Positions 1 to 64,000 of a DNA stretch of 64,000 nucleotides are shown here, piece after piece. The position numbers and the translations under genes were made by a program. The stretch's first letter is position 1. Each line of letters opens with the position of its first letter. Source of the DNA: an uncultured delta proteobacterium (lineage in GTDB: Bacteria > Desulfobacterota > Binatia > Binatales > Binataceae). Under the pieces are notes generated by a model. It made no database searches. It was given only the letters and a program-made list of their open reading frames with translations, and was not told the DNA's origin. The DNA is taken from contig CAWCDG010000004.1 in assembly GCA_963794325.1 (NCBI GenBank), positions 768,001 to 832,000 on the forward strand, in the 5' to 3' direction.

Positions 1-1029
1 GTGATCGACCGACTTCATTCCGACCAGAGCGACGTCCACCCCCGGCGTCGATCGCACGAACTGGATCGAGCGCTGCGCGTCGGTCGCAAAGCCACTGAAC
101 GCGTTCGCGACGATCGGCGGCAGCCCGCGCGATAGCTGACCTTGCAGTAGCGATGCGCTCGCGCAGACCGCAAGTCCGAACGCCTTGGCGGCAGCCAGCG
201 GGGTTGCCTTGCCGGCATGCACGAACTGATTCGAGCGCGTGACGGCCTCCGGCATCGCGAGATTGTACGGCAACTGGATCGCGCGAAAGTGATGCGCATC
301 GCCGGCGACTTCGCGCGCGGTTTTCATCAGCTCGTCGAGCGACAGCCACCCGCGCTCGGTCGGCGCCGCGCGGAAGCCGTTCCAAGTCGCAGTCCCGTAC
401 ACGCCGATCTTCCCACTCGCCACCGCAGTTTCCAGGAACTCGAAAATGGTCTTGATGCGCGCGAGGAAGTCCTTGCGCTCGATCGCCTCGAGCTGCGTCT
501 CGGGATTGTGGATGTAATAAATGTCGATCGTTTCGAGATTCAGGTTCTTGCGCGACAACTCGAGCATCGCGCCGATATACTTCGGCGTCATGCAGTGCGA
601 TCCATCGACCAGGTCGGCCGGCGCGACGATTCCGGTCTTCACGTAGTGATCTTCGAACCACGCGCGCGGATTGGCCGGCACCTCACCATCGAACGTGATG
701 TACCCGCCCTTGGTGGCGACGATCACCTCCTCGCGCGCGATCTCTCCCGCCGCCACCAACTCGCCAATCGCTTTTCCGATATTCCGTTCGCTGCGCTGGA
801 ACCGGTAGTTCACCGCCGTGTCGATCAGATTGATCCCGCCGCGGAGACTCGCCTTGATTGCCTCTTCATAAGCGCGATCGGTCTCGTCGTCAGGCTCGCC
901 AAGATAGGTGCCGATTCCGATCGATGAAACCGACACTCCGAGCGCCGGCCGGAAATTTCCGGGCAGCGTCGGAAACCGGTTCGCGTACGTGGCGGTGGCT
1001 TCGGCGGTCGCGCGCCCTTTGAGCATCAT
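1..1029 (-). CDS. aldo/keto reductase (3' end runs off window start)
   Basis: Hand translation MMLKGRATAEATATYANRF...SSIGIGTYLG...GINLIDTAVNY...VIVATKGG...IDIYYIHNPE, with AKR D/Y/K/H tetrad motifs; frame open to position 1 (not in ORF track). Confidence 0.88.
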   Translation of the reverse strand, partial: MMLKGRATAEATATYANRFPTLPGNFRPALGVSVSSIGIGTYLGEPDDETDRAYEEAIKASLRGGINLIDTAVNYRFQRSERNIGKAIGELVAAGEIAREEVIVATKGGYITFDGEVPANPRAWFEDHYVKTGIVAPADLVDGSHCMTPKYIGAMLELSRKNLNLETIDIYYIHNPETQLEAIERKDFLARIKTIFEFLETAVASGKIGVYGTATWNGFRAAPTERGWLSLDELMKTAREVAGDAHHFRAIQLPYNLAMPEAVTRSNQFVHAGKATPLAAAKAFGLAVCASASLLQGQLSRGLPPIVANAFSGFATDAQRSIQFVRSTPGVDVALVGMKSVDH

Positions 1030-1096
1030 GAGGTTTCTCCCGTGGAAGATATGCGCGCTTGTAGCGACTCAGCTCTGGACTTTACTGAAAAACCCT

Positions 1097-1486
1097 TCAC
1101 TGAAAAAACTGCGGACTGATCTTCGGTTCGTAGAGCGCCTGGATCACGTTGCCGTCGGGATCGCGAATGTAGAATGACACCGAGCCGTCGCGATGATGCT
1201 TGAGCTCGTGCACGATCTCGATGCCCGCACTCTTCGCCCACGCGTATCCCGCCTCGACGTCGGCGATTGTCGGCACGATAAACCCGAGATGGTCGAGGCG
1301 CTGCTTATCGCCACCAAAGTCGCCGCGATGCAGCGCGAGGTTGTCGCATCCCGAGCTCAGGTAAGCGTTGTCCGGGTCGGGCTGCCATACGATCTTCATC
1401 CCGAATACACGGATATAAAAATCTTTGGCGCGCTCCACATCGGAAACCTTGAGCGCCAGATGCCGCATGCCGCGATTCTTGATCAA
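1097..1486 (-). CDS. VOC/glyoxalase family protein
   Basis: MRHLALKVSD...FYIRVFGM...LDHLGF...SFYIRDPDGNVIQ; probable TTG start overlapping the upstream TGA (alternative ATG at 1468). Confidence 0.85.
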   Translation of the reverse strand: MIKNRGMRHLALKVSDVERAKDFYIRVFGMKIVWQPDPDNAYLSSGCDNLALHRGDFGGDKQRLDHLGFIVPTIADVEAGYAWAKSAGIEIVHELKHHRDGSVSFYIRDPDGNVIQALYEPKISPQFFQ

Positions 1487-2124
1487 CTCTGTCCCTCGCG
1501 CGTTTTGTATCCCACCACCGCCCAAATCGGATCCGACGGCGGCGCGGTCGGCGCGCTCCGATCGATAAAATCTATATTCTCAAACGCGCCCGACTCCATA
1601 AAGTAGCTGCCGACCAGCTTGCCGTGGTCGTAATCGTCGAGACTCTGCCAAATCGCAACCGCCTTGGTCGGGAACATCCGATTCGAAAACGTCGCGATGA
1701 ACGGCGCGCCGGGCTTGAGCACCCGCCCGACTTCCGCGAACGTCTCGAGCGGCCGCGTCATGTACTGCACCGAGACGGTGACCACCGCGCCGTCGAACTC
1801 GGCGTCGGCGAACGGCAACCGCGGCACGCGATTGAGATTATGCACGACAACCTCGGTCAGCGTCGGATTATTTTCCATCTCCGCGCGATTCATCCCGAGC
1901 CCGACCACTCGCGACGGCCGGATATGCGCCGGCAGATGCGACCGCCAACTGCTCATCAAATCGAGGATCGCGCCGCCTTGGGGCAAGATTTGCGCGTAAA
2001 TCTCACCGACCTTCGCGATCGCGCCGTCGTCGATATGCGTGACGAGCCGCGGGACCGAGTAAAATACCTCATCATCGTCGTCATCGACGCGTCTGAAGAA
2101 ATCTGCGGGAAGTTGTGTCGGCAT
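1483..2124 (-). CDS. class I SAM-dependent methyltransferase (type 11-like)
   Basis: FY..PRLVTHIDD, ILDLMSSWRSH, SVQYMTRP, FSNRMFPTKAV motifs. Confidence 0.85.
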   Translation of the reverse strand: MPTQLPADFFRRVDDDDDEVFYSVPRLVTHIDDGAIAKVGEIYAQILPQGGAILDLMSSWRSHLPAHIRPSRVVGLGMNRAEMENNPTLTEVVVHNLNRVPRLPFADAEFDGAVVTVSVQYMTRPLETFAEVGRVLKPGAPFIATFSNRMFPTKAVAIWQSLDDYDHGKLVGSYFMESGAFENIDFIDRSAPTAPPSDPIWAVVGYKTREGQS

Positions 2125-2322
2125 CCTGAAATCCTGTTTTGAGCGCCTGTTGATAGGTTTCTTTTATCGTTAAATATCAGTTACTTAGCGTGATTTTCCG
2201 AGAATTTACCGAGCGTCGTTGACACGCTTCCCGCCGGTCACTTAAAGTAAAACACTTTTACAATACCGCGCGGAGACTCGTCCTGCGAATCTCAATCCGA
2301 AGCCTAGACAGACACTGAAAAA

Positions 2323-3105
2323 ATGGTTCGACGCGATAAAACTAATTACGTAATTCAATCCGTCGCCCATGCGCTCGACGTGCTCGAGCAGTTCTTCGGC
2401 GACGTCGATGAACTCGGCGTTACGGAACTTTCCAAGCGCCTCAAGCTGCATAAGAACAACGTCTTCCGGCTGCTCGCCACCCTCGAAGCGCGCGGTTACA
2501 TCGAACAGAACAAAGCCACCGAAAATTATCGCCTCGGCATCAAGTGCCTGCACCTCGGTCGCCGATACATCCACCATATGGGCCTCGTCAGGCAAGCGCG
2601 CCCCATCCTTACCGATGTCGCCCGCAAATGCCGCGAAAGCGCGTACGTCGCGATCGTCCGGCGCGACGGCGTCGTGCCACTCGAAGCCGCCGAGGCCGAA
2701 GATCGTGCCGTGCGTATCACGCCGCCAATCGGAATCACGCTCCCGCTGCATTGTACTGCAGCCGGCAAGGCGCATCTCGCCTTCGACGCCGAAGGCCAAC
2801 TGAAATCCGCGCTGCCCGAGTCGCTCAAGCGTTTCACCGATCGCACGATAGTCGATCGCGCGATGCTTTTGGCGCAGCTCGAAGCAGTCGCGCGCGACGG
2901 CTACGCGACCGACTCCGGCGAGTTCATCGAAGAGGTTTCGTCGGTAGCAGTCCCAATCCGCGACTACACTCGCTCCGTCGTCGGCTCAGTAACGGTTGCA
3001 GGCCCGACCTACCGCATCGGCCCCGAACGAATCACCGCCGAAATCGCCCCCAGCCTGCTAGACGCTGGCCGCGAACTCTCCCACCGCCTCGGCTACAACG
3101 AATAA
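2323..3105 (+). CDS. IclR family transcriptional regulator
   Basis: IQSVAHALDVLE HTH, RLLATLEARGYI, LPLHCTAAGKA, VAVPIRD. Confidence 0.95.
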   Translation: MVRRDKTNYVIQSVAHALDVLEQFFGDVDELGVTELSKRLKLHKNNVFRLLATLEARGYIEQNKATENYRLGIKCLHLGRRYIHHMGLVRQARPILTDVARKCRESAYVAIVRRDGVVPLEAAEAEDRAVRITPPIGITLPLHCTAAGKAHLAFDAEGQLKSALPESLKRFTDRTIVDRAMLLAQLEAVARDGYATDSGEFIEEVSSVAVPIRDYTRSVVGSVTVAGPTYRIGPERITAEIAPSLLDAGRELSHRLGYNE

Positions 3106-3109
3106 CAGA

Positions 3110-3166
3110 TGCGAAACCCTTCGCGGGTTTCACACTTCCGCGGCAGGGGTGACCCCTGCACCCAGT
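3110..3166 (+). repeat. double-hairpin repeat family A, copy 1
   Basis: GCGAAACCC-TTCGC-GGGTTTCAC...GCAGGGGTGACCCCTGCACCCAGT; similar copies at 5480, 6518, 29821 (rc), 33706 (rc). Confidence 0.85.
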
Positions 3167-3202
3167 GATAGTCGCGAAATGTTGAGGACGCCCCTTCTGA
3201 TT

Positions 3203-3344
3203 CCCTCCCACGTCGTGGGGGGAGGGTTAGGGTGGGGGACAATTGGGCGGCGCGATTATCCGTGGCGCCGCATATTCTGAATCCGGAAATTTTGTCCCCC
3301 ACCCGACGCTGGAAGCGTCGACCTCCCCCCACGAACGGGGGAGG
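3203..3344. repeat. REPIN-like paired palindromes (CCTCCC/GGGAGG family B)
   Basis: Perfect 13-bp IR GGGTGGGGGACAA (3230-3242) / TTGTCCCCCACCC (3292-3304) flanked by CCTCCC..GGGAGG hairpins. Confidence 0.7.
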
Positions 3345-3347
3345 CAG

Positions 3348-3383
3348 GATCCGGGATTCTTCGCTTCGCTCTGAATGACACAA
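3348..3383. repeat. REP-like family C (GATTCTTCGCT.CGCTC.GAATGACA)
   Basis: Near-identical copy at 33628-33664; degenerate copy near 29915-29954. Confidence 0.75.
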
Positions 3384-3564
3384 GGACCAGAGACACAGAG
3401 GTTTCCGCTTGCCAACCTTTGCGCGGCCGCCCTCTCATTAGTATTGTTTGACTGGTTAGCCGACCATTGTTAGAAATTTTGCGTTTATCGGCTCGATTCC
3501 CTGTGCCACTGTCTGTTCTCAGAATTCTGTCGATGCATGAAACCGTGCGTGGAGTTATAAGGCT

Positions 3565-4308
3565 TTGAAAATCCTGGTTCCAATCAAGCGAGTTCCCGAT
3601 CCCGCGACCACTATCCGCGTGCTGCCCGACGGCACCGGTATCGCCACCGACAACGTCAAATGGGTCATCAACCCGTTTGACGAAATCGCCATCGAAGAGG
3701 CGCTGCGCATCAAGGAAAAGCAGACCGGCGAGGTCGTGCTTATCACGGTCGGGCAGCCGACCTCGCAGGAGCAATTGCGCACCGGCCTCGCGATGGGCGC
3801 CGACCGCGCGATCCTGGTCAAGGCGGATGCGCTCGACTCGCTTGCGATCGCGCGAATCCTCGCGAAAATCGCCGGCGACGAGAAGCCCGACCTCATCATA
3901 TTGGGCAAGCAGGCGATTGACGACGACGCGAACCAGGTCGGCCAGATGCTCGCCGAGATGCTCGGATGGCCGCAGGCCACGTTCGCATCGAAGATTGAAA
4001 TCACGCCCGAAAAAACTTCGGTCGTTCGCGAAGTTGACGGCGGCCTCGAGACGATCGCATTCAAACTCCCAGCCGTAATCACCACCGACCTGCGCCTCAA
4101 CGAGCCGCGCTACGCGTCGCTGCCGGGAATCATGAAAGCCCGCAAGAAAGAGCTGAAGGAGGTCGCGGCCGATAGCCTCGGCGTCGATCTCACTCCTAAG
4201 CTCAAGATAAAGACGATGGCCGCTCCGCCCAAGCGTCAGGCCGGACGCAAAGTCGCGTCGGTGCAGGAGCTGGTCGCGGTCCTTCACACCGAAGCCAAAG
4301 TTATTTGA
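3565..4308 (+). CDS. etfB: electron transfer flavoprotein beta subunit
   Basis: MKILVPIKRVPD, INPFDEIAIEEA, GKQAIDDD, LNEPRYASLPGIMKA; TTG start after GGAG. Confidence 0.96.
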   Translation: MKILVPIKRVPDPATTIRVLPDGTGIATDNVKWVINPFDEIAIEEALRIKEKQTGEVVLITVGQPTSQEQLRTGLAMGADRAILVKADALDSLAIARILAKIAGDEKPDLIILGKQAIDDDANQVGQMLAEMLGWPQATFASKIEITPEKTSVVREVDGGLETIAFKLPAVITTDLRLNEPRYASLPGIMKARKKELKEVAADSLGVDLTPKLKIKTMAAPPKRQAGRKVASVQELVAVLHTEAKVI

Positions 4309-4317
4309 TTACGAACC

Positions 4318-4473
4318 TAGCAGGGTGTTTTAGAGAGTGCCGACAATGAATCGTTCCGTTATTTTGCCCTCAATACCCTGCGTAAAATTGGCTGCCTTCC
4401 TTAAACTTCTCTCCCGCTCTTTTGCGGGGGAGACAGAGAGGGGGGCAGCCTGTGATTCATCAACAGGCTGCTA
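4318..4473. mobile_element. putative MITE-like composite insertion between etfB and etfA
   Basis: Ends TAGCAGGGTGTT / AACAGGCTGCTA (10/12 inverted match, TA at both ends), with internal hairpins including a family-B unit. Confidence 0.5.
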
Positions 4474-4499
4474 CGATTCCGAATCCGGAGTGAATTGAA

Positions 4500-5474
4500 A
4501 TGGGTGACGTTCTGATTTTCGCGGAGCATCAGGGGGGACATTTCCCCAAGACGACTTTGACCGCCGTTCACGCGGGCCTCGACCTGGCGAAAAAGCGCGG
4601 CGGCAAGGCGATCGCGGTCGTCGCGGGCGATGCGCCCGAGTCGGCCGCGGGCGAGATAGCCAAGTACGGCGTAGCCAAGGTGATCGCGCTGGCGCATCCC
4701 GCGCTGAAGAACTATCTCGCCGACGCGCATGCGCAGGCCCTCGCCGCGCTCGCAAAGAAAGAGAACGCAGAGTTCCTTCTCGCGACCGCGACTGCGATGG
4801 GCAAAGATTTGTTCCCGCGGCTCGCCGCACGCTTGGGTGCTCCGATGGCCTCGGAAATTACCGCAATCGACGACGAACATACCTTCGTGCGCCCGACCTA
4901 CGCCGGCAACGTGATGGCGACGGTCGAGCTCGACGGGCCGATCAAGGTATTGACGGTGCGCGGCACTGCATTCGACGCTGCCAAGCCGGGCGACACAGTT
5001 GCTCCCGTCGAGAAGCAGGATGCCGAGATCGACGCCGGTGCGCTCAAGATGGAATTCGTTTCGTTCAATGCGACCAAGAGCGATCGCCCGCAACTCACCG
5101 AGGCGCGGATCATCGTATCGGGCGGCCGCGGCCTCAAGTCCGGCGAGAATTTCAAGACCGTGCTCGAGCCGCTGGTCGACGAGATGGGCGCCGCGATGGG
5201 CGCTTCGCGCGCCGCGGTCGATGCGGGCTTCGTGCCCAACGACCTGCAAGTCGGACAGACCGGCAAGGTGGTCGCGCCGGAACTTTATATCGCAGTCGGG
5301 ATTTCAGGCGCGATTCAGCATCTGGCCGGGATGAAAGACTCGAAGGTCATCTGCGCGATCAACAAAGATGAAGAGGCGCCGATTTTCGCAGTCGCCGATT
5401 ACGGCCTGGTCGCCGACCTGTTCAAAGCAGTCCCCGAGATGGCCGAGGAAATCAAAAAGCTCAAGCATTCGTAA
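4500..5474 (+). CDS. etfA: electron transfer flavoprotein alpha subunit
   Basis: SGGRG, GASRAAVDAG, QVGQTGKVVAPELYIAVGISGAIQHLAGMKDS. Confidence 0.97.
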   Translation: MGDVLIFAEHQGGHFPKTTLTAVHAGLDLAKKRGGKAIAVVAGDAPESAAGEIAKYGVAKVIALAHPALKNYLADAHAQALAALAKKENAEFLLATATAMGKDLFPRLAARLGAPMASEITAIDDEHTFVRPTYAGNVMATVELDGPIKVLTVRGTAFDAAKPGDTVAPVEKQDAEIDAGALKMEFVSFNATKSDRPQLTEARIIVSGGRGLKSGENFKTVLEPLVDEMGAAMGASRAAVDAGFVPNDLQVGQTGKVVAPELYIAVGISGAIQHLAGMKDSKVICAINKDEEAPIFAVADYGLVADLFKAVPEMAEEIKKLKHS

Positions 5475-5479
5475 TTTTA

Positions 5480-5536
5480 GCGGAACCCGCCGTGGGTTCC
5501 GCGCCTCCTTGGGCAGGGGTGACCCCTGCACCCAGT
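5480..5536 (+). repeat. double-hairpin repeat family A, copy 2
   Basis: GCGGAACCC-GCCGT-GGGTTCCGC...GCAGGGGTGACCCCTGCACCCAGT, 5 nt after the etfA stop. Confidence 0.85.
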
Positions 5537-5558
5537 GTTAAGAGATGAGGCGCGCGCG

Positions 5559-6521
5559 ATGGCTGAACTGCAGCACAAATTCGTCGAGACCAACGGCATC
5601 CGGATGCATTACGTCGAGCAGGGCAGCGGTCCGCTCGTTGTGATGTGCCACGGTTGGCCGGAGTCGTGGTACTCGTGGCGGCATCAGATTCCTGCGCTCG
5701 CGGCCGCCGGCTTCCGCGTCGTCGCGCCCGACCAGCGCGGTTACGGGCAGACTGACGCGCCCGCGCCGATCGAGTCGTACAACATCCTGAACCTCGTCGG
5801 CGATATCGTAGGGCTGGTCAACAGCCTCGGCGTCGACTCGGCGGTGATCGTCGGTCACGATTGGGGCGCGCCCGTCGCCTGGAACTCAGCGTTGTTGCGG
5901 CCCGACATCTTTCGCGCGATCGCATTGCTCAGCGTTCCGTATGCTCCGCGCAGTCCGATGCGTCCGACTGACGGGATGAAGGCGCTCGCCGGCGACCAGC
6001 ATTTTTACATGCTCTATTTCCAGGAGCCCGGCAAAGTTGAGAAGGAACTCGACGCCGATCCGCGCCGCTCGATGGCGATGGTCCTCTACTCGGCGTCAGG
6101 CGACGCGCCGCGCGACGGCGAGTTCTCGTTCCTGTTCCCCAAAACCAAAAAGTTTATCGAGACTGGCACGGTGCCGGACAAGCTGCCGTCGTGGCTGACG
6201 GAAGCCGACCTCGATTTCTTTGCCGGCGAGTTCAAGCGCACCGGCTTCCGCGGTGGAATCAACTGGTATCGCAATACTGATCGCAACTGGGAGCTGACAC
6301 CGTTCCTCGACGGCGCCAAGCTGCGCCAGCCCGCGGTGTTCGCCGCCGGTGAGCATGACGTGGTCGGCAAAATGATCCCGGGTGGCTACGAGTTCGCCGG
6401 CGCCTTCACTCCGAATCTGAAAAAGAAAGTGATAATCCCGGGCGCCGGCCATTGGGTGCAGCAGGAGCGTCCGAAAGAGATCAACGAGGTCCTGATCGAG
6501 TTCTTGAAGAGTCTGAAGTGA
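5559..6521 (+). CDS. alpha/beta hydrolase, soluble epoxide hydrolase (EphA-like)
   Basis: HGWPE motif, GHDWGA nucleophile elbow, GHWVQQE catalytic His. Confidence 0.92.
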   Translation: MAELQHKFVETNGIRMHYVEQGSGPLVVMCHGWPESWYSWRHQIPALAAAGFRVVAPDQRGYGQTDAPAPIESYNILNLVGDIVGLVNSLGVDSAVIVGHDWGAPVAWNSALLRPDIFRAIALLSVPYAPRSPMRPTDGMKALAGDQHFYMLYFQEPGKVEKELDADPRRSMAMVLYSASGDAPRDGEFSFLFPKTKKFIETGTVPDKLPSWLTEADLDFFAGEFKRTGFRGGINWYRNTDRNWELTPFLDGAKLRQPAVFAAGEHDVVGKMIPGGYEFAGAFTPNLKKKVIIPGAGHWVQQERPKEINEVLIEFLKSLK

Positions 6522-6571
6522 CACCTCTCGGTGGGTTTCACACTTCCTTGGGCAGCGGTAGCCCCTGCGCC
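6518..6571 (+). repeat. double-hairpin repeat family A, copy 3 (degenerate; overlaps stop codon)
   Basis: GTGACACCTCTCGGTGGGTTTCACACTTCCTTGGGCAGCGGTAGCCCCTGCGCC. Confidence 0.7.
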
Positions 6572-6622
6572 TTAGCAACTATTCGGTTCATTGCTCGAAC
6601 TGCGTGTTCCCTGGTGCTTGCG

Positions 6623-7873
6623 ATGGTGGTCGGGCTGGGTGAGGTACGAGCGCAATCTGCTGCGTATGCGGAGCCGAGCGCGTCCGCGAGTCCGCCTGCG
6701 GTCGCTGAACTAAAGCCCGACACGATTATCGCCGCGGACAACGTCGATCATTACGCACGCTACGTTCCGGCGGCCGCCAAATTTGCGATTGCTCATGGGT
6801 TCCGGATGCGGGTTCTTCCCGAGCGGCGCGTCGAATGGTCGCAAGGCTTTCAGCACGCGACTGAAAAATATGCCGCGCAGGTCACCCTCGACAGCGACGA
6901 CGACATCAAGAATTACATCGCCGGCATGCCGTTCCCGCTGGTCAACGCGACCGATCCGAAGAGCGCCGTGAAGATCGCGTACAACTGGCACATGGGACCG
7001 TTCATGCCGGACGATTTTTCGATCGCGCCATGGAGCAGCAATGCGTACGCATCCGATCCCGCCAACGCGACGAAGATCGTGCCGAATTCCGATGCCGACT
7101 ATGCCTGCGAGCAGTTCGAGTTTCTGCGATTTGCTCATCGCACCGACCTCGATCCGCGCCCGACGATCGGCGCCAACGCGATGGGCGTCGAGTGGAAAGC
7201 GAAATGCAATCGATGGACTAACGATTTCTCCGGCAGCGCGAGCGAAGGCGCTGGCATCTGGGTGCGTTACCTCGACGCGAAGCATCCCGACGAATTTTTC
7301 TCGTTCAATGAAGCGTCGCGCCGTGTCCGGCGTAGCGCGGTGAACCTTGCGTATCCGAACGAGTCCTGCCGCGGATGCCACCAGCCGTTCTGGGCTTACG
7401 CTCTGCCCAAGACCGAAAATTATTCATATCGACTGCTCGGCACGACGACGCTGTTGGCGTGCCTCGCGGCCGATGACGAGCCGGCCGGATTCAAGACTGG
7501 CGCGTCGGGATTGACGCTGAGCGAAGAGCCGTTCGAACTTCGTCACGCATACATCCTCGAGATGCGCCCGCGATTCCCCGAGGGTTCGTCATCTGCGATG
7601 CGCACGGTGATCTATATCGACAGCGAGGTGTACGTCTGGTTGGCCGCCGAATTTTACGATTCGACCGGCCTGACTGCTACCGCTATGCCGCTGTGGCGGA
7701 TGCGGCCATCGTCGGAGGGCGGCAGCCTGTTCGATCTCGCGGGCAGCTTCTATCATCCCGAGAATCGCGGATCGTTCTTCCGTTCCCTGGTTCCCGCACA
7801 CAACGAGTTTAAACAGGTGATCAATAGCGGCGACGTGACCGAAGGCGCGTTCAATCCGCTGATGATGCGCTGA
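6623..7873 (+). CDS. exported DUF1329-like protein (start uncertain)
   Basis: NYIAGMPFP..DP..AVKIAYNW and RRVRR motifs typical of DUF1329; N-terminal signal-like segment; contains CRGCH. Confidence 0.7.
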   Translation: MVVGLGEVRAQSAAYAEPSASASPPAVAELKPDTIIAADNVDHYARYVPAAAKFAIAHGFRMRVLPERRVEWSQGFQHATEKYAAQVTLDSDDDIKNYIAGMPFPLVNATDPKSAVKIAYNWHMGPFMPDDFSIAPWSSNAYASDPANATKIVPNSDADYACEQFEFLRFAHRTDLDPRPTIGANAMGVEWKAKCNRWTNDFSGSASEGAGIWVRYLDAKHPDEFFSFNEASRRVRRSAVNLAYPNESCRGCHQPFWAYALPKTENYSYRLLGTTTLLACLAADDEPAGFKTGASGLTLSEEPFELRHAYILEMRPRFPEGSSSAMRTVIYIDSEVYVWLAAEFYDSTGLTATAMPLWRMRPSSEGGSLFDLAGSFYHPENRGSFFRSLVPAHNEFKQVINSGDVTEGAFNPLMMR

Positions 7874-7996
7874 GCCAATAGCTGCTTGTTATCAACAGGA
7901 GCTAAACAAGCAGTTAGAAACTCAAGATCCCTTCTTGCTGCAACTCTGCCCCCTTTATATATAGGTCAGCTATGCTCTCAGGGGGGAACCACTGGT

Positions 7997-8263
7997 ATGG
8001 CGACGCGAGGATATCCGTTTGCCTCGGCAGATGAACAGCTGAAGCTTAGCGTTTGGGCCAAAGGCAAAATCTCCGATGGGTACAATGGGAATTTCTACCG
8101 CCGTGACGTATTCGGCTCCTGGATGCAGTATAGTGCGCATGGCGAGACGCTGTCCCACTTTGGTTGGGAGATAGCCCATATCAAGCCTATCGAAGGAGGC
8201 GGAACTGACGACCTTTCGAATCTTCAACCACTCCAGTGGGAGAACAACCGCAAGAAAGTTTGA
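7997..8263 (+). CDS. small stand-alone HNH endonuclease-like protein
   Basis: VWAKG...RRDVFG...GWEIAHIKP..GGTDDLSNLQPLQWENNRKK. Confidence 0.8.
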   Translation: MATRGYPFASADEQLKLSVWAKGKISDGYNGNFYRRDVFGSWMQYSAHGETLSHFGWEIAHIKPIEGGGTDDLSNLQPLQWENNRKKV

Positions 8264-8316
8264 AACCCTGAAAGCCGGCCCTTTTAGCCACAGCGTCTGA
8301 CAGCTATTGATTGGTG

Positions 8317-9378
8317 ATGCCCCTCGACGACGACGTCACAGCAGTCCGCGAGCCTCATCGCTTTGACCAGTCTCGTCTCGAACGTTACCTGCGCGACCAC
8401 ATGCCTGACTTTCGCGGTCCGCTCACGGTTCGCCAGTTCGTCGGCGGGCAATCGAATCCCACGTTTCTCATCGAGACTCACGACGCGCGCTTCGTGATGC
8501 GCAAGAAGCCGCCGGGTACTCTGCTTCCGTCGGCTCATCAGGTCGAGCGCGAATATCGAATCATCAAGGCGCTCGCCGCGACCGACGTGCCGGTTCCACG
8601 CGTTCATCTGCTATGCGAGGACGCCGGCGTCATCGGCACGGCGTTCTTCGTGATGGACTTTGTCGAGGGACGCGTCATGCGCGATCCGATTATGCCCGAT
8701 TCGAATCCCGACGAGCGCGCCGCGTGCTACGACTCGATGAACGACGTGCTCGCGCGATTGCACCAGGTCGATTTTCGCGCGGTGGGGCTCGGTGATTTCG
8801 GCCGCCCCGACGGATACGTTGCGCGGCAGCTCGCTCGATGGACCAGGCAGTATGAGGCTTCGAAGATCGACGAGATTCCCGAAATGGATCGCCTGATCGA
8901 TTGGCTGAACCGCCACATTCCCACGGCGGACGAGACCACGATCGCGCACGGCGACTACCGCATGGAGAATCTGATCTTTCATCCCACCGAGCCGCGGGTG
9001 ATTGCGGTGCTCGACTGGGAACTCTCGACCCTGGGGCATCCGCTGAGCGACCTGGCGTGGGCCAGCCGTCCGTACCATTGCCCGCCCGGCATCGAAGGCG
9101 TGCTGAGTTTTCAGGGGATGGATCTGAAGGCGCTCGGAATTCCGGGCGAACATGAATTCCTTGGCGCATATTGCCGCCGCGTCGGCCGGGCCAGCGTGCC
9201 CGATCTGACTTACTTCGTGGCGTTCTCATTTTTTCGCGGCGCCGCGATCGCGCAAGGAATTGCGATGCGCGCGAAGCTCGGCAACGCCAGCGGTCCCGAC
9301 GCCGCACTACGCGGCGCGAAGGCGCGACAGACCGCGGAACTCGGCTGGGCTGTAGCGCAGCGTGCATCGAAATCGTGA
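8317..9378 (+). CDS. phosphotransferase (APH/ACAD10-like kinase domain)
   Basis: QFVGGQSNPTF, RKKPPG.LLPSAHQVERE, HGDYRMEN, VLDWELSTLG. Confidence 0.92.
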   Translation: MPLDDDVTAVREPHRFDQSRLERYLRDHMPDFRGPLTVRQFVGGQSNPTFLIETHDARFVMRKKPPGTLLPSAHQVEREYRIIKALAATDVPVPRVHLLCEDAGVIGTAFFVMDFVEGRVMRDPIMPDSNPDERAACYDSMNDVLARLHQVDFRAVGLGDFGRPDGYVARQLARWTRQYEASKIDEIPEMDRLIDWLNRHIPTADETTIAHGDYRMENLIFHPTEPRVIAVLDWELSTLGHPLSDLAWASRPYHCPPGIEGVLSFQGMDLKALGIPGEHEFLGAYCRRVGRASVPDLTYFVAFSFFRGAAIAQGIAMRAKLGNASGPDAALRGAKARQTAELGWAVAQRASKS

Positions 9379-10817
9379 GCGCGTCGAACATCGTGAACCT
9401 CGACGCGGTTGCGCTCGCGCACGCGATCAAAAAGAAACAGGTTTCGTGCGTCGAGGTGATGAACGCTTATCTCGATCAGATCGAGCGCTTGAATCCTCAG
9501 GTCAACGCGATCGTCTCGATTCAACCGCGCGAACGTTTGATCGAGCAGGCGAAGGATCGCGATTCGCAACTCGCGCGCGACGAGTATCTCGGCTGGATGC
9601 ACGGCTTTCCGCACGCGGTGAAAGACCTCGAGCCGACGAAGGGAATCCGTACGACCAAGGGATCGCCGCTCTTCAAAAATTTCTTCGCGCGCGACGACTC
9701 GATCCTGGTCGAGCGAATCCGCAGCGCAGGTGGGATCATCATCGGCAAGACCAACGTGCCGGAGTTCGGGCTCGGCTCTCAAACTTACAATCCGGTCTTC
9801 GGCACGACGCTCAACGCGTACGATCAATCGAAGACCTGCGGCGGCAGCAGTGGTGGCGCCGCGGTCGCGGTCGCGCTTCGAATGGTTCCGGTCGCCGACG
9901 GCAGTGACAACGGCGGCTCGCTGCGCAATCCCGCGGCCTGGAACAATGTCTTCGGATTCCGCACCTCAGTCGGCCGGGTGCCGTCGCAGTTCTACGAAGT
10001 TTTTATACCGTCGATTTCGGTGCACGGCCCGATGGCGCGGACGGTGCCGGATCTTGCGATGTTGCTATCCGTGATTGCCGGATACGACCCGCGCACGCCG
10101 CTTTCGATTCGCCAGGATCCGGCCGAGTTCGCAGGGCCGCTCGAACGCGACTTCAAGGGCGCGCGCATCGGATGGATCGGAGACTTCGGCGGCCAAATCC
10201 CCTTCGATCCTGGCGTGCTCGAACTCTGCGAGAGGTCGCTCAGGGTTTTCGAAACTCTCGGATGTAGCGTGGAAACCGCGACGCTCGACTACCCAATCGA
10301 GCCCGTGTGGCAGAGTTGGCTGACGCTGCGCGGCTGGCAAATCGCCGCTGAGTTCCGTGCGATTTATCCCGACCCTGCTCAACGCGCTCTGATGAAACCC
10401 GAGCTGCAGTGGGAAATCGAAAACGGCCTGAAGACGACGGCGATGGAAGTCGCGAACGCGTCGCGGGTGCGCACGGCGCGGTACCAAGCGGTGCTCAGAT
10501 TCTTCGAGAAGTACGATTTCATGATCGCGCCCGCCGGCCAGGTCTTCCCGTTCGACGCGACCATCCATTGGCCCAAAGAAGTCGGCGGCGTCGCGATGGA
10601 TACCTACCATCGCTGGATGCAAGTGATGATTCCGATCTCGATGTCAGGTTGCCCAGCGCTCAGCGTTCCCGCCGGCTTCAACGAAAGCGGCTTGCCGATG
10701 GGAATCCAAATCGTAGGCCCAAATCACTCCGAGATGGCATGCATGCAACTCGCGCACGCGTACGACCAAGCGACCAACTGGGCAACAAAGCGACCGCCGC
10801 CGCTATTGGCGAGGTGA
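9375..10817 (+). CDS. amidase signature family enzyme
   Basis: AVKDL, GKTNVPEFG, GGSSGG, GSDNGGSLRNPA; GTGA overlap with the upstream stop. Confidence 0.93.
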   Translation: MSASNIVNLDAVALAHAIKKKQVSCVEVMNAYLDQIERLNPQVNAIVSIQPRERLIEQAKDRDSQLARDEYLGWMHGFPHAVKDLEPTKGIRTTKGSPLFKNFFARDDSILVERIRSAGGIIIGKTNVPEFGLGSQTYNPVFGTTLNAYDQSKTCGGSSGGAAVAVALRMVPVADGSDNGGSLRNPAAWNNVFGFRTSVGRVPSQFYEVFIPSISVHGPMARTVPDLAMLLSVIAGYDPRTPLSIRQDPAEFAGPLERDFKGARIGWIGDFGGQIPFDPGVLELCERSLRVFETLGCSVETATLDYPIEPVWQSWLTLRGWQIAAEFRAIYPDPAQRALMKPELQWEIENGLKTTAMEVANASRVRTARYQAVLRFFEKYDFMIAPAGQVFPFDATIHWPKEVGGVAMDTYHRWMQVMIPISMSGCPALSVPAGFNESGLPMGIQIVGPNHSEMACMQLAHAYDQATNWATKRPPPLLAR

Positions 10818-10839
10818 ATCTTTCTTTGCGGATTTTCGC

Positions 10840-11280
10840 ATGAAGAACGCCGGGCTAACTTCTTCCAAGAGCGCGCTCGTGACCTTCCTTTTGGGATTAC
10901 TGTCATGTGGCTGGACGATGATCGTCGGTCCAGTCGCGCTCACTAGAGGGTACGTGTCGTTTCCGAGTTTCTTCGCCGTCGCATTTACGCCTTTCATGCT
11001 GTCGACTTATGCAGTCGTCGTTCTGTCAGGATCGAGGTCCTGGTACGGATCGATGATTGGAGACAAGCAACAGTCGCTCGACCGTTTCCGCCGATACATG
11101 CTCATTTGGGTTCTGGGAGCTGCACTGGTAGGACTTGCCTTTTCCGTTTTTCATCTGCTTACTTCCGACGAGTCGTCCCAAACGATCCACATGTACGCGA
11201 GTGCAGGATTTCTGCTCATGGTTTTAGTTTCGCTCTGGGCTCCAAAGTTCGGAGTACTGCGGCAAAGGGTAGGTGAATAG
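10840..11280 (+). CDS. hypothetical membrane protein (about 4 TM)
   Basis: ATG ORF with four hydrophobic segments, filling the gap before the mdtC stop. Confidence 0.55.
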   Translation: MKNAGLTSSKSALVTFLLGLLSCGWTMIVGPVALTRGYVSFPSFFAVAFTPFMLSTYAVVVLSGSRSWYGSMIGDKQQSLDRFRRYMLIWVLGAALVGLAFSVFHLLTSDESSQTIHMYASAGFLLMVLVSLWAPKFGVLRQRVGE

Positions 11281-14200
11281 TCAGTCGGCGGCGTGCGATT
11301 CGGACGGCGCAGGTGTTGGGCGCCCCAGCGCTCGGCGCCACAACCCCGACCATCCCGTGCTCAGCCGGTCCATGTACAGATAGATTACCGGCGTTGTGTA
11401 GAGCGTCAGCACCTGGCTTACCAGCAGGCCGCCGACGATCGCGATGCCGAGTGGGCGGCGCATTTCGGATCCGGTGCCGTTGCCGAGCGCGAGTGGCAGG
11501 CCGCCGAGCAGCGCCGCCGCCGTGGTCATCATGATCGGACGGAAGCGCAGCACGCATGCCTGGTAGATCGCATCGTGCGGCGATTTCCCGTCGCCGCGTT
11601 GAGCCTCGAGCGCGAAGTCGATCATCATGATGGCGTTTTTCTTCACGATGCCTATCAGCAGGATGATGCCGATAAGCGCGATCACGCTCAGCTCGATATG
11701 GAAAAGGAGCAGCGCGACAATTGCGCCGACCCCGGCCGACGGCAGGGTCGAGAGAATCGTGATCGGATGGATGTAACTCTCGTAGAGAATGCCGAGCACG
11801 ATATACACCGCGAACAGCGCGAAGGCTATCAGGAAGCCCTCGTTCTTGAGCGAGTCCTGGAACGCTTGCGCAGTGCCCTGGAATGTCCCGCGGATGCCGG
11901 CGGGCATTTTGATCTGCGCCTCGGCCTGTGTGATTGCATCCACCGCTTCGCCAAGCGCGACGCCCGGCGCGAGGTTGAACGAGATCGTCACCGACGGAAA
12001 CTGACCCTGGTGGTTGACTGCCAGCGCGGTCTGATCGTTCGCGAAGTGCGTGAAGGTGCCGAGCCTTACCAGCCCGCCAGTGCTCGAGCGGACGTAGATC
12101 AGGTCGAGCGAGGCGGGGTTCTGCCAGAACTGCGGCGCGACTTCCATCACGACGTGGTACTGATTCAGCGGCGTATACATCGTGGACACTTGCCGCTGCC
12201 CGAACGCGTCGTAGAGCGTGTCGTCGATCGCCTGCTGCGACAGTCCGAGTCGCGAAGCGGTGTCGCGATCGACGATGACGTTGGCTTCGAGGCCACTGTT
12301 CTGCTGGTCGCTGCTCACGTCGGCGAGAATTTTGACGGTGCGCAATTTCTTGAGCACCTTCGGCGCCCACGTATTGAGTTCCTTGAGGTCGTCGCTCTGA
12401 ATCGTGAACTGGTATTGCGCGTTGCTGCCTCTGCCGCCGATTCGCAAATCCTGAACGGCCTGCAGATACAGGTTGACGCCCGCGATGTGCGCGACTTCCT
12501 TGCGGATGCGCCCGATAACCAAGTCCGCATTGATCTTGCGCTCGCTCAAGGGCTTCAGGCCGATATACATGTTCGCAGTGTTGGTCGCGCCGTTGCCGCC
12601 GGTGAACGCGATGACGTTGTCCACCGCAGGATCTTTGTCGATAACCCCGACCAGTTGGGCAAGGCGATCATGCATCGCCTGGAACGAAGTATCCTGGTCA
12701 GCCTGCACTGCGCCCATCAGGCGGCCAGTGTCCTGCTGCGGGAAAAATCCCTTGGGCACCACCGTGAACAGAAAAATGCTCAACGCGAGCGTGCCGAGCG
12801 CGACCATCAGAGTGAGCGGCTGATGGTCGAGAACCCACAACAGGCTGCTTTCGTAGTGATCGAGCATGCCTTTGAAAAATCGCTCGCTCACGACGTACCA
12901 GCGGTTATGTTTCTCCTCGCCATGCGGTTTAAGCAGGTGCGCGGCCATCATCGGAGTCGTGGTTAGCGAAATCACCAACGAGACGAGTACGGCGGCCGAC
13001 AGAGTGACCGCGAACTCGCGGAACAGCCGGCCGACGATCCCCGACATCAGCAAAATCGGAATGAAGACCGCGATCAGCGAGACGCTGATCGAAACGACGG
13101 TGAAGCCGATTCCCGCCGCGCCTTTTATCGCGGCTTCGAACGGCGCCATTCCCTGTTCGCGGTAGCGCGAAATGTTTTCGATCACGACAATCGCGTCGTC
13201 GACCACGAAGCCGGTGCAAATCGTCAGCGCCATCAGCGACAGATTGTCCAGGCTGTAGCCGAACAGGTACATCACGCCGAACGTTCCAATGAGCGAAAGC
13301 GGAACAACGACTCCAGGAATCAACGTGGCGCGGATGTTACGCAGGAACAGGAACACCACCATGATGACCAGCGCGATCGAAATCAGCAGCGTCAGTTCGA
13401 CGTCGTGCACCGACGCACGGATGGTGGTCGTGCGGTCCATGACCACCGTGAGCTTGATCGCGGGCGAGATCGAGGCGTGCAATTGCGGCATCGCCGCGTA
13501 AACGCGATCGACAGTATCGATGATGTTCGCGCCGGGCTGGCGGAATACGATGATCAACACCGCCTGCTTACCGTCAACCATCCCCGCCGCGCGCACGTTC
13601 TCGACCGAATCCCTGACCCATGCGATGTCCGAAAGCCGCACCGCTGACCCGTTTTGATAGCGAACGATGAGCGGCCGGTAGTCTTCGGCCTTGAGCAGCT
13701 GGTCGGTCGTGCTCAGCCCCCACGTCTGTGTGTCGTCCGCCAGTTCGCCCTTGGGTCGGTTCGCGTTGGCGTTAGCAAGAACGGTGCGCACGTCTTCGAG
13801 ACCGACGCCCAGATTGCTCATCTGCGTCGGGTTCAGCTCGACCCGGACTCCGGGGAGCGCGCTTCCGCCGACGCTGACCTGGCCGACGCCTTCGATTTGC
13901 GAAAGCTTCTGCTCGAGGATCGAATCAGCCGCATCGTACATCATTCCCGGCCGCACGGCGTCCGAGGTCAGCGCCAGAATCAGAATCGGCGCGTCGGCGG
14001 GATTAACCTTTTTATAGGTCGGCTTGCTCGGCAGATTCGAGGGCAGTTGCCCGGCTGCCGCATTTATAGCGGCCTGTACATCGCGCGCAGCGGCGTCGAT
14101 ATTACGATTCAAGTCGAATTGCAAAACGATGCTGGTGGCGCCGAGATAGCTGGTCGAGGTCAGTTCCGTCAGACCCGCGATACGGCCGAACTGGCGCTCG

Positions 14201-14400
14201 AGCGGAGTCGCCACCGACGACGCCATCGTCTCCGGACTTCCCCCCGGTAAATTCGCCTGCACCTGGATCGTCGGGAACTCGACCTGTGGCAACGGCGAAA
14301 CCGGCAGCAGCCGAAACGCGATCGCTCCCGATAGGGCGAGCGCGATCGTCAGTAGCGTGGTCGCAACCGGCTTTCTTATAAATGGCTCGGAAATGCTCAT
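11281..14400 (-). CDS. mdtC: RND efflux permease MdtC/MuxC
   Basis: [54 protein letters not shown]; ATGA overlap with mdtB. Confidence 0.92.
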
Positions 14401-17400
14401 GACGCTTGAGCTGGAACGGTTCTCGCCACATCCTTCGCCCGCCAATTGGCAAATCGCGTCGCCATGCGGTCAAAGGTCAGGAAAATAACCGGCGTTGTGT
14501 AGAGCGTCAGCACCTGGCTGACCAGCAGGCCGCCAACGATCGCGATACCGAGCGGTCGGCGCAACTCGGAGCCGACCCCGGTGCCCAGCGCGAGCGGCAG
14601 GGCGCCGAGCAGCGCCGCCATCGTCGTCATCATGATCGGCCGGAAGCGCAGCAGGCAGGCCTGGTAGATCGCTTCGCGCGGCGGCTTGCCCTCCTCGCGC
14701 TGAGCTTCGAGCGCGAAGTCGATCATCATGATCGCGTTCTTCTTCACGATACCTATCAGCAGGATGATGCCGATGAGGGCGATCACGCTTAGATCCTGAC
14801 CGCAGATCATCAACGCCAGAATCGCGCCTACGCCCGCCGACGGCAACGTCGAAAGAATCGTGACCGGATGGATGTAACTCTCGTAGAGCACGCCCAGCAC
14901 GATGTACACGGTGATGAGCGCGGCGAGTATCAGTATCGGCTCGTTGCTCAGCGACGCGCGGAAGGCTGCCGCCGTCCCCTGGAACGAAGCCTCGATGCTC
15001 GCCGGCATTCCGATTTGCTGGCGCGCATTGTCGATCGCGGTGACCGCGTCACCCAGCGAATATCCCGGCGCCAGATCGAACGAGATCGTCACCGCCGGGA
15101 ACTGACCTTCATGATTGACGGCCAGCGGCGCCGCACCCGGCTCGAAATGGGTGAAGGCGCTGAGCGGCACCTCGCCGCCGGTGTTCGATCGAATATAAAT
15201 GTCGTCGAGCGCGTGCGGATTGCGCTGAAACCGCGGCGCAACTTCGAGCACCACGTGATACTGGTTCAGTTGCGTGAACATCGTCGACACCTGCCGCTGC
15301 CCGAACGCGTCGTACAGCGTGTTGTCGATCAGGTTCGGCGTGATACCCAGCCGCGACGCCGTCAGTCGATCGATTACGACGTGCTCTTCCCATCCGTCGT
15401 TTTGCTGATCGGTCGCAACGTTGCGCAGCGCGGGAATCGTCTTAAGCCTGGTGACCAGCTTGTTGGTCCAGAGGTTCAGCTCGTCGCTACTCGGATCTTC
15501 CAGGCTGTACTGATACTGCGTGCGGCTCACGCGATCTTCGACCGTGAGATCCTGCACCGGCTGCAAGTACAGCGTCATCCCGTTAACCGTCGCCAGCTTC
15601 GGCGCGAGGCGGTTGATCACCGTGGTGATATCGACCTTGCGCACGTCAAGCGGCTTCAAGTTGATCAGTATGCGTCCGCTGTTGACGGTAGTGTTGGTGC
15701 CGTCGATTCCGACGAACGACGACAAGCTCTCGACCGCCGGGTCCTGCAAGATAATTCGCGCCAAGGCCTGCTGGCCGCGCGCCATCGCGGCGAACGAAAC
15801 ATTCTGCGGCGCTTCGGAAACGCCTTGAATCACTCCGGTATCCTGCACCGGAAAAAATCCCTTGGGCACCACGATGTAGAGCACGATGGTCAGCACCAGC
15901 GTCCCGATCGCGACCATCAGCGTTTCCCATTCGTGCTCGAGCACCCATTCGAGCGTGCGGCCGTAAAACGCGATCGTGTCGTTGAAGACTTTTTCCGACC
16001 TGCGATAGAACCAGGTCTGCTCAGCTTCAGGTGTATGCCGCAGCAGTTTCGCGCTCATCATCGGCGTCAGCGTCAGCGAGACCACCGCGGACATCAGGAT
16101 CGTCACTGCCAGGGTGACCGCGAATTCGCGGAACAGCCGGCCCACGATGTCGCCCATGAACAACAGCGGAATCAGCACCGCGATCAGCGAGACGGTCAGC
16201 GACAGGATCGTGAAACCGATCTGCTCGGAGCCCTTGAGCGCGGCCTGAAGCGGCGGGTCGCCTTCCTCGATGAAGCGCGAGATGTTTTCGATCATCACGA
16301 TCGCGTCGTCAACCACGAAGCCGGTCGAGATCGTCAGCGCCATCAACGACAGGTTGTCCAGGCTGTAGCCAAGCAGGTACATCACGCCGAACGTGCCGAT
16401 CAGCGACAGCGGCACCGCGATGCTCGGGATGATCGTCGCCGACAGGCTGCGCAGAAACAGGAAGATGACCATCACGACCAGCGCCACCGTGAGCATCAGC
16501 TCGAACTGCACGTCCTGTACCGACGCGCGAATCGTGGTGGTGCGATCGGTGAGAATCTGCACCTTAACCGACGCCGGCAGCGAGGCCTGCAAGCGCGGCA
16601 TCAGTGCCTTGATGCGGTCCACGACGGCGATGATATTTGCGCCCGGCTGCCGCTGGACGTTGACGATCACCGCTGGGGTCAGGTCCATCCACGCCGCCGC
16701 CTTGACGTTCTCGGCGTCATCGACCGCATCGGCAACATCGGAAAGCTTGATCGGCGCACCGTTATGGTAAGCGACGACTAGCGGCAGGTAATCCTTGGCG
16801 GTGAGCAGTTGGTCGTTGGCGCCAATTGTGTACGCCTGCTGCTTGCCGTCGAAGTTGCCCTTTGCTTCGTTGACGTTGGCGCTGGCGATAGCGGTGCGCA
16901 GGTCTTCGAGCGTCATCCCGTACGACGCGAGCGAAGTGGGATTGGCCTGGATGCGCACCGAAGGCTTCTGCCCGCCGCCAATACTCACCAGCCCGACGCC
17001 GGGCAGTTGCGATATCTTCTGGGCCAGCCGCGTGTCCGCGAGATCTTCCACCTGGTCCAGCGGTAGTTCCTTCGAGGTCAGCGCGAGCGTGAGTATCGGC
17101 GCATCGGCCGGATTGGTCTTGCTGTAAACTGGTGGATTCGGGAGATCGGTCGGCAGGTAGGTGGCCGCCGCATTAATCGCCGCCTGCACCTCCTGCTCTG
17201 CAATATCGATGTTCAAGTTGAGATCGAATTGCAGCGTGATGACCGAAGCGCCGAACGAACTGTTCGACGTCATTTGCGTGAGTCCGGGAACCTGTCCGAA
17301 TTGCCGCTCGAGCGGCGCCGTCACCGACGATGCCATCACGTCCGGACTTCCGCCGGGGTAAAACGTCATCACCTGGATCGTCGGATAGTCCACCTGCGGC

Positions 17401-17510
17401 AACGCCGACACCGGGAGTTGTTCGTACGCGACGAGGCCCGCGAGCATCAGCCCGACCATCAACAAGGACGTCGCGACCGGCCGCAGTATGAACGGGCGCG
17501 AAAGATTCAA
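14397..17510 (-). CDS. mdtB: RND efflux permease MdtB/MuxB
   Basis: [38 protein letters not shown]. Confidence 0.93.
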
Positions 17511-18763
17511 GGGGTCGCGCTCCCCGGCGGGATTGCCGCAGTCTGCACGCTCACATGCGATCCCTGCTGCAGCTTGTCCACCCCGTCGGTCACCACCAGG
17601 TCGTTCGCTGCAAGACCCTTGCTGATCGCAACCACGTCGCCCTGGCTTGCGCCGACCGTCACCGGGCGCATCTCGACGGTATGATCCGGCTTGACCACAT
17701 AGACGAACGCGCCTTGCTGGCTGCGCTGGAGGCCGGCCGCGGGAATCAGAATCGCGTTGGGAATCGTGTTCACCAGCAGCCGCGCGTTGACGAACTGATT
17801 GGGGAACAGCGCGTTGTCGTCGTTGGGGAAAGCCGCCTTGAGTTTGATCGTGCCGGTGGACTGATCGATCTGGTTGTCGGTCGTGAGCAGCGTTCCGGTG
17901 GCCAGCTTATGCTTCAGATCGCGATCGAAAGCCTCAACCGGCAATTGCGGATTCGCTTTCATCGCGGTCTCGAGGTTTGGCAGGTCGTCCTCGGGAATCG
18001 CGAAGTCAACCGCGATCGGCTGCAGCTGCGTGATCACCGCCAGTCCGGTCGCATCCGTCGCGTGAATGATATTCCCCGGATCCACCAGCCGCAGCCCAAC
18101 TCGCCCGGTAATCGGCGCAGTGATTCGGCTGTAAATCAGCTGAAGTTTGGCGTTATCGACCACGCCCTTATCGCTTTCGATCGAGCCAGCGAACTGCCCG
18201 ACCAAAGCCTGCTGATTATCCAGGTCCTGCCGTGCAATAATCTTCTGCTGGTAGAGTTCCTTGTCGCGCGCCAGAAGAATTTTGTTGTTTTCGAGCGTCG
18301 CCAGATCCTTTGCGAGCGTTCCTTCGGCCTGCGTCAACTGCACCTGGTAGGGACGCGGATCGATCTCCGCCAGCAGGTCGCCGGCCTTGACGATTTGTCC
18401 TTCCGTGAAATTGACCTTCATGAGCTGTCCGTCGACACGGCTCTTGACGGTGACAGTATTGTAAGGCGTCACTGTCCCAATCGCCGATATGTATTGCTTC
18501 AAATCGCCGAGCTTCGCCGGCACCGCCGCCACTGGAACGATCGGATGAGTCATGGCCGGCGCCGCCGTATCAGTGCTATTCCGTCCGGTCAGATAATAGA
18601 TTCCAATCACCGCGACGATCAGCACTACTGCCCACAACCGCCACCGCTGAGCAGCTTTGTCGATCCAGCTGGACACTTCGGCGTCCTGCATATATCTCGA
18701 GGCGCCCGGCTTTCCGGTCGTGGGGCCGTCAGAATCCATCATCTTCTCTCGCCTCGTCTCCAA
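17507..18763 (-). CDS. mdtA: RND membrane fusion protein MdtA/MuxA (start may be about 18742)
   Basis: [45 protein letters not shown]. Confidence 0.92.
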
Positions 18764-18801
18764 ACTGGCAAATACCGATCCTGCATCTATTCTTGCAATT
18801 T

Positions 18802-18817
18802 TGGACTGGCCAGTCCA
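18802..18817. promoter_or_regulatory. probable TetR operator
   Basis: Perfect 16-bp palindrome TGGACTGGCCAGTCCA between divergent mdtA and tetR. Confidence 0.7.
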
Positions 18818-18887
18818 TATTTCAAACAGGAGACGCTTGAGCGGGCCACCACGGATCTACGAATCCAATGATTGCAGGTTACCGATC

Positions 18888-19517
18888 GTGAGCGTCAAAC
18901 GATTATCAGCTTCGCCGCTAATTCGCCGCAAGGAGGGCCGCGGCCGGCCCTCGACCCCGTTCCTGCGAGAACGAATTTTGCTGAGTGCCGCGGAACTCTT
19001 CGCCGAGCGCGAATTCGAGCTGGTCCTGATCGACGAAGTCGCCGCCCACGCCGGCGTCGGCAAAGGCAGCGTTTACCGCCAATTCAAATCAAAGGAAGAA
19101 CTGTACGCGGCCGCGGTAATCAACGGTTTCACCGAACTGCAGCGCGAGATTCGCATGGCGCTCGGGGGATGCACCTCGATGCGCGATCAGATCGCGACAA
19201 TAGTTCGGCACTCGATCAAATTTTTCTGGACCCGGCGACAGTTCTTTGCCCTGCTGCGCGACCCGAAAGCGTTGCCACCGTCGCAGGAGCGTCAGTATCG
19301 CGCTCAGCGCAATGACTTGTCACGCCTGGTGAGCGGAGTACTCGACGAAGGCATTAAGCGCGGTGCGATACGGTCCGGCATCGACACTCGCATCGCAGCC
19401 GAAGCGCTGCTCGGCATGATGCGCGGAATGAACCGCTACGGCCGCGAGTACACGACGCCGGATCGGGCAATCGATATCGTCACGTCAATCTTCCTCGACG
19501 GATACTCCGCGCGATAA
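18888..19517 (+). CDS. TetR/AcrR family regulator
   Basis: ILLSAAELFAE...IDEVAAHAGVGKGSVYRQFKSKEEL; start inferred at GTG. Confidence 0.9.
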   Translation: MSVKRLSASPLIRRKEGRGRPSTPFLRERILLSAAELFAEREFELVLIDEVAAHAGVGKGSVYRQFKSKEELYAAAVINGFTELQREIRMALGGCTSMRDQIATIVRHSIKFFWTRRQFFALLRDPKALPPSQERQYRAQRNDLSRLVSGVLDEGIKRGAIRSGIDTRIAAEALLGMMRGMNRYGREYTTPDRAIDIVTSIFLDGYSAR

Positions 19518-19523
19518 CATTCG

Positions 19524-20021
19524 ATGCCGGAGGCTTCCATGCAGGATCTGATTCCCCTGGCGGAAAAAATCGCGGCGAAGCTCAAAGACCGGCGCGAGAC
19601 CATCGCAGTCGCCGAATCGAGCACCGGCGGCCTCATCTCGGCGGCGCTGCTCAGCATCCCCGGCGCCTCGGCGTACTTCATCGGCGGCGCCGTCGTTTAC
19701 ACACTCAAAGCGCGGCGCGCGATGCTCGACGTCCCCGATTCCGCGTTCGCCGGAATCAAATCAGTCACCGAAGAAGGCGCGATGATCCTCGCGCGCGCCG
19801 CCCGCACCCGATTCGCAGTCACCTGGAGCATCGCGGAGATCGGCGCCAGCGGCCCCACCGGCAACCGCTACGGCGACGCAGCCGGCCACAGTTGCATCGC
19901 AATCGCCGGCCCCGTCGAGCGCTCTGTTACGGTGGAGACGGGCAGCAACGATCGCGTCGCCAACATGCGCACGTTCGCCGCCGCCGGGCTGAATTTGTTA
20001 ATCCAAAGTATGTCGTTCTGA
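19524..20021 (+). CDS. CinA/PncC-like (NMN deamidase fold) protein
   Basis: IAVAESSTGGLI, PGASAYF.GG.VVY. Confidence 0.88.
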   Translation: MPEASMQDLIPLAEKIAAKLKDRRETIAVAESSTGGLISAALLSIPGASAYFIGGAVVYTLKARRAMLDVPDSAFAGIKSVTEEGAMILARAARTRFAVTWSIAEIGASGPTGNRYGDAAGHSCIAIAGPVERSVTVETGSNDRVANMRTFAAAGLNLLIQSMSF

Positions 20022-20262
20022 TCCTAACCTCTCCTTGTCCTAGGAGAGGTCGGCGCGAGCCGAAGGTGAGCGACGGGAGTGGTACAACGCTGGCAGTTCA
20101 GTTGCACGTAGTTGTGCTGCTGTCGGGCCGCGGAGTTAGCCTCTTTGCATTGCGATTAAATGAGTTGGCGTTGGTGCTGTGTCAGGCGTCGCACCTCACC
20201 CGGCGACACCGCTTTTTAAGCGGCTTACGCCGACCTCTCCTGGGACAAGGAGAGGTTAGGAT
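20021..20262. mobile_element. MITE/REPIN with about 40-bp terminal inverted repeats (family B related)
   Basis: ATCCTAACCTCTCCTTGTCCTAGGAGAGGTCGGCGCGAGCCG matches the reverse complement of CGGCTTACGCCGACCTCTCCTGGGACAAGGAGAGGTTAGGAT with 3 mismatches. Confidence 0.75.
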
Positions 20263-20265
20263 TTT

Positions 20266-21507
20266 TCACGGCGTCACTTCCGACAGCCGATCTACTTCGC
20301 GCAAACTCGGAAACAGCCGATACCACACCGCGACGATCACCAGCGTGCCGACCCCGCCGATGACTACCGCCGGCACTGTGCCGAACCATGTTGCCGTCAC
20401 GCCGGATTCGAACTCGCCCAGTTCATTCGATGCGCCCACGAAAAGCCTGTTCACCGCGCTCACGCGTCCGCGCATCGCGTCAGGCGTCGCCAGTTGCGTC
20501 AATGTGGTTCGCACGTAAACGCTCACCATGTCCGATGCGCCGAGAATAAAAAGCGCCACCATCGAAAGCGTGAAGTTCCGCGACAAGCCGAAAACGATCG
20601 TTGCGATTCCGAAAATCGCGACGCACCAGAACATCGCGAGTCCCGCGCGCCGCGACAGCGCACGTTGTGCCATCGCTATTCCCAACATCGCCGCCCCGAG
20701 CGCCGGCGCGCTGCGCAGCAATCCCAATCCCAGCGGCCCGACATGCAGGATGTCGCGCGCATAGACCGGCAACAACGCAGTCGCGCCGCCGAGCAGCACC
20801 GCGAACAGATCCAATGAGAAGGCGCCGAGGATTAGCGGCTTGCGCCACACGTACGCAATCCCCGCCGTGATCCGCTCGAACACCGTCGTATCGGCCTCCA
20901 CTTCGTAGCGCGCGCGGCGCCCGCCGATGCCCATCATCACGATCGCGATCGTCACGAACAGGATCAGGCACACGCCGTAGTCGACCGCCGGACCCAGGAT
21001 GTAGATCGCTCCGCCAATCGCCGGCCCCGCGATCACTGCCACCTGCGATGTCGAAGAAGCCCACGCTACTGCCTGCGGAAATTGATCCTGCGGCACCAGC
21101 AGCGGAACGAAAGACTGCGATGCCGGCCCCGCAAATGCCCGCGCCGCACCGAACAGCGCGAGCACAATGTAGAACGGCCAGACCACGGCGGTCCGCGTCA
21201 ACGCCAACCACAGAAACCCGCCGGACGCGACCGCGGTGGATAAATTGCTGACCACCAGGATCGACTTGCGATCGAAACGATCCGCAAGATGCCCCGCGGG
21301 TATCGTGCAGGCCATCATCGGCAGAAACTGGAAGAGCCCCGCGTAGCCCAGTGCCAGCGGTGTCCGCGCTATCGCGTAAATTTGCCAGCTAACCGCGACT
21401 GACTGGATCTGGGTAGCGAGAATCGCGAGGAACGCCGCGCCCAGGAAGCGGCGAAAGTCGCGATGCGCCAGTGCGCTTGAATTTACTTTCGCGGGCGAGG
21501 CATCCAT
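20266..21507 (-). CDS. MFS transporter (H+ antiporter/EntS-like)
   Basis: GHLADRFDRK, SLDLFAVLLGGATALLP, RGRVSAVN, GASNELGEFESG. Confidence 0.9.
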   Translation of the reverse strand: MDASPAKVNSSALAHRDFRRFLGAAFLAILATQIQSVAVSWQIYAIARTPLALGYAGLFQFLPMMACTIPAGHLADRFDRKSILVVSNLSTAVASGGFLWLALTRTAVVWPFYIVLALFGAARAFAGPASQSFVPLLVPQDQFPQAVAWASSTSQVAVIAGPAIGGAIYILGPAVDYGVCLILFVTIAIVMMGIGGRRARYEVEADTTVFERITAGIAYVWRKPLILGAFSLDLFAVLLGGATALLPVYARDILHVGPLGLGLLRSAPALGAAMLGIAMAQRALSRRAGLAMFWCVAIFGIATIVFGLSRNFTLSMVALFILGASDMVSVYVRTTLTQLATPDAMRGRVSAVNRLFVGASNELGEFESGVTATWFGTVPAVVIGGVGTLVIVAVWYRLFPSLREVDRLSEVTP

Positions 21508-21590
21508 CGGTTGCCTCCCCGTTTGTATTGGAACCGCGGCGCCGAAGCGACATTTTGCCAATCGGCACTCATCTCGATTAGGCTCGCATC

Positions 21591-23006
21591 ATGGACAAGT
21601 CAGCGATTCGAACTCACGTCGATCGGCTTTGGGACGAATCAATCGTCGCCGAGCTGGTCGAGTACATTCGCATCCCCAACAAGTCGGTCGCGTTCGATCG
21701 CGACTGGAAAGCGCACGGCCACATGGACCGCGTCGTCGCGCGCTTCGAGGATTGGGCGCGCCGCCAGTCCCTCCGCGGGATGAAGCTGGAGGTCGTGCGC
21801 CTCGAAGGACGCACCCCGCTGCTGTTCATCGAGATCCCCGGCGACTCGGACGATTGCGTGCTGCTCTATGGCCACATGGACAAGCAGCCCGAGATGTCGG
21901 GATGGCGCGACGGGCTCGGCCCGTGGAATCCGGTGCGCGAGGGCGATCGTCTGTACGGCCGCGGCAGCGCCGACGACGGCTACGCGATGTTCGCGTGCCT
22001 CGGCGCAATCGGCGCGCTGCAAGCCAACTCGGTCAAGCACGCGCGATGCGTCGTGATTATCGAGGCATGCGAGGAAAGCGGCAGCTTCGACCTCCCTCAT
22101 TATATTGCGCATCTCGCGCCGCGCATCGGGCAGCCCAGCCTGTGCATCGCGCTCGACTCCGGATGCGGCAACTACGAACAACTGTGGCTGACGACCTCGC
22201 TGCGCGGCTTGGTCGGCGGGCGCCTGCAAGTCGATATGCTCACCGAGGGCGTGCACTCGGGCGATGCCGGCGGCGTCGTGCCCGACAGCTTCCGCATCGT
22301 GCGCCAGTTGTTAAGCCGCGTCGAGGAGGAGTCAACCGGCAAGGTGCTCGGTAATGAATTCTACGCGACGATTCCCGACGCGCGCCTCAAGCAAGCGGCC
22401 GCGACCGCCAAAGTGCTCGGCGACGACATCTACACAAAGTTCCCGTTCGTCGAGCACGCACGTCCCGTCAGCAACGATCCCGCGGAGCTGATCCTCAACC
22501 GCGCATGGCGGCCCGCGCTCTCGATCATCGGCGCCGACGGCCTGCCGGCGACCAGTAACGCGGGCAATGTGCTACGCCCGGGCACGGCGGTGAGCGTGTC
22601 GCTCAGACTGCCGCCGACGGTCGATGCGAAAGTCGCGTCGCAGAAGCTGAAAAATATTTTGGAGAAAGATCCGCCTTACGGGTGCAAGGTGACGTTCCAA
22701 TCCAACTGGGGCGCCAGCGGATGGGATTCTCCAGCGCTATCGCCATGGCTCGAGCGCAGCCTCGACGCCGCCTCGAATGACTACTTCGGCAAACCAACTG
22801 CGTACATGGGCGAAGGCGGCACGATTCCTTTCATGGGGATGCTGGGTGAGCGCTTCCCGAAATCTCAATTCCTGATCACCGGTGTGCTAGGCCCACACGC
22901 CAACGCCCACGGCCCCAACGAGTTCCTGCACATCCCAACGGCCAAGAAAGTGACCTGCTGCGTCGCAAAAGTGATCGCCGATCATTTCACTCGCACCAAC
23001 AGTTAA
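21591..23006 (+). CDS. M20 family metallopeptidase/dipeptidase
   Basis: YGHMDKQP, YGRGSADDG, EESGS, GEGGTIP, NAHGPNE. Confidence 0.92.
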   Translation: MDKSAIRTHVDRLWDESIVAELVEYIRIPNKSVAFDRDWKAHGHMDRVVARFEDWARRQSLRGMKLEVVRLEGRTPLLFIEIPGDSDDCVLLYGHMDKQPEMSGWRDGLGPWNPVREGDRLYGRGSADDGYAMFACLGAIGALQANSVKHARCVVIIEACEESGSFDLPHYIAHLAPRIGQPSLCIALDSGCGNYEQLWLTTSLRGLVGGRLQVDMLTEGVHSGDAGGVVPDSFRIVRQLLSRVEEESTGKVLGNEFYATIPDARLKQAAATAKVLGDDIYTKFPFVEHARPVSNDPAELILNRAWRPALSIIGADGLPATSNAGNVLRPGTAVSVSLRLPPTVDAKVASQKLKNILEKDPPYGCKVTFQSNWGASGWDSPALSPWLERSLDAASNDYFGKPTAYMGEGGTIPFMGMLGERFPKSQFLITGVLGPHANAHGPNEFLHIPTAKKVTCCVAKVIADHFTRTNS

Positions 23007-23016
23007 GGAGGACGCC

Positions 23017-23791
23017 ATGTCGATTCGACTTCGTCAGATTGCGCTGGTCGCTAACAAACTCGCGCCGGTGATCGAGGATCTGAAGGGCGTGTTCGGACTC
23101 GAGGTCTGTTACATCGATCCTGGAGTTGGAGCGTTCGGGCTCGAGAATTCGCTGCTGCCGGTCGGCAACAACTTCATCGAAGTTGTCGCGCCGATCAAGG
23201 AAGGCACCGCGGGCGGCCGTTACCTCAAACGGCGCGGCGGCGACGGCGGCTACATGGTCATCTGCCAATGCGAGAGTCATGCGGCGCAACTCGAGCGGCG
23301 CGAGCGCGCGATCGCGACGGGCATCCGAATCGCGTGGGAGCGAGAGAGCGGCGGGTATCACGTGATGCAGTTGCATCCGGCGGACACCGGCGGCTCATTC
23401 TTCGAGATCGATTGGGACGCGAAGGGCGAGCCCGAAGGCAACTGGGAACCGGCGGGCGGCAAGCGGATGGCGCAAGGCGAAACGAACGGAAGTCATCAGT
23501 GCGTATTCGGCGGTTGAGCTCCAATCACCCGATCCCGCCGGCCTCGCCGATCGATGGAGTAAAATCGCGGGCGTGCCGGTGCGCAAGGACTCGCGCGGCC
23601 GAATCGAGATGCCGCTCGACAACGCGAGCGTCCGCTTCGTCGAGGCGACCGACGGGCGCGGCGAAGGGCTGTCGGGAATCGACATGGTCGTCGCGGATCG
23701 CGCGAAGCTGAATTCCGCCGCCGAGCGCCGCGGCTACAAAACCACCGGCGACCAACTGACGATCTGCGGCACGCGCTTCTACTTAGTCTAG
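23017..23791 (+). pseudogene. VOC/glyoxalase_3-like gene with a 1-nt frameshift near 23461
   Basis: MSIRLRQIALVA...WEPAGG continues in another frame as SGWRKAKRTEVISAYSAVELQSPDPAGLADRW...ICGTRFYLV*. Confidence 0.75.
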
Positions 23792-23812
23792 CCAAATCGC
23801 TAGTCTCGCGAT

Positions 23813-26215
23813 GTGCGCAGGATACTGCTCATCGTTGGCATAGTCGTTGGCGCGGTGGTGCTGATCGCGCTCGGGCTGACCGCGTACGCATTCTTCAATC
23901 TGAGTTCGATCGTCGCGCACAACGAGAAGCGAATCCTCGCGCGCGTGAGCGATGCGCTTGGCCGGCCGGTCCAGGTCGGGAAGATACAGGCGCAGATGGG
24001 ATGGGGCGTCTCGGTCGAAGTGAGCGGGCTCACGATTGCAGACGATCCGGCTTTTTCGCAAAAACCGTTTCTCGCCGCCAACGACGTGTCAGTGGACGTC
24101 GAGTTTCTTCCACTGCTGCGCGGCGAGGCGAAGGTCACACGGCTCGAACTGATCAAGCCCGACATCCGGCTCGTGATGAACGCGGGCGGCGATCTGAATG
24201 TGAGTACAATCGGGTCGAGTCCTGAGGATGCCGCCCGAAAAGCGGCGCATGCGCCGAACCGTCACGGCCACAATCGATCGTCGCTTGGCGACCTGTCGAT
24301 CAAGGCGCTCAGCATCGAGGACGGCCGGATCTATTTCAACGACCTTGGCGAAAAGGCGACGCCGATTCACGTCCGCCATCTGGACCTCGACGTGACAAAC
24401 TTCAACGCCGCTTCGGCGTTTGACATCGCCACGAAATTTGCCTTTCCAGGTGATGTGCAGAACGTCGCCGCGTCGGGGAAGATCGGACCGTTGCTCAATC
24501 AAGGCATGCTGGACGCCTCGGGAATACCCGTCGATCTGACGTTCAAGCTCGATTCGATTCTGCTCGACAGTCTCCGGCCGCTCGCTGATATCGGTTCGGA
24601 TATTCCGCCGGGGCTTTCGATTCCCGACGCCGCGTCGATTGGCGGGACTCTTCGCGGTACGGTCGGCAAACTCGCAATTGCGCTCAGCACCGACCTGACT
24701 GCGAACCGGGTCGCATACTCGACGGTGCTCAGCAAGCCCGCGGGAACTGCGATGACGGTGAATGCGAACGGCACCTGGGGCGATCAGCTCGAGATAGCAA
24801 GCATCAACTTGAAGCTGTCCGATCTCGAGGTGACGGCGAGCCGGTTTGCCGGTTTTTCAACTGGCGGCGCGCAACCCGCAACGCAGCAACCCCTGACCGC
24901 GCAAATCGATTCCAACAGTTTCAACCTCGCCAATCTGAGCCCGATGATCACTGCTGCGGCCGCGTACGGCGTCGCGGGCACCAGCGAAGTTCACGGCGCG
25001 GTGAAACTCGGCAACAACGCACCCGCTATCGATGGAACCGTGACGCTGAAACAAGTCGCGCTGAAGCCGCCGTCGTGGCAGAGCGGAGTCAGCGATCTGA
25101 ATGGATCGGTTCGGTTTGCCAACGGCGTCGAAACGATCGAGCCGACCGGCTTCACCTTCGGTTCCGCGCACGCGAACATCGAAGGACGAGTCGAATCGTT
25201 GAGCCCGCTGAAAGCGAGTTATTCGTTGAAGGCCGACTCGGTGAAGCTCGCGCAGATACTCGCCAGCCGTCCACCGACGGACGTGATCAACGGGCTGCTG
25301 GTCAACGGCATTGCGGACGGCGAGCTGGCTGCGCCGCGAATCAGTGCGACGATCAAATCCACCGACGGATCGCTCCAGAATGTTTCATATAACCATCTCG
25401 ATTTGACGGCGGCCTACTTTAACCGCCGGGTATCGGCGCGTCCGCTCAACGTCGGATTGTTTGGCGGCTCGCTGGGAGCGAATGCGGATGCGGTCCTCGG
25501 CGACGTGCCGACTTTCAACGTCACCCTCGCGATGAGAAATCTGAACATGGAGGAGGCGCTGCGCTCGCAGAATATCGATGCGGCCGGAAGGTTGCGCGGA
25601 TTCCTGACCGGCAACGTGGCGGCGTCGGGCAGCGGCGCGGATTGGAATCGAATCAGGCCGACTCTTCGCGGCAGCGGCCGAGTGGCGATCGCTAACGGTA
25701 AGCTGGTTGGCGTCAATATCGTGGCTGACGCGCTCAACGCGGTCGCCGCGGCGCCGGGCGTCAGCCAGCTCGTGAACGTGGCCTTCATGTCGAGTCATCA
25801 CGGGCTGCTGGTCGATCCGGACACCGAGCTGAAATCCGCGAGCATGAGCTTTCAGCAAGTAGGGCCGCGATTCACAACGCACGATCTCTTCGTGCAGTCG
25901 CCGGACTACGCGATCACGGGCGACGGCTGGTTCGACATGGACAAGAACATTGAGATGAACGCCGACATCCGCCTCGCGCTCGGACTGCAAGTCGCGATTC
26001 CGGTGACGGTGAGCGGGCAACTGCCTGGAGCGCGGGTCTTGCCGGACGTGCCGAAGCTGGCGGAGCGCGTCGCGATGGGCGCGATTAACACGCCCGGCAA
26101 TATAATCCGCGGCGGTGTGAACGCGGTCGGCTCGGTGGTCGGCGCGCCTTCAGCCGGCTCGGCGATTCCGTCGATTCCCAATCCGATTAATGCTCTCAAG
26201 AAACTGTGGCATTGA
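23813..26215 (+). CDS. AsmA family protein
   Basis: N-terminal TM, ALGRPVQVG..I.DDPAFS, LPLLRGE, C-terminal GSGRVAIANGKLVGVNI. Confidence 0.85.
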   Translation: MRRILLIVGIVVGAVVLIALGLTAYAFFNLSSIVAHNEKRILARVSDALGRPVQVGKIQAQMGWGVSVEVSGLTIADDPAFSQKPFLAANDVSVDVEFLPLLRGEAKVTRLELIKPDIRLVMNAGGDLNVSTIGSSPEDAARKAAHAPNRHGHNRSSLGDLSIKALSIEDGRIYFNDLGEKATPIHVRHLDLDVTNFNAASAFDIATKFAFPGDVQNVAASGKIGPLLNQGMLDASGIPVDLTFKLDSILLDSLRPLADIGSDIPPGLSIPDAASIGGTLRGTVGKLAIALSTDLTANRVAYSTVLSKPAGTAMTVNANGTWGDQLEIASINLKLSDLEVTASRFAGFSTGGAQPATQQPLTAQIDSNSFNLANLSPMITAAAAYGVAGTSEVHGAVKLGNNAPAIDGTVTLKQVALKPPSWQSGVSDLNGSVRFANGVETIEPTGFTFGSAHANIEGRVESLSPLKASYSLKADSVKLAQILASRPPTDVINGLLVNGIADGELAAPRISATIKSTDGSLQNVSYNHLDLTAAYFNRRVSARPLNVGLFGGSLGANADAVLGDVPTFNVTLAMRNLNMEEALRSQNIDAAGRLRGFLTGNVAASGSGADWNRIRPTLRGSGRVAIANGKLVGVNIVADALNAVAAAPGVSQLVNVAFMSSHHGLLVDPDTELKSASMSFQQVGPRFTTHDLFVQSPDYAITGDGWFDMDKNIEMNADIRLALGLQVAIPVTVSGQLPGARVLPDVPKLAERVAMGAINTPGNIIRGGVNAVGSVVGAPSAGSAIPSIPNPINALKKLWH

Positions 26216-26236
26216 GCACAGCGGGGGCTTCCGCGT

Positions 26237-26416
26237 CTAACGGTTGAGCAAACCAATCGTGCCGACGATCCACACGACGGTCACGATACCGAAAATCACG
26301 CCCGGCAATTCCGAAAGGAAGCAGTTCTGGCACATAGTGAGTCCCTCGCTCTTGGTCGGAGAAATCACGAACCCGCGAATCGCCGCCACTTGTTTCTGAT
26401 TGAGCATCGAAGTCAT
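26237..26416 (-). CDS. small hydrophobic protein (59 aa; CxxC and a C-terminal TM)
   Basis: AGGAGG RBS before MTSMLNQ...MCQNCFLSELPGVIFGIVTVVWIVGTIGLLNR; second possible start at 26335 with GAGGG. Confidence 0.55.
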   Translation of the reverse strand: MTSMLNQKQVAAIRGFVISPTKSEGLTMCQNCFLSELPGVIFGIVTVVWIVGTIGLLNR

Positions 26417-26526
26417 TTTGTTCGCCTCCTGATGGAACAACGTCTTCACCTCTAAGGCGTTAAAACGCCCTGAACGAGTGGTTCAAATGAGGCGAACGGA
26501 GCGAACGATTAGCGAAAAGGATTCAG

Positions 26527-26937
26527 TTACGGAAGGATGTCGAAGCGTCCAAATCGATGCGGCCGATAAATTTCGAAGTCTTGACGGTCAATGGTAAAGA
26601 CGCGCCGAAGGTTGTCGCGCTCAGCGACGCGCACCAAGGCTGCATCTGCGAGATCCATGGGCAGATCGCGATACTTCCACATGAGTTCCCGCATGCGAGG
26701 CCAATCGTCAGGACCGAGTCCGGCAAACTGTACGCTTACGAGGTCGATCATGTCCCATAAAGCCCGCTGGGCCGGTGCACTAGCGCGTAGCAAATGCATC
26801 GCTTCGGTAAAGGCCGGCCAGACCGTTATGAGTGGGTCGCGGATGGTCGCAAACGCCGCGACGCATCGCTGATTATAGGGATCGCTGCGGTCAATTAGCG
26901 CGACGAGAGGACCGGCGTCGACTAGAACGCTTGGCAT
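26527..26937 (-). CDS. vapC: VapC PIN-domain toxin
   Basis: VLVDAGPLVA, TEA, MDLADAALV, FTIDRQDF. Confidence 0.92.
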   Translation of the reverse strand: MPSVLVDAGPLVALIDRSDPYNQRCVAAFATIRDPLITVWPAFTEAMHLLRASAPAQRALWDMIDLVSVQFAGLGPDDWPRMRELMWKYRDLPMDLADAALVRVAERDNLRRVFTIDRQDFEIYRPHRFGRFDILP

Positions 26938-27196
26938 TCCTTTCTTCTTGCAGCATTCGTGCGAACCGCTCGCCGGTGCGCTCCGACAAATTCATCCCGC
27001 CGCTATCCCAGGAGCCTATCAGATGAGCCACCAGCTCGTAGGGCGTAGGCTTTGACTTTGAGACCTGCGCCTGTTGGTTTCGCATTGTCGCCAGCGCTTG
27101 GCGCACCACTTCGGACTTTGTTAGCCCACGCTCTCGCGCAACTCGCTCAACGAAAGCGGCGGTCTGCGGATCGATTCTGATGTTCAGGGCGGCCAT
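26891..27196 (-). CDS. vapB: ribbon-helix-helix (CopG-like) antitoxin
   Basis: LNIRID...ARERGLTKSEVVRQAL, LIGSWDSG..NLS; upstream of and overlapping vapC. Confidence 0.85.
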   Translation of the reverse strand: MAALNIRIDPQTAAFVERVARERGLTKSEVVRQALATMRNQQAQVSKSKPTPYELVAHLIGSWDSGGMNLSERTGERFARMLQEERNAKRSSRRRSSRRAN

Positions 27197-27203
27197 CACC
27201 AAA

Positions 27204-27228
27204 TTTGTATCACAGCGTGTAATACAAA
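27204..27228. promoter_or_regulatory. probable vapBC autoregulatory operator
   Basis: Near-perfect IR TTTGTATCACA-GCG-TGTAATACAAA just upstream of the antitoxin. Confidence 0.65.
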
Positions 27229-27251
27229 GCCACCTTGAGAGGACTGGTTTG

Positions 27252-28193
27252 TTAACGCCGAGTGAGCTTGTCTACTTCGGCGAGTTCTTCTGCTGACAGT
27301 TTCCAGTTGCCGGCTTTGACGTTCTGCGTCACCTGCTCCGCGCTGGTTGCGCCGGAGATTACGCTGGAGACTTGCGGTTGCGACGCGAGCCACCCGACTG
27401 CCAGCTCGAGCATCGCATGCTCGCGGCTGCTCGCGAACTTCTCGAGCTTTTCGAGGGTCGCAAAGTTTTCGTCCGTGAGCGCCTGCTTCGCCATCCGCTG
27501 CACCAGCGAAAGCCGCGTGCCCTTTGGCGGCTCGGCGCCGCGCTTGTATTTGCCGGTGAGAAATCCACTTGCCAATGGAAAGTAGGGCAGGATGCCTACG
27601 CCGAATTCGCGGCATGCGGGAATCAGTTCGCGCTCGATGCGGCGGTCGAGCAGGTTGTACTGATTCTGCGCGGAGATATATGAGGCAAGTCCGCGGCTGC
27701 GGGAAATCCAGTGCGCATCGACCGCTTGCCACGCCGCGAAGTTGCTATGTCCGATATAGCGGACCTTGCCGGCGCGCACGAGATCATTGAGCGCTTCGAG
27801 CGTCTCATGCTGCGGCGTTTCGGGATCGGGCTGATGAATCTGGTAGAGGTCGATATAGTCGGTGCCAAGTCGCTTCAGGCTCGCCTCGGCGGCCGCCATG
27901 ATGTAGCGGTACGATCCTCCTTTCAGATAAGGACCGTCGCCCATCGCCATGCCGAACTTGGTCGCGACGATAATGTCGCGGCGGCGATCGCCGAGCGCCT
28001 TGCCGAGCAACTCTTCCGAGCCGCCGCGATTGCCGTAAATGTCGGCGGTGTCGAACAGCGTGATGCCCTCGTCGAGCGCCTTATGCACCACGGCGCGCGT
28101 CTGTTCCGCGTCGCATCGCATGCCGAAGTTGTTGCATCCGAGGCCGACCGCCGAAACCTTGAGTCCGGAATTTCCGAGATTGCGATATTCCAC
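27252..28193 (-). CDS. aldo/keto reductase
   Basis: LGNSGLKVSAVGLGCNNFG, FDTADIYG, ATKFG, YIDLYQIH, YFPLASG. Confidence 0.94.
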   Translation of the reverse strand: MEYRNLGNSGLKVSAVGLGCNNFGMRCDAEQTRAVVHKALDEGITLFDTADIYGNRGGSEELLGKALGDRRRDIIVATKFGMAMGDGPYLKGGSYRYIMAAAEASLKRLGTDYIDLYQIHQPDPETPQHETLEALNDLVRAGKVRYIGHSNFAAWQAVDAHWISRSRGLASYISAQNQYNLLDRRIERELIPACREFGVGILPYFPLASGFLTGKYKRGAEPPKGTRLSLVQRMAKQALTDENFATLEKLEKFASSREHAMLELAVGWLASQPQVSSVISGATSAEQVTQNVKAGNWKLSAEELAEVDKLTRR

Positions 28194-28213
28194 GATCTAT
28201 CCTTTTGTGAGCT

Positions 28214-29071
28214 TCATGCTGCGGCTTCGGGAGGAAAGAACACCAAGGTTCGCACCTCGACGCTTTCGCGCGCCGCGGCGTCCGGCGGACTCGAGGGATC
28301 CTCGAAAGCGGAATGCGCGGTGAAGCGCGCTCCCCGTCCGTCGGAGTCGTAGCACTTGAGCAATAGCACTTCTTCCTTTTGCTGATTCGGAATGTAGTAC
28401 CATCGATGATTCGGATTATACGCGACCGAGTACACCTCGCCGTCGCGATCGCGATATTTGAGCACGTGCTTGACGAAGTCGTCCTGCACCATGCTTTGTG
28501 CGTCGCAAACTGCCAGCGGAGATTCCTGCACCGGTCCGCGAATCGGGCGCCAGACGTTGATTACCGCGAAGCGATTCTTGAGCAGTGCATCAGCGTTGTC
28601 CGGCAGAAGATCGCGCACGCGTTGCGGCCCACTCTTGAGCGTGTAGTCGTTGTGCGCGACCTTGACCGGCTCCTGCGCGCCGTTTTCATGGCGCTTCGCC
28701 ATCGGTCGCGATCGCACGTTATGGTCGAACACGTGCACTTTGACGGCGCCGGTAAATTCGCGGACCATCCGCTCGACTTCGGGATAATAAACACGCCGAA
28801 CTTCTTCGGGGTCGTAAAAATTCTCGACCGCGGTGTTCTGACGCGTCACCGCAAAGCCTTGGCGGTCGAGAGACAGCTCGCTCATAATCGTGCGGGCGCT
28901 GTGAATCGGCACGGTAAACTTTGCGTAGGTTCCGGTCCGCGCGGGGACGCCCGGCGGCGGCTTGAAGTTGTAGCTGACCGGGCGCTGCTCTTTGTCGGCA
29001 AGATAATTGAGCACGCCGCTGACGTAATCGGGACTGCTGTGCGTCGCAAGCTCGGTATTGGGTGTCGTCAT
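28214..29071 (-). CDS. CmcJ/NvfI/AsaB-like Fe(II) oxidoreductase
   Basis: YYPEV, FDHNVR, HNDYT (HxD), INVWRPI..P, TAHSAF, RESVEVR. Confidence 0.85.
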   Translation of the reverse strand: MTTPNTELATHSSPDYVSGVLNYLADKEQRPVSYNFKPPPGVPARTGTYAKFTVPIHSARTIMSELSLDRQGFAVTRQNTAVENFYDPEEVRRVYYPEVERMVREFTGAVKVHVFDHNVRSRPMAKRHENGAQEPVKVAHNDYTLKSGPQRVRDLLPDNADALLKNRFAVINVWRPIRGPVQESPLAVCDAQSMVQDDFVKHVLKYRDRDGEVYSVAYNPNHRWYYIPNQQKEEVLLLKCYDSDGRGARFTAHSAFEDPSSPPDAAARESVEVRTLVFFPPEAAA

Positions 29072-29161
29072 AGGAAGTACTCCTGGGTTCCTTCCCCTTT
29101 GCTACGGCAGCCCGCGCGGCGGGTCAAGCGCGATTCTGACGAAGGTGTCAATATTCAGCGG

Positions 29162-29677
29162 ATGCCCAAGCTGCGCGACATACTGAAGCCGCGGCCGCGA
29201 ATCCTGTTCGTCGGCATCAATCCAAGTATTCGCTCGGAGCAAATGGGGCATCACTTTGCGAGCCCCGGCAATCCGTTCTGGCGACTGCTGTATGCGGCGC
29301 GGCTCGTGCCCGAGGAACTTACCAGCGAGCGCGACGCGCGCCTGATCGAGTTCGATCTGGCGTTGACCAGTCTCTGCCCGCGCGCGACCCGGTCGGCTGC
29401 GGAGTTGACCACCGCTGAAATGATCGCGGGACGAGAAGCGCTCGCACGAAGGATTCGACGGGTGCGTCCGCGCGTGGTCGCATTCGTGGGAGTGAGCATC
29501 TACCGGCGATTTTTTGGAGTCGCGCAAGGCGACGGTGCGGGTCCCAAGAAGGAGCAAATATTCGGCGCGCGCGTTTTCGTGTTGCCGAATCCCAGCGGCC
29601 TGAATGCGAGCTACCCAGGATTCAAGCACAAGTTGATATGGTTCGAGCGCCTGCGTAAGTTCTCCGAGAATCTGTGA
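29162..29677 (+). CDS. mug: mismatch-specific uracil-DNA glycosylase
   Basis: LFVGINPS, GHHFASPGNPFW, LPNPSGLNA. Confidence 0.9.
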   Translation: MPKLRDILKPRPRILFVGINPSIRSEQMGHHFASPGNPFWRLLYAARLVPEELTSERDARLIEFDLALTSLCPRATRSAAELTTAEMIAGREALARRIRRVRPRVVAFVGVSIYRRFFGVAQGDGAGPKKEQIFGARVFVLPNPSGLNASYPGFKHKLIWFERLRKFSENL

Positions 29678-29694
29678 GTTCTCTTGCAGTCCAA

Positions 29695-29768
29695 GTGGCA
29701 CAGGCTTCAGCCTGTGATTCTTTCCTGGATTTATGGACTAGAAAATCACAGGCTAAAGCCTGTGCCAC
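29695..29768. repeat. REP doublet (family D)
   Basis: GTGGCACAGGCTTCAGCCTGTGATT...AATCACAGGCTAAAGCCTGTGCCAC, two inverted internally palindromic units. Confidence 0.8.
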
Positions 29769-29820
29769 CAAAATCAATAACCTGAGAGCAAAATGGCGTC
29801 CTCGCCATTTTGCGATTAAT

Positions 29821-29878
29821 ACTGGGTGCAGGGGTCACCCCTGCCGAAGGAGGTGTGGAACCCACCGCGGGTTCCACA
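29821..29878 (-). repeat. double-hairpin repeat family A, copy 4
   Basis: ACTGGGTGCAGGGGTCACCCCTGCCGAAGGAGGTGTGGAACCCACCGCGGGTTCCACA is the reverse complement of family A. Confidence 0.85.
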
Positions 29879-29943
29879 TTCAATAAAGTGATTTCCCCTT
29901 CCCTCGCGTCAGCCCCTTCCTGCCGCTCGCATTGCTCGCTTCG

Positions 29944-31446
29944 TCAGGATGACACGCAGACTCTCCCCGCATCCAGCCGCCACTCGATACTCGTGCATCT
30001 GCGCGCCAGCGCATCGTCGTGCGTCACGATCACCATCGCGCCCGGATATTCGACCAGCGCTTCCTCGAGACGTTCGATCGCCGGCATGTCCAGATGATTG
30101 GTCGGCTCGTCGAGCACCATCGCCCACACCTGGCGCCCAAGCCCATAGGCCATCGCGAGTTTGCGCGCTTCGCCGGGACTTGGCGCTGCGGATTCGAGCA
30201 GCCGATCAGGATCGATTCCCAGCGCGGCGACAAGTGTGAGCACGTGGCCGCGTTCATGCGGATTCAGTTCGCGGACCGCATCGAGCATCGCGACACCGTC
30301 GCGAGCGGTCAGTTCCTGGGGCAGATACAGAATGCGCTCCGCCGCGACACGCGCCCCGCGGATCATCGCGGCCAGCAAGGTAGTCTTGCCGATTCCATTG
30401 GGACCGGCGACGCGAATCTTCGCGTCTCGCAACACTGCTAGGTGGACCTCTTCGAGAATTCGCGCGTCGCCCGCGTAAATCGCAGCCTCGTCGAGCGTGA
30501 AAACCTTGGCCACCGCCGCCGCCACGTAATCGACGAAAATTGAGCGGCCCTTTGCCTTGCGGAATTTGTACTCGCCGATCTTTTCCGACACCCGATCGAC
30601 GCTCGCCCGCAGCACCGCCGCGTCGCGCGAGATTCTCTCCGACGCCATCCGCGCCTTGCCCTTGGCGAGCATACTGGTCGCGTCATGATCGCCGCGAAAC
30701 TTCATCCGCTTGCGGGTACCGGCATTTGCCTCCGCTTCCGCTGACACCGCGAGCCGCCGCTTGTCCGCGAGCCTGTGTGCGAGATTCTCCCGCTGATGCT
30801 TCAGCCGTTCGTATTCCGCATAGCGCTCGCGCTCCTCGGCCTCCCACGCGCACTTCGCGTCGGAGTAGCCGCCGCGCCAGATCCGCGCCGTTCCGTCATG
30901 CACGCGCACGGTGTATCGCATGATCCGATCGAGCAGCGCGCGATCGTGCGACACTATGATGCCGACGCCGCGAAAGCGCTCGAGGCCCTCGATCAACAGG
31001 TCGCGCGCCTCGACATCAAGATGGTCGGTCGGCTCATCGAGCATCAGCACCGCGGGCTCGGCTCCCAGGGCCGCGCCGACTTGCCATCGCTTGCGCTCCC
31101 CAGGCGACAACGTCGGCCATCGCTCCAGTGAGAAACCGTCGAGCCGCAACTCGCCGTGGATTCGCCGCGCGACGCCATCGGTCGCGCGCGCGAACGCCGC
31201 AATCTCAGGCGTCATCGCTTCGACCGTCTGCGCGCACGCACGAATCACTCCGCGCGGCGGATCGAGATTGACGTGACCGGCCGACGGCTCGAGCTCGCCT
31301 GCGATCAGTCGCAGCAACGTAGTCTTGCCCGCACCGTTGGGCCCGACCACTCCCGTCCATCCGGATGCGAGCGTGAGCGTGACGTCGTTAAGCGTGGAAA
31401 CCGAATCGGTATATGAAAAAGAGAGACCTGAAAGTCGCACGAACAT
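29944..31446 (-). CDS. ABC-F family ATPase (possible ribosome protection)
   Basis: Two NBDs ([23 protein letters not shown] and [22 protein letters not shown]), basic helical linker, no TM segments. Confidence 0.88.
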
Positions 31447-31524
31447 AATAGCTGCTCCACAAAAACGCCCGCGCGCCGAAAAATTCGCACGAGCTGTTGT
31501 CCGAAGACACCAACGATGGAGTAG

Positions 31525-31552
31525 CTACTTCCGCACGCCTTCAATCTCTCCT
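31525..31552 (-). promoter_or_regulatory. putative leader uORF GTG-CGG-AAG-TAG (MRK*) with AGGAGA RBS
   Basis: Minus strand reads AGGAGAGATTGAAGGC GTG CGG AAG TAG, about 80 nt upstream of the ABC-F start. Confidence 0.5.
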
Positions 31553-31665
31553 GTTCTGGAATGTAGTTGAAACTATCTGCACGACCGGCGCGAATCAATC
31601 ACCGCCAGCTACGCTGATCCGCAATAGAATCGATTGTGACGGGAAGGGATTAGCGGAGAGGTTCG

Positions 31666-32127
31666 TCATTTCGCGCTCCCGGTCTGAGTCGCCTCCGGAT
31701 TCGGAGCAATCTCCGGTTCCTTCACGCAACTCTGTATCTCACTCTGCGCCTGGTCCGTGTCCACCGGGTTGAGATGCGGGACTCCCGTCAGCCAGCCCCA
31801 TCCAAGTTCTTCCCTGACGTAGTACGAGCGCCGCTCGGTGTCGAATTCGACTTCGTCGGTCTGGTCCGTCGTCATGCTGCAAACGACCTTCTGCCCGGCT
31901 GGAACGATGAACGCATGATAGCCGCCCGGACCGATTCGCGCGGTGTCCTCGCCGCAGGTTACCGCCGGACGAAGCGCCGACGATCCATAACTGTACGGCC
32001 GATACACGTAGATCACGGCATTGCCCGGTGGCGACGAGATCTTTTCGAAAGGCGTCCCCTGCACGGCGCATCCGATTGCCGTGGACGCGATCACGCCGAG
32101 CATCAATAACAGCAGCCCGCGATTCAT
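31666..32127 (-). CDS. lipoprotein, DUF2846-like
   Basis: Lipobox TAIGC followed by AVIYVYRP. Confidence 0.7.
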   Translation of the reverse strand: MNRGLLLLMLGVIASTAIGCAVQGTPFEKISSPPGNAVIYVYRPYSYGSSALRPAVTCGEDTARIGPGGYHAFIVPAGQKVVCSMTTDQTDEVEFDTERRSYYVREELGWGWLTGVPHLNPVDTDQAQSEIQSCVKEPEIAPNPEATQTGSAK

Positions 32128-32729
32128 GGTCCAGCGGATGTAGCCGGAGCTTTTCCGGCGCTGCCGACAGCTTTCGCCAGCCGCGCTTCATCGCTGTAGA
32201 TCTTCTGATCGATCCTTTGCCGCACTGCCGCGCGTGCAGCTTCGTCCACCTCGGCGTGGGTCACGTTGTGGTACATGTTGTACGACTCGGAGGCGTGCTC
32301 CTTGGCGGTGTAGTCGGCAAGAATCGTGTCGCCGTCGCTGATCGACAAGGACGCAAACGCCGTGACGCCGATATCGCCGAGCGGAGCACCGATCAGGTTG
32401 GCCGGATCGAGCGCGGAAATTGCCAGCGGCACGTGATAGTCGTCGTGCGTCAATTCCTCGCGATAGGTGAACGTCACCGGCGAGCTATCCGCCAGGGACA
32501 TCGCGATCGCCGGCGGCAGTTCATTGGGATCGCCGGAAAGCAGCTTGCCTTTGAACGGCAACGGATGAGCCGGCACATCGGCGACCTTGGGCGCAATCAC
32601 CAGTTGCGCGTGCGATTGATCCGCGACCCCGGTTTGCGATTGCGATTGCGCTTGGATCGATTGTTGGCTGCTACATCCGGACACGGCGATCGCAGCAAAA
32701 AGGACCGCGAGAACAAATTTATGTCTCAT
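32124..32729 (-). CDS. hypothetical lipoprotein
   Basis: MRHKFVLAVLFAAIAVSGC lipobox; ATGA-coupled to the next gene. Confidence 0.75.
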   Translation of the reverse strand: MRHKFVLAVLFAAIAVSGCSSQQSIQAQSQSQTGVADQSHAQLVIAPKVADVPAHPLPFKGKLLSGDPNELPPAIAMSLADSSPVTFTYREELTHDDYHVPLAISALDPANLIGAPLGDIGVTAFASLSISDGDTILADYTAKEHASESYNMYHNVTHAEVDEAARAAVRQRIDQKIYSDEARLAKAVGSAGKAPATSAGP

Positions 32730-32791
32730 GACCTGGCGGCGCTGCTTCTCTAAGAATCTCGCCGCGCCGTATCCAGATGATATCAGAAAAC

Positions 32792-33472
32792 TCAGCGCTC
32801 CTTGACGATGCCGCTGGCGACATAAACCGTCCCGCCCAGCATTTGTTCGACCCCCAGCTCTTGCAAAATACCCTCGAGATGGCTCCACGGGCGCGCCAGA
32901 CCCTCGAGCGTGCTGGTCGATCGCAACGCCGCGTTCCACACGAATAGATTCAGCGGCATCGTGCGGACCGGCGCCCACTTGAGTCCGGCCGCGACCACCC
33001 GCGCGCCCGGCTTCAGATAGCTGACGACGTTGGCGAGCGCCTTCGGCGTGCGCATTATGTCGTGCGTAAAATGGAACAGCGCGGCATCGGCGGCAATCGG
33101 GATCGCAGCCTCCTCGACCGAAGCCGAGATCAACTCGACGTTCTTCCAGCTATTCTCCTCCGCCCGCGCACGCGCCCGCTCGAGCATCTCAGGACTCTGC
33201 TCGATTCCGACGATCGAGCCTGTAGGGCCGACCAGTCCTTCGAGAGCCGTGAAGCTAAGCCCAGTGCCGCATCCGACGTCCAAAACGCGATCGCCCTTCT
33301 TCAGCCCCAACCGATCGATCGCCTGATGTCGAATAGGCTCGAACAACAACAGCTCGAGATCGTAGATCCGCGCGCGCGACCGATACTGCCGCAGCGCAGC
33401 CGACCGATTCGGCGTAAACAGCCGCGCAAATCTCTGAACCGGTTGCGATCGATCGTCAGGAGGATTGTCCAC
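32792..33472 (-). CDS. class I SAM-dependent methyltransferase
   Basis: VLDVGCGTG, GIEQSPEML. Confidence 0.88.
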   Translation of the reverse strand: MDNPPDDRSQPVQRFARLFTPNRSAALRQYRSRARIYDLELLLFEPIRHQAIDRLGLKKGDRVLDVGCGTGLSFTALEGLVGPTGSIVGIEQSPEMLERARARAEENSWKNVELISASVEEAAIPIAADAALFHFTHDIMRTPKALANVVSYLKPGARVVAAGLKWAPVRTMPLNLFVWNAALRSTSTLEGLARPWSHLEGILQELGVEQMLGGTVYVASGIVKER

Positions 33473-33534
33473 GCTCGATGCCTCGCCCTACGAAATATCA
33501 CGAAACCCCCGCGCCGTCGCGCTCGATTCCAGCG

Positions 33535-33620
33535 CCCTCACCCGTCGGACGACATGAATGTCGTCTGCCGACCTCTCCCGGTTTGCGGCTGGCGCCCGAG
33601 TCGCCAGCCGCGGGAGAGGT
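33535..33620. repeat. family B palindrome
   Basis: CCCTCACCCG...CCGACCTCTCCCG...CGGGAGAGGT, similar to the right arm of the 20021-20262 element. Confidence 0.7.
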
Positions 33621-33627
33621 AATTCAA

Positions 33628-33664
33628 GATCCGGGATTCTTCGCTACGCTCTAGAATGACACAA
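33628..33664. repeat. family C REP-like unit
   Basis: GATCCGGGATTCTTCGCTACGCTCTAGAATGACACAA, near-identical to 3348-3383. Confidence 0.75.
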
Positions 33665-33705
33665 AAAAATTCTAACAGGGGCGAAGCCCCGCATCTTGTC
33701 TTGAT

Positions 33706-33762
33706 ACCGGGTGCAGGGGTCACCCCTGCCGAAGGAAGCGTGAAACCCACCGCGGGTTTCAC
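33706..33762 (-). repeat. double-hairpin repeat family A, copy 5
   Basis: ACCGGGTGCAGGGGTCACCCCTGCCGAAGGAAGCGTGAAACCCACCGCGGGTTTCAC. Confidence 0.85.
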
Positions 33763-33837
33763 TTTAAAATCAAGTGATTTACCCTTCCCCCCATGCTCGC
33801 CAGCGAGCCGCGCTCACTTACTAGCCAGGCGCCGCCT

Positions 33838-34284
33838 TCACATCCCCTTGCCGCTCATGCGCAGGCGGCGGCCAGTCAAACGAACCCCCGTGGTTTCATC
33901 GACTACCACCGGACGCACTTCGCGGCCCGTTTCGTTGTCGACCAGAATCACCGGCGGACCGTCTTCGCCCCATAGCCAGTCGCTGCCCCATCGCCACATC
34001 GCGGCCAGCACGTCCCAAAACGCCTTGCCCTTGTCCGTCAGCCGATACTCGAAACGCGGAGGGCGATCCTCGTACGAGACTTTTTTCAGCAGCCCTTCAT
34101 CGACCAGCCGATCGAGCCGCCGGGCGAGCACTGCGCGCGGGACTTTCAGCGCGCGCTGGAAATCCTCGAAGCGGCGGCGTCCCAGGAACGCCTCGCGCAT
34201 CACGAGCGGCGTCCACCAATCGCCGACCAGGTCGGTGGTGCGCGCGATTGGGCACGGCCACTGATCGAACCGGGTTCGCCGCAT
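33838..34284 (-). CDS. HxlR family winged-helix regulator
   Basis: WPCPIARTTDLVGDWWTPLVMRE, PPRFEYRLTDKG. Confidence 0.92.
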   Translation of the reverse strand: MRRTRFDQWPCPIARTTDLVGDWWTPLVMREAFLGRRRFEDFQRALKVPRAVLARRLDRLVDEGLLKKVSYEDRPPRFEYRLTDKGKAFWDVLAAMWRWGSDWLWGEDGPPVILVDNETGREVRPVVVDETTGVRLTGRRLRMSGKGM

Positions 34285-36536
34285 CAGGCAACCGCCTCGA
34301 TTCGCGCCGGCACGTGCTTGTGAAATGGCGTGCCCGCGAACCAGTCGCGATCCTCGGTCACCGTAAGCTCGTTCGGCGCGACCCCGTGCTGAAATTCCTG
34401 TCCTTCGCGGTCGGGGTACCACAGTCCCGTTCCGTTCGGCAGCGCGACGTGCCCAGGCAGCATCGTATCCGTCAGCTCGACCACACTCTCCGCGCTCGCA
34501 CGCTTGGTCGTGATACGTACACGGCCGCCGCTTTGAACTCCAAGCGCGGCGGCGTCAGCCGGGTTCATCCAGAGCGCGCCCGCCGGATCCTTAGGACGCC
34601 AACCCGGATCGCGGATGATCGTGTTCGCGGTGCCGGATCGCCGCTGGCCCGCCGAGAGCACGAATGGAAATTCAGGATCGTGCGACGGCTGCTCGTCGCG
34701 CAGTGATTTGAGCTCAGGCATCAGCTCGCCGATAGTCAGATTGATCTTATTGTCGTGAATTCTGCGCCAGGTTTCTTCGTATGAATCGACACTGACCACG
34801 ACGCCCGATCGCTCTTTCAAAATCGCGTCGAACAGCGCGTTGCCGAGTGCCGGACCTTCTTCGATGAAGCCCGCGCGGCGCAACGACTCCGGATACCTGC
34901 GCGCGAAGTTTTGCGCGATACCGAACAGTGACGCCGCATTCTCGTTGCCCTTCCCCAGCGTCGGACCGAGAGTCTCATACAGCAGCACCGTTATTACTTC
35001 CCCCAGATGCGGCCGCTCGGACACGACTCGCATCAGCTCCATCGCGTAGGCGGCCCTGCCCTTGGCGGCCGCTGCGTGCAGAGGCGCAACGTCTTCATCG
35101 GTCATCGCGCCGATCGCGCGAACCAGCCGGCGATGGATTTCTCCCTCGGGCAGCGTTCCGGGAATCGGATCGAGAATCGGCGCGCGCAGCGTGAACGTAT
35201 TCGCGTAGTCCGTCTCGGTATGGAACGCCGCGCCGAAGAAAGTCGCTTCCCATTTTTCGTACTGCGACGACGCCGGCAGCACGTAGTGCGCCTCACGCGC
35301 GCTCTCGCTCATCGCAACGTCGATGACCACGACAAATTCCAGCGCCCGCAGCGCCTCGCGCATCCGCGTGCTGTCGGCGACCGAGTGCGCGGGATTTTCG
35401 CTTTCAATGAGCATCGCGCGGAACCGCTTGGGATGGTCCGTCAGGATTTCATCGGGGATCACGTTGGCCGGGATCATTCCGCCGATGATGCGATGCCCGC
35501 CGACCGGACTGGTCTGCGATGACAGCGCTCCGCCGAACATCCCGGTCAGACTGGTTCCCGCATTCATGCCGCCGCGCTTCCCGACGTTCCCGGTCACCGC
35601 GAACAGAAGTTTCTCCAGGTATGAGTTGAGGGTGCTATGCAGCGACTGCTCGATCCCTAAGTCTTCGTAAACCGAAACGCTCGACGCGCGCGCGATACGC
35701 CGGGCGACGTCGCGAACCAGCGCTTCGTCGAGGCCCGCCCGCGCACAATAATCCGCCACCGGAACGTCGCTCAGCGCCGCGAACAGTTCGTCGCTGTTTT
35801 GCGTGCGATCGCGAATGTAGTCGTGACTGATCAGATCCTCTTGCACCAGCACGCCGAGGATCGCTGAAAGACAGAACGCATCCGTGCCCGGACGCACTCT
35901 CAAATGGTAGTCGGCCATCTCCGCGGTCTCCGTGCGGCGCGGATCGATCACGACGAGCGCGCGGTTTGGGTCTGCCGCAATGTCGCGGAGAATCGGACGC
36001 GCGCGCTGGAAGCCATGCGACTGCCATGGATTCTTGCCGACGAATACCGCGACCTCCGCTTGCTGATAGCTTCCGCCGAGTCCCGTTCCGAAAAGCTGAT
36101 GGTCCACCCAGAACTCGCCGGTCTTTTCCTGCGCAAGAGCGTTGGAGCTGAACACCGAACCAAGCGCGCGGCGCGTCGACGCACCATAACTGCCGCACAG
36201 ATGATTGCCCTGTCCGCCGCCGCCGTAATAGAAGATGCTCGCGCCGCCGTGGGCATCCCGCACTTTCTTGAATCCCGTCGCGACCTCGGCAATCGCGGTG
36301 TCCCAATCGATTTCCTCGAAGCTGCCGTCGGGACGCCGCCGAAGCGGTGACGTCAGCCGGTCGCGCCCGTTCTGGTAGTAGTCGATTCGCTGCGCCTTCT
36401 CGCATGCGTAGCCCTTCGACGCGACGTGATCGCGATTTCCACGGACCCGAGTGATGCGACGCCCGTCGAGTTTTACTTCCACGCCGCAGTTCACGCTGCA
36501 CAGGATGCAAATAGTTTTCTGCCAGTCGTCGCTCAT
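34284..36536 (-). CDS. molybdopterin-dependent oxidoreductase (DMSO reductase superfamily)
   Basis: CILCSVNCG..C [4Fe-4S] motif, VIDPRRTETA, RPGTD, VLPASSQYEK, MNPADAAALG. Confidence 0.92.
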   Translation of the reverse strand: MSDDWQKTICILCSVNCGVEVKLDGRRITRVRGNRDHVASKGYACEKAQRIDYYQNGRDRLTSPLRRRPDGSFEEIDWDTAIAEVATGFKKVRDAHGGASIFYYGGGGQGNHLCGSYGASTRRALGSVFSSNALAQEKTGEFWVDHQLFGTGLGGSYQQAEVAVFVGKNPWQSHGFQRARPILRDIAADPNRALVVIDPRRTETAEMADYHLRVRPGTDAFCLSAILGVLVQEDLISHDYIRDRTQNSDELFAALSDVPVADYCARAGLDEALVRDVARRIARASSVSVYEDLGIEQSLHSTLNSYLEKLLFAVTGNVGKRGGMNAGTSLTGMFGGALSSQTSPVGGHRIIGGMIPANVIPDEILTDHPKRFRAMLIESENPAHSVADSTRMREALRALEFVVVIDVAMSESAREAHYVLPASSQYEKWEATFFGAAFHTETDYANTFTLRAPILDPIPGTLPEGEIHRRLVRAIGAMTDEDVAPLHAAAAKGRAAYAMELMRVVSERPHLGEVITVLLYETLGPTLGKGNENAASLFGIAQNFARRYPESLRRAGFIEEGPALGNALFDAILKERSGVVVSVDSYEETWRRIHDNKINLTIGELMPELKSLRDEQPSHDPEFPFVLSAGQRRSGTANTIIRDPGWRPKDPAGALWMNPADAAALGVQSGGRVRITTKRASAESVVELTDTMLPGHVALPNGTGLWYPDREGQEFQHGVAPNELTVTEDRDWFAGTPFHKHVPARIEAVA

Positions 36537-36555
36537 AGCGGGCCTCCCTGTATCC

Positions 36556-36599
36556 AGTTCATCTAAAGAACTACATAGTTCAACAAGAGAATGAACTAT
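36556..36599. promoter_or_regulatory. tandem inverted-repeat operators (probably HxlR)
   Basis: AGTTC-N7-GAACT (36556-36572) and ATAGTTCA-N9-TGAACTAT (36575-36599) upstream of the Mo enzyme-hxlR operon. Confidence 0.6.
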
Positions 36600-36689
36600 C
36601 TTTCAATTCCACGCAATCGGAAAAAATTCGGCCCGCCGGGTTCAAATCACGATCTACGGCTCCTTCCTTCCGGCCGCACTGAGATGAAC

Positions 36690-36785
36690 TGGCGGAGGGG
36701 GGAGGGAGTCGAACCCTCCGGCAACAATATTAGCCGCCAAGCCGGTTTTGAAGACCGGTGGGGCCACCGGGCCCCTTCCTCCTCC
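36690..36785 (-). tRNA. selC: tRNA-Sec (UCA)
   Basis: 8-bp acceptor stem (one A.C mismatch), 6-bp D stem GGGGCC/GGCCCC, CCGGT-CTTCAAA-ACCGG anticodon arm, long variable arm, GAGGG-TTCGACT-CCCTC, G discriminator plus CCA. Confidence 0.93.
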
Positions 36786-36964
36786 AGCCCTTGTTTATTA
36801 AGGGGTTACAGCGATTTGCACAACCTGAGAATCGGCTCGAGTGCCACTTACTGCCCACAATTTTCGGATTCGGTTTTCCGCAAAGGTCAGAAGCATGTAG
36901 CCTTGGCGATTCCGCCGGAACCTTTTGAGACTCCTGGCTGCCTCGCTACCTTGGTGGTTTGGTA

Positions 36965-38824
36965 ATGCTCGCGCCTCCACGTCAAGAGCGCTATATCATC
37001 GAGCAGGTTTTCAGCGAGATGCATCCATCGGAAGATCAGCTCCGGATCATGATCGATACCATGCCCGCACTGGCATGGTCCTGTCTGCCCGATGGCGCCA
37101 ATGAATTTACCAATAAGCGATGGCGCGATTATACCGGGCTTTCACAGGTCGAAGCTCTCGGGTTGGGATGGCAACGGACATTTCATCCGGACGATTTGGG
37201 AAAGGTCATGGAGAATTGGCGCGCCGTTCAGGCTTCCGGAGAACCGAGCGGGGCGGAAGCCCGCATGCGGCGGTTCGACGGAGAGTATCGCTGGTTCCTG
37301 ATTCGTGCCGAACCGGTTCGCGACCAGCACGGTAACATCGTCAGATGGTTCGGAACGAGTACGGATATCGAGGAGCTGAAGCGAGCCGAGAAGGAGCTTC
37401 GCGACCTAGTTGACTACGTTCCACAGCTCATCGTTATCCGTGAACCCGATGGACGCAGTCTATACGCCAACCGAGCTACCCTTGAGTATCTTGGCCGCAC
37501 CTTCGAGGAGTTTCTAGAACCAGGCTTTGATCAGACAGTGATCCATCCCGACGATTGGGACAAAGTGACGAGCGCGAGCCTGCGGGGCTCCCACCCTGTG
37601 CAGTTCGAACTCGAAGCACGAATGAAGGGGAAGGACGGCCTCTATCGCTGGTTTCTGTATCGCTTCAATCCTCTGCTGGACTGTGACGGACGCGTCCTTC
37701 GTTGGTTCGTGACGGGTACTGAAATCGAAGCTCTGAAACAAGCCGAAGAGAGGGCGCAGAATGAGAACCTGGCGCTACGTGAGGAAGTCGACAAGGCTTC
37801 GATGTTCGAGGAGATCGTCGGAAATTCGCCCACTCTGCGAGCGGTCTTAACTCGAGTCGCCAAGGTTGCGCCGACTGAATCCACGATCCTTATCGCCGGT
37901 GAGACCGGAACGGGTAAGGAGCTCATCGCCCGCGCGATCCACAAGCGATCGTTGCGATCCTCGCGCCCGTTCGTGAGCGTGAACTGTGCGGCGATCCCGC
38001 AATCGTTGATCGCCTCGGAGTTGTTCGGTCACGAGAAAGGAGCCTTCACTGGAGCGTCGCAGCGCCGTCTTGGCCGCTTCGAGATGGCCGAGGGCGGTAC
38101 GCTGTTCCTCGACGAGGTCGGCGAGCTTCCCACCGAGACCCAGATTGCTCTTCTACGCGTACTTCAGGATCGTCAGTTCGAGCGTGTCGGCGGTAATCAG
38201 CCAATTCGAGCAGACGTCCGAGTGATCTCCGCCACTAATCGGGATCTAAAAGCCGCGATGGCAACTGGCGCTTTTCGCAGCGACCTGTTCTATCGCTTGA
38301 ACGTATTTCCCATCGAGATTCCTCCTCTCCGGGAAAGGACGGACGATATTCCGATCCTGGTCGAGTACTTCATCGACCGCTACGCGACCGAAGCGGGGAA
38401 AAAAATACGCTATGTCAGCAAAGAGAGCATGGAACTGCTTCAGTCCTATCCCTGGCCCGGCAACGTTCGCGAGCTGCAGAATGTAATCGAGCGCTCAGTG
38501 ATCCTTTGCGAAACGGAAACGTTTTCAGTCGACGAGAGTTGGCTGTCCCACGACACTGATCGGACCGTGCCCGCGAGCCAGCCGCTAGTCCAAATGCTCG
38601 CGACCCAGGAAAAGGCGTTGATCGAAACAGCGTTGGCTGAAACACGCGGCCAAGTGTCCGGCCCCACGGGTGCTGCTGCGAAACTCAGCATGCGTCCGTC
38701 CACGCTGGAATCCAAGATCAGAACACTTAAGATCAACAAACACCGCTTCAAAGCCCCTAGCGAGGGTCCATCTGAGTCCTCGCAATCCACTCGCGGAGGT
38801 AGGCGGGGCAATTTTCGAATTTGA
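36965..38824 (+). CDS. PAS-PAS sigma54-dependent activator (FhlA-like C-terminus)
   Basis: Two PAS/PAC units (HPDD..., DG.YRWFL), GETGTGKE, GHEKGAFTGA, WPGNVRELQN, SGPTGAAAKL HTH. Confidence 0.93.
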   Translation: MLAPPRQERYIIEQVFSEMHPSEDQLRIMIDTMPALAWSCLPDGANEFTNKRWRDYTGLSQVEALGLGWQRTFHPDDLGKVMENWRAVQASGEPSGAEARMRRFDGEYRWFLIRAEPVRDQHGNIVRWFGTSTDIEELKRAEKELRDLVDYVPQLIVIREPDGRSLYANRATLEYLGRTFEEFLEPGFDQTVIHPDDWDKVTSASLRGSHPVQFELEARMKGKDGLYRWFLYRFNPLLDCDGRVLRWFVTGTEIEALKQAEERAQNENLALREEVDKASMFEEIVGNSPTLRAVLTRVAKVAPTESTILIAGETGTGKELIARAIHKRSLRSSRPFVSVNCAAIPQSLIASELFGHEKGAFTGASQRRLGRFEMAEGGTLFLDEVGELPTETQIALLRVLQDRQFERVGGNQPIRADVRVISATNRDLKAAMATGAFRSDLFYRLNVFPIEIPPLRERTDDIPILVEYFIDRYATEAGKKIRYVSKESMELLQSYPWPGNVRELQNVIERSVILCETETFSVDESWLSHDTDRTVPASQPLVQMLATQEKALIETALAETRGQVSGPTGAAAKLSMRPSTLESKIRTLKINKHRFKAPSEGPSESSQSTRGGRRGNFRI

Positions 38825-39020
38825 TGCCATCTGCATTCCAGCGCGCGAGTTCCGCCACCACTTCCCGATCGACGCGCTTCACCTCTCGGAGATCCAAAAC
38901 GGTTGGCAGAGCCTCTCCATCGAATGCCACTTGCAACTCCGTGGCATGCTCGGCGTCGATATGGCCACTGAGTGTGAAGAGCACGAAGTCAGGGTTCGCA
39001 GACCTTACGATCTTCAGCAT
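38757..39020 (-). CDS. small STAS-like protein
   Basis: MLKI...FTLSGHI...VLDLREVKRVDREVV...CPAYLREWI; has its own sigma54 promoter. Confidence 0.75.
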   Translation of the reverse strand: MLKIVRSANPDFVLFTLSGHIDAEHATELQVAFDGEALPTVLDLREVKRVDREVVAELARWNADGIKFENCPAYLREWIARTQMDPR

Positions 39021-39093
39021 CGATTTTTTCTCGCGCGGCAGGCTCGGATAACTTGATTGTGGAGTTCTTCACGAGCTTCGCGGGCACTCGTAG

Positions 39094-39109
39094 AGCCAGA
39101 TACGTGCCA
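39094..39109 (-). promoter_or_regulatory. sigma54 -24/-12 promoter (leftward)
   Basis: TGGCACGTATCTGGCT = GG-N10-GC. Confidence 0.7.
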
Positions 39110-39189
39110 CGGCCCGCTCCCGGGCAAAACGTCTCACTTCGGCCAGACATCACAGCGCCGCGACAATAACGATCGCAACCGAAGGTCGT

Positions 39190-39215
39190 GAGTTTTCGAG
39201 AATTCGCGAAAACTC
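39190..39215. promoter_or_regulatory. palindromic upstream activator sequence
   Basis: GAGTTTTCGAGAATTCGCGAAAACTC, a 26-bp palindrome with one mismatched pair, midway between two sigma54 promoters. Confidence 0.6.
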
Positions 39216-39284
39216 GCGAATGAGTGTTCGCGGCGACGCAGAGGCAAAGCTCGATAATCAAGGATGTGTGGCGTGCATAGCGAC

Positions 39285-39300
39285 GGGTACGACGCTTGCA
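39285..39300 (+). promoter_or_regulatory. sigma54 -24/-12 promoter (rightward), with an IHF-like site at 39256-39268
   Basis: GGGTACGACGCTTGCA = GG-N10-GC; AATCAAGGATGTG has one mismatch to WATCAANNNNTTR. Confidence 0.72.
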
Positions 39301-39359
39301 CACACCCCTCTCGCCTGTCGCAACGATCAGACTTAACTCACTCAGAATAGGAGTCGCTC

Positions 39360-40055
39360 ATGTCTAAGATGAAGCGCAGCGAGAAAGGACTGCTGACCCC
39401 GGATAATTGCGTGGTCGCGCTGATCGACCATCAGCCTCAGATGCTCTTTGGAGTTTCCAATTTCGACCGCCAATCGATCATCAACAACACCGTCGCGCTA
39501 GCGAAAGCGGCAAGGGTATTCTCTCTCCCAGTTGTCCTCAGCACGGTGGAAAGCAAGAGTTTCAGCGGAAATATCTGGCCGCAGATCAAGGCTGTCTTTC
39601 CGAACCAGGTCCCCATCGAGCGAACTTCTATGGATGCCTGGGATGACAAGAACTTCGTTGCCGCGATCGAAAAGAGCGGCCGGAAAAAGATCGTTTTGGC
39701 GGGACTTTGGACGGAAACCTGCGTCGCGCTGCCAACCATCCAGGCCATTCACGACGGCTACGAAATCTATGTGGTCGAAGATTGCTGCGGCGACGTGAGC
39801 CAACTTAATCACGACAATGCGATGAAGCGTGTGATCCAGGCCGGCGCCAAACCCGTTACCGCACTATCCGTGATGCTCGAATGGCAGCGCGATTGGGCAG
39901 AGACAGACACATACGACGCGGTCATGGACATCGTGAAGACTCACTGTGGCGCCTACGGCGTCGGCGTCGAGTATGCATACACAATGATACACGGACTTCC
40001 GCCGACGCAGTTAGCCGCATACGTCGTTCCGCAGGCCCCGGCGAAGCAAAAGTAA
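39360..40055 (+). CDS. YcaC-like isochorismatase-family cysteine hydrolase
   Basis: LIDHQPQM, IERTSMDAWDD, GLWTETCV, LEWQRDWA. Confidence 0.92.
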   Translation: MSKMKRSEKGLLTPDNCVVALIDHQPQMLFGVSNFDRQSIINNTVALAKAARVFSLPVVLSTVESKSFSGNIWPQIKAVFPNQVPIERTSMDAWDDKNFVAAIEKSGRKKIVLAGLWTETCVALPTIQAIHDGYEIYVVEDCCGDVSQLNHDNAMKRVIQAGAKPVTALSVMLEWQRDWAETDTYDAVMDIVKTHCGAYGVGVEYAYTMIHGLPPTQLAAYVVPQAPAKQK

Positions 40056-40112
40056 CAACACGGCCGGTGTTCGCGTTCTCAATCACGAGCAAGGTGAGAA
40101 GAGGAGCAGCGT

Positions 40113-41921
40113 ATGCAGCCCGACAGTATTGTCCATAATGCCAGGATCGCAACGAATGGCGTCCCGTCGTTCGTCGAAGCAGTCGCTATCACGGACGGAA
40201 AGATCAGTGCGGTAGGTCGCAGTGACGAGATTCTGCGGCAGCGTGGCCCGGCGACGAATGTGATCGATTGCGGTGGCCGCACCGTCATTCCCGGCCTGAA
40301 TGACTCGCACATGCATCCGATCCGCGGCGGGCTTAACTACAACATGGAGTTGCGTTGGGATGGTGTGCCGTCGCTTGCCGACGCACTGCGTATGCTGAAG
40401 TCGCAAGCTGCGCTGACACCTGCCCCGCAGTGGGTGCGAGTGGTAGGAGGATGGACGGAATTCCAGTTCGCGGAACGGCGTATGCCCACGCTGGATGAGA
40501 TCAACGCGGTGTCACCGGACACGCCGGTCTTTGTGCTCCACTTATATGATCGCGCGCTTCTAAATGCGGCGGCGCTACGCGCTGTCGGATACACCAAAGA
40601 TACGCCTCCACCACCTGCCGGCGAGATCCAGCGCGATCGCCAGGGCAATCCAACAGGACTGCTCATCGCCAAGCCCAGCGCGATGATTCTCTACGCCACG
40701 CTGGCCAAGGGACCCAAACTCTCGCGCGAAGACCAGATAAATTCGACGCGCCTGTTCATGCGCGAGCTCAATCGGTTCGGTATAACGAGCGTCGTAGACG
40801 CTGGAGGCGGCTTCCAGAATTATCCAGATGACTACGAAGTCGTGCGCGAGCTGCACGAGCGCGGCGAGATGACGGTCCGCCTGGCGTACAATCTGTTTAC
40901 TCAGAAGCCGAAGCAAGAGCTGGGCGACTTTCAGTCGTGGACCCGGATGACGAAACCCGGCGCGGGCGACGATTTTTTCCGGATGAACGGCGGGGGCGAG
41001 ATGCTCGTCTACTCGGCGGCGGATTTCGAGGATTTCCTCGAGCCACGTCCTGAAATGCCCGACCCGATGGAAGCGGAACTAAAGTCAGTGGTACGGCACC
41101 TCGCTGAGAATCGCTGGCCGTTCCGGCTGCACACGACCTACGAGGAGACCATCACGCGCGCGCTGAACGTGTACGAAGAAGTGAATCGCGAGGTCCCATT
41201 CGACGGTCTTCACTGGTTCTTCGACCACTGCGAAACGATCTCAGATCGCAATATCGAACGCGTCAAAGCACTCGGCGGCGGTATCGCGGTTCAGGACCGG
41301 ATGGCGTTTCAAGGCGAATATTTCGTCGATCGCTACGGCGCCAAGCAGGCGAGGCGTACTCCGCCGATCAGGAAAATGCTTGAGTTGGGCGTACCGGTCG
41401 GCGCGGGCACAGACGCGACGCGGGTCTCAAGCTACAACCCATTCCTTTCGTTGTACTGGCTCATCACCGGCAAGACCATCGGCGGGACCGCGCTCTACAA
41501 TGAGGACAACCGCCTGGAACGGATGGAGGCGCTTCGCCTGTATACCGTCGGCAGCAGTTGGTTCTCTTCAGAGGACGGCAAGAAGGGATCGCTCGCACCC
41601 GGCCAACTGGCGGATCTGGCCGTGCTGTCCGCGGACTACTTTTCGATTCCTGAAGATGAGATCAAACGTCTGGAGTCCGTGCTGACGATAGTGGACGGCA
41701 AAATAGTCTACGCGAATGAACCATTCGCAAAGCTCGCACCTCCGGCGTTGCCGGTGAGTCCCGACTGGTCGCCGGTCAAGCAGTACGGCGGTTACTGCCG
41801 AACTCCATTGACACACGCCGCAGCGAATCTCCATTCGGCAAAGCGCGTGAGCGAATCGCGTTCTCACATTTGGCATCCGCGCCACTTATGGGATTTTGGG
41901 TGCGATTGCTTCGCGTTCTAA
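40113..41921 (+). CDS. amidohydrolase_3 (YtcJ/NfdA-like)
   Basis: PGLNDSHMH, ELRWDGVPSL, FRLH, DHCE, GAGTDATRV, GQLADLAVLS, C-terminal GCDCFAF. Confidence 0.92.
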   Translation: MQPDSIVHNARIATNGVPSFVEAVAITDGKISAVGRSDEILRQRGPATNVIDCGGRTVIPGLNDSHMHPIRGGLNYNMELRWDGVPSLADALRMLKSQAALTPAPQWVRVVGGWTEFQFAERRMPTLDEINAVSPDTPVFVLHLYDRALLNAAALRAVGYTKDTPPPPAGEIQRDRQGNPTGLLIAKPSAMILYATLAKGPKLSREDQINSTRLFMRELNRFGITSVVDAGGGFQNYPDDYEVVRELHERGEMTVRLAYNLFTQKPKQELGDFQSWTRMTKPGAGDDFFRMNGGGEMLVYSAADFEDFLEPRPEMPDPMEAELKSVVRHLAENRWPFRLHTTYEETITRALNVYEEVNREVPFDGLHWFFDHCETISDRNIERVKALGGGIAVQDRMAFQGEYFVDRYGAKQARRTPPIRKMLELGVPVGAGTDATRVSSYNPFLSLYWLITGKTIGGTALYNEDNRLERMEALRLYTVGSSWFSSEDGKKGSLAPGQLADLAVLSADYFSIPEDEIKRLESVLTIVDGKIVYANEPFAKLAPPALPVSPDWSPVKQYGGYCRTPLTHAAANLHSAKRVSESRSHIWHPRHLWDFGCDCFAF

Positions 41922-41934
41922 GGAGGGCAGTATT

Positions 41935-42126
41935 ATGGCCGCTGCCATCATTGGACTCGTTCTTGGCTTGGTCATCGGAGCCGGATGCCGGTTCTTCGAT
42001 ATTCCATCGCCAGCACCCCCGCGCTTGATTGGGGCGTGTCTCTTGCTCGCGATGACGGTAGGCTTCGTTACTGCAGACCATATACTGTCGCCGGGGAAAA
42101 CATTGGTGCAACTGGATACACCATGA
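41935..42126 (+). CDS. XapX domain (DUF1427) small membrane protein 1
   Basis: GAGCRFFDIPSPAPP.LIGA; AGGAGG RBS. Confidence 0.82.
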   Translation: MAAAIIGLVLGLVIGAGCRFFDIPSPAPPRLIGACLLLAMTVGFVTADHILSPGKTLVQLDTP

Positions 42127-42359
42127 AATCGATGATCGGCATTGCACTGGCGTTCGCATTGGGGTTCGCGTGCCGGGCGTTCGGAATTCCATCGCCGGCA
42201 CCACCTCTAATACTTGGCGCATTGCTCGTGATGACAATGACGATCGGTTACATCGCAGTCGATCGCTGGATGGCGTCGCCGGCTCAGCATGCTCCGGATT
42301 GCGGCGGACCGAGCGGGCTGGCCGCATCTCAGGCACTATCGAAAAGTGCGGAGCACTGA
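42123..42359 (+). CDS. XapX domain (DUF1427) small membrane protein 2
   Basis: GFACRAFGIPSPAPPLILGA; ATGA-coupled; C-terminal CGGPSG. Confidence 0.85.
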   Translation: MKSMIGIALAFALGFACRAFGIPSPAPPLILGALLVMTMTIGYIAVDRWMASPAQHAPDCGGPSGLAASQALSKSAEH

Positions 42360-42400
42360 GCGATGCCAGCGCTGCAATTCGCCGAGTTCGTCGCGTTCGT

Positions 42401-43873
42401 GTGACAGAAAATTCGGTGCACTCGGCATACACCCAACAAGGTCAATCTCGTTCTCGATCATGGCAATTGGTTGTCGCTGCCGGTGCTGCTGTTCTAGTGC
42501 TAGCAAGTGTCGCCCGGAGCCAGGCGGCCTCGTCCTGTCCTTCGGGGCCAAAGTATTCGAATGTCCGATACGATGACGATTTCAGCTACCTGCGCGATCC
42601 CGCATGCCGCAATGATTTCTGGGATCCGCTCAAATACATACCACTCAATTCGCGACGAGACTGGTATCTTTCTCTCGGCGGTGAAATCCGCGAACGCTAT
42701 GAGCGCTTTAACAATCCTCTTTGGGGGCAGCAACCCCAGAGTCGCGGCGGATACCTGTTGCAACGGTATTTCCTCATTGGCGATCTCCACTTGGGAGAAA
42801 GCGTACGGATTTTCTCTGAATTGATGAGCGATTGGGAAAACGACAGGGTCGGCGGACCGCGCCCAATGATCGATCAGGATCAGCTGGATTTCACACAGTT
42901 CTTTGTCGATCTAAAACTGCACCCGTTCGGTTCCGATACTTCGTTAACACTTCGTGTCGGTCGCCAGTGGTTGATCTATGGATCTCAGCGTTTGATATCC
43001 AATCGCTACGGACCCAACGTGCCCCTGCCGTTTGATGGAGTGAAAGCGATTTTGAATGCGGCTCCTTGGCGCGTCGATGCCTTCGCGACCAAGCCGGTCG
43101 AAACCAACCCCGGCGTCTTCGACGACCAGTCTCATCTGCCCTCATGGTTCTGGGGAATTTACGCTGTGCGACCGCTCTCATTCATCGATGGCGCCAACAT
43201 CGACCTCTACTACTTGGGGACTCACAATAAGACTGCTACCTACGCGAATGAGTCGGGCAAGGAAAGTCGGCAAACCGTTGGCACCCGCCTGTGGGGCGTC
43301 CGAGGGGCTTGGGACTCCAACTCAGAATTCGTCGGTCAGACCGGAACATTTGCCGACGGCTACATCCTGGCCTGGAGCGCAGCTACGGATACCGGTTATA
43401 CGCTACAGCCCGTTCCACTCCAGCCTCGAATCGGGCTACGGGCGGGTGTCGCTAGCGGCGATCACGACAAACATGGTCCAAACCTTCAGACATTCAGTCC
43501 ATTATTCCCCACTGGTTTCTATTTCAACCAGGCGATTCTTAACGGTCCGTTAAATGAAATGGGTGTTCATCCGAACCTCATGCTTCACATGGGTGAAAGC
43601 ATTGCACTCAATGGCGAATGGGGCTGGTTCTGGCGCCAAAGCACTAGTGATGGGATCTACGGACTCGGTTCAAACCTGTTACGCCCGGTTGGGACTACCA
43701 AGGATACCTACGAAGGCAGCCAGGCCCAGGTGACATTCGATTGGCAGCTCGATGCTCACACGCACTTTCAAATTAACTACCTGCACTTTTTCGTAGGAGG
43801 CTATCTTAAAGATACGTCGCCAGTCGGAAAAGATGTGGATTTCGTGACAACGTCAATTCAATACCTCTTTTAG
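42401..43873 (+). CDS. alginate export (AlgE-like) outer-membrane beta-barrel (start uncertain)
   Basis: RYDDDFSYL, DPLKYIPL, LSLGGEIRERYE, LRVGRQ, ASGD; terminal Phe. Confidence 0.85.
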   Translation: MTENSVHSAYTQQGQSRSRSWQLVVAAGAAVLVLASVARSQAASSCPSGPKYSNVRYDDDFSYLRDPACRNDFWDPLKYIPLNSRRDWYLSLGGEIRERYERFNNPLWGQQPQSRGGYLLQRYFLIGDLHLGESVRIFSELMSDWENDRVGGPRPMIDQDQLDFTQFFVDLKLHPFGSDTSLTLRVGRQWLIYGSQRLISNRYGPNVPLPFDGVKAILNAAPWRVDAFATKPVETNPGVFDDQSHLPSWFWGIYAVRPLSFIDGANIDLYYLGTHNKTATYANESGKESRQTVGTRLWGVRGAWDSNSEFVGQTGTFADGYILAWSAATDTGYTLQPVPLQPRIGLRAGVASGDHDKHGPNLQTFSPLFPTGFYFNQAILNGPLNEMGVHPNLMLHMGESIALNGEWGWFWRQSTSDGIYGLGSNLLRPVGTTKDTYEGSQAQVTFDWQLDAHTHFQINYLHFFVGGYLKDTSPVGKDVDFVTTSIQYLF

Positions 43874-43886
43874 AAGGAACGCCCCG

Positions 43887-44810
43887 ATGCGAATAACCAG
43901 AGCCTTTATGGCGGCTATCATTGTTCTTCTCGTTATTGGCTATGTTGGTCCTTTGTCGTTCCCTACACCAGCATTTGCCGAGACCGCGAGAGCTACTTCA
44001 AACGTGGCTGTGGGTCCTCAATATGACACGACCCACGTTTATGTCGCGCCAGGTGAATTCGACACTTTCGTCGCTAGCCTTGTTGCAACTTTTGGCGGCA
44101 CGACTTCGAAGAAAGGTGTCTTCACTGTAACCCCTACTCCCAGCAAGACGATGTCTCAATTGGTACTCACACCAGTGGGAACAATATCCGTCTTCGGTTT
44201 CGAGACGCCGATTCCGTATCCATTTGGCTCAGAGCGGACGGGTTATCTTGTGACTGACATGGAGTCGGCGATCAGCGCTGCTCACGCGACCGGCGCAGAT
44301 ATTCTCGTCAGTCCCTTCAAGGATCCGATCGGCCTGGATGCGATCATCCAATGGCCGGGCGGGGTCAACACACAACTGTACTGGCATACCACCGCACCAT
44401 CTTATGCGCCTCTCCAGAGCATTCCGGAAAATCGTGTTTACGTCTCCTCATATGCAGTGAGCGCTTTCGTGCGCAGCTTTCGTGCCTTCTCACACGGCGA
44501 AGTTATTTCAGATGATGCGCATGCCCCCGGCCTCGAAATCGGACGCCCCGCCGATACTTATCGAAGAATTCGAATCCAATCGAAGTTTGGCAAGATGACC
44601 GTGCTCGTGACAGATGGCCATCTGCCGTATCCATATGGACGAGAGATAACCGGGTATGAGGTCGCTAACCTCTCGGACACCCTCTCCAAGGCCAAAGCAG
44701 CCGGCGTAGCCGTCCTCGTCGATCCCTACAAAGCCGACGATCGGAATGCAGCCATGGTGCGATTTCCTGGCGGCTACATAGCTGAAGTCCATTCGCTCGT
44801 CAGTAGATAG
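43887..44810 (+). CDS. exported glyoxalase/VOC-fold protein
   Basis: Signal peptide (PAFA-E), VAVGPQYDTTHVYV, ERTGYLV, FPGGYIAEVH. Confidence 0.8.
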   Translation: MRITRAFMAAIIVLLVIGYVGPLSFPTPAFAETARATSNVAVGPQYDTTHVYVAPGEFDTFVASLVATFGGTTSKKGVFTVTPTPSKTMSQLVLTPVGTISVFGFETPIPYPFGSERTGYLVTDMESAISAAHATGADILVSPFKDPIGLDAIIQWPGGVNTQLYWHTTAPSYAPLQSIPENRVYVSSYAVSAFVRSFRAFSHGEVISDDAHAPGLEIGRPADTYRRIRIQSKFGKMTVLVTDGHLPYPYGREITGYEVANLSDTLSKAKAAGVAVLVDPYKADDRNAAMVRFPGGYIAEVHSLVSR

Positions 44811-44871
44811 AATGCGAAGGCAACAGTCTTTTACTCCAGGTACTAGCTCGCGTCCAAGAGGTTAGGCTAGC

Positions 44872-46518
44872 TTGGCGCCTCGCGAAGAAACTGCCGATCC
44901 AGCGACGCCTTCGAACCAACGGCCGAACTCTGCCTGGAGCCCGTTTCGGCATAAGACCTTCGCCGTCATTTGGACCGCGACCGTTATCTCAAACATCGGC
45001 GGCTGGATGTACAGCGCAGCGTCGGGCTGGCTGATGACCAGCCTCAACCCTTCGCCGCTTATCGTTTCGATGGTCCAGGTTGCAACGAGTTTACCGTACT
45101 GCCTCTTTGCCCTTCCGGCCGGCGCACTTGCCGATATCGTGGACCGGCGCAAACTTCTCATCTTCGGCGAGGTCGTTACGATCGTTTTCTCGTCCGCGCT
45201 TGCCGCGCTCGTACTGCTTCATCGGGTAACTCCACTGAACTTGCTGCTTCTTACATTCCTAATAGAGGCGGGCTCTGCCGTCATCGCGCCCGCCTGGCAA
45301 GCAGTCGTTCCACAGCTCGTTCCGAAATCGGATTTGGCTGCAGCGGTGTCTGCCAACAGCGCCGGCATCAACGTCAGCCGCGCCGTCGGTCCCGCGCTCA
45401 GCGGTGCAGTAATTGGCGCGTACGGAATTGCGGCTCCCTTTTGGATCAACGCCGTTAGCACCCTGGCGGTTGTTGGCGCGCTCGTATGGTGGCGCCAATC
45501 GAGTAGCGGCGACCGACGTCTGCCCCCAGAGCGCTTCCTCAATGCCATTCGCACGGGTTTGCGATATGCGCGATACAACGGACCTCTTAGTGCGACCCTG
45601 ATCCGCGCAACAGCCTTCTTCGTGTTCGCCAGCGCTTACTGGGCCTTATTGCCGCTTGTTGCGCGCAGACAAATCGCCGGGGGACCGGAAATCTACGGCG
45701 TCCTACTCGGTGCGATCGGCGCCGGAGCGGTAGGCGGTGCATTTGCTTTGCCTCGATTAAAAGCGGCGCTCAATCCCGACTGGCTCGTAGCTGTAGGGAC
45801 CTTTGGCACCGCTAGTGCGATGGCGTTATTCGGGCTGGCTCACGAGGTCTTTTTGGGTTTGGCCGCAAGCTTGATCGCTGGCGTTTCGTGGATCACGGTG
45901 CTGTCCAGTCTCAATATTTCAGCGCAGGTCGCGTTGCCGGAATGGGTGCGCGGGCGCGGACTTTCTATGTTCGTAACAGTCCTTTCCGCCGGTTTGACGA
46001 TTGGCAGCGCGATATGGGGACAGGTTGCGACGATTGCTGGCCTTCCACTCGCCCACTTCATCGCCGCGGGCGGCGCGTTGATAGCGATACCGCTAACGTG
46101 GAGATGGAAGCTGCAAACCGGCGCTGACCTCGACCTGACGCCCTCGATGAGGTGGCCTGCACCGATCACCACTCATGAAATCGAACGCGATCGCGGACCG
46201 GTACTTATAACGACGGAGTACGACATCGATCCGGCGCAGCGCGAAGCGTTCCTGAAGGCGATCGCCGAATTGGCACGCGAGCGCCGCCGCGACGGCGCGT
46301 ACGACTGGGGAATATTCGAGGATCCGGCGAACGACGGTCGATTTGTTGAGACCTTTCTCGTCGATTCCTGGTTGGAGCATCTGCGGCAGCATGAGCGTGT
46401 GACCAAAGCCGATAGTGCGCTACAGATAGCCGTCGATCGCTTTCAGAGGAAAGGCGCACCGAAAGTCACACATCTGATCGCAGCAGATCTTCCCGGCGCC
46501 TCGAACGCCGACCGTTAG
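44872..46518 (+). CDS. MFS transporter (MFS_3/DUF894) with C-terminal soluble domain
   Basis: GALADIVDRRK, LPEWVRGRG, GPVLIT.EY, RRRDGA..WG, WLEHLRQHERVT. Confidence 0.9.
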   Translation: MAPREETADPATPSNQRPNSAWSPFRHKTFAVIWTATVISNIGGWMYSAASGWLMTSLNPSPLIVSMVQVATSLPYCLFALPAGALADIVDRRKLLIFGEVVTIVFSSALAALVLLHRVTPLNLLLLTFLIEAGSAVIAPAWQAVVPQLVPKSDLAAAVSANSAGINVSRAVGPALSGAVIGAYGIAAPFWINAVSTLAVVGALVWWRQSSSGDRRLPPERFLNAIRTGLRYARYNGPLSATLIRATAFFVFASAYWALLPLVARRQIAGGPEIYGVLLGAIGAGAVGGAFALPRLKAALNPDWLVAVGTFGTASAMALFGLAHEVFLGLAASLIAGVSWITVLSSLNISAQVALPEWVRGRGLSMFVTVLSAGLTIGSAIWGQVATIAGLPLAHFIAAGGALIAIPLTWRWKLQTGADLDLTPSMRWPAPITTHEIERDRGPVLITTEYDIDPAQREAFLKAIAELARERRRDGAYDWGIFEDPANDGRFVETFLVDSWLEHLRQHERVTKADSALQIAVDRFQRKGAPKVTHLIAADLPGASNADR

Positions 46519-46788
46519 CCTTCACGATAGCGCAATTCCGACAACTCGAATTCCGGTCCAGATAAGTGTCCAACAGGGTCTTGCTGGTTCTCATTCAGTG
46601 CGGGAAGTTTTCCCACCCTGACCCACCTTAGACCAAAAGACGTCCTGACTAAAATTCTGCGATCGCAAGCCTCTCGGAGGTAGCCGCTCGATTCCGCTCT
46701 GCCCAAGCTATCAGGGAATCTAAATAGAACCCGGGAATCATCTACTACCGCTCGACTTCCACGACTAATGCCTGGCCCGCGTTCGAAT

Positions 46789-47814
46789 TTATGCTTGCAG
46801 TCTCTCAGCAGCGTGCCGGTAGGCAAACATGAAGTACGCCGCGACCAACGCCATTCCCGGAATGAACCATACCAGTCCGATGCTGAGTCCATGGCTGGAA
46901 GCGGAGGCGTTATAGATGGTCAATCCATTTTGGGCATCGCTAATCGAAGGTAGCAGGTATGGATAGTGCCCGAATGCGGCCGCAGCGAGCATCGTAAGGA
47001 CATACGCGCATGAACACAGGAACGCGGCTGGATCACGATCAGCACGGCTTGACAATTTCACCCCCGCGAGGCTACCGAGAGCCGTTACCGGGAAAATAAA
47101 TCCCCAAGGGCGAGCCGCGTAGCGGCGCGCGAAATGGGGCAGCGTTAGTGGAACGACTAACAGGAGCGCGATTGTCAGCAGCACGAGGATCGCCCACGCT
47201 AGATGGGCCATCCGCCGCGAGCGAGATTGCAGCTCGCCACGAGTCTTCATTGCGACCCACAGCGCGCCATGCATTGTAAGCGCCGCAACGCTCGCCACGC
47301 CCAACGTAATCGTGAACCAATCCAGGATGCCCGGGTCGGGTCCGATGCGAAAATTTGTCCAGAGCGGAAGAAAGAAAGAATCGTTCGCGTCGAGTGGAAC
47401 TCCGCGCATAACGTTACCCAGGGCGGCGCCGAAAAAAAGTGCAAGTAGGGCGCTAGCCCCCGCAAAGACCACGTCCCAGAACGGCATCCAGACGGGACTT
47501 CTTATGTGATTGCGAAACTCCACAGCGATGCCGCGCAAGATGAGCAGCCACAGCACAATCATCAACGGCAAATAAAATCCGCTGAATCCAGATGCGTATG
47601 CGGCGGGGAATGCGAAGAAGAGAGTACCGCCCCCAGCGATCAACCACACTTCGTTCCCGTCCCAAACAGGCCCGATCGATTTCAAGAGTACGCGGCGCTC
47701 AGAATCAGTCCGGGCGACAACCAAATGGACAATTCCGACACCCATGTCGAAACCATCAAGCACCGCGAAGATCGCGAACATGACCGCGACTATGCCGAAC
47801 CACAGTGTATTCGT
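46789..47814 (-). CDS. cydB: cytochrome bd oxidase subunit II (start codon reads ACG)
   Basis: LDGFDMGVG, IGPVWDGNEVWL; AGGAGAG-CACT-ACG AAT ACA CTG TGG where MNTLW is expected. Confidence 0.88.
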   Translation of the reverse strand, partial: TNTLWFGIVAVMFAIFAVLDGFDMGVGIVHLVVARTDSERRVLLKSIGPVWDGNEVWLIAGGGTLFFAFPAAYASGFSGFYLPLMIVLWLLILRGIAVEFRNHIRSPVWMPFWDVVFAGASALLALFFGAALGNVMRGVPLDANDSFFLPLWTNFRIGPDPGILDWFTITLGVASVAALTMHGALWVAMKTRGELQSRSRRMAHLAWAILVLLTIALLLVVPLTLPHFARRYAARPWGFIFPVTALGSLAGVKLSSRADRDPAAFLCSCAYVLTMLAAAAFGHYPYLLPSISDAQNGLTIYNASASSHGLSIGLVWFIPGMALVAAYFMFAYRHAAERLQA

Positions 47815-47828
47815 AGTGCTCTCCTGTC

Positions 47829-49187
47829 TCAGTCTGCGGCAGCGAGAACGTCTTGCGAGCCCGAATGCTCTACACCGCCAGGTCCGCGCTGGATCTCGAG
47901 ATAGATCAAGAACAGGAATAGGACCGAAAGCGCCGCATACATCCCCATGAAGCCTATCAGCGTGAACAATCCATTTCCCGCCGATACCAAGGGAGATATT
48001 CCAACGTCCGTGCGCATAAGCCCATAGACGAGCCACGGCTGACGTCCTAACTCGGCCGTAATCCATCCCGCCGTCGTAGCTATGTATGGAAATGGCGCGA
48101 GCAGCATCAACGCCCACAGCACCAACGGCGTGTCATACAGACGGCGTCGATACAGCAGCCATCCCGCCAGCGCGAAGACCGCGACGAAGATCGTCCCCAA
48201 GCCGACCATGATATGGTAGGCGTAATAGAGGAGTGGGATGTTATCCGGCCATTGATTACTGGGAAACTCCAGCAGCCCTTGCACCTCGGCCTTCCAGCGG
48301 CGATAGGTCAGAAAGCTCAGCACATCTGGAACAACTATTGGATTATCGATCTTTCGAGCTTCCACATTCGGCTGGCCGATGATCACGAGGGGCGCACCGC
48401 GCTGGTTTTCAAACAAACCTTCCATCGCCGCCAGGGTAACCGGTTGATAGCGCGCAACGTTTCGCCCCTGTCCGTCTCCAGTTGGAAACACCATCAGGAG
48501 AGATGCTATCAGTCCCGCGATCACACCCAGGCGCACGAATGTCTGGCCGAAGTCCTCGAACTGATGCATCAGGAGATAGAACGCTCCCAGCGCCGCCATC
48601 GCCACCGAGCCAGTTACTACCGCGCCCATCATGTTGTGAAGGTATTGCCAGATCGCCCATGGGTTGGTCAGAAGTGCTACCAGGCTCGTCAACCCGAACG
48701 TGCCGTCGTTGTTGATCGAGAAGCCCACCGGATGCTGCATCCATGCGTTAGTCGCGATAATGAAGAAGCCTGAGATCCACGAGCCCAGAAATACGAGGAA
48801 GGCCGCAAGCCAATGAAGGCGCGGCCCCAGCTGCTTTTCGCCGAACAGGAATGCGCCTAGAAACGTGGATTCCAGGAAGAACGAGAAGACCCCTTCCATT
48901 GCAAGCGTTTGTCCGATCACGCCGCCGGCGGTCTTCGAGAACGCCGACCAGTTGGTGCCGAACTGGAACTCCAACGGGATTCCGGTGACTACGCCGACGA
49001 CAAAGTTGATGCCGAAGATGCGACCCCAGAAGCGCGCGGCCTCGTCGTAGTGCCCATCGCCAGTACGAAGCGCGAGTGTCTTGAGGACCACGATAAGGAG
49101 CGCGAGACCCATCGTCAGCTGCGGAAACAGGTAATGAAAGGTGGCAGTGAATGCGAAATGGATACGATCAACCGTCAGTGCATCCAT
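47829..49187 (-). CDS. cydA: cytochrome bd oxidase subunit I
   Basis: FHYLFP, FQFGTNW, NAWMQHP, QPVTLAAMEG, GWITAELGRQPW. Confidence 0.95.
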   Translation of the reverse strand: MDALTVDRIHFAFTATFHYLFPQLTMGLALLIVVLKTLALRTGDGHYDEAARFWGRIFGINFVVGVVTGIPLEFQFGTNWSAFSKTAGGVIGQTLAMEGVFSFFLESTFLGAFLFGEKQLGPRLHWLAAFLVFLGSWISGFFIIATNAWMQHPVGFSINNDGTFGLTSLVALLTNPWAIWQYLHNMMGAVVTGSVAMAALGAFYLLMHQFEDFGQTFVRLGVIAGLIASLLMVFPTGDGQGRNVARYQPVTLAAMEGLFENQRGAPLVIIGQPNVEARKIDNPIVVPDVLSFLTYRRWKAEVQGLLEFPSNQWPDNIPLLYYAYHIMVGLGTIFVAVFALAGWLLYRRRLYDTPLVLWALMLLAPFPYIATTAGWITAELGRQPWLVYGLMRTDVGISPLVSAGNGLFTLIGFMGMYAALSVLFLFLIYLEIQRGPGGVEHSGSQDVLAAAD

Positions 49188-49216
49188 CCTGGCCTCCGAG
49201 CGCGCATTCGCGATCT

Positions 49217-49876
49217 CTAGACAGCTTGCGTAGTTCCCTTCTGCGCGCGCGGCCAGAATACAACGGTAAGCGTCGTTACACCCTGGGCCGGGTGGACCGT
49301 GGTTCCCGCAATATCTGCGGAGCCTGATGGTCCAGACACTGGCTTTTGATAGGCCGCTGGAGCACTCAAATGTTCGCCGGACTGAAGTGCAACGTCGCCA
49401 GACAGAACGATCACGGCGACTCCGCGGCGCGCGATCGCGGTATTCATCGCTGTCTCCAACGCACGCGGCATCTGGGCAGGAGTCGAGACCAACTGACAGT
49501 AGTAGCTGCACTCCCTAAATAGCGACTCGGGATGCGTCTCCTGGAAATAATCGGAACCCATCTCGGCGCTTGGAATATGCGCAGCGATTGCGAGAACCGG
49601 TACAGAGCTTCGATGGCAATCGAAGAGCCCGTTGATTAGATGAAGGTTGCCGGGACCGCAACTCTCGGCACAGACGGCAAGCTCGCCGGTGACGTGCGCG
49701 TCGGCGCCTGCGGCGAAGGCCGCCACTTCCTCGTGGCGGACGTGGACCCATTCGATGGTTTTCTGTCGGCGCATCGCGTCGGTTATCCCGTTGAGCGAGT
49801 CGCCGACTATTCCGTAGATTCGCTTAACGCCCGCCGCGGCGAGCGTCGCTGCCAGGCTTTCCGCCACTGTCGGCAT
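49217..49876 (-). pseudogene. poxB: truncated pyruvate:quinone oxidoreductase (PoxB-like) N-terminal fragment
   Basis: [28 protein letters not shown] (normally GSCGPGNLH); similarity ends after about 165 aa. Confidence 0.85.
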
Positions 49877-50014
49877 GATTTTTTCTCCCTCATAGCAGTG
49901 GTCCTGGGACTCTCACGCTAAAATTTCCCGCGCGTGTAACGATATTACTTCGAGCCGTTTTCTAACATGAACGCGGCAGGCCGTGGAAAGCCGGACGCAC
50001 CGGCGGTCTGCGAC

Positions 50015-51047
50015 TCAGACGACGTTTTTGTACTCCGCTTTGTAGACATGCTGTCGAATGAATTTCTCCACATTGGCCGGACGCTCGACGCGGGCCAGGC
50101 CAGCATCGAAGACGAGCTTGGCTACCCGGGATGCGGTCTGGACCTCGACTTCCAGGATGTTCGATTGCGGCGGGAAGAGCATCCCCAGCTTCAACTGCTC
50201 GGTAGTTACCTGGTCGGCGACAGCATGTGCCGCCTCGATAAACATTTCATCGGTCGCGCGCTTTGCGTTCGTGGCGTATATCGCCATACCGATGGCTGGG
50301 AAAATATACAGGTTGTTGGCCTGCGACGGCTGGAACGTCTGCCCGTCGAGATGAACCGGTGGGAATTGCACGCCGCCGGCGTAAATCGCTTTGCCCCTGG
50401 ACCAGGCATAGGCCTGCTCGGGCAGACATTCGTGTTTGTCGATCGGATTGGAGAGAGCAAAGATGATTGGCCGCGCGTTGAGGCGCGACATCGCCTCGAC
50501 GACCTCCCGCGAAAACAGTTTGTTCACGGTGCTTACGCCGATTAGGACGGTCGGCTTGAAGTCCTCGATGGCCGCGACGATCCGCGGGGACTCGGCCGCC
50601 AGGTCGAGGTGATCGAAAGGTTTGCTGGGCGAGAGCTTGTGCGCGTACGGCAGCTTGTGGGCGGCGAGTCCGGGACGTCCCGCAACCACGAGACCCTGAG
50701 TGTCGAACATCCGGATCTTCTGCCAGGCAGGCCTCGGCGATCGTCGGGTCGTACACGATATCCAGGAAGCGGGCCGGGTCCGACATCAGGGTGCGATAGA
50801 AGAGCGTCTCGTTGGTGTCGAGCAGACCCATCAGATAGATGAAGCGCCCGAGGTCGGTGGACTTGCTCTTGAGTTGCAGCAAGACACGGCTCAGCTGAGT
50901 CTCAATCGACTCCGTGACATCGGGAACTAACCCAACCACTCCGAGCACCTGCCGCTCGGCCGCCGTATAGCTAGTGAACTTGTTGATCCTGGGGTCGCGC
51001 AGAACGTCGATGCCTCGTTTGTTGCCGTCAATAGTTGAACTAGACAT
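50015..51047 (-). pseudogene. NAD-dependent malic enzyme with a large internal deletion
   Basis: N-terminal ...IVYDPTIAEACL joined out of frame near 50722 to KIRMFDTQGL...IFALSNP...QANNLYIFP; central dinucleotide-binding region missing. Confidence 0.85.
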
Positions 51048-51091
51048 TGGGTTCTCCTCGATTCGTGATTTAACTCTTTTGGAAAGTCCGC

Positions 51092-52506
51092 TCACTTACT
51101 TGTGGTCCCAGCTACGTAGGGATGAACCATCTTCGCCGGATCGACGACGCGGTCGAACAGCTCTTCTGTCACGAAGCCGAGCTTCAGCGCCGCGGCCTTG
51201 AGCGTGAGATCGTTATCCATCGCGTAGTGCGCAATTTTTGACGCCTTGTCATAGCCGATGACCGGCGAGAGCGCCGTCACCAGCATCAGCGAGCGGTCCA
51301 CATTCTCCTTGATCTTCTTTAGATTCGGCTTGGTGTCCTCGATCAGGAACTTGCGGAAGTTTGTGCATCCGTCGGTCATGAGCGTAATCGAGTGAGTAAG
51401 GTTGAAAATCATCAGCGGCTTGTAGACGTTCATCTCGAGGTAGCCGCTGGCGCCGCCGAAGCCCGCCGCCACGTCGTTAGCCATCACCTGCACGGCGATC
51501 ATGGTCAGCGCCTCGGCCTGAGTTGGATTCACCTTGCCCGGCATGATCGAGGAGCCTGGCTCGTTCTCGGGAATTTCCAACTCCTCAAAGCCGGCACGCG
51601 GGCCGCATGACACATCAGGCGGATGTCGTTGGCGATCTTGTAGAGCGATACTGCAAGCGTGCGGAATGTGCCGGAGAGCTGCACGAGCGCATCATGCGCT
51701 CCTTGCACGGTGAATTTGTTCGGCGCGCTGAAGAACGGCAACCCGGTGAGCTTCGCTATCTCCGTCGCCGCCGCTTCGGCGAAGCCGGGAGCCGCATTGA
51801 TGCCAGTGCCCACGGCGGTGCCGCCGAGCGCGAGCCGGTACACACCCTTTAGCGCGTCCTCTAACCGCTCGATGTCGTCGCCCAGCATCCCTGCGTAGCC
51901 GGACCATTCCTGCCCCAATGTAATCGGCGTGGCGTCCTGCATGTGAGTGCGTCCGATCTTGACGATGTCCTTCCATTCCTCGGCGTTGGCCGCGATGGCG
52001 TCGCGCAAGCTCGTAACGGCAGGGATTAGCCGCCCTGTCACGTTCACTGCGGCAGCGATGTACATCGCAGAAGGGAACGAGTCGTTAGACGACTGCGACA
52101 TGTTCACGTGGTCGTTAGGATGGACCGGCGCCTTGCTGCCCAGCGCGGTGCCGGCGAGTTGGCAGCATCGGTTGGAAATCACCTCATTGACGTTCATGTT
52201 GAACTGCGTCCCGCTGCCCGTCATCCACACATGCAGCGGGAACATGTCGTGATGCTGGCCGGCCAGGATCTCGTCGCAAGCTTGGACGATCAGCCGGTGC
52301 GCCGAGTCGTCGAGCCGGCCACCAGCGTGGTTGGCGTTCGCCGCCGCCTTCTTCAGTCCTGCGTAGGCGGTGATCATCTCGCGCGGGATCAGGTCCTGGC
52401 CGATGCTGAAGTGTTCCAGTGATCGCTGCGTCTGCGCCCCCCATAGTTTGTCAGCAGGCACCTCCACCACGCCCAGGCTGTCGGTTTCTCTTCGAAATTC
52501 GGTCAT
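51092..52506 (-). pseudogene. fumC: class II fumarate hydratase, frameshifted
   Basis: [18 protein letters not shown], then ATG-TG-TCA (2-nt insertion, about 51610-51615) before [18 protein letters not shown]. Confidence 0.9.
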
Positions 52507-52651
52507 AGGATTGCTCCGTTCAATGCACATAAGGCGTGAAAAATGACCGCTCAAAATCGAGCGGTATGCCTTAGTAGGTGCAGGTGGTAGGGTTTGCGGC
52601 GGCGCGCGATCCACCAGAAATTGTCCCGGAACGGCTGGGGAGAAATTTCAG

Positions 52652-55600
52652 ATGACACCTGGGAGGCGGAGTGGTCGACCTGGCTCAGCTGGTACCGGGG
52701 ATCCGGGGCCGGGCATCCATTCTGCTCGGACGGGAATCTTCCGCAGAGAGGGCGAGTACTGGACGATAGACTGCGGCGGGAAATCCTTTAGTCTAAAGGA
52801 CACTAAAGGGCTCGGGTACGTCGCCCATCTCCTGCGTCATCCCGGGGTCGAATTCCATGTGCTTGATCTGGCCGTGGCATCGTTAGGCCAGCGCGATGAT
52901 GACGAAGTCGGTCAGTCCGAGCAGGGTCTGCCGCGCGGGGATGAGGAACTCGAAAAGGCGGGGATCCATATCGGCGGTCTGGGTGATGCGGGCGAGATGC
53001 TCGACGAGCAAGCGAAGGTTGCCTACCGGCGGCGGCTTTCCGATCTGCGCGAAGAACTGGAAGAAGCCAAGGAACGGGGCAACGTCGAGCGCGCGGAGCA
53101 GGCGGAACAGGAGATCGATGCGCTGACCAGGGAACTCTCGCGCGCCGTCGGACTGGGTGGACGCAATCGGCGGGCGGTATCAGCTTCGGAACGAGCGCGG
53201 CAGAGCATCACCAAGACGATCAAGTCGGTTCTCGAAAGAATCCGTCAGAGCGATGCCACACTGGGAGATATCCTGTTGCGATGCATCGGGACCGGCACAT
53301 TCTGTTCCTACCAGGCTGACCCCGAGTTCCCGATAGTGTGGGAATTCGTCGCGACAGATGCGGCTTCGACTATCGAGCCGGTGGTGCAACCTTCTGGAAG
53401 TGGAAATCCCGATCCGGCGCGGGCGGAACATCCGCAAGCATCGCCAGTGATGCTGGAGGTTTCGCCGTTCTCACTCGCGCAGCGAACTGCCTTTGCGGGG
53501 CGCGAATCTGAAGGTAGCGCGATTCGCGCGGCCATCGATCGTGCGCGAGCAGGCCACGGCTCGATCGTGATGCTCGGAGGCGGACCCGGCGTCGGCAAGA
53601 GCCGGATGGCGATGGAGATGGCGGAGTATGCGTCGCGCGTGGGCTTCAGATGCTTCGTCGGGCGCTGCTATGAAAGAGACGAGCCTCTCCCCTTTTTACC
53701 CTTCGTTGAGATTATCGAGAGCGGCCTGGCTCAAGCGGCGAGCCTCGATGAATTCCGTCGGCGTATTGGGGACAGCGCGCCCGAACTGGCCCAGATCGTT
53801 CCAAGCCTTAGGCGAGTTTTCCCGGATATTCCGCCACCCTTGGATCTGCCGCCCGCGCAGAAACGTCGCTATCTTTTCCAGAGCATCTCAGAGGTACTGG
53901 CGCGCGCAGCTCGAACCCGTTCGTACATCTATATAATAGAAGACCTCCACTGGGCCGACGAATCCACACTCGCCCTTCTGATTCACCTGGCCGATCGCGT
54001 CGCGCAGCTCCCGATTGTGATCATCGGCACTTATCGCGACGGCTATTCGCAAGACAAGTCGGTATTGGATAGAACCCTGGAAGAGCTGATTCGGATGGGT
54101 ACTCGTCCGCTTAAGCTAAGCGGTCTTTCGAGGGACGCCATCGCGCAGATGTTGCATTCTCTCAGCGAAGGGCAAGCTCCGGAAAACCTGGTGGACCTCA
54201 TCTTTGAGGAGAGCCAGGGGTATCCATTCTTCGTCGAGGAGGTCTACCGGCACCTGGTCGAAGAGGGGAAAGTCTTCGATACCGCCGGCCAGCTCCGCAA
54301 AGATATCAAGATCGACGAAATCGAGGTTCCTGAGAACGTTCGTCTGATCATCGGCCGCCGACTGGAGCGCCTCGACGAGAGTGAAAGGCGCGCGCTGGCG
54401 GCTGCCGCGGTGATCGGGCGTAGCTTCAGCTTCCGGCTCCTCACCGAGGTTGGCCAAATCGATGTTGACGAACTCTTCAACGTCATCGAGAAGGCGCAGC
54501 AGATGGGAATAATCGTCCCCAGCGCTGAGGGGCCGGAGAGACCGTTTACCTTCAGACATGAACTCGTGCGACAGACGTTGCTTACCGTCATTTCGGCCCC
54601 CCGCCGAGAGCGGATGCATGCGAGCGTCGCCGAAGCGATCGAGCGGCTAAATCCTGATGCGATTAAAGAGTGCGCCGGAGAGATCACCGATCATCTTCTC
54701 AAGGCGGGATCGTTTGTTGACGGACAAAAACTGGTCCGTTGGCTGACGCTGGCCGGCGAGAGCGCGCTTGACGCAGCGGCATTTAAGGATGCGCGGCGGA
54801 ATTTCGAGTCGGCTCTGTCGCATCAAGGCGCCCTTGACCCAAGACAAAAGGCTGACTTGTTGGCGAGCCTTGCGGCGGCCGGGCGAGGCGCGGACCTATG
54901 GGAGATGGTGGTAGCCAATCTCCGCGAAGCGCTCGAAATTTATATCAATCTGGCGGATCGAGAGGCAATCGTAAGGACAGTTAACGGGTTGACCGATGCT
55001 CTCTTCTTAATTGGCAACTTTCAGGAAGGAATCGAAACCGCACAGCGCGGGCTTACTTACCTTCAGGCGGAGGTTAGTGCTGACCGGGCGCATCTTCTGT
55101 CTATCCTGTGGATGGCCCATTCCCTCGCTAGAGTCTATGAGCCGGCACAGGAGAAGATGTTGCGCGAGGCGTTGGAGATTGCTCGCCAGCTTTCCGATTC
55201 AAAGCTTGAGGCCAGCATCATCGATGTTCGGTCGAGCATAAATATACGCTTCCTTAGGGTGCGGGAGGCCATCACAGACGGGCTCCTCAGCGAACAACTG
55301 GGTGGATCCGCCCTGCCAAGCTGGCAGCACGGCCTGGGATTGCTCTCCTTACATTTGGGTTTGTTATATGCCGGGCGCTCCGAAGAGGCGCTTAGAATCG
55401 CGGACAAGCTTGAACCCTTGGCGAGGAAGATCGGGCAGACTCTCTCGGTCGCGTTCCTCCTTGCCACCCGAGCGTGGATAGATTTTGGTAAAGCGCCCGA
55501 CTTGGCCAAGCTCGAAGCCGGTTTTCAGAGACCGCGCAGATCTGACCAAGATGCATCGTTTCCTGTCGTGGAGGTCATATCCGAGGCAGGACTGAGCATG

Positions 55601-56230
55601 GTGGAGTTCTTTCGGGGAAACTGGACGAGTGCCTTGTTCCATGCCCAAACTTCGCGCCGTCTGGGGCCGGAAGGCGTTGGAACGTTTTTTCGACAGCTAG
55701 CTTACGCGGGCGATCGCGACGGTGCATTTGCAGTTCTTGATGAAAACCGTTCGCTTCTGCCTCTTAGCGGTCAGACGAACACTGTAAATTCGTGGTTCAC
55801 GCTCGGGCTTGTGGCTGAGGGTCTCGTCATGCTTGGCGAGTATTCACAAGCTGGAGAGCTTTACCCACGTGTATGCGAGTTGGTCGACACTGGAGCGGTA
55901 TCGCTTTGGCCGGTCTGCCGCTTCACGCGTACGATCGCGGGTATCGCCGCGGCTGCGGCACGTCAATGGGACGCTGCTGAAGAACACTTTCAGATTGCGA
56001 TGCAACAGGCCGAGTCTTTCCCGTACCTTCTCGAGGAAGCGGAAATCCGCCGCTTTCACGCAATGATGCTGTTGGATCGCGCCGCCCAAGGTGATTGCGA
56101 AAAGGCACAAACGCTCCTCAGCGAGGCGCTGGGAACTTACACGCAGATCGGAATGCCCCGCCATATCGAGATGACTCAGACACTCCTCGACCAGGCCGCT
56201 GACATCCGCATCCGGCTTCCTGGACGGTGA
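52652..56230 (+). CDS. STAND-type AAA_16 ATPase with TPR-like C-terminus and N-terminal effector-like domain
   Basis: FAGRESE, GGPGVGKS (Walker A), IEDLHWAD (Walker B), GYPFFVEE, FRHELVR. Confidence 0.88.
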   Translation: MTPGRRSGRPGSAGTGDPGPGIHSARTGIFRREGEYWTIDCGGKSFSLKDTKGLGYVAHLLRHPGVEFHVLDLAVASLGQRDDDEVGQSEQGLPRGDEELEKAGIHIGGLGDAGEMLDEQAKVAYRRRLSDLREELEEAKERGNVERAEQAEQEIDALTRELSRAVGLGGRNRRAVSASERARQSITKTIKSVLERIRQSDATLGDILLRCIGTGTFCSYQADPEFPIVWEFVATDAASTIEPVVQPSGSGNPDPARAEHPQASPVMLEVSPFSLAQRTAFAGRESEGSAIRAAIDRARAGHGSIVMLGGGPGVGKSRMAMEMAEYASRVGFRCFVGRCYERDEPLPFLPFVEIIESGLAQAASLDEFRRRIGDSAPELAQIVPSLRRVFPDIPPPLDLPPAQKRRYLFQSISEVLARAARTRSYIYIIEDLHWADESTLALLIHLADRVAQLPIVIIGTYRDGYSQDKSVLDRTLEELIRMGTRPLKLSGLSRDAIAQMLHSLSEGQAPENLVDLIFEESQGYPFFVEEVYRHLVEEGKVFDTAGQLRKDIKIDEIEVPENVRLIIGRRLERLDESERRALAAAAVIGRSFSFRLLTEVGQIDVDELFNVIEKAQQMGIIVPSAEGPERPFTFRHELVRQTLLTVISAPRRERMHASVAEAIERLNPDAIKECAGEITDHLLKAGSFVDGQKLVRWLTLAGESALDAAAFKDARRNFESALSHQGALDPRQKADLLASLAAAGRGADLWEMVVANLREALEIYINLADREAIVRTVNGLTDALFLIGNFQEGIETAQRGLTYLQAEVSADRAHLLSILWMAHSLARVYEPAQEKMLREALEIARQLSDSKLEASIIDVRSSINIRFLRVREAITDGLLSEQLGGSALPSWQHGLGLLSLHLGLLYAGRSEEALRIADKLEPLARKIGQTLSVAFLLATRAWIDFGKAPDLAKLEAGFQRPRRSDQDASFPVVEVISEAGLSMVEFFRGNWTSALFHAQTSRRLGPEGVGTFFRQLAYAGDRDGAFAVLDENRSLLPLSGQTNTVNSWFTLGLVAEGLVMLGEYSQAGELYPRVCELVDTGAVSLWPVCRFTRTIAGIAAAAARQWDAAEEHFQIAMQQAESFPYLLEEAEIRRFHAMMLLDRAAQGDCEKAQTLLSEALGTYTQIGMPRHIEMTQTLLDQAADIRIRLPGR

Positions 56231-56243
56231 CACGATCACACCC

Positions 56244-56360
56244 TTCGATGAGGGACGCTCTATACTATCCGAAATCTACGAAACCTTCACGGAAGGATCT
56301 GAAACGAGGGATTTGCGGGGCGCCAAGGCACTACTCGAGGAGCTCGATTTTCTCAGCTAA
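56244..56360 (+). pseudogene. remnant C-terminus of a cyclase/AAA-TPR protein
   Basis: FDEGRSILSEIYETFTEGSETRDLRGAKALLEEL* resembles the Y.WFTEGFDT.DL..AKALL tail; different frame from the upstream gene; no start codon. Confidence 0.65.
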
Positions 56361-56467
56361 GCAGAAATACTAAATTCGAACCTCAACCTGCGGACGCCTA
56401 TCGCTTGATCAGTTTACCGCGCGGTCGGCGTCATCTTGGGCAAGTTCGGTCAAATAATCGAACGCTG

Positions 56468-56516
56468 AAAAAGTTGGCGGGCATCGAGGGAGGGGGGAGT
56501 CTCCCGGATGCCCGCC
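56468..56516 (-). terminator. probable intrinsic terminator
   Basis: GGCGGGCATC...GATGCCCGCC stem followed by AACTTTTT on the minus strand, downstream of the small minus-strand genes. Confidence 0.5.
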
Positions 56517-56615
56517 GTTTCGCCCATCAGGTCACGGCTTACGCCGCTAGGCTGCTGGAAGAACAATTACTGGTAGAATAGTCGAACCTACTTGATAGGT
56601 TGTATAGCTGTAACC

Positions 56616-56765
56616 TCAGAGTCCGCCGCGACCGGCCAGCAACCAAACCACCACTATGACTAACAGGATCGGGACCAAACCTCCGGCCGCACCATAGTTA
56701 GTGTAGCCATAGTAACCGCCGCCGCCACCGAATAGCAGAACCAGGATAATGATTAGTAGCAACAT
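56616..56765 (-). CDS. DUF3309-like small Gly-rich membrane protein (49 aa)
   Basis: MLLLIIILVLLFGGGGGYYGYTNYGAAGGLVPILLVIVVVWLLAGRGGL*; purine-rich RBS; below ORF-track cutoff. Confidence 0.8.
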   Translation of the reverse strand: MLLLIIILVLLFGGGGGYYGYTNYGAAGGLVPILLVIVVVWLLAGRGGL

Positions 56766-56792
56766 TGTATCTTCCTTCCTCTATTCTTCAGG

Positions 56793-57152
56793 TTAGTAGG
56801 GCGCCGCATACGTCGTTGTCGTACGCTTCTGCACTGTCCCGTCATTTGCGTCGGTCGTCACTGTGGTTGTGCTCTGATCGGCCGATGAATATGGAGACAC
56901 GTATGTAGATCCATATGGAGACACGTAGGGAGCGGGCTGAGTATAGGTGCGCTGCACAGTGCCGTTGTTGTACTGCGTAGTCGTAGTCGTGTTGGCATCT
57001 GCTACTGGCGACGTCATAATCGGCGGAGTCGTAGTGTCGTATTGCCGGGTCGTCGTAGTCTCGGTGACGTGAGTGGTAGGGGCACAGCCGGCCAGGAACA
57101 TCGTCGCGATACCAGCACAAATGGCCACCACTGCATTAGCTTTATATTTCAT
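56793..57152 (-). CDS. Thr-rich small lipoprotein
   Basis: Lipobox FLAGC; TTTT runs; YVSPY twice; GGAG RBS. Confidence 0.75.
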   Translation of the reverse strand: MKYKANAVVAICAGIATMFLAGCAPTTHVTETTTTRQYDTTTPPIMTSPVADANTTTTTQYNNGTVQRTYTQPAPYVSPYGSTYVSPYSSADQSTTTVTTDANDGTVQKRTTTTYAAPY

Positions 57153-57268
57153 TCTCCAGTCTCCTGAGTAATGTTGTACTCTTTTTTTAACTTATATACA
57201 TCGGTGTGTCACGAAATTCAGTCAAATCGGGTTCTTAGAGGAACCAGTTCGGTTGACCAAACTGGAAA

Positions 57269-58372
57269 CTATGGCCCGAGTGTCAGAGCGTTCGGAGAAT
57301 TGATGCTCGTATGCTGTCCGTCCGTGGTGATAAACACCTTCGGCTTGGGGCTGCCGCTCGATTGGATTTTACTGGCCGCAAATTCGACAAGGCTTCCGAA
57401 GCATCGCCCTCCGATATTGGCGTTACTCACGTACAAGTTTCCCGCCCCATCAACTGCGACGCCGTAGGGTCCGTCGATGCTCGCACTACACGCACCGGCG
57501 TGATGAGTCGGGCTCAGCACCACAGCTGCCGTGAGCTCCTGGGAGAGACCCGTCCCGCCTAGTTGATTTGCAGAAAACTTGTATATGTCGTCTCCGTTCT
57601 GATCGGCCAGCCACATATTGCCGCTGTTGTCGAACGCAAGAGTTTCAAGATGCGCGAACCCTGGCAGTGCAATCCCAAAAACGGGATCGATGTTGTCAGT
57701 CCCCGCTGCCAGACCGCTGATCTGGGCCTTGGAATATTTGAAAACCTCGCCGTTGCCGCCATTGCCATTGGATAGATCTTCGTCAACCACCCACAGGTTG
57801 CCCGCGGCATCGAAGGCAAGGTGCGAAGGCGAGCTGAAATTGAAGCTGTTCGCACGCAGGATCACGTTGGGAGTTGGACTACCGCTTGCCGCGTACTGCG
57901 AGGGCGTGTACTCGAGGATCGTCTGTCCGTCCTCGGCTCCCACCCACATGTTTCCCGACGCGTCGAAAACAATCCCCTCGGGGCCGTCCAGATTGCTGCC
58001 GCCGTCTTCGGAGATTGTCACGAGCGCAATTGGATCCGCTGGATGCTTTTTTTTCTTGATCGCTTGCGGCTGCGCGAACTCAACGATCGTATTGGAGTTG
58101 AAATTCGTCACCCACAGGTTGCCGCCATGAAACGCAACGGTGGAGGCTCCGTCCAGGTCGTTGTTGTCGTTGAGCAAGATCTTTGCCGGCTTCGAGCCGC
58201 TTTTGAGTACGCCTTGAAAATCCGCGATAGTCGGCGAATTTTCGTTCGCGACCCAGAGACTGCTGGCCGCTGCGTTGCCAGTCGCGATTAGCACGCCAAA
58301 CAGCACGGCCGTCAGGCAGCGAATCCGGAACATACCGATAGCATTGCCGGGATTGAGTCGATGAAGCGCCAA
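57269..58372 (-). CDS. secreted NHL-repeat beta-propeller protein
   Basis: Repeated (P..)AFD.aGNlWV units; signal peptide (start may be 58333). Confidence 0.8.
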   Translation of the reverse strand: MALHRLNPGNAIGMFRIRCLTAVLFGVLIATGNAAASSLWVANENSPTIADFQGVLKSGSKPAKILLNDNNDLDGASTVAFHGGNLWVTNFNSNTIVEFAQPQAIKKKKHPADPIALVTISEDGGSNLDGPEGIVFDASGNMWVGAEDGQTILEYTPSQYAASGSPTPNVILRANSFNFSSPSHLAFDAAGNLWVVDEDLSNGNGGNGEVFKYSKAQISGLAAGTDNIDPVFGIALPGFAHLETLAFDNSGNMWLADQNGDDIYKFSANQLGGTGLSQELTAAVVLSPTHHAGACSASIDGPYGVAVDGAGNLYVSNANIGGRCFGSLVEFAASKIQSSGSPKPKVFITTDGQHTSINSPNALTLGP

Positions 58373-59076
58373 AGTTTTCTCCTTCGATGGTTGATAACGC
58401 CGTATTCAAGGCGTCTCTTGCCAAGTAAATCGCAATGGTGGGCATTATGTATATGAAAGATAGGTTAAATCAAGATAAATCTAAGACAGATAGAGTAAGT
58501 TCACAATATTCGTCGATCTTTCCTGAATCTCCCGAGCTCAGCACCGGCAATCGATGCAGCATTGTCTTGAATCGAGAACTGCGTTTTCCAAATTTTCAAA
58601 GAGCGCAAACAAACGTACAGAATCGTTCCGAGCGTAACGTGCCGCCGGTGGCAGCAACCGCGCATTGCTACTAAATAAATAGCTGTCGGTTCCTGCACTC
58701 CCCCGCGAGAGCCGAAGGCACGCTTGGCCATATGCCCTCATGGTGAATCCAACGCGTGCCTTTCTTTTTTCAGGTCGTCTATCTTAGTTATTCAGATAAC
58801 CAGTCAGGACTTATCGCGATGGCTTTCCAGATCACACCGAATGTACTGTGGAAGGGTCGGATCGATATAGGAATCGCAGTCCGAATTTGATCCAGTCCTA
58901 TCGTGGCTCTTTCGCCCGCCTTCGGCCACCTTTGCGCTAGACCAACAGCACGTCCTGCTAGGAAGGCCTTTCGAGGCAGTAGTTATGTACCTTCCAATTT
59001 CTCTCGGAACCATAGTCCTAATTCTGGTCGTGATCTGGCTCGTCCGTGGCTTGTAATAAGAGCTAGCGGTTTCATT

Positions 59077-59598
59077 TTGACAACTAACAATTGCCAGTAC
59101 ATCGTTCGCGCAATACTGGCGCTGATGAGCTTGACGCTTGCAGTCTCATGCACGACGCAATCGGAACTCGCGCAATCGCCACCAGCTCCGTCCGCCGTGG
59201 CCCCGCGCCCGCTCCTGCAGCCAGAAACCCGCGCGCATCCGTCCAAAGCAGTAAGAGCGTCCTACCAGGGAGATGCGTATGCCGGGCATCGGACCGCCAG
59301 TGGTGAGCGCTACGATCCCAATGCGTTGACGGCGGCATCCAGCACTTTGCCGATCGGTTCTACAGTTATGGTGACGAATCCCGCGACGGGTCATTCCGTG
59401 AAAGTACGCGTCAACGATCGCGGCCCCAATGTTCACGGCCGATCTCTGGATTTGTCGAAGCGCGCAGCAGAGGAAATCGGTATCACCAAGCAGGGTGTAG
59501 CGAGAGTCACTGTCAAGCGCGTCGAATCAAAGCCGGCGGGCGGCGACGCTACTGACTCTCCTGAAAGTTCGTTGCCGGTTGCACCTCCGAAATCATAA
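59077..59598 (+). CDS. rlpA: septal ring lytic transglycosylase RlpA family lipoprotein (start uncertain)
   Basis: Lipobox AVSC; ASY, TASGERYD..LTAA..TLP, VNDRGP, LDLS. Confidence 0.85.
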   Translation: MTTNNCQYIVRAILALMSLTLAVSCTTQSELAQSPPAPSAVAPRPLLQPETRAHPSKAVRASYQGDAYAGHRTASGERYDPNALTAASSTLPIGSTVMVTNPATGHSVKVRVNDRGPNVHGRSLDLSKRAAEEIGITKQGVARVTVKRVESKPAGGDATDSPESSLPVAPPKS

Positions 59599-59614
59599 TC
59601 GCGTCACTGGCTAA

Positions 59615-60862
59615 TCAGATCAGTGCTTCTTTCAGTCGTCGAATAACGGAGTCCTGCAATCGACTTTGGAATCGCGCATTAAAATTGAATAGGGATCTAA
59701 AACCCTCTACTTCATAGCCTTGTTCAGGAATCATGTTATCGCTCGGCAGATAACAAATCGGTTGGTCCAGGCATCCGACCGTCAGCAGCGGTTCTCCGCC
59801 CGATAAGAACTCCTCCAACAACTGCCGATACTTGACCACTGGTTCTGCGTTGATTCCTACAATTCGGAACCCTCCGCAGTCGATAAGATGCCACACCAGC
59901 GATTTTTCACCGCTGCCTCCGACGGCAAATTCGTTTTCAGGTACCTCAACCCGCTTCAGCAGGAGCGAGTCGATTTGTAGAATCCGGCCGGACGATCGCG
60001 CGAACGACGCGACAGATTCCGCCAGGCTATTGGACCATTGCTCCCATTCGCGCCTGAGCGGTTGCCTAAATTGCGGCCCCACAAGAACTCTTCGCGCCAG
60101 GCCGGCTAATCCGCCGGACCTGCCTGAAAATGGCGGGCGCACGTCGCCGGAGAATCCTTGAAGGAACAACACAGGAATGTCGCCTAGTTGCGATCGCAGA
60201 CGCGAGCGAACTATCCCCGGGTATTCCGCCGAGACCTGGAGAAACCCGGGGAAGTCTGTCGGGTGGCACGCGTAGTTCCAGATTACTGCGCTCGGCTCGC
60301 CGCCAGGTGTCGAGAATTCGAGAATGCGCACGCTCTCATCGCGGTCTCCACCAGGATTCGGTCCGAACCCTGACGACCTTGCGAAGCCGGACCTCGTCAG
60401 ACGCGGCCGAACAAGGCGGCGATTCATCGAATGGTCAGCGCTCCCTATTCGATAGGTGCAGACGCATCGCTCACCTTTTTGTTCGATAGACTTGACTAGC
60501 GCCGTAATCTGGGTCGCGACGAAGTTCACGTATTCGTCGTCGGCTATACCCAGGTGAGGTATAGACGGCGCGGTCATCGGCGCGGAATGGGTATGCGATG
60601 CGCATAGAAACAGTTCCTCACTCCTATCCGTGAGGCCGAGGTTCTTTACCAATTGAGCTCGCAGGGTTTCACCCGGATAAAGTAGGTCGGTGCTGACTAT
60701 CGTTACGCTCGATGACTCCCCTCTTATTAGGATCACGTTTGCTTCGAGGCGGCTGGCAACTGAGGTAAACGGTGCGGTGCGCTTGTTAAAGCCGCCTAGC
60801 ATCACGGGCCGAAGGGGCGTGATATCTACCGAGCCGGATGAAATAAGGAATTCCTGCGCCAT
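59615..60862 (-). CDS. neutral/alkaline ceramidase-like N-terminal domain hydrolase
   Basis: VDITP, ASHTHSAP, NRR, NYACHPT, SAEYPG, FLQGFSGD. Confidence 0.75.
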   Translation of the reverse strand: MAQEFLISSGSVDITPLRPVMLGGFNKRTAPFTSVASRLEANVILIRGESSSVTIVSTDLLYPGETLRAQLVKNLGLTDRSEELFLCASHTHSAPMTAPSIPHLGIADDEYVNFVATQITALVKSIEQKGERCVCTYRIGSADHSMNRRLVRPRLTRSGFARSSGFGPNPGGDRDESVRILEFSTPGGEPSAVIWNYACHPTDFPGFLQVSAEYPGIVRSRLRSQLGDIPVLFLQGFSGDVRPPFSGRSGGLAGLARRVLVGPQFRQPLRREWEQWSNSLAESVASFARSSGRILQIDSLLLKRVEVPENEFAVGGSGEKSLVWHLIDCGGFRIVGINAEPVVKYRQLLEEFLSGGEPLLTVGCLDQPICYLPSDNMIPEQGYEVEGFRSLFNFNARFQSRLQDSVIRRLKEALI

Positions 60863-60881
60863 CCTATCTATCTCGAGACGC

Positions 60882-61526
60882 TCACGACGCGACCAGGCCG
60901 TCGGGGAGGCTTCTAAAAGACTCCTTGAACGAGAAGATCCGCCATTGTTCGTCGCGAATCAGGTATGGTGAAAAGCCTGCCGCGGCGCATCCCTTCAGGG
61001 CAGCGATATTGTCTTTCTGAACATAGGTGACCGCGTAGCGAGCGCCGCTCAGCAGACCTTTCTCCGCAATCGCCGCCATTGCGGCCGGCATTATTTTTTG
61101 TCCGCGAAACTGCTCGAAGGTGTACGCAAACTCAAGCAGGACCTCGTCCTTGCGCAGGTCTCTCAACTCTCCGTCGAAGAATGGCCGGAAGCGCTCGAGG
61201 TCGGTCTGCCCAATCAACCATTGCATGTAAGAGATCTCACCGCTCGATGTGATGCCCAGGTAGCAGGTCGGGATGTTGGCCTGAAGGATAAGCAGGCGTC
61301 CAGGGCGCGCACTAAGTATCGCGGGTATATCACTATCGCAAATTGCTCTTACTTCGATCGGTTGCTTTGGCGCAGGAGCATGAAATGGAACGGTCAAATC
61401 GCGTCTCAACAGATAGGACTCGCTATTCGAAAACACCCGCTTCCTGAGTTCTCGCGCGAGCTTCGCGAATTTCCCGCTTCGAACTACCAGTAGGAACCGT
61501 TGAACATGACCGTAGTAGCTTTGCAT
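60882..61526 (-). CDS. GNAT-like protein
   Basis: AYTFEQFRGQKI (motif A-like), NIAALKG..AAGF. Confidence 0.65.
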   Translation of the reverse strand: MQSYYGHVQRFLLVVRSGKFAKLARELRKRVFSNSESYLLRRDLTVPFHAPAPKQPIEVRAICDSDIPAILSARPGRLLILQANIPTCYLGITSSGEISYMQWLIGQTDLERFRPFFDGELRDLRKDEVLLEFAYTFEQFRGQKIMPAAMAAIAEKGLLSGARYAVTYVQKDNIAALKGCAAAGFSPYLIRDEQWRIFSFKESFRSLPDGLVAS

Positions 61527-61545
61527 ATGAGTTACCTATGTCTGA

Positions 61546-62400
61546 TCAGCGCCAGACTGAGTCCATCATCAACAAGCGGCGAACTTGCTGGCGCCGTATG
61601 TACCTTACGAGTTTGGTATCGTTTACACTCGGATGCCGCCTGAGTTGGCTGTCGAAATATCCGGCTGTCATGCATAGTCCCCAGATAGGATGCCTGGCCG
61701 CCAGGCGCGCGGCTCGCGCGAGCAGGAAAATCGGCGAATAGCCGATGTAGTAAGCCGTCTTGCCTTTGCCGTAGTAGCTTTGCCATGCGCCGGCCGCCTC
61801 GCCTTGAGGCCGATGATGATAGGCGCGGATGTGCTTGAAGCTCCGGGTTTTCATCCCGCGCATCAACGCGCGCATCTCGTCGATCGTGTCCCAACCCGGA
61901 CAGCCTTCGAGCGGCTCGATCGCATCGAAGCATTCCGATGAATACATCTTGGTGGCGCCGCGCGTGTGAAAGGAATGAATGTCAGGCACCGCGATCCAGC
62001 GGTCGTTGACTGGCTCGTAGAGCGTCGCGCCTGCGATACCAAGCTTGGGATTGGCAGCGAATTCTTTCAGCATCAGCTCCACGAAATCCGGTTCGAAACT
62101 CAGGTCGGCATCGAGCCGGAAGATATAGTCCACGTCCTGCCACGCATCGCGCGGAAGAAATTGCATGACCACCGATTCGCCGCCCGGCTTGCGCGGGCGA
62201 TCCCGCGCGAGATGAATCGGCTCGATCCAGCTATATTGCCGCGCAGCGGCGTCAAGGATTTCCGCGGTGCCATCGCTCGATCCGTCATCGATAATGATCC
62301 AGCGTTGTGGCAAATGCGTTTGCGCCGCCATGCTGGCAATCAGCCCGGGCAGGAATTGCTGCTCGTCGCGGGCCGGAGTTATTGCAAGATATCTGTCCAT
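61546..62400 (-). CDS. glycosyltransferase family 2
   Basis: ITPARDE, IIDDGSSDGT, LDAD, GWDTIDE. Confidence 0.9.
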   Translation of the reverse strand: MDRYLAITPARDEQQFLPGLIASMAAQTHLPQRWIIIDDGSSDGTAEILDAAARQYSWIEPIHLARDRPRKPGGESVVMQFLPRDAWQDVDYIFRLDADLSFEPDFVELMLKEFAANPKLGIAGATLYEPVNDRWIAVPDIHSFHTRGATKMYSSECFDAIEPLEGCPGWDTIDEMRALMRGMKTRSFKHIRAYHHRPQGEAAGAWQSYYGKGKTAYYIGYSPIFLLARAARLAARHPIWGLCMTAGYFDSQLRRHPSVNDTKLVRYIRRQQVRRLLMMDSVWR

Positions 62401-62447
62401 CTCATTGTCCCAAACCCATCCAACGGGCCGCTACAACCTGGCCCGCA

Positions 62448-63794
62448 TCAATCGGCACGACTCTTTGACCGGTAGCTGTCAGGAAATCTGACTCGCGCGC
62501 GCGTCAGATCGGTATAACGAGCCATCGCGCGGATCCTTCTGGCGAAAAAATTCCTGTTCTCGCTGTTGAGTAGATACTTGAGCCGGCCGTAGGCCTGCGC
62601 GTTGTTCATCGCGAACAGCGCGCGATGGATCCGCCAGTTCACAAGATTGCGCGTCACCGTATGCTGCGCCGAGCTCGACAAGGTTTGCAGTCCGTAAGGC
62701 CTGAAGAAACAAAAATGCAGAGCCTGCGAACACATTATGATGTCCGGCGCATGAGACGGTGCCACTTCGGCGAATGAGTCCGTGCAAATCGAAAACGCCA
62801 CGGTCTTGTCGAGGTCGGGAAGTTTGACCACCACCGGTCGCAGCATCCGCAACACAAGCGCCGGATATTTTTCATGCAGATGGCGCACCATCTCGTGGAA
62901 CGCTTGCTCTATCGGCTGCAGCGGAACGGCCGCGGGAGTGTCGTAGGGAAACTGATCTATCGTCTCGTAAACCTCATCGTACTTCGCCAGGGCCGGCGCC
63001 GATTCGCAGATCGCCGACGAATCATAGGTGTCGCCCGGATAAAGGATCGCAACCCCGAGATTGCGCGGCCGCGCGAATTCCCACACGTCGCGTGGCCGGT
63101 TGGCGAATGCGTTCATGTAGCGATTGTCGGCCAGCGAAAAGCGCATCAGGCTCGCAAATGGAATCGTGACCTTCGCGCCCAGCGCCGCGTGATTGGCGAA
63201 AATTTTCTCGAGCAGGGCCGCCGCTCCGCGCCGCAGATGAGATTCGCGCGGCTGAAGGCCGTTATAGACGGCCAGTGAGAACTGACTCAGCACGGTGTCG
63301 ATTCGCCCGATGTCCGACTTCACCCGCCGACAATCGGTCGCGTTCAGCCGCGAATCGTTGATGTTGAACAAACTAGTTTCCGGCTCGATCACGCCAAGGC
63401 AGGAATCCAGCGTCCCCGCGCTGTAGCAGTACACGGCAGTTCGATCGTTGAGAGGAATCCGCTTGCGATGCGCCAGCACCTGGAAGTTTTTGTAGCCGCA
63501 CTTTTCCAATACTCCGAAAACCCGGTCCGCGTGATTGTCCTGGAACAGAACCGTGACCCGCGCTTTGAATTCGGGCGGCAGCGAATCCAGACTCGGGATA
63601 TGAAAGTGATCCGGGTGAATGTGCGAGATCCATAGATAGTCGATTCCGTCGAGCATCGCCGGGTCAAACGCGGCGGAGGGAAACAACGACCACGATTCGT
63701 TGAAGACCTTTCCGGTGAGCCACGGATCAGTCCAGATTCGAAGTCCGTGCGACTCGATTACGACCGAAGCGTGTGAAACTAGGGTGACTTTCAT
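62448..63794 (-). CDS. MBL-fold metallo-protein (CMP-sialic acid hydroxylase/UlaG-like, no Rieske domain)
   Basis: HASV, DPWL, ISHIHPDH, IPFAS. Confidence 0.8.
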   Translation of the reverse strand: MKVTLVSHASVVIESHGLRIWTDPWLTGKVFNESWSLFPSAAFDPAMLDGIDYLWISHIHPDHFHIPSLDSLPPEFKARVTVLFQDNHADRVFGVLEKCGYKNFQVLAHRKRIPLNDRTAVYCYSAGTLDSCLGVIEPETSLFNINDSRLNATDCRRVKSDIGRIDTVLSQFSLAVYNGLQPRESHLRRGAAALLEKIFANHAALGAKVTIPFASLMRFSLADNRYMNAFANRPRDVWEFARPRNLGVAILYPGDTYDSSAICESAPALAKYDEVYETIDQFPYDTPAAVPLQPIEQAFHEMVRHLHEKYPALVLRMLRPVVVKLPDLDKTVAFSICTDSFAEVAPSHAPDIIMCSQALHFCFFRPYGLQTLSSSAQHTVTRNLVNWRIHRALFAMNNAQAYGRLKYLLNSENRNFFARRIRAMARYTDLTRARVRFPDSYRSKSRAD

Positions 63795-64000
63795 CAGTTA
63801 ACCATTGCGCGCGTTTTGCGAATGACGGACCACAAGCTCCTTCCCTTCCCTGAACAGATTCGTCTTCAGATCGGCTCAATGGGCACGGTAGCAGATATGA
63901 AAAGCTAATTCAATCTATTAAAGTTAAATAAAATAGATGAAAAGACAATCAATTGCTGTAAATGGATGATACTATATCTCCTGACCTATATTGGATTGCT

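Follow-up and report, generated by a model that had tools for sequence, protein, structure and literature searches.

Seven genes at positions 39360-46518 of the window (the whole 64,000-nucleotide stretch of DNA that was analyzed) form a real operon under sigma-54 control. The centre of this operon is a pair of hydrolases, a YcaC-like Cys hydrolase and a YtcJ-type Amidohydro_3 metallohydrolase (AMH3), which are paired across hundreds of bacterial species and joined by membrane and periplasmic helpers that differ from lineage to lineage. The cluster is best read as an inducible accessory operon in which AMH3 and the YcaC-like enzyme would serially hydrolyze a small C-N compound for nitrogen scavenging or detoxification, a reading that we hold to be evenly balanced between right and wrong. 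Literature searches for an assigned function of the cluster found none, in agreement with the original prediction, which knew of no assigned substrate.

All seven genes are intact, lie on the same strand, and are closely spaced, with gaps of 57, 13, -4, 41-56, 13, and 61 nt in order. A search for sigma-70-like promoters between 38500 and 47500 gave no matches, against 3.6 expected. Gaps of at most 61 nt and no internal sigma-70-like promoters are consistent with one transcript. The tightly packed, co-directional genes described previously were thus confirmed at these positions, and their treatment as a single unit is supported. Metatranscriptome contigs from four soil and rhizosphere studies, which come from RNA libraries possibly containing DNA and belong mostly to relatives at 90-95% identity, matched 17-28 of 30 bins, with identities of 90-99%. 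Among them are contigs that span the YcaC/AMH3, porin/VOC, and VOC/MFS_3 junctions, which hints weakly at expression of the operon.

The first gene (39360..40055, + strand) encodes the YcaC-like isochorismatase-family Cys hydrolase (Pfam Isochorismatase, E 1.1e-30). Its top PDB matches are YcaC of E. coli (1YAC, E 3.5e-34) and P. aeruginosa (4WGF, E 2.2e-33), with which it has the isochorismatase fold in common. All 58 sequences compared keep D23, R88, and C121, and the enzyme therefore looks active. These residues retain the canonical Asp-Arg-Cys site, in which Arg replaces the usual Lys, and are the counterpart of Asp19/Arg84/Cys118 in P. aeruginosa, as given in the available part of the structural report (PMC4519933). 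YcaC is also the top NCBIfam match, at 145.5 bits against an equivalog cut-off of 310. Identity to canonical YcaC is roughly 40%, judged by eye from the alignment, whereas the same part of that report puts the two canonical proteins at ~77% identity to each other (PMC4519933). AMH3-linked YcaC-like copies of Serratia and Pseudomonas are at the same distance from 1YAC as the copy in the window. The low score, the ~40% identity, and these equally distant copies mark out a paralogous, AMH3-coupled clade. Canonical YcaC is an octameric Cys hydrolase with no partner enzyme reported. To our knowledge, YcaC is an orphan enzyme, and none of the cluster's members has an assigned substrate.

AMH3 (40113..41921, + strand) matches Amidohydro_3 (PF07969) with E 8.2e-133 over profile positions 2-472 of 472. 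All 70 aligned sequences keep H66, H68, E296, H340, H372, and D434, and on this basis AMH3 looks active; the HxH, His, His, Asp pattern fits a metal site, as in YtcJ-like Amidohydro_3 enzymes. The nearest folds, PDB 3IGH (2.7e-27) and 3ICJ (1.1e-25), share only 19-20% identity with it, and both structures are uncharacterized. No Lys is invariant among the 70 aligned sequences, E296 being invariant instead, whereas a carboxylated Lys is found in NfdA and 3ICJ according to the available text of a 2026 preprint (PMC13081988); the metal site of AMH3 may therefore differ from that of NfdA/3ICJ-type enzymes. The same text describes members of Amidohydro_3 that bear the annotation N-substituted formamide deformylase yet can be metal-dependent bile-salt hydrolases, inactive on N-benzylformamide, so that an NfdA annotation is no guide to substrate. 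Together with the low identity to solved structures, this result leaves the deformylation of a formamide, which had been proposed for the operon, only a possible reaction.

The disordered C-terminal tail of AMH3 ends in GCDCFAF (pLDDT <50 for residues 564-602). In orthologues the tail is often His/Cys-rich, and all 70 aligned sequences end in GCxCFAF, whose C597 and C599 make up the CxC noted previously. The tail with this terminus is unique in comparison with YtcJ-like enzymes, NfdA being compared by description only, and it may act as a metal-capturing arm. In ArsR and ArsD, As(III) is bound by CxC and vicinal Cys pairs; aquaglyceroporins let As(OH)3 pass, and ArsI belongs to the VOC enzymes. 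The tail, the VOC protein, the XapX helices with their Cys residues, and the MIP and sulfur-related neighbours of related loci could serve in handling soft metals, metalloids, or reactive sulfur, with a target other than an organic amide. One XapX/DUF1427 protein is a weak MerC match (E 3.9e-4, under the cut-off), and MIP, TauE, and rhodanese neighbours are present in some loci. However, these sulfur-related and MerC-like hints are sparse and weak, ars, mer, cop, and czc genes are absent among the recurrent neighbour families, and the linker in the window has no Cys besides the final CxC. It is simpler to view the tail as a delivery arm for the binuclear metal site of AMH3 itself, comparable to the His/Cys-rich tail of SlyD. 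A role in metal or sulfur handling is therefore very improbable.

The remaining genes of the operon encode envelope proteins. XapX1 (41935..42126, + strand; TIGR03510, 55.1 bits, E 4e-15) is a small two-helix membrane protein with an AAGGAGG ribosome-binding site upstream of its ATG, and its stop is overlapped in ATGA by the start of XapX2 (42123..42359, + strand; TIGR03510, 45.1 bits, E 5.2e-12). Both scores exceed the cut-off of 27.8, and paired XapX genes also occur in seven related loci (L013, L015, L059, L062, L089, L091, and L074). The next gene (42401..43873, + strand; GTG start at 42401 or 42416) encodes an outer-membrane channel of the Alginate_exp (AlgE-like) family. It matches PF13372, the family of the AlgE alginate export channel, over 385 of 395 profile positions (E 2.5e-70) and is the sole Alginate_exp match in this 85%-complete genome. 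No alginate genes were found among its Pfam-scanned neighbours, and in 29 of 80 related loci a porin of this type, unlike AlgE, accompanies an operon for small-molecule enzymes.

The 307-aa protein p307 (43887..44810, + strand) is an exported two-domain VOC-fold protein, assigned at fold level. Its N-terminal hydrophobic leader, which ends in AFA-E, resembles a signal peptide, and p307 had no sequence match in Pfam, NCBIfam, or PDB. The AF2 model (pLDDT 71.2) contains four beta-alpha-beta-beta-beta modules, and Foldseek retrieved two-domain VOC proteins (Rv0577 at 2.3e-13), followed by hydroxymandelate synthase, HPPD, and extradiol dioxygenases. ESM Atlas labels it 'Glyoxalase' (0.98). Across 14 sequences, H50, E116, H167, E181, E300, and H302 do not vary, and p307 probably binds metal in the periplasm. 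The last gene (44872..46518, + strand) encodes an MFS_3 (EntS/DHA3-like) inner-membrane transporter (E 9.3e-172). Its best NCBIfam relatives are exporters (EntS, Mef, and Tet(V)), so that the import proposed previously is not supported and flux could run either way. The compartments assigned to the operon's proteins in the original prediction hold, with the VOC call made at fold level only.

Transcription would start from a sigma-54 -24/-12 promoter, GGGTACGACGCTTGCA (39285..39300, + strand; GG-N10-GC with TTGCA), with the YcaC-like start 60 nt downstream. Of 8 orthologous upstream regions, 7 carry this element unchanged and the eighth (L002) has one spacer change, while its flanks vary. Upstream lies a candidate activator binding site (39185..39220, strand unassigned), composed of the perfect palindrome TTCGCGAAAACTCGCGAA (39203-39220) and a degenerate adjoining copy with three mismatches (39185-39202). 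The exact palindrome occurs once in the 4.45-Mb genome and is kept in the eight-sequence upstream alignment. It sits between two divergent promoters, the second of which, TGGCACGTATCTGGCT (39094..39109, - strand), is sigma-54-like with one mismatch to TGGCAC-N5-TTGCW and lies within a block conserved in 8 of 8 aligned upstream regions. It is directed at a divergent 87-aa STAS_2-like ORF (38757..39020, - strand; E 2.3e-6, 28.1 bits, slightly below the 29.2 cut-off). This ORF is convergent with the activator gene, overlapping its 3' end by 68 nt, and is 86-93% identical in relatives. In L013 and L015, it is 91-92% identical, in contrast to only 72% for the activator.

The activator (36959..38824, + strand; alternative ATG start at 36965) is a PAS-PAS sigma-54 enhancer-binding protein with Pfam matches to Sigma54_activat (E 1.6e-72), two PAS_3 domains, and AAA_lid_14, together with HTH_8 at 19.5 bits, under the cut-off of 22. 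GAFTGA is present in its translation, and rpoN was found in the genome. The activator accompanies the operon in eight other genomes or loci (G006, G021, G011, G007, G013, L013, L015, and L098). Its first PAS domain is 43-52% identical to the PAS of PAS-GAF-HisKA_3 kinases beside the operon in L053, L058, L060, and L078, but only 37% to that of the L041 kinase. It is 46% identical to the PAS domain of a large unclassified ORF in L022, and its best match to any other protein of its own genome is 34%. The substrate or a signal related to it is probably what this domain detects. The conserved -24/-12 element, the single-copy palindrome, and the GAFTGA-bearing activator support sigma-54 control, as originally predicted.

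The two hydrolases recur together far more often than expected by chance. Of 80 related loci, 65 have a YcaC-like gene no more than 7 kb from AMH3, and 59 have one in the same-strand run as AMH3. Among the 61 loci flanked by 3 kb or more on each side, the count within 7 kb is 56. These loci, with AMH3 identities of 63-89%, come from Acidobacteriota, Binatus, Verrucomicrobiota, Planctomycetes, Cyanobacteria, Myxococcota, and Proteobacteria. Culturable bacteria with the pair include Tunturiibacter lichenicola, Serratia proteamaculans, Pseudomonas izuensis, and Herbaspirillum aquaticum. The predicted recurrence of ycaC-amidohydrolase-XapX neighbourhoods, for which gene-neighbourhood analysis had been proposed, was thus confirmed, but only the two hydrolases are near-universal. 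Porin, XapX, VOC, and MFS_3 are lineage-specific add-ons (29, 21, 14, and 9 of 80 loci), and regulators also differ between lineages. In 5 of 80 loci, belonging to two phyla, AMH3 is followed by a MIP channel, which in four of them comes directly after it in the XapX position; the MIP family conducts small uncharged solutes. DUF1275 is another lineage-dependent partner. Among the 61 well-flanked loci, 21 have no XapX, DoxX, DUF1275, MFS_3, or porin partner, and 6 have none even when membrane-anchored ABM is counted.

Within the genus, the nine-gene block from the activator to MFS_3 is patchy (5 of 24 genomes, in differing contexts). It is intact in G006, G021, G011, and G007, where none of the window's flanking genes stands beside it. 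The Mo-oxidoreductase gene upstream in the window is located elsewhere in the genome in G006 and G013, and G013 has neither VOC nor MFS_3, while its porin is divergent, at 41% identity. Since every accessory gene is in a minority of loci, and the unbroken block is found only in close relatives (AMH3 95% identical) in which shared ancestry alone could preserve order, the hydrolases might be the only coupled genes, with porin, VOC, XapX, and MFS_3 as passengers with separate roles. However, the accessory families adjoin the core in distant phyla in shuffled orders. The porin is in the same-strand run in 26 of its 29 loci, and MFS_3 relatives (40-48% identical) sometimes lie between AMH3 and YcaC. 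VOC and porin are adjacent or one gene apart in 14 of 14 VOC-containing loci, and the place beside the porin is filled in PVC-group loci by a Peptidase_M17_N-like protein that has a signal peptide and is exported. The single Alginate_exp member in the genome and the spacing consistent with one transcript also argue against passengers, and we consider this explanation quite unlikely.

Other partners of the core typify quinone, electrophile, or redox stress sets and not amide catabolism: membrane-anchored ABM (34 of 80 loci, in many of them between YcaC and AMH3), pirin (13), DoxX (12), SDR (10), and Zn-ADH (8). Ferritin-like, rhodanese-YceI, and SnoaL_2 neighbours are occasional. The MhqR quinone-resistance regulon of B. 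subtilis likewise consists of DoxX, VOC dioxygenases, and alpha/beta hydrolases. The operon could accordingly detoxify electrophiles, quinones, or redox stress products, with the metallohydrolase and the reactive Cys of the YcaC-like enzyme treating a toxic electrophile, lactone, or lactam, ABM, pirin, VOC, DoxX, SDR, and Zn-ADH performing redox steps, and the exporter-like MFS_3 and the outer-membrane channel expelling the product. The active-site Cys of YcaC captured acrylamide in a crystal, as recounted in the available part of PMC4519933. In contrast, 18 of 61 well-flanked loci are devoid of oxygenase-like partners, with ABM, pirin, and VOC all absent, the near-invariant genes are both hydrolases, and the window has the exported VOC alone, which is periplasmic while the enzymes are cytoplasmic. 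Electrophile detoxification is therefore an unlikely alternative.

In the preferred reading, serial C-N hydrolysis, AMH3 and the YcaC-like enzyme would be the cytoplasmic engine, acting in succession on a small, probably uncharged amide, ureide, or cyclic-amide compound and releasing ammonia. The dedicated AlgE-like channel may be part of the envelope route in this lineage, p307 may serve the periplasm, the XapX pair may provide small-solute passage or a membrane adaptor, and MFS_3 may move the solute in or out. The activator would act from the palindromic site, which also faces the STAS-like gene. The amide reading is weakened by the stress-type partners, by the well-flanked loci that have no oxygenase-like partner or no membrane or porin partner, by the exporter relatives of MFS_3 and the export function of AlgE, by the lack of a characterized close relative of AMH3, and by the cluster encoding no gene that feeds a carbon skeleton into central metabolism.

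Amidohydrolase-superfamily and isochorismatase-like hydrolases work serially in s-triazine/biuret and creatinine/N-carbamoylsarcosine breakdown, and NicF and RutB are isochorismatase-like amidases. The NicX-NicD-NicF, s-triazine/biuret (AtzA-C, BiuH), and creatinine (N-carbamoylsarcosine amidase) pathways have a logic in common with the operon, in which C-N cleavage or ring opening is followed by an ammonia-releasing isochorismatase-like amidase. The likeness is one of logic only, as these clusters are not known to contain such a YtcJ-type enzyme, XapX, an AlgE-like channel, or a VOC protein that is exported, and the first hydrolase of the Nic pathway is an alpha/beta hydrolase whereas AMH3 belongs to the amidohydrolase superfamily. 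The fmdCABDEF system of Methylophilus methylotrophus differs in its enzyme families and in its uptake via an ABC system. FmdC is closest to a phosphate-porin-like protein in the available text of one report (PMC5877670), and Alginate_exp membership is established for the operon porin alone. As a substrate-induced short-chain amide and urea system with a formamidase and the porin FmdC, as outlined in the available part of its description (PMC10781810), fmdCABDEF is an earlier case of a dedicated outer-membrane porin being encoded alongside an enzyme that degrades amides.

The operon at 39360-46518 consists of seven intact genes, all on the forward strand, as the original prediction had described. 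It opens with the YcaC-like cysteine hydrolase (39360-40055), which matches PF00857 (Isochorismatase) at E 1.1e-30, followed by the 602-aa AMH3, a YtcJ-type Amidohydro_3 metallohydrolase (40113-41921; PF07969, E 8.2e-133). XapX1 (41935-42126, with an AAGGAGG site ahead) and XapX2 (42123-42359) come next. They score 55.1 and 45.1 bits against TIGR03510, both passing its cut-off of 27.8 bits, and at the DNA level they overlap as ATGA. XapX is composed of two helices joined by an SPAPP loop, seen in the alignment as IPSPAPP. The remaining genes encode an outer-membrane channel (Alginate_exp, PF13372, E 2.5e-70), a 307-aa protein without a profile match, and an MFS_3 transporter (PF05977, E 9.3e-172, profile positions 2-519 of 524). 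The closest NCBIfam relatives of the transporter are exporters, so it may work in either direction. The intergenic gaps are, in order, 57, 13, -4, 41-56, 13 and 61 nt, and no sigma-70-like promoter was found in 38500-47500 against 3.6 expected.

The porin had been described as an AlgE-like barrel apart from any alginate genes, and none was found among the neighbours scanned from 29.9 to 52.6 kb; a whole-genome ALGX search gave no match, and its control likewise gave none. FmdC was considered as a relative of the porin and set aside, as the available text of PMC5877670 places FmdC nearer to phosphate-porin-like proteins, which leaves a functional analogy only. Genes for cytochrome bd subunits II and I (46789-49511, reverse strand) converge on the end of the operon. 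Their true starts probably lie later than listed, because each ORF extends some 100 codons ahead of the point where its Pfam match begins.

A -24/-12 promoter, GGGTACGACGCTTGCA, lies at 39285-39300 on the forward strand ahead of the YcaC-like gene. A second sigma-54-like element, TGGCACGTATCTGGCT (39094-39109, reverse strand), faces a STAS_2-like ORF, and a perfect palindrome, TTCGCGAAAACTCGCGAA (39203-39220), lies between the two promoters. Eight orthologous loci were aligned over the region ahead of the YcaC-like gene: GGGTACGACGCTTGCA is identical in seven, differs by a single spacer change in the other and has variable flanks; TGGCACGTATCTGGCT is likewise conserved. A sigma-54 consensus scan of the whole window returned 27 matches against 24.9 expected and is uninformative alone, so the sigma-54 case rests on the conservation of the element. 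The palindrome has a single exact copy in the 4.45-Mb genome, with a degenerate copy adjoining it. Upstream of the operon lies the gene for a PAS-PAS sigma-54 activator (36959-38824) with GAFTGA in its translation, and rpoN is present in the genome. A conserved GG-N10-GC element, a GAFTGA activator, rpoN and a candidate upstream site are all consistent with the sigma-54 control originally proposed.

The first PAS domain of the activator (PAS1, residues 24-149) is 43-52% identical to a PAS domain of PAS-GAF-HisKA_3 kinases at related AMH3 loci in other bacteria (L053, L058, L060 and L078; 37% in L041) and 46% identical to that of an unclassified large ORF in L022. It shares at most 34% identity with any other protein of its own genome. 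PAS1 is thus closer to the PAS domains of operon-linked kinases than to proteins of its own genome, which suggests that it is an operon-specific sensor. In several relatives, a second PAS sigma-54 activator paralogue, 43-56% identical, is encoded just upstream of the operon activator (L015 799-2208 and 5953-6921; L095 15989-17377; L097 15131-15943; L096 3539-4405); it is absent from the window.

The STAS_2-like ORF (87 aa, 38757-39020, reverse strand) scores 28.1 bits against a cut-off of 29.2. It is 91-92% identical in loci L013 and L015, where the activator is 72% identical; this higher identity indicates that it is probably a genuine gene. It is convergent with the activator gene, and the two share 68 nt (38757-38824). 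Where SpoIIAA-type proteins carry DSSG, the STAS-like protein has VDREVV and is missing the Ser that is normally phosphorylated.

Scanning species-representative genomes for AMH3 gave at least 599 stretches, and 597 of those listed encode a relative by tblastn. In the best 80 of these at least 597 loci, which come from many phyla, AMH3 is 63-89% identical. ORFs within 7 kb of AMH3 were called and clustered, and the clusters were named by Pfam. A YcaC-like gene is found near AMH3 in 65 of the 80 loci, and in 56 of the 61 that are flanked by 3 kb or more on each side, mostly directly upstream of AMH3 and on the same strand. Among the five exceptions in the well-flanked set, L025 nonetheless has a short 88% tblastn match to the YcaC-like protein. 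The recurrence of a ycaC-amidohydrolase-XapX neighbourhood, part of the earlier claim, is borne out by these counts together with XapX in 21 of the best 80 loci.

The partners beyond the YcaC-like gene are lineage-specific. The most frequent in the best 80 loci is an ABM-domain protein with C-terminal membrane segments (34), followed by the Alginate_exp porin (29), XapX (21), a VOC protein (14, or 15 by tblastn), Pirin and DUF1275 (13 each), DoxX (12), SDR (10), MFS_3 (9), Zn-ADH (8) and an exported Peptidase_M17_N-like protein (8) that often adjoins the porin. The VOC gene adjoins the porin or lies one gene off in all 14 loci that contain it. A divergent MIP channel is encoded in the operon, 3' of AMH3, in five of the 80 loci (Acidobacteriota and Verrucomicrobiota), and in four of these five it directly follows AMH3, at the XapX position. 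The regulators also vary by lineage: some loci have LysR, others a PAS-GAF-HisKA_3 kinase paired with a LuxR-type response regulator, and others a sigma-54 activator.

The ABM partner (L042 1154-1708 and 33 other loci) is a membrane protein and not a soluble monooxygenase. It carries a single ABM domain and a conserved GLE-WF motif, and two or three membrane segments lie at its C-terminal end. It never occurs together with XapX in the maps of the best 80 loci. An ABM-like domain common to the ABM partner and the C-terminal domain of MFS_3 was considered and rejected, the best BLASTP E value (0.10) not being significant. Loci L068, L080, L085 and L087, from Pigmentiphaga, Herminiimonas and Halopseudomonas, share the order AMH3-(DoxX)-MFS_3 with YcaC next in three of the four, so MFS_3 can sit inside the core pair; in L087, YcaC is upstream of AMH3. 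This order is followed by a gene for about 1000-1050 aa and then by a LuxR-type regulator. In the closest locus outside the genus, L013, a DDE transposase fragment (14442-15119; DDE_Tnp_1_4, E 5.7e-29) lies directly 3' of the porin.

Five of the 24 other genomes of the genus have an AMH3 orthologue, which is intact in four and broken in G007. The 19 genomes without it include the unpublished G019 and G024. Among genomes from other genera of the class, one in 16 has an orthologue. G006, G021, G011 and G007 keep the full block of activator, STAS, YcaC, AMH3, XapX1, XapX2, porin, VOC and MFS_3, and the block of G013 lacks VOC and MFS_3. None of the flanking genes of the window was found beside the block in these genomes. 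The Mo-oxidoreductase gene of the window is located elsewhere in the genome in G006 and G013, and the cytochrome bd subunit I gene was matched in G013 only, on another contig. The differing flanks indicate that the block behaves as an accessory unit.

In G007, AMH3 (L097 10074-11885) is spread over several frames with three in-frame TGA codons, which points to either a pseudogene or assembly errors; the YcaC-like match is also shortened there. The porin is matched in two pieces in different frames in G021 (L095 7871-9287) and G011 (L096 9406-10804). A tRNA-SeC gene (36690-36785, reverse strand) lies in the window between the activator gene and a molybdopterin oxidoreductase gene (34284-36536, reverse strand; Fe4S4, Molybdopterin and Molydop_binding domains). 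A genomic island at this tRNA was considered and is not supported: 36540-47000 has no notable flanking direct repeats, and relative to the tRNA the operon is located on its 5' side.

Four metatranscriptome studies of soil or rhizosphere yielded contigs that, at 90-99% identity, cover 17-28 of the 30 bins. RNA contigs bridge YcaC and AMH3 (39813-40209), porin and VOC (43832-44222), and VOC and MFS_3 (44782-45074 and 44752-44900). These contigs derive for the most part from relatives, and DNA can be present in RNA libraries; they therefore give only a weak hint of operon expression. A literature search over the main texts of papers found no description of the YcaC-like/AMH3 pair or of the operon.

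At its N-terminus, the 307-aa protein has a hydrophobic leader that ends in AFA-E and resembles a signal peptide. Its 14 orthologues have a mean column identity of 77%. Pfam searches up to E 5 and a sequence search of the PDB returned nothing for it. The AF2 model, of moderate confidence (pLDDT 71.2), contains four beta-alpha-beta-beta-beta modules, and Foldseek matched the model to two-domain VOC proteins, led by Rv0577 (E 2.3e-13) and followed by hydroxymandelate synthase, HPPD and extradiol dioxygenases (overall E 1e-13 to 1e-9). It falls with 'Glyoxalase' clusters in the ESM Atlas (0.98). The proposal of an exported VOC protein is correct at the level of the fold and has no Pfam support. 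Six residues are invariant in 14 sequences, and H50/E116/H167 and E181/E300/H302 would sit on the strands that usually carry the VOC metal ligands.

The YcaC-like hydrolase has the fold of a YcaC-type isochorismatase-like hydrolase and an Asp-Arg-Cys site, with D23, R88 and C121 invariant in 58 of 58 sequences. The available text of PMC4519933 describes Asp-Arg-Cys as the active site of YcaC. The top NCBIfam family is YcaC (NF041461), at 145.5 bits, below the equivalog cut-off of 310 bits. The AMH3-linked copies, those of Serratia and Pseudomonas included, are distant from canonical YcaC and form a paralogous clade. To our knowledge, the YcaC family has remained an orphan ever since a structure was determined in 1998.

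The most parsimonious interpretation is that the invariant pair performs a two-step hydrolysis of a small C-N compound. In this scheme, the dedicated sensor would switch the operon on, the YcaC-like enzyme and AMH3 would hydrolyse the compound in two steps, and access or disposal would take place by way of the lineage-specific envelope parts. The exchange of MIP and XapX argues for a small uncharged solute. That no genes for downstream handling of carbon are present favours nitrogen release or detoxification over carbon catabolism. A role in redox or electrophile detoxification is a live rival to two-step hydrolysis, and so is a role in metal or sulfur handling. A fuller version of the two-step hydrolysis reading is tentative, and we consider it rather unlikely to hold in all its parts. 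In it, the pair would be a widespread undescribed two-enzyme pathway with its own envelope conduit, and its substrate would be a small, neutral nitrogen compound present in soils and waters, for example a short amide, a formyl-amide, a ureide or a molecule of the cyanamide type. XapX would represent a new minimal two-helix class of small-solute channel, interchangeable with MIP, and the AlgE-like barrel would serve small molecules and not a polymer.

Solving the system would offer a first physiological way into the YcaC family. The near-obligate partner of AMH3 is a paralogue of YcaC, an enzyme that has long been an orphan. The function can be tested directly, since the pair is defined, the sensor domain is specific and carriers such as Tunturiibacter lichenicola and Serratia proteamaculans can be cultured. 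Should the substrate prove to be a small nitrogen compound that is common, the pathway would fill a gap in soil nitrogen turnover and give a role both to XapX/DUF1427 and to AlgE-like channels unconnected with alginate.

The AMH3 family is very large, with no fewer than 8000 database proteins matching at an E value of 1e-50 or lower, and strongly conserved, yet it carries the names 'amidohydrolase' and 'YtcJ' only; the 120 closest proteins are named just 'predicted amidohydrolase YtcJ' or 'amidohydrolase'. In an alignment of 80 sequences, identity reaches 97% or more in 210 of 602 columns. A full-length domain match and the HxH, His, His, Asp pattern place AMH3 in the Amidohydro_3/YtcJ-like group. 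All 70 of the 70 aligned sequences share H66, H68, E296, H340, H372 and D434. Of these residues, H66, H68, H340, H372 and D434 are probably metal ligands, judging from their strand positions, and E296 lies at the end of a barrel strand in the AF2 model, which is good to residue 563 (pLDDT 84.6) and ends in a disordered tail. The nearest structures, 3IGH and 3ICJ, are uncharacterised and 19-20% identical, and sequence and profile searches of the PDB with AMH3 found nothing closer and nothing characterised. According to the available text of PMC13081988, a carboxylated Lys bridges two metals in NfdA and 3ICJ; in the sequence alignment, AMH3 has no invariant Lys, and its K202 is conserved at 90% or more. 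Nothing specific supports the deformylation of formamides proposed for AMH3, and the same 2026 preprint, in the text available, reports that NfdA annotation is unreliable within Amidohydro_3, since proteins so annotated can be without N-substituted formamide activity. CbaA, the benzoxazolinone hydrolase of Pigmentiphaga, is a possible relative of AMH3.

The tail of AMH3 varies in length and is rich in His and Cys in many lineages. It always ends in GC[D/S/E/T/G]C and three mostly hydrophobic residues, and the C-terminal CxC noted in the original prediction (C597 and C599) is invariant in 70 of 70 sequences. As part of the same doubtful fuller reading, this tail with its GCxCFAF terminus would be a built-in metallochaperone arm. 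SlyD-type chaperones have metal-binding tails, and the tail of AMH3 may be likened to these by analogy.
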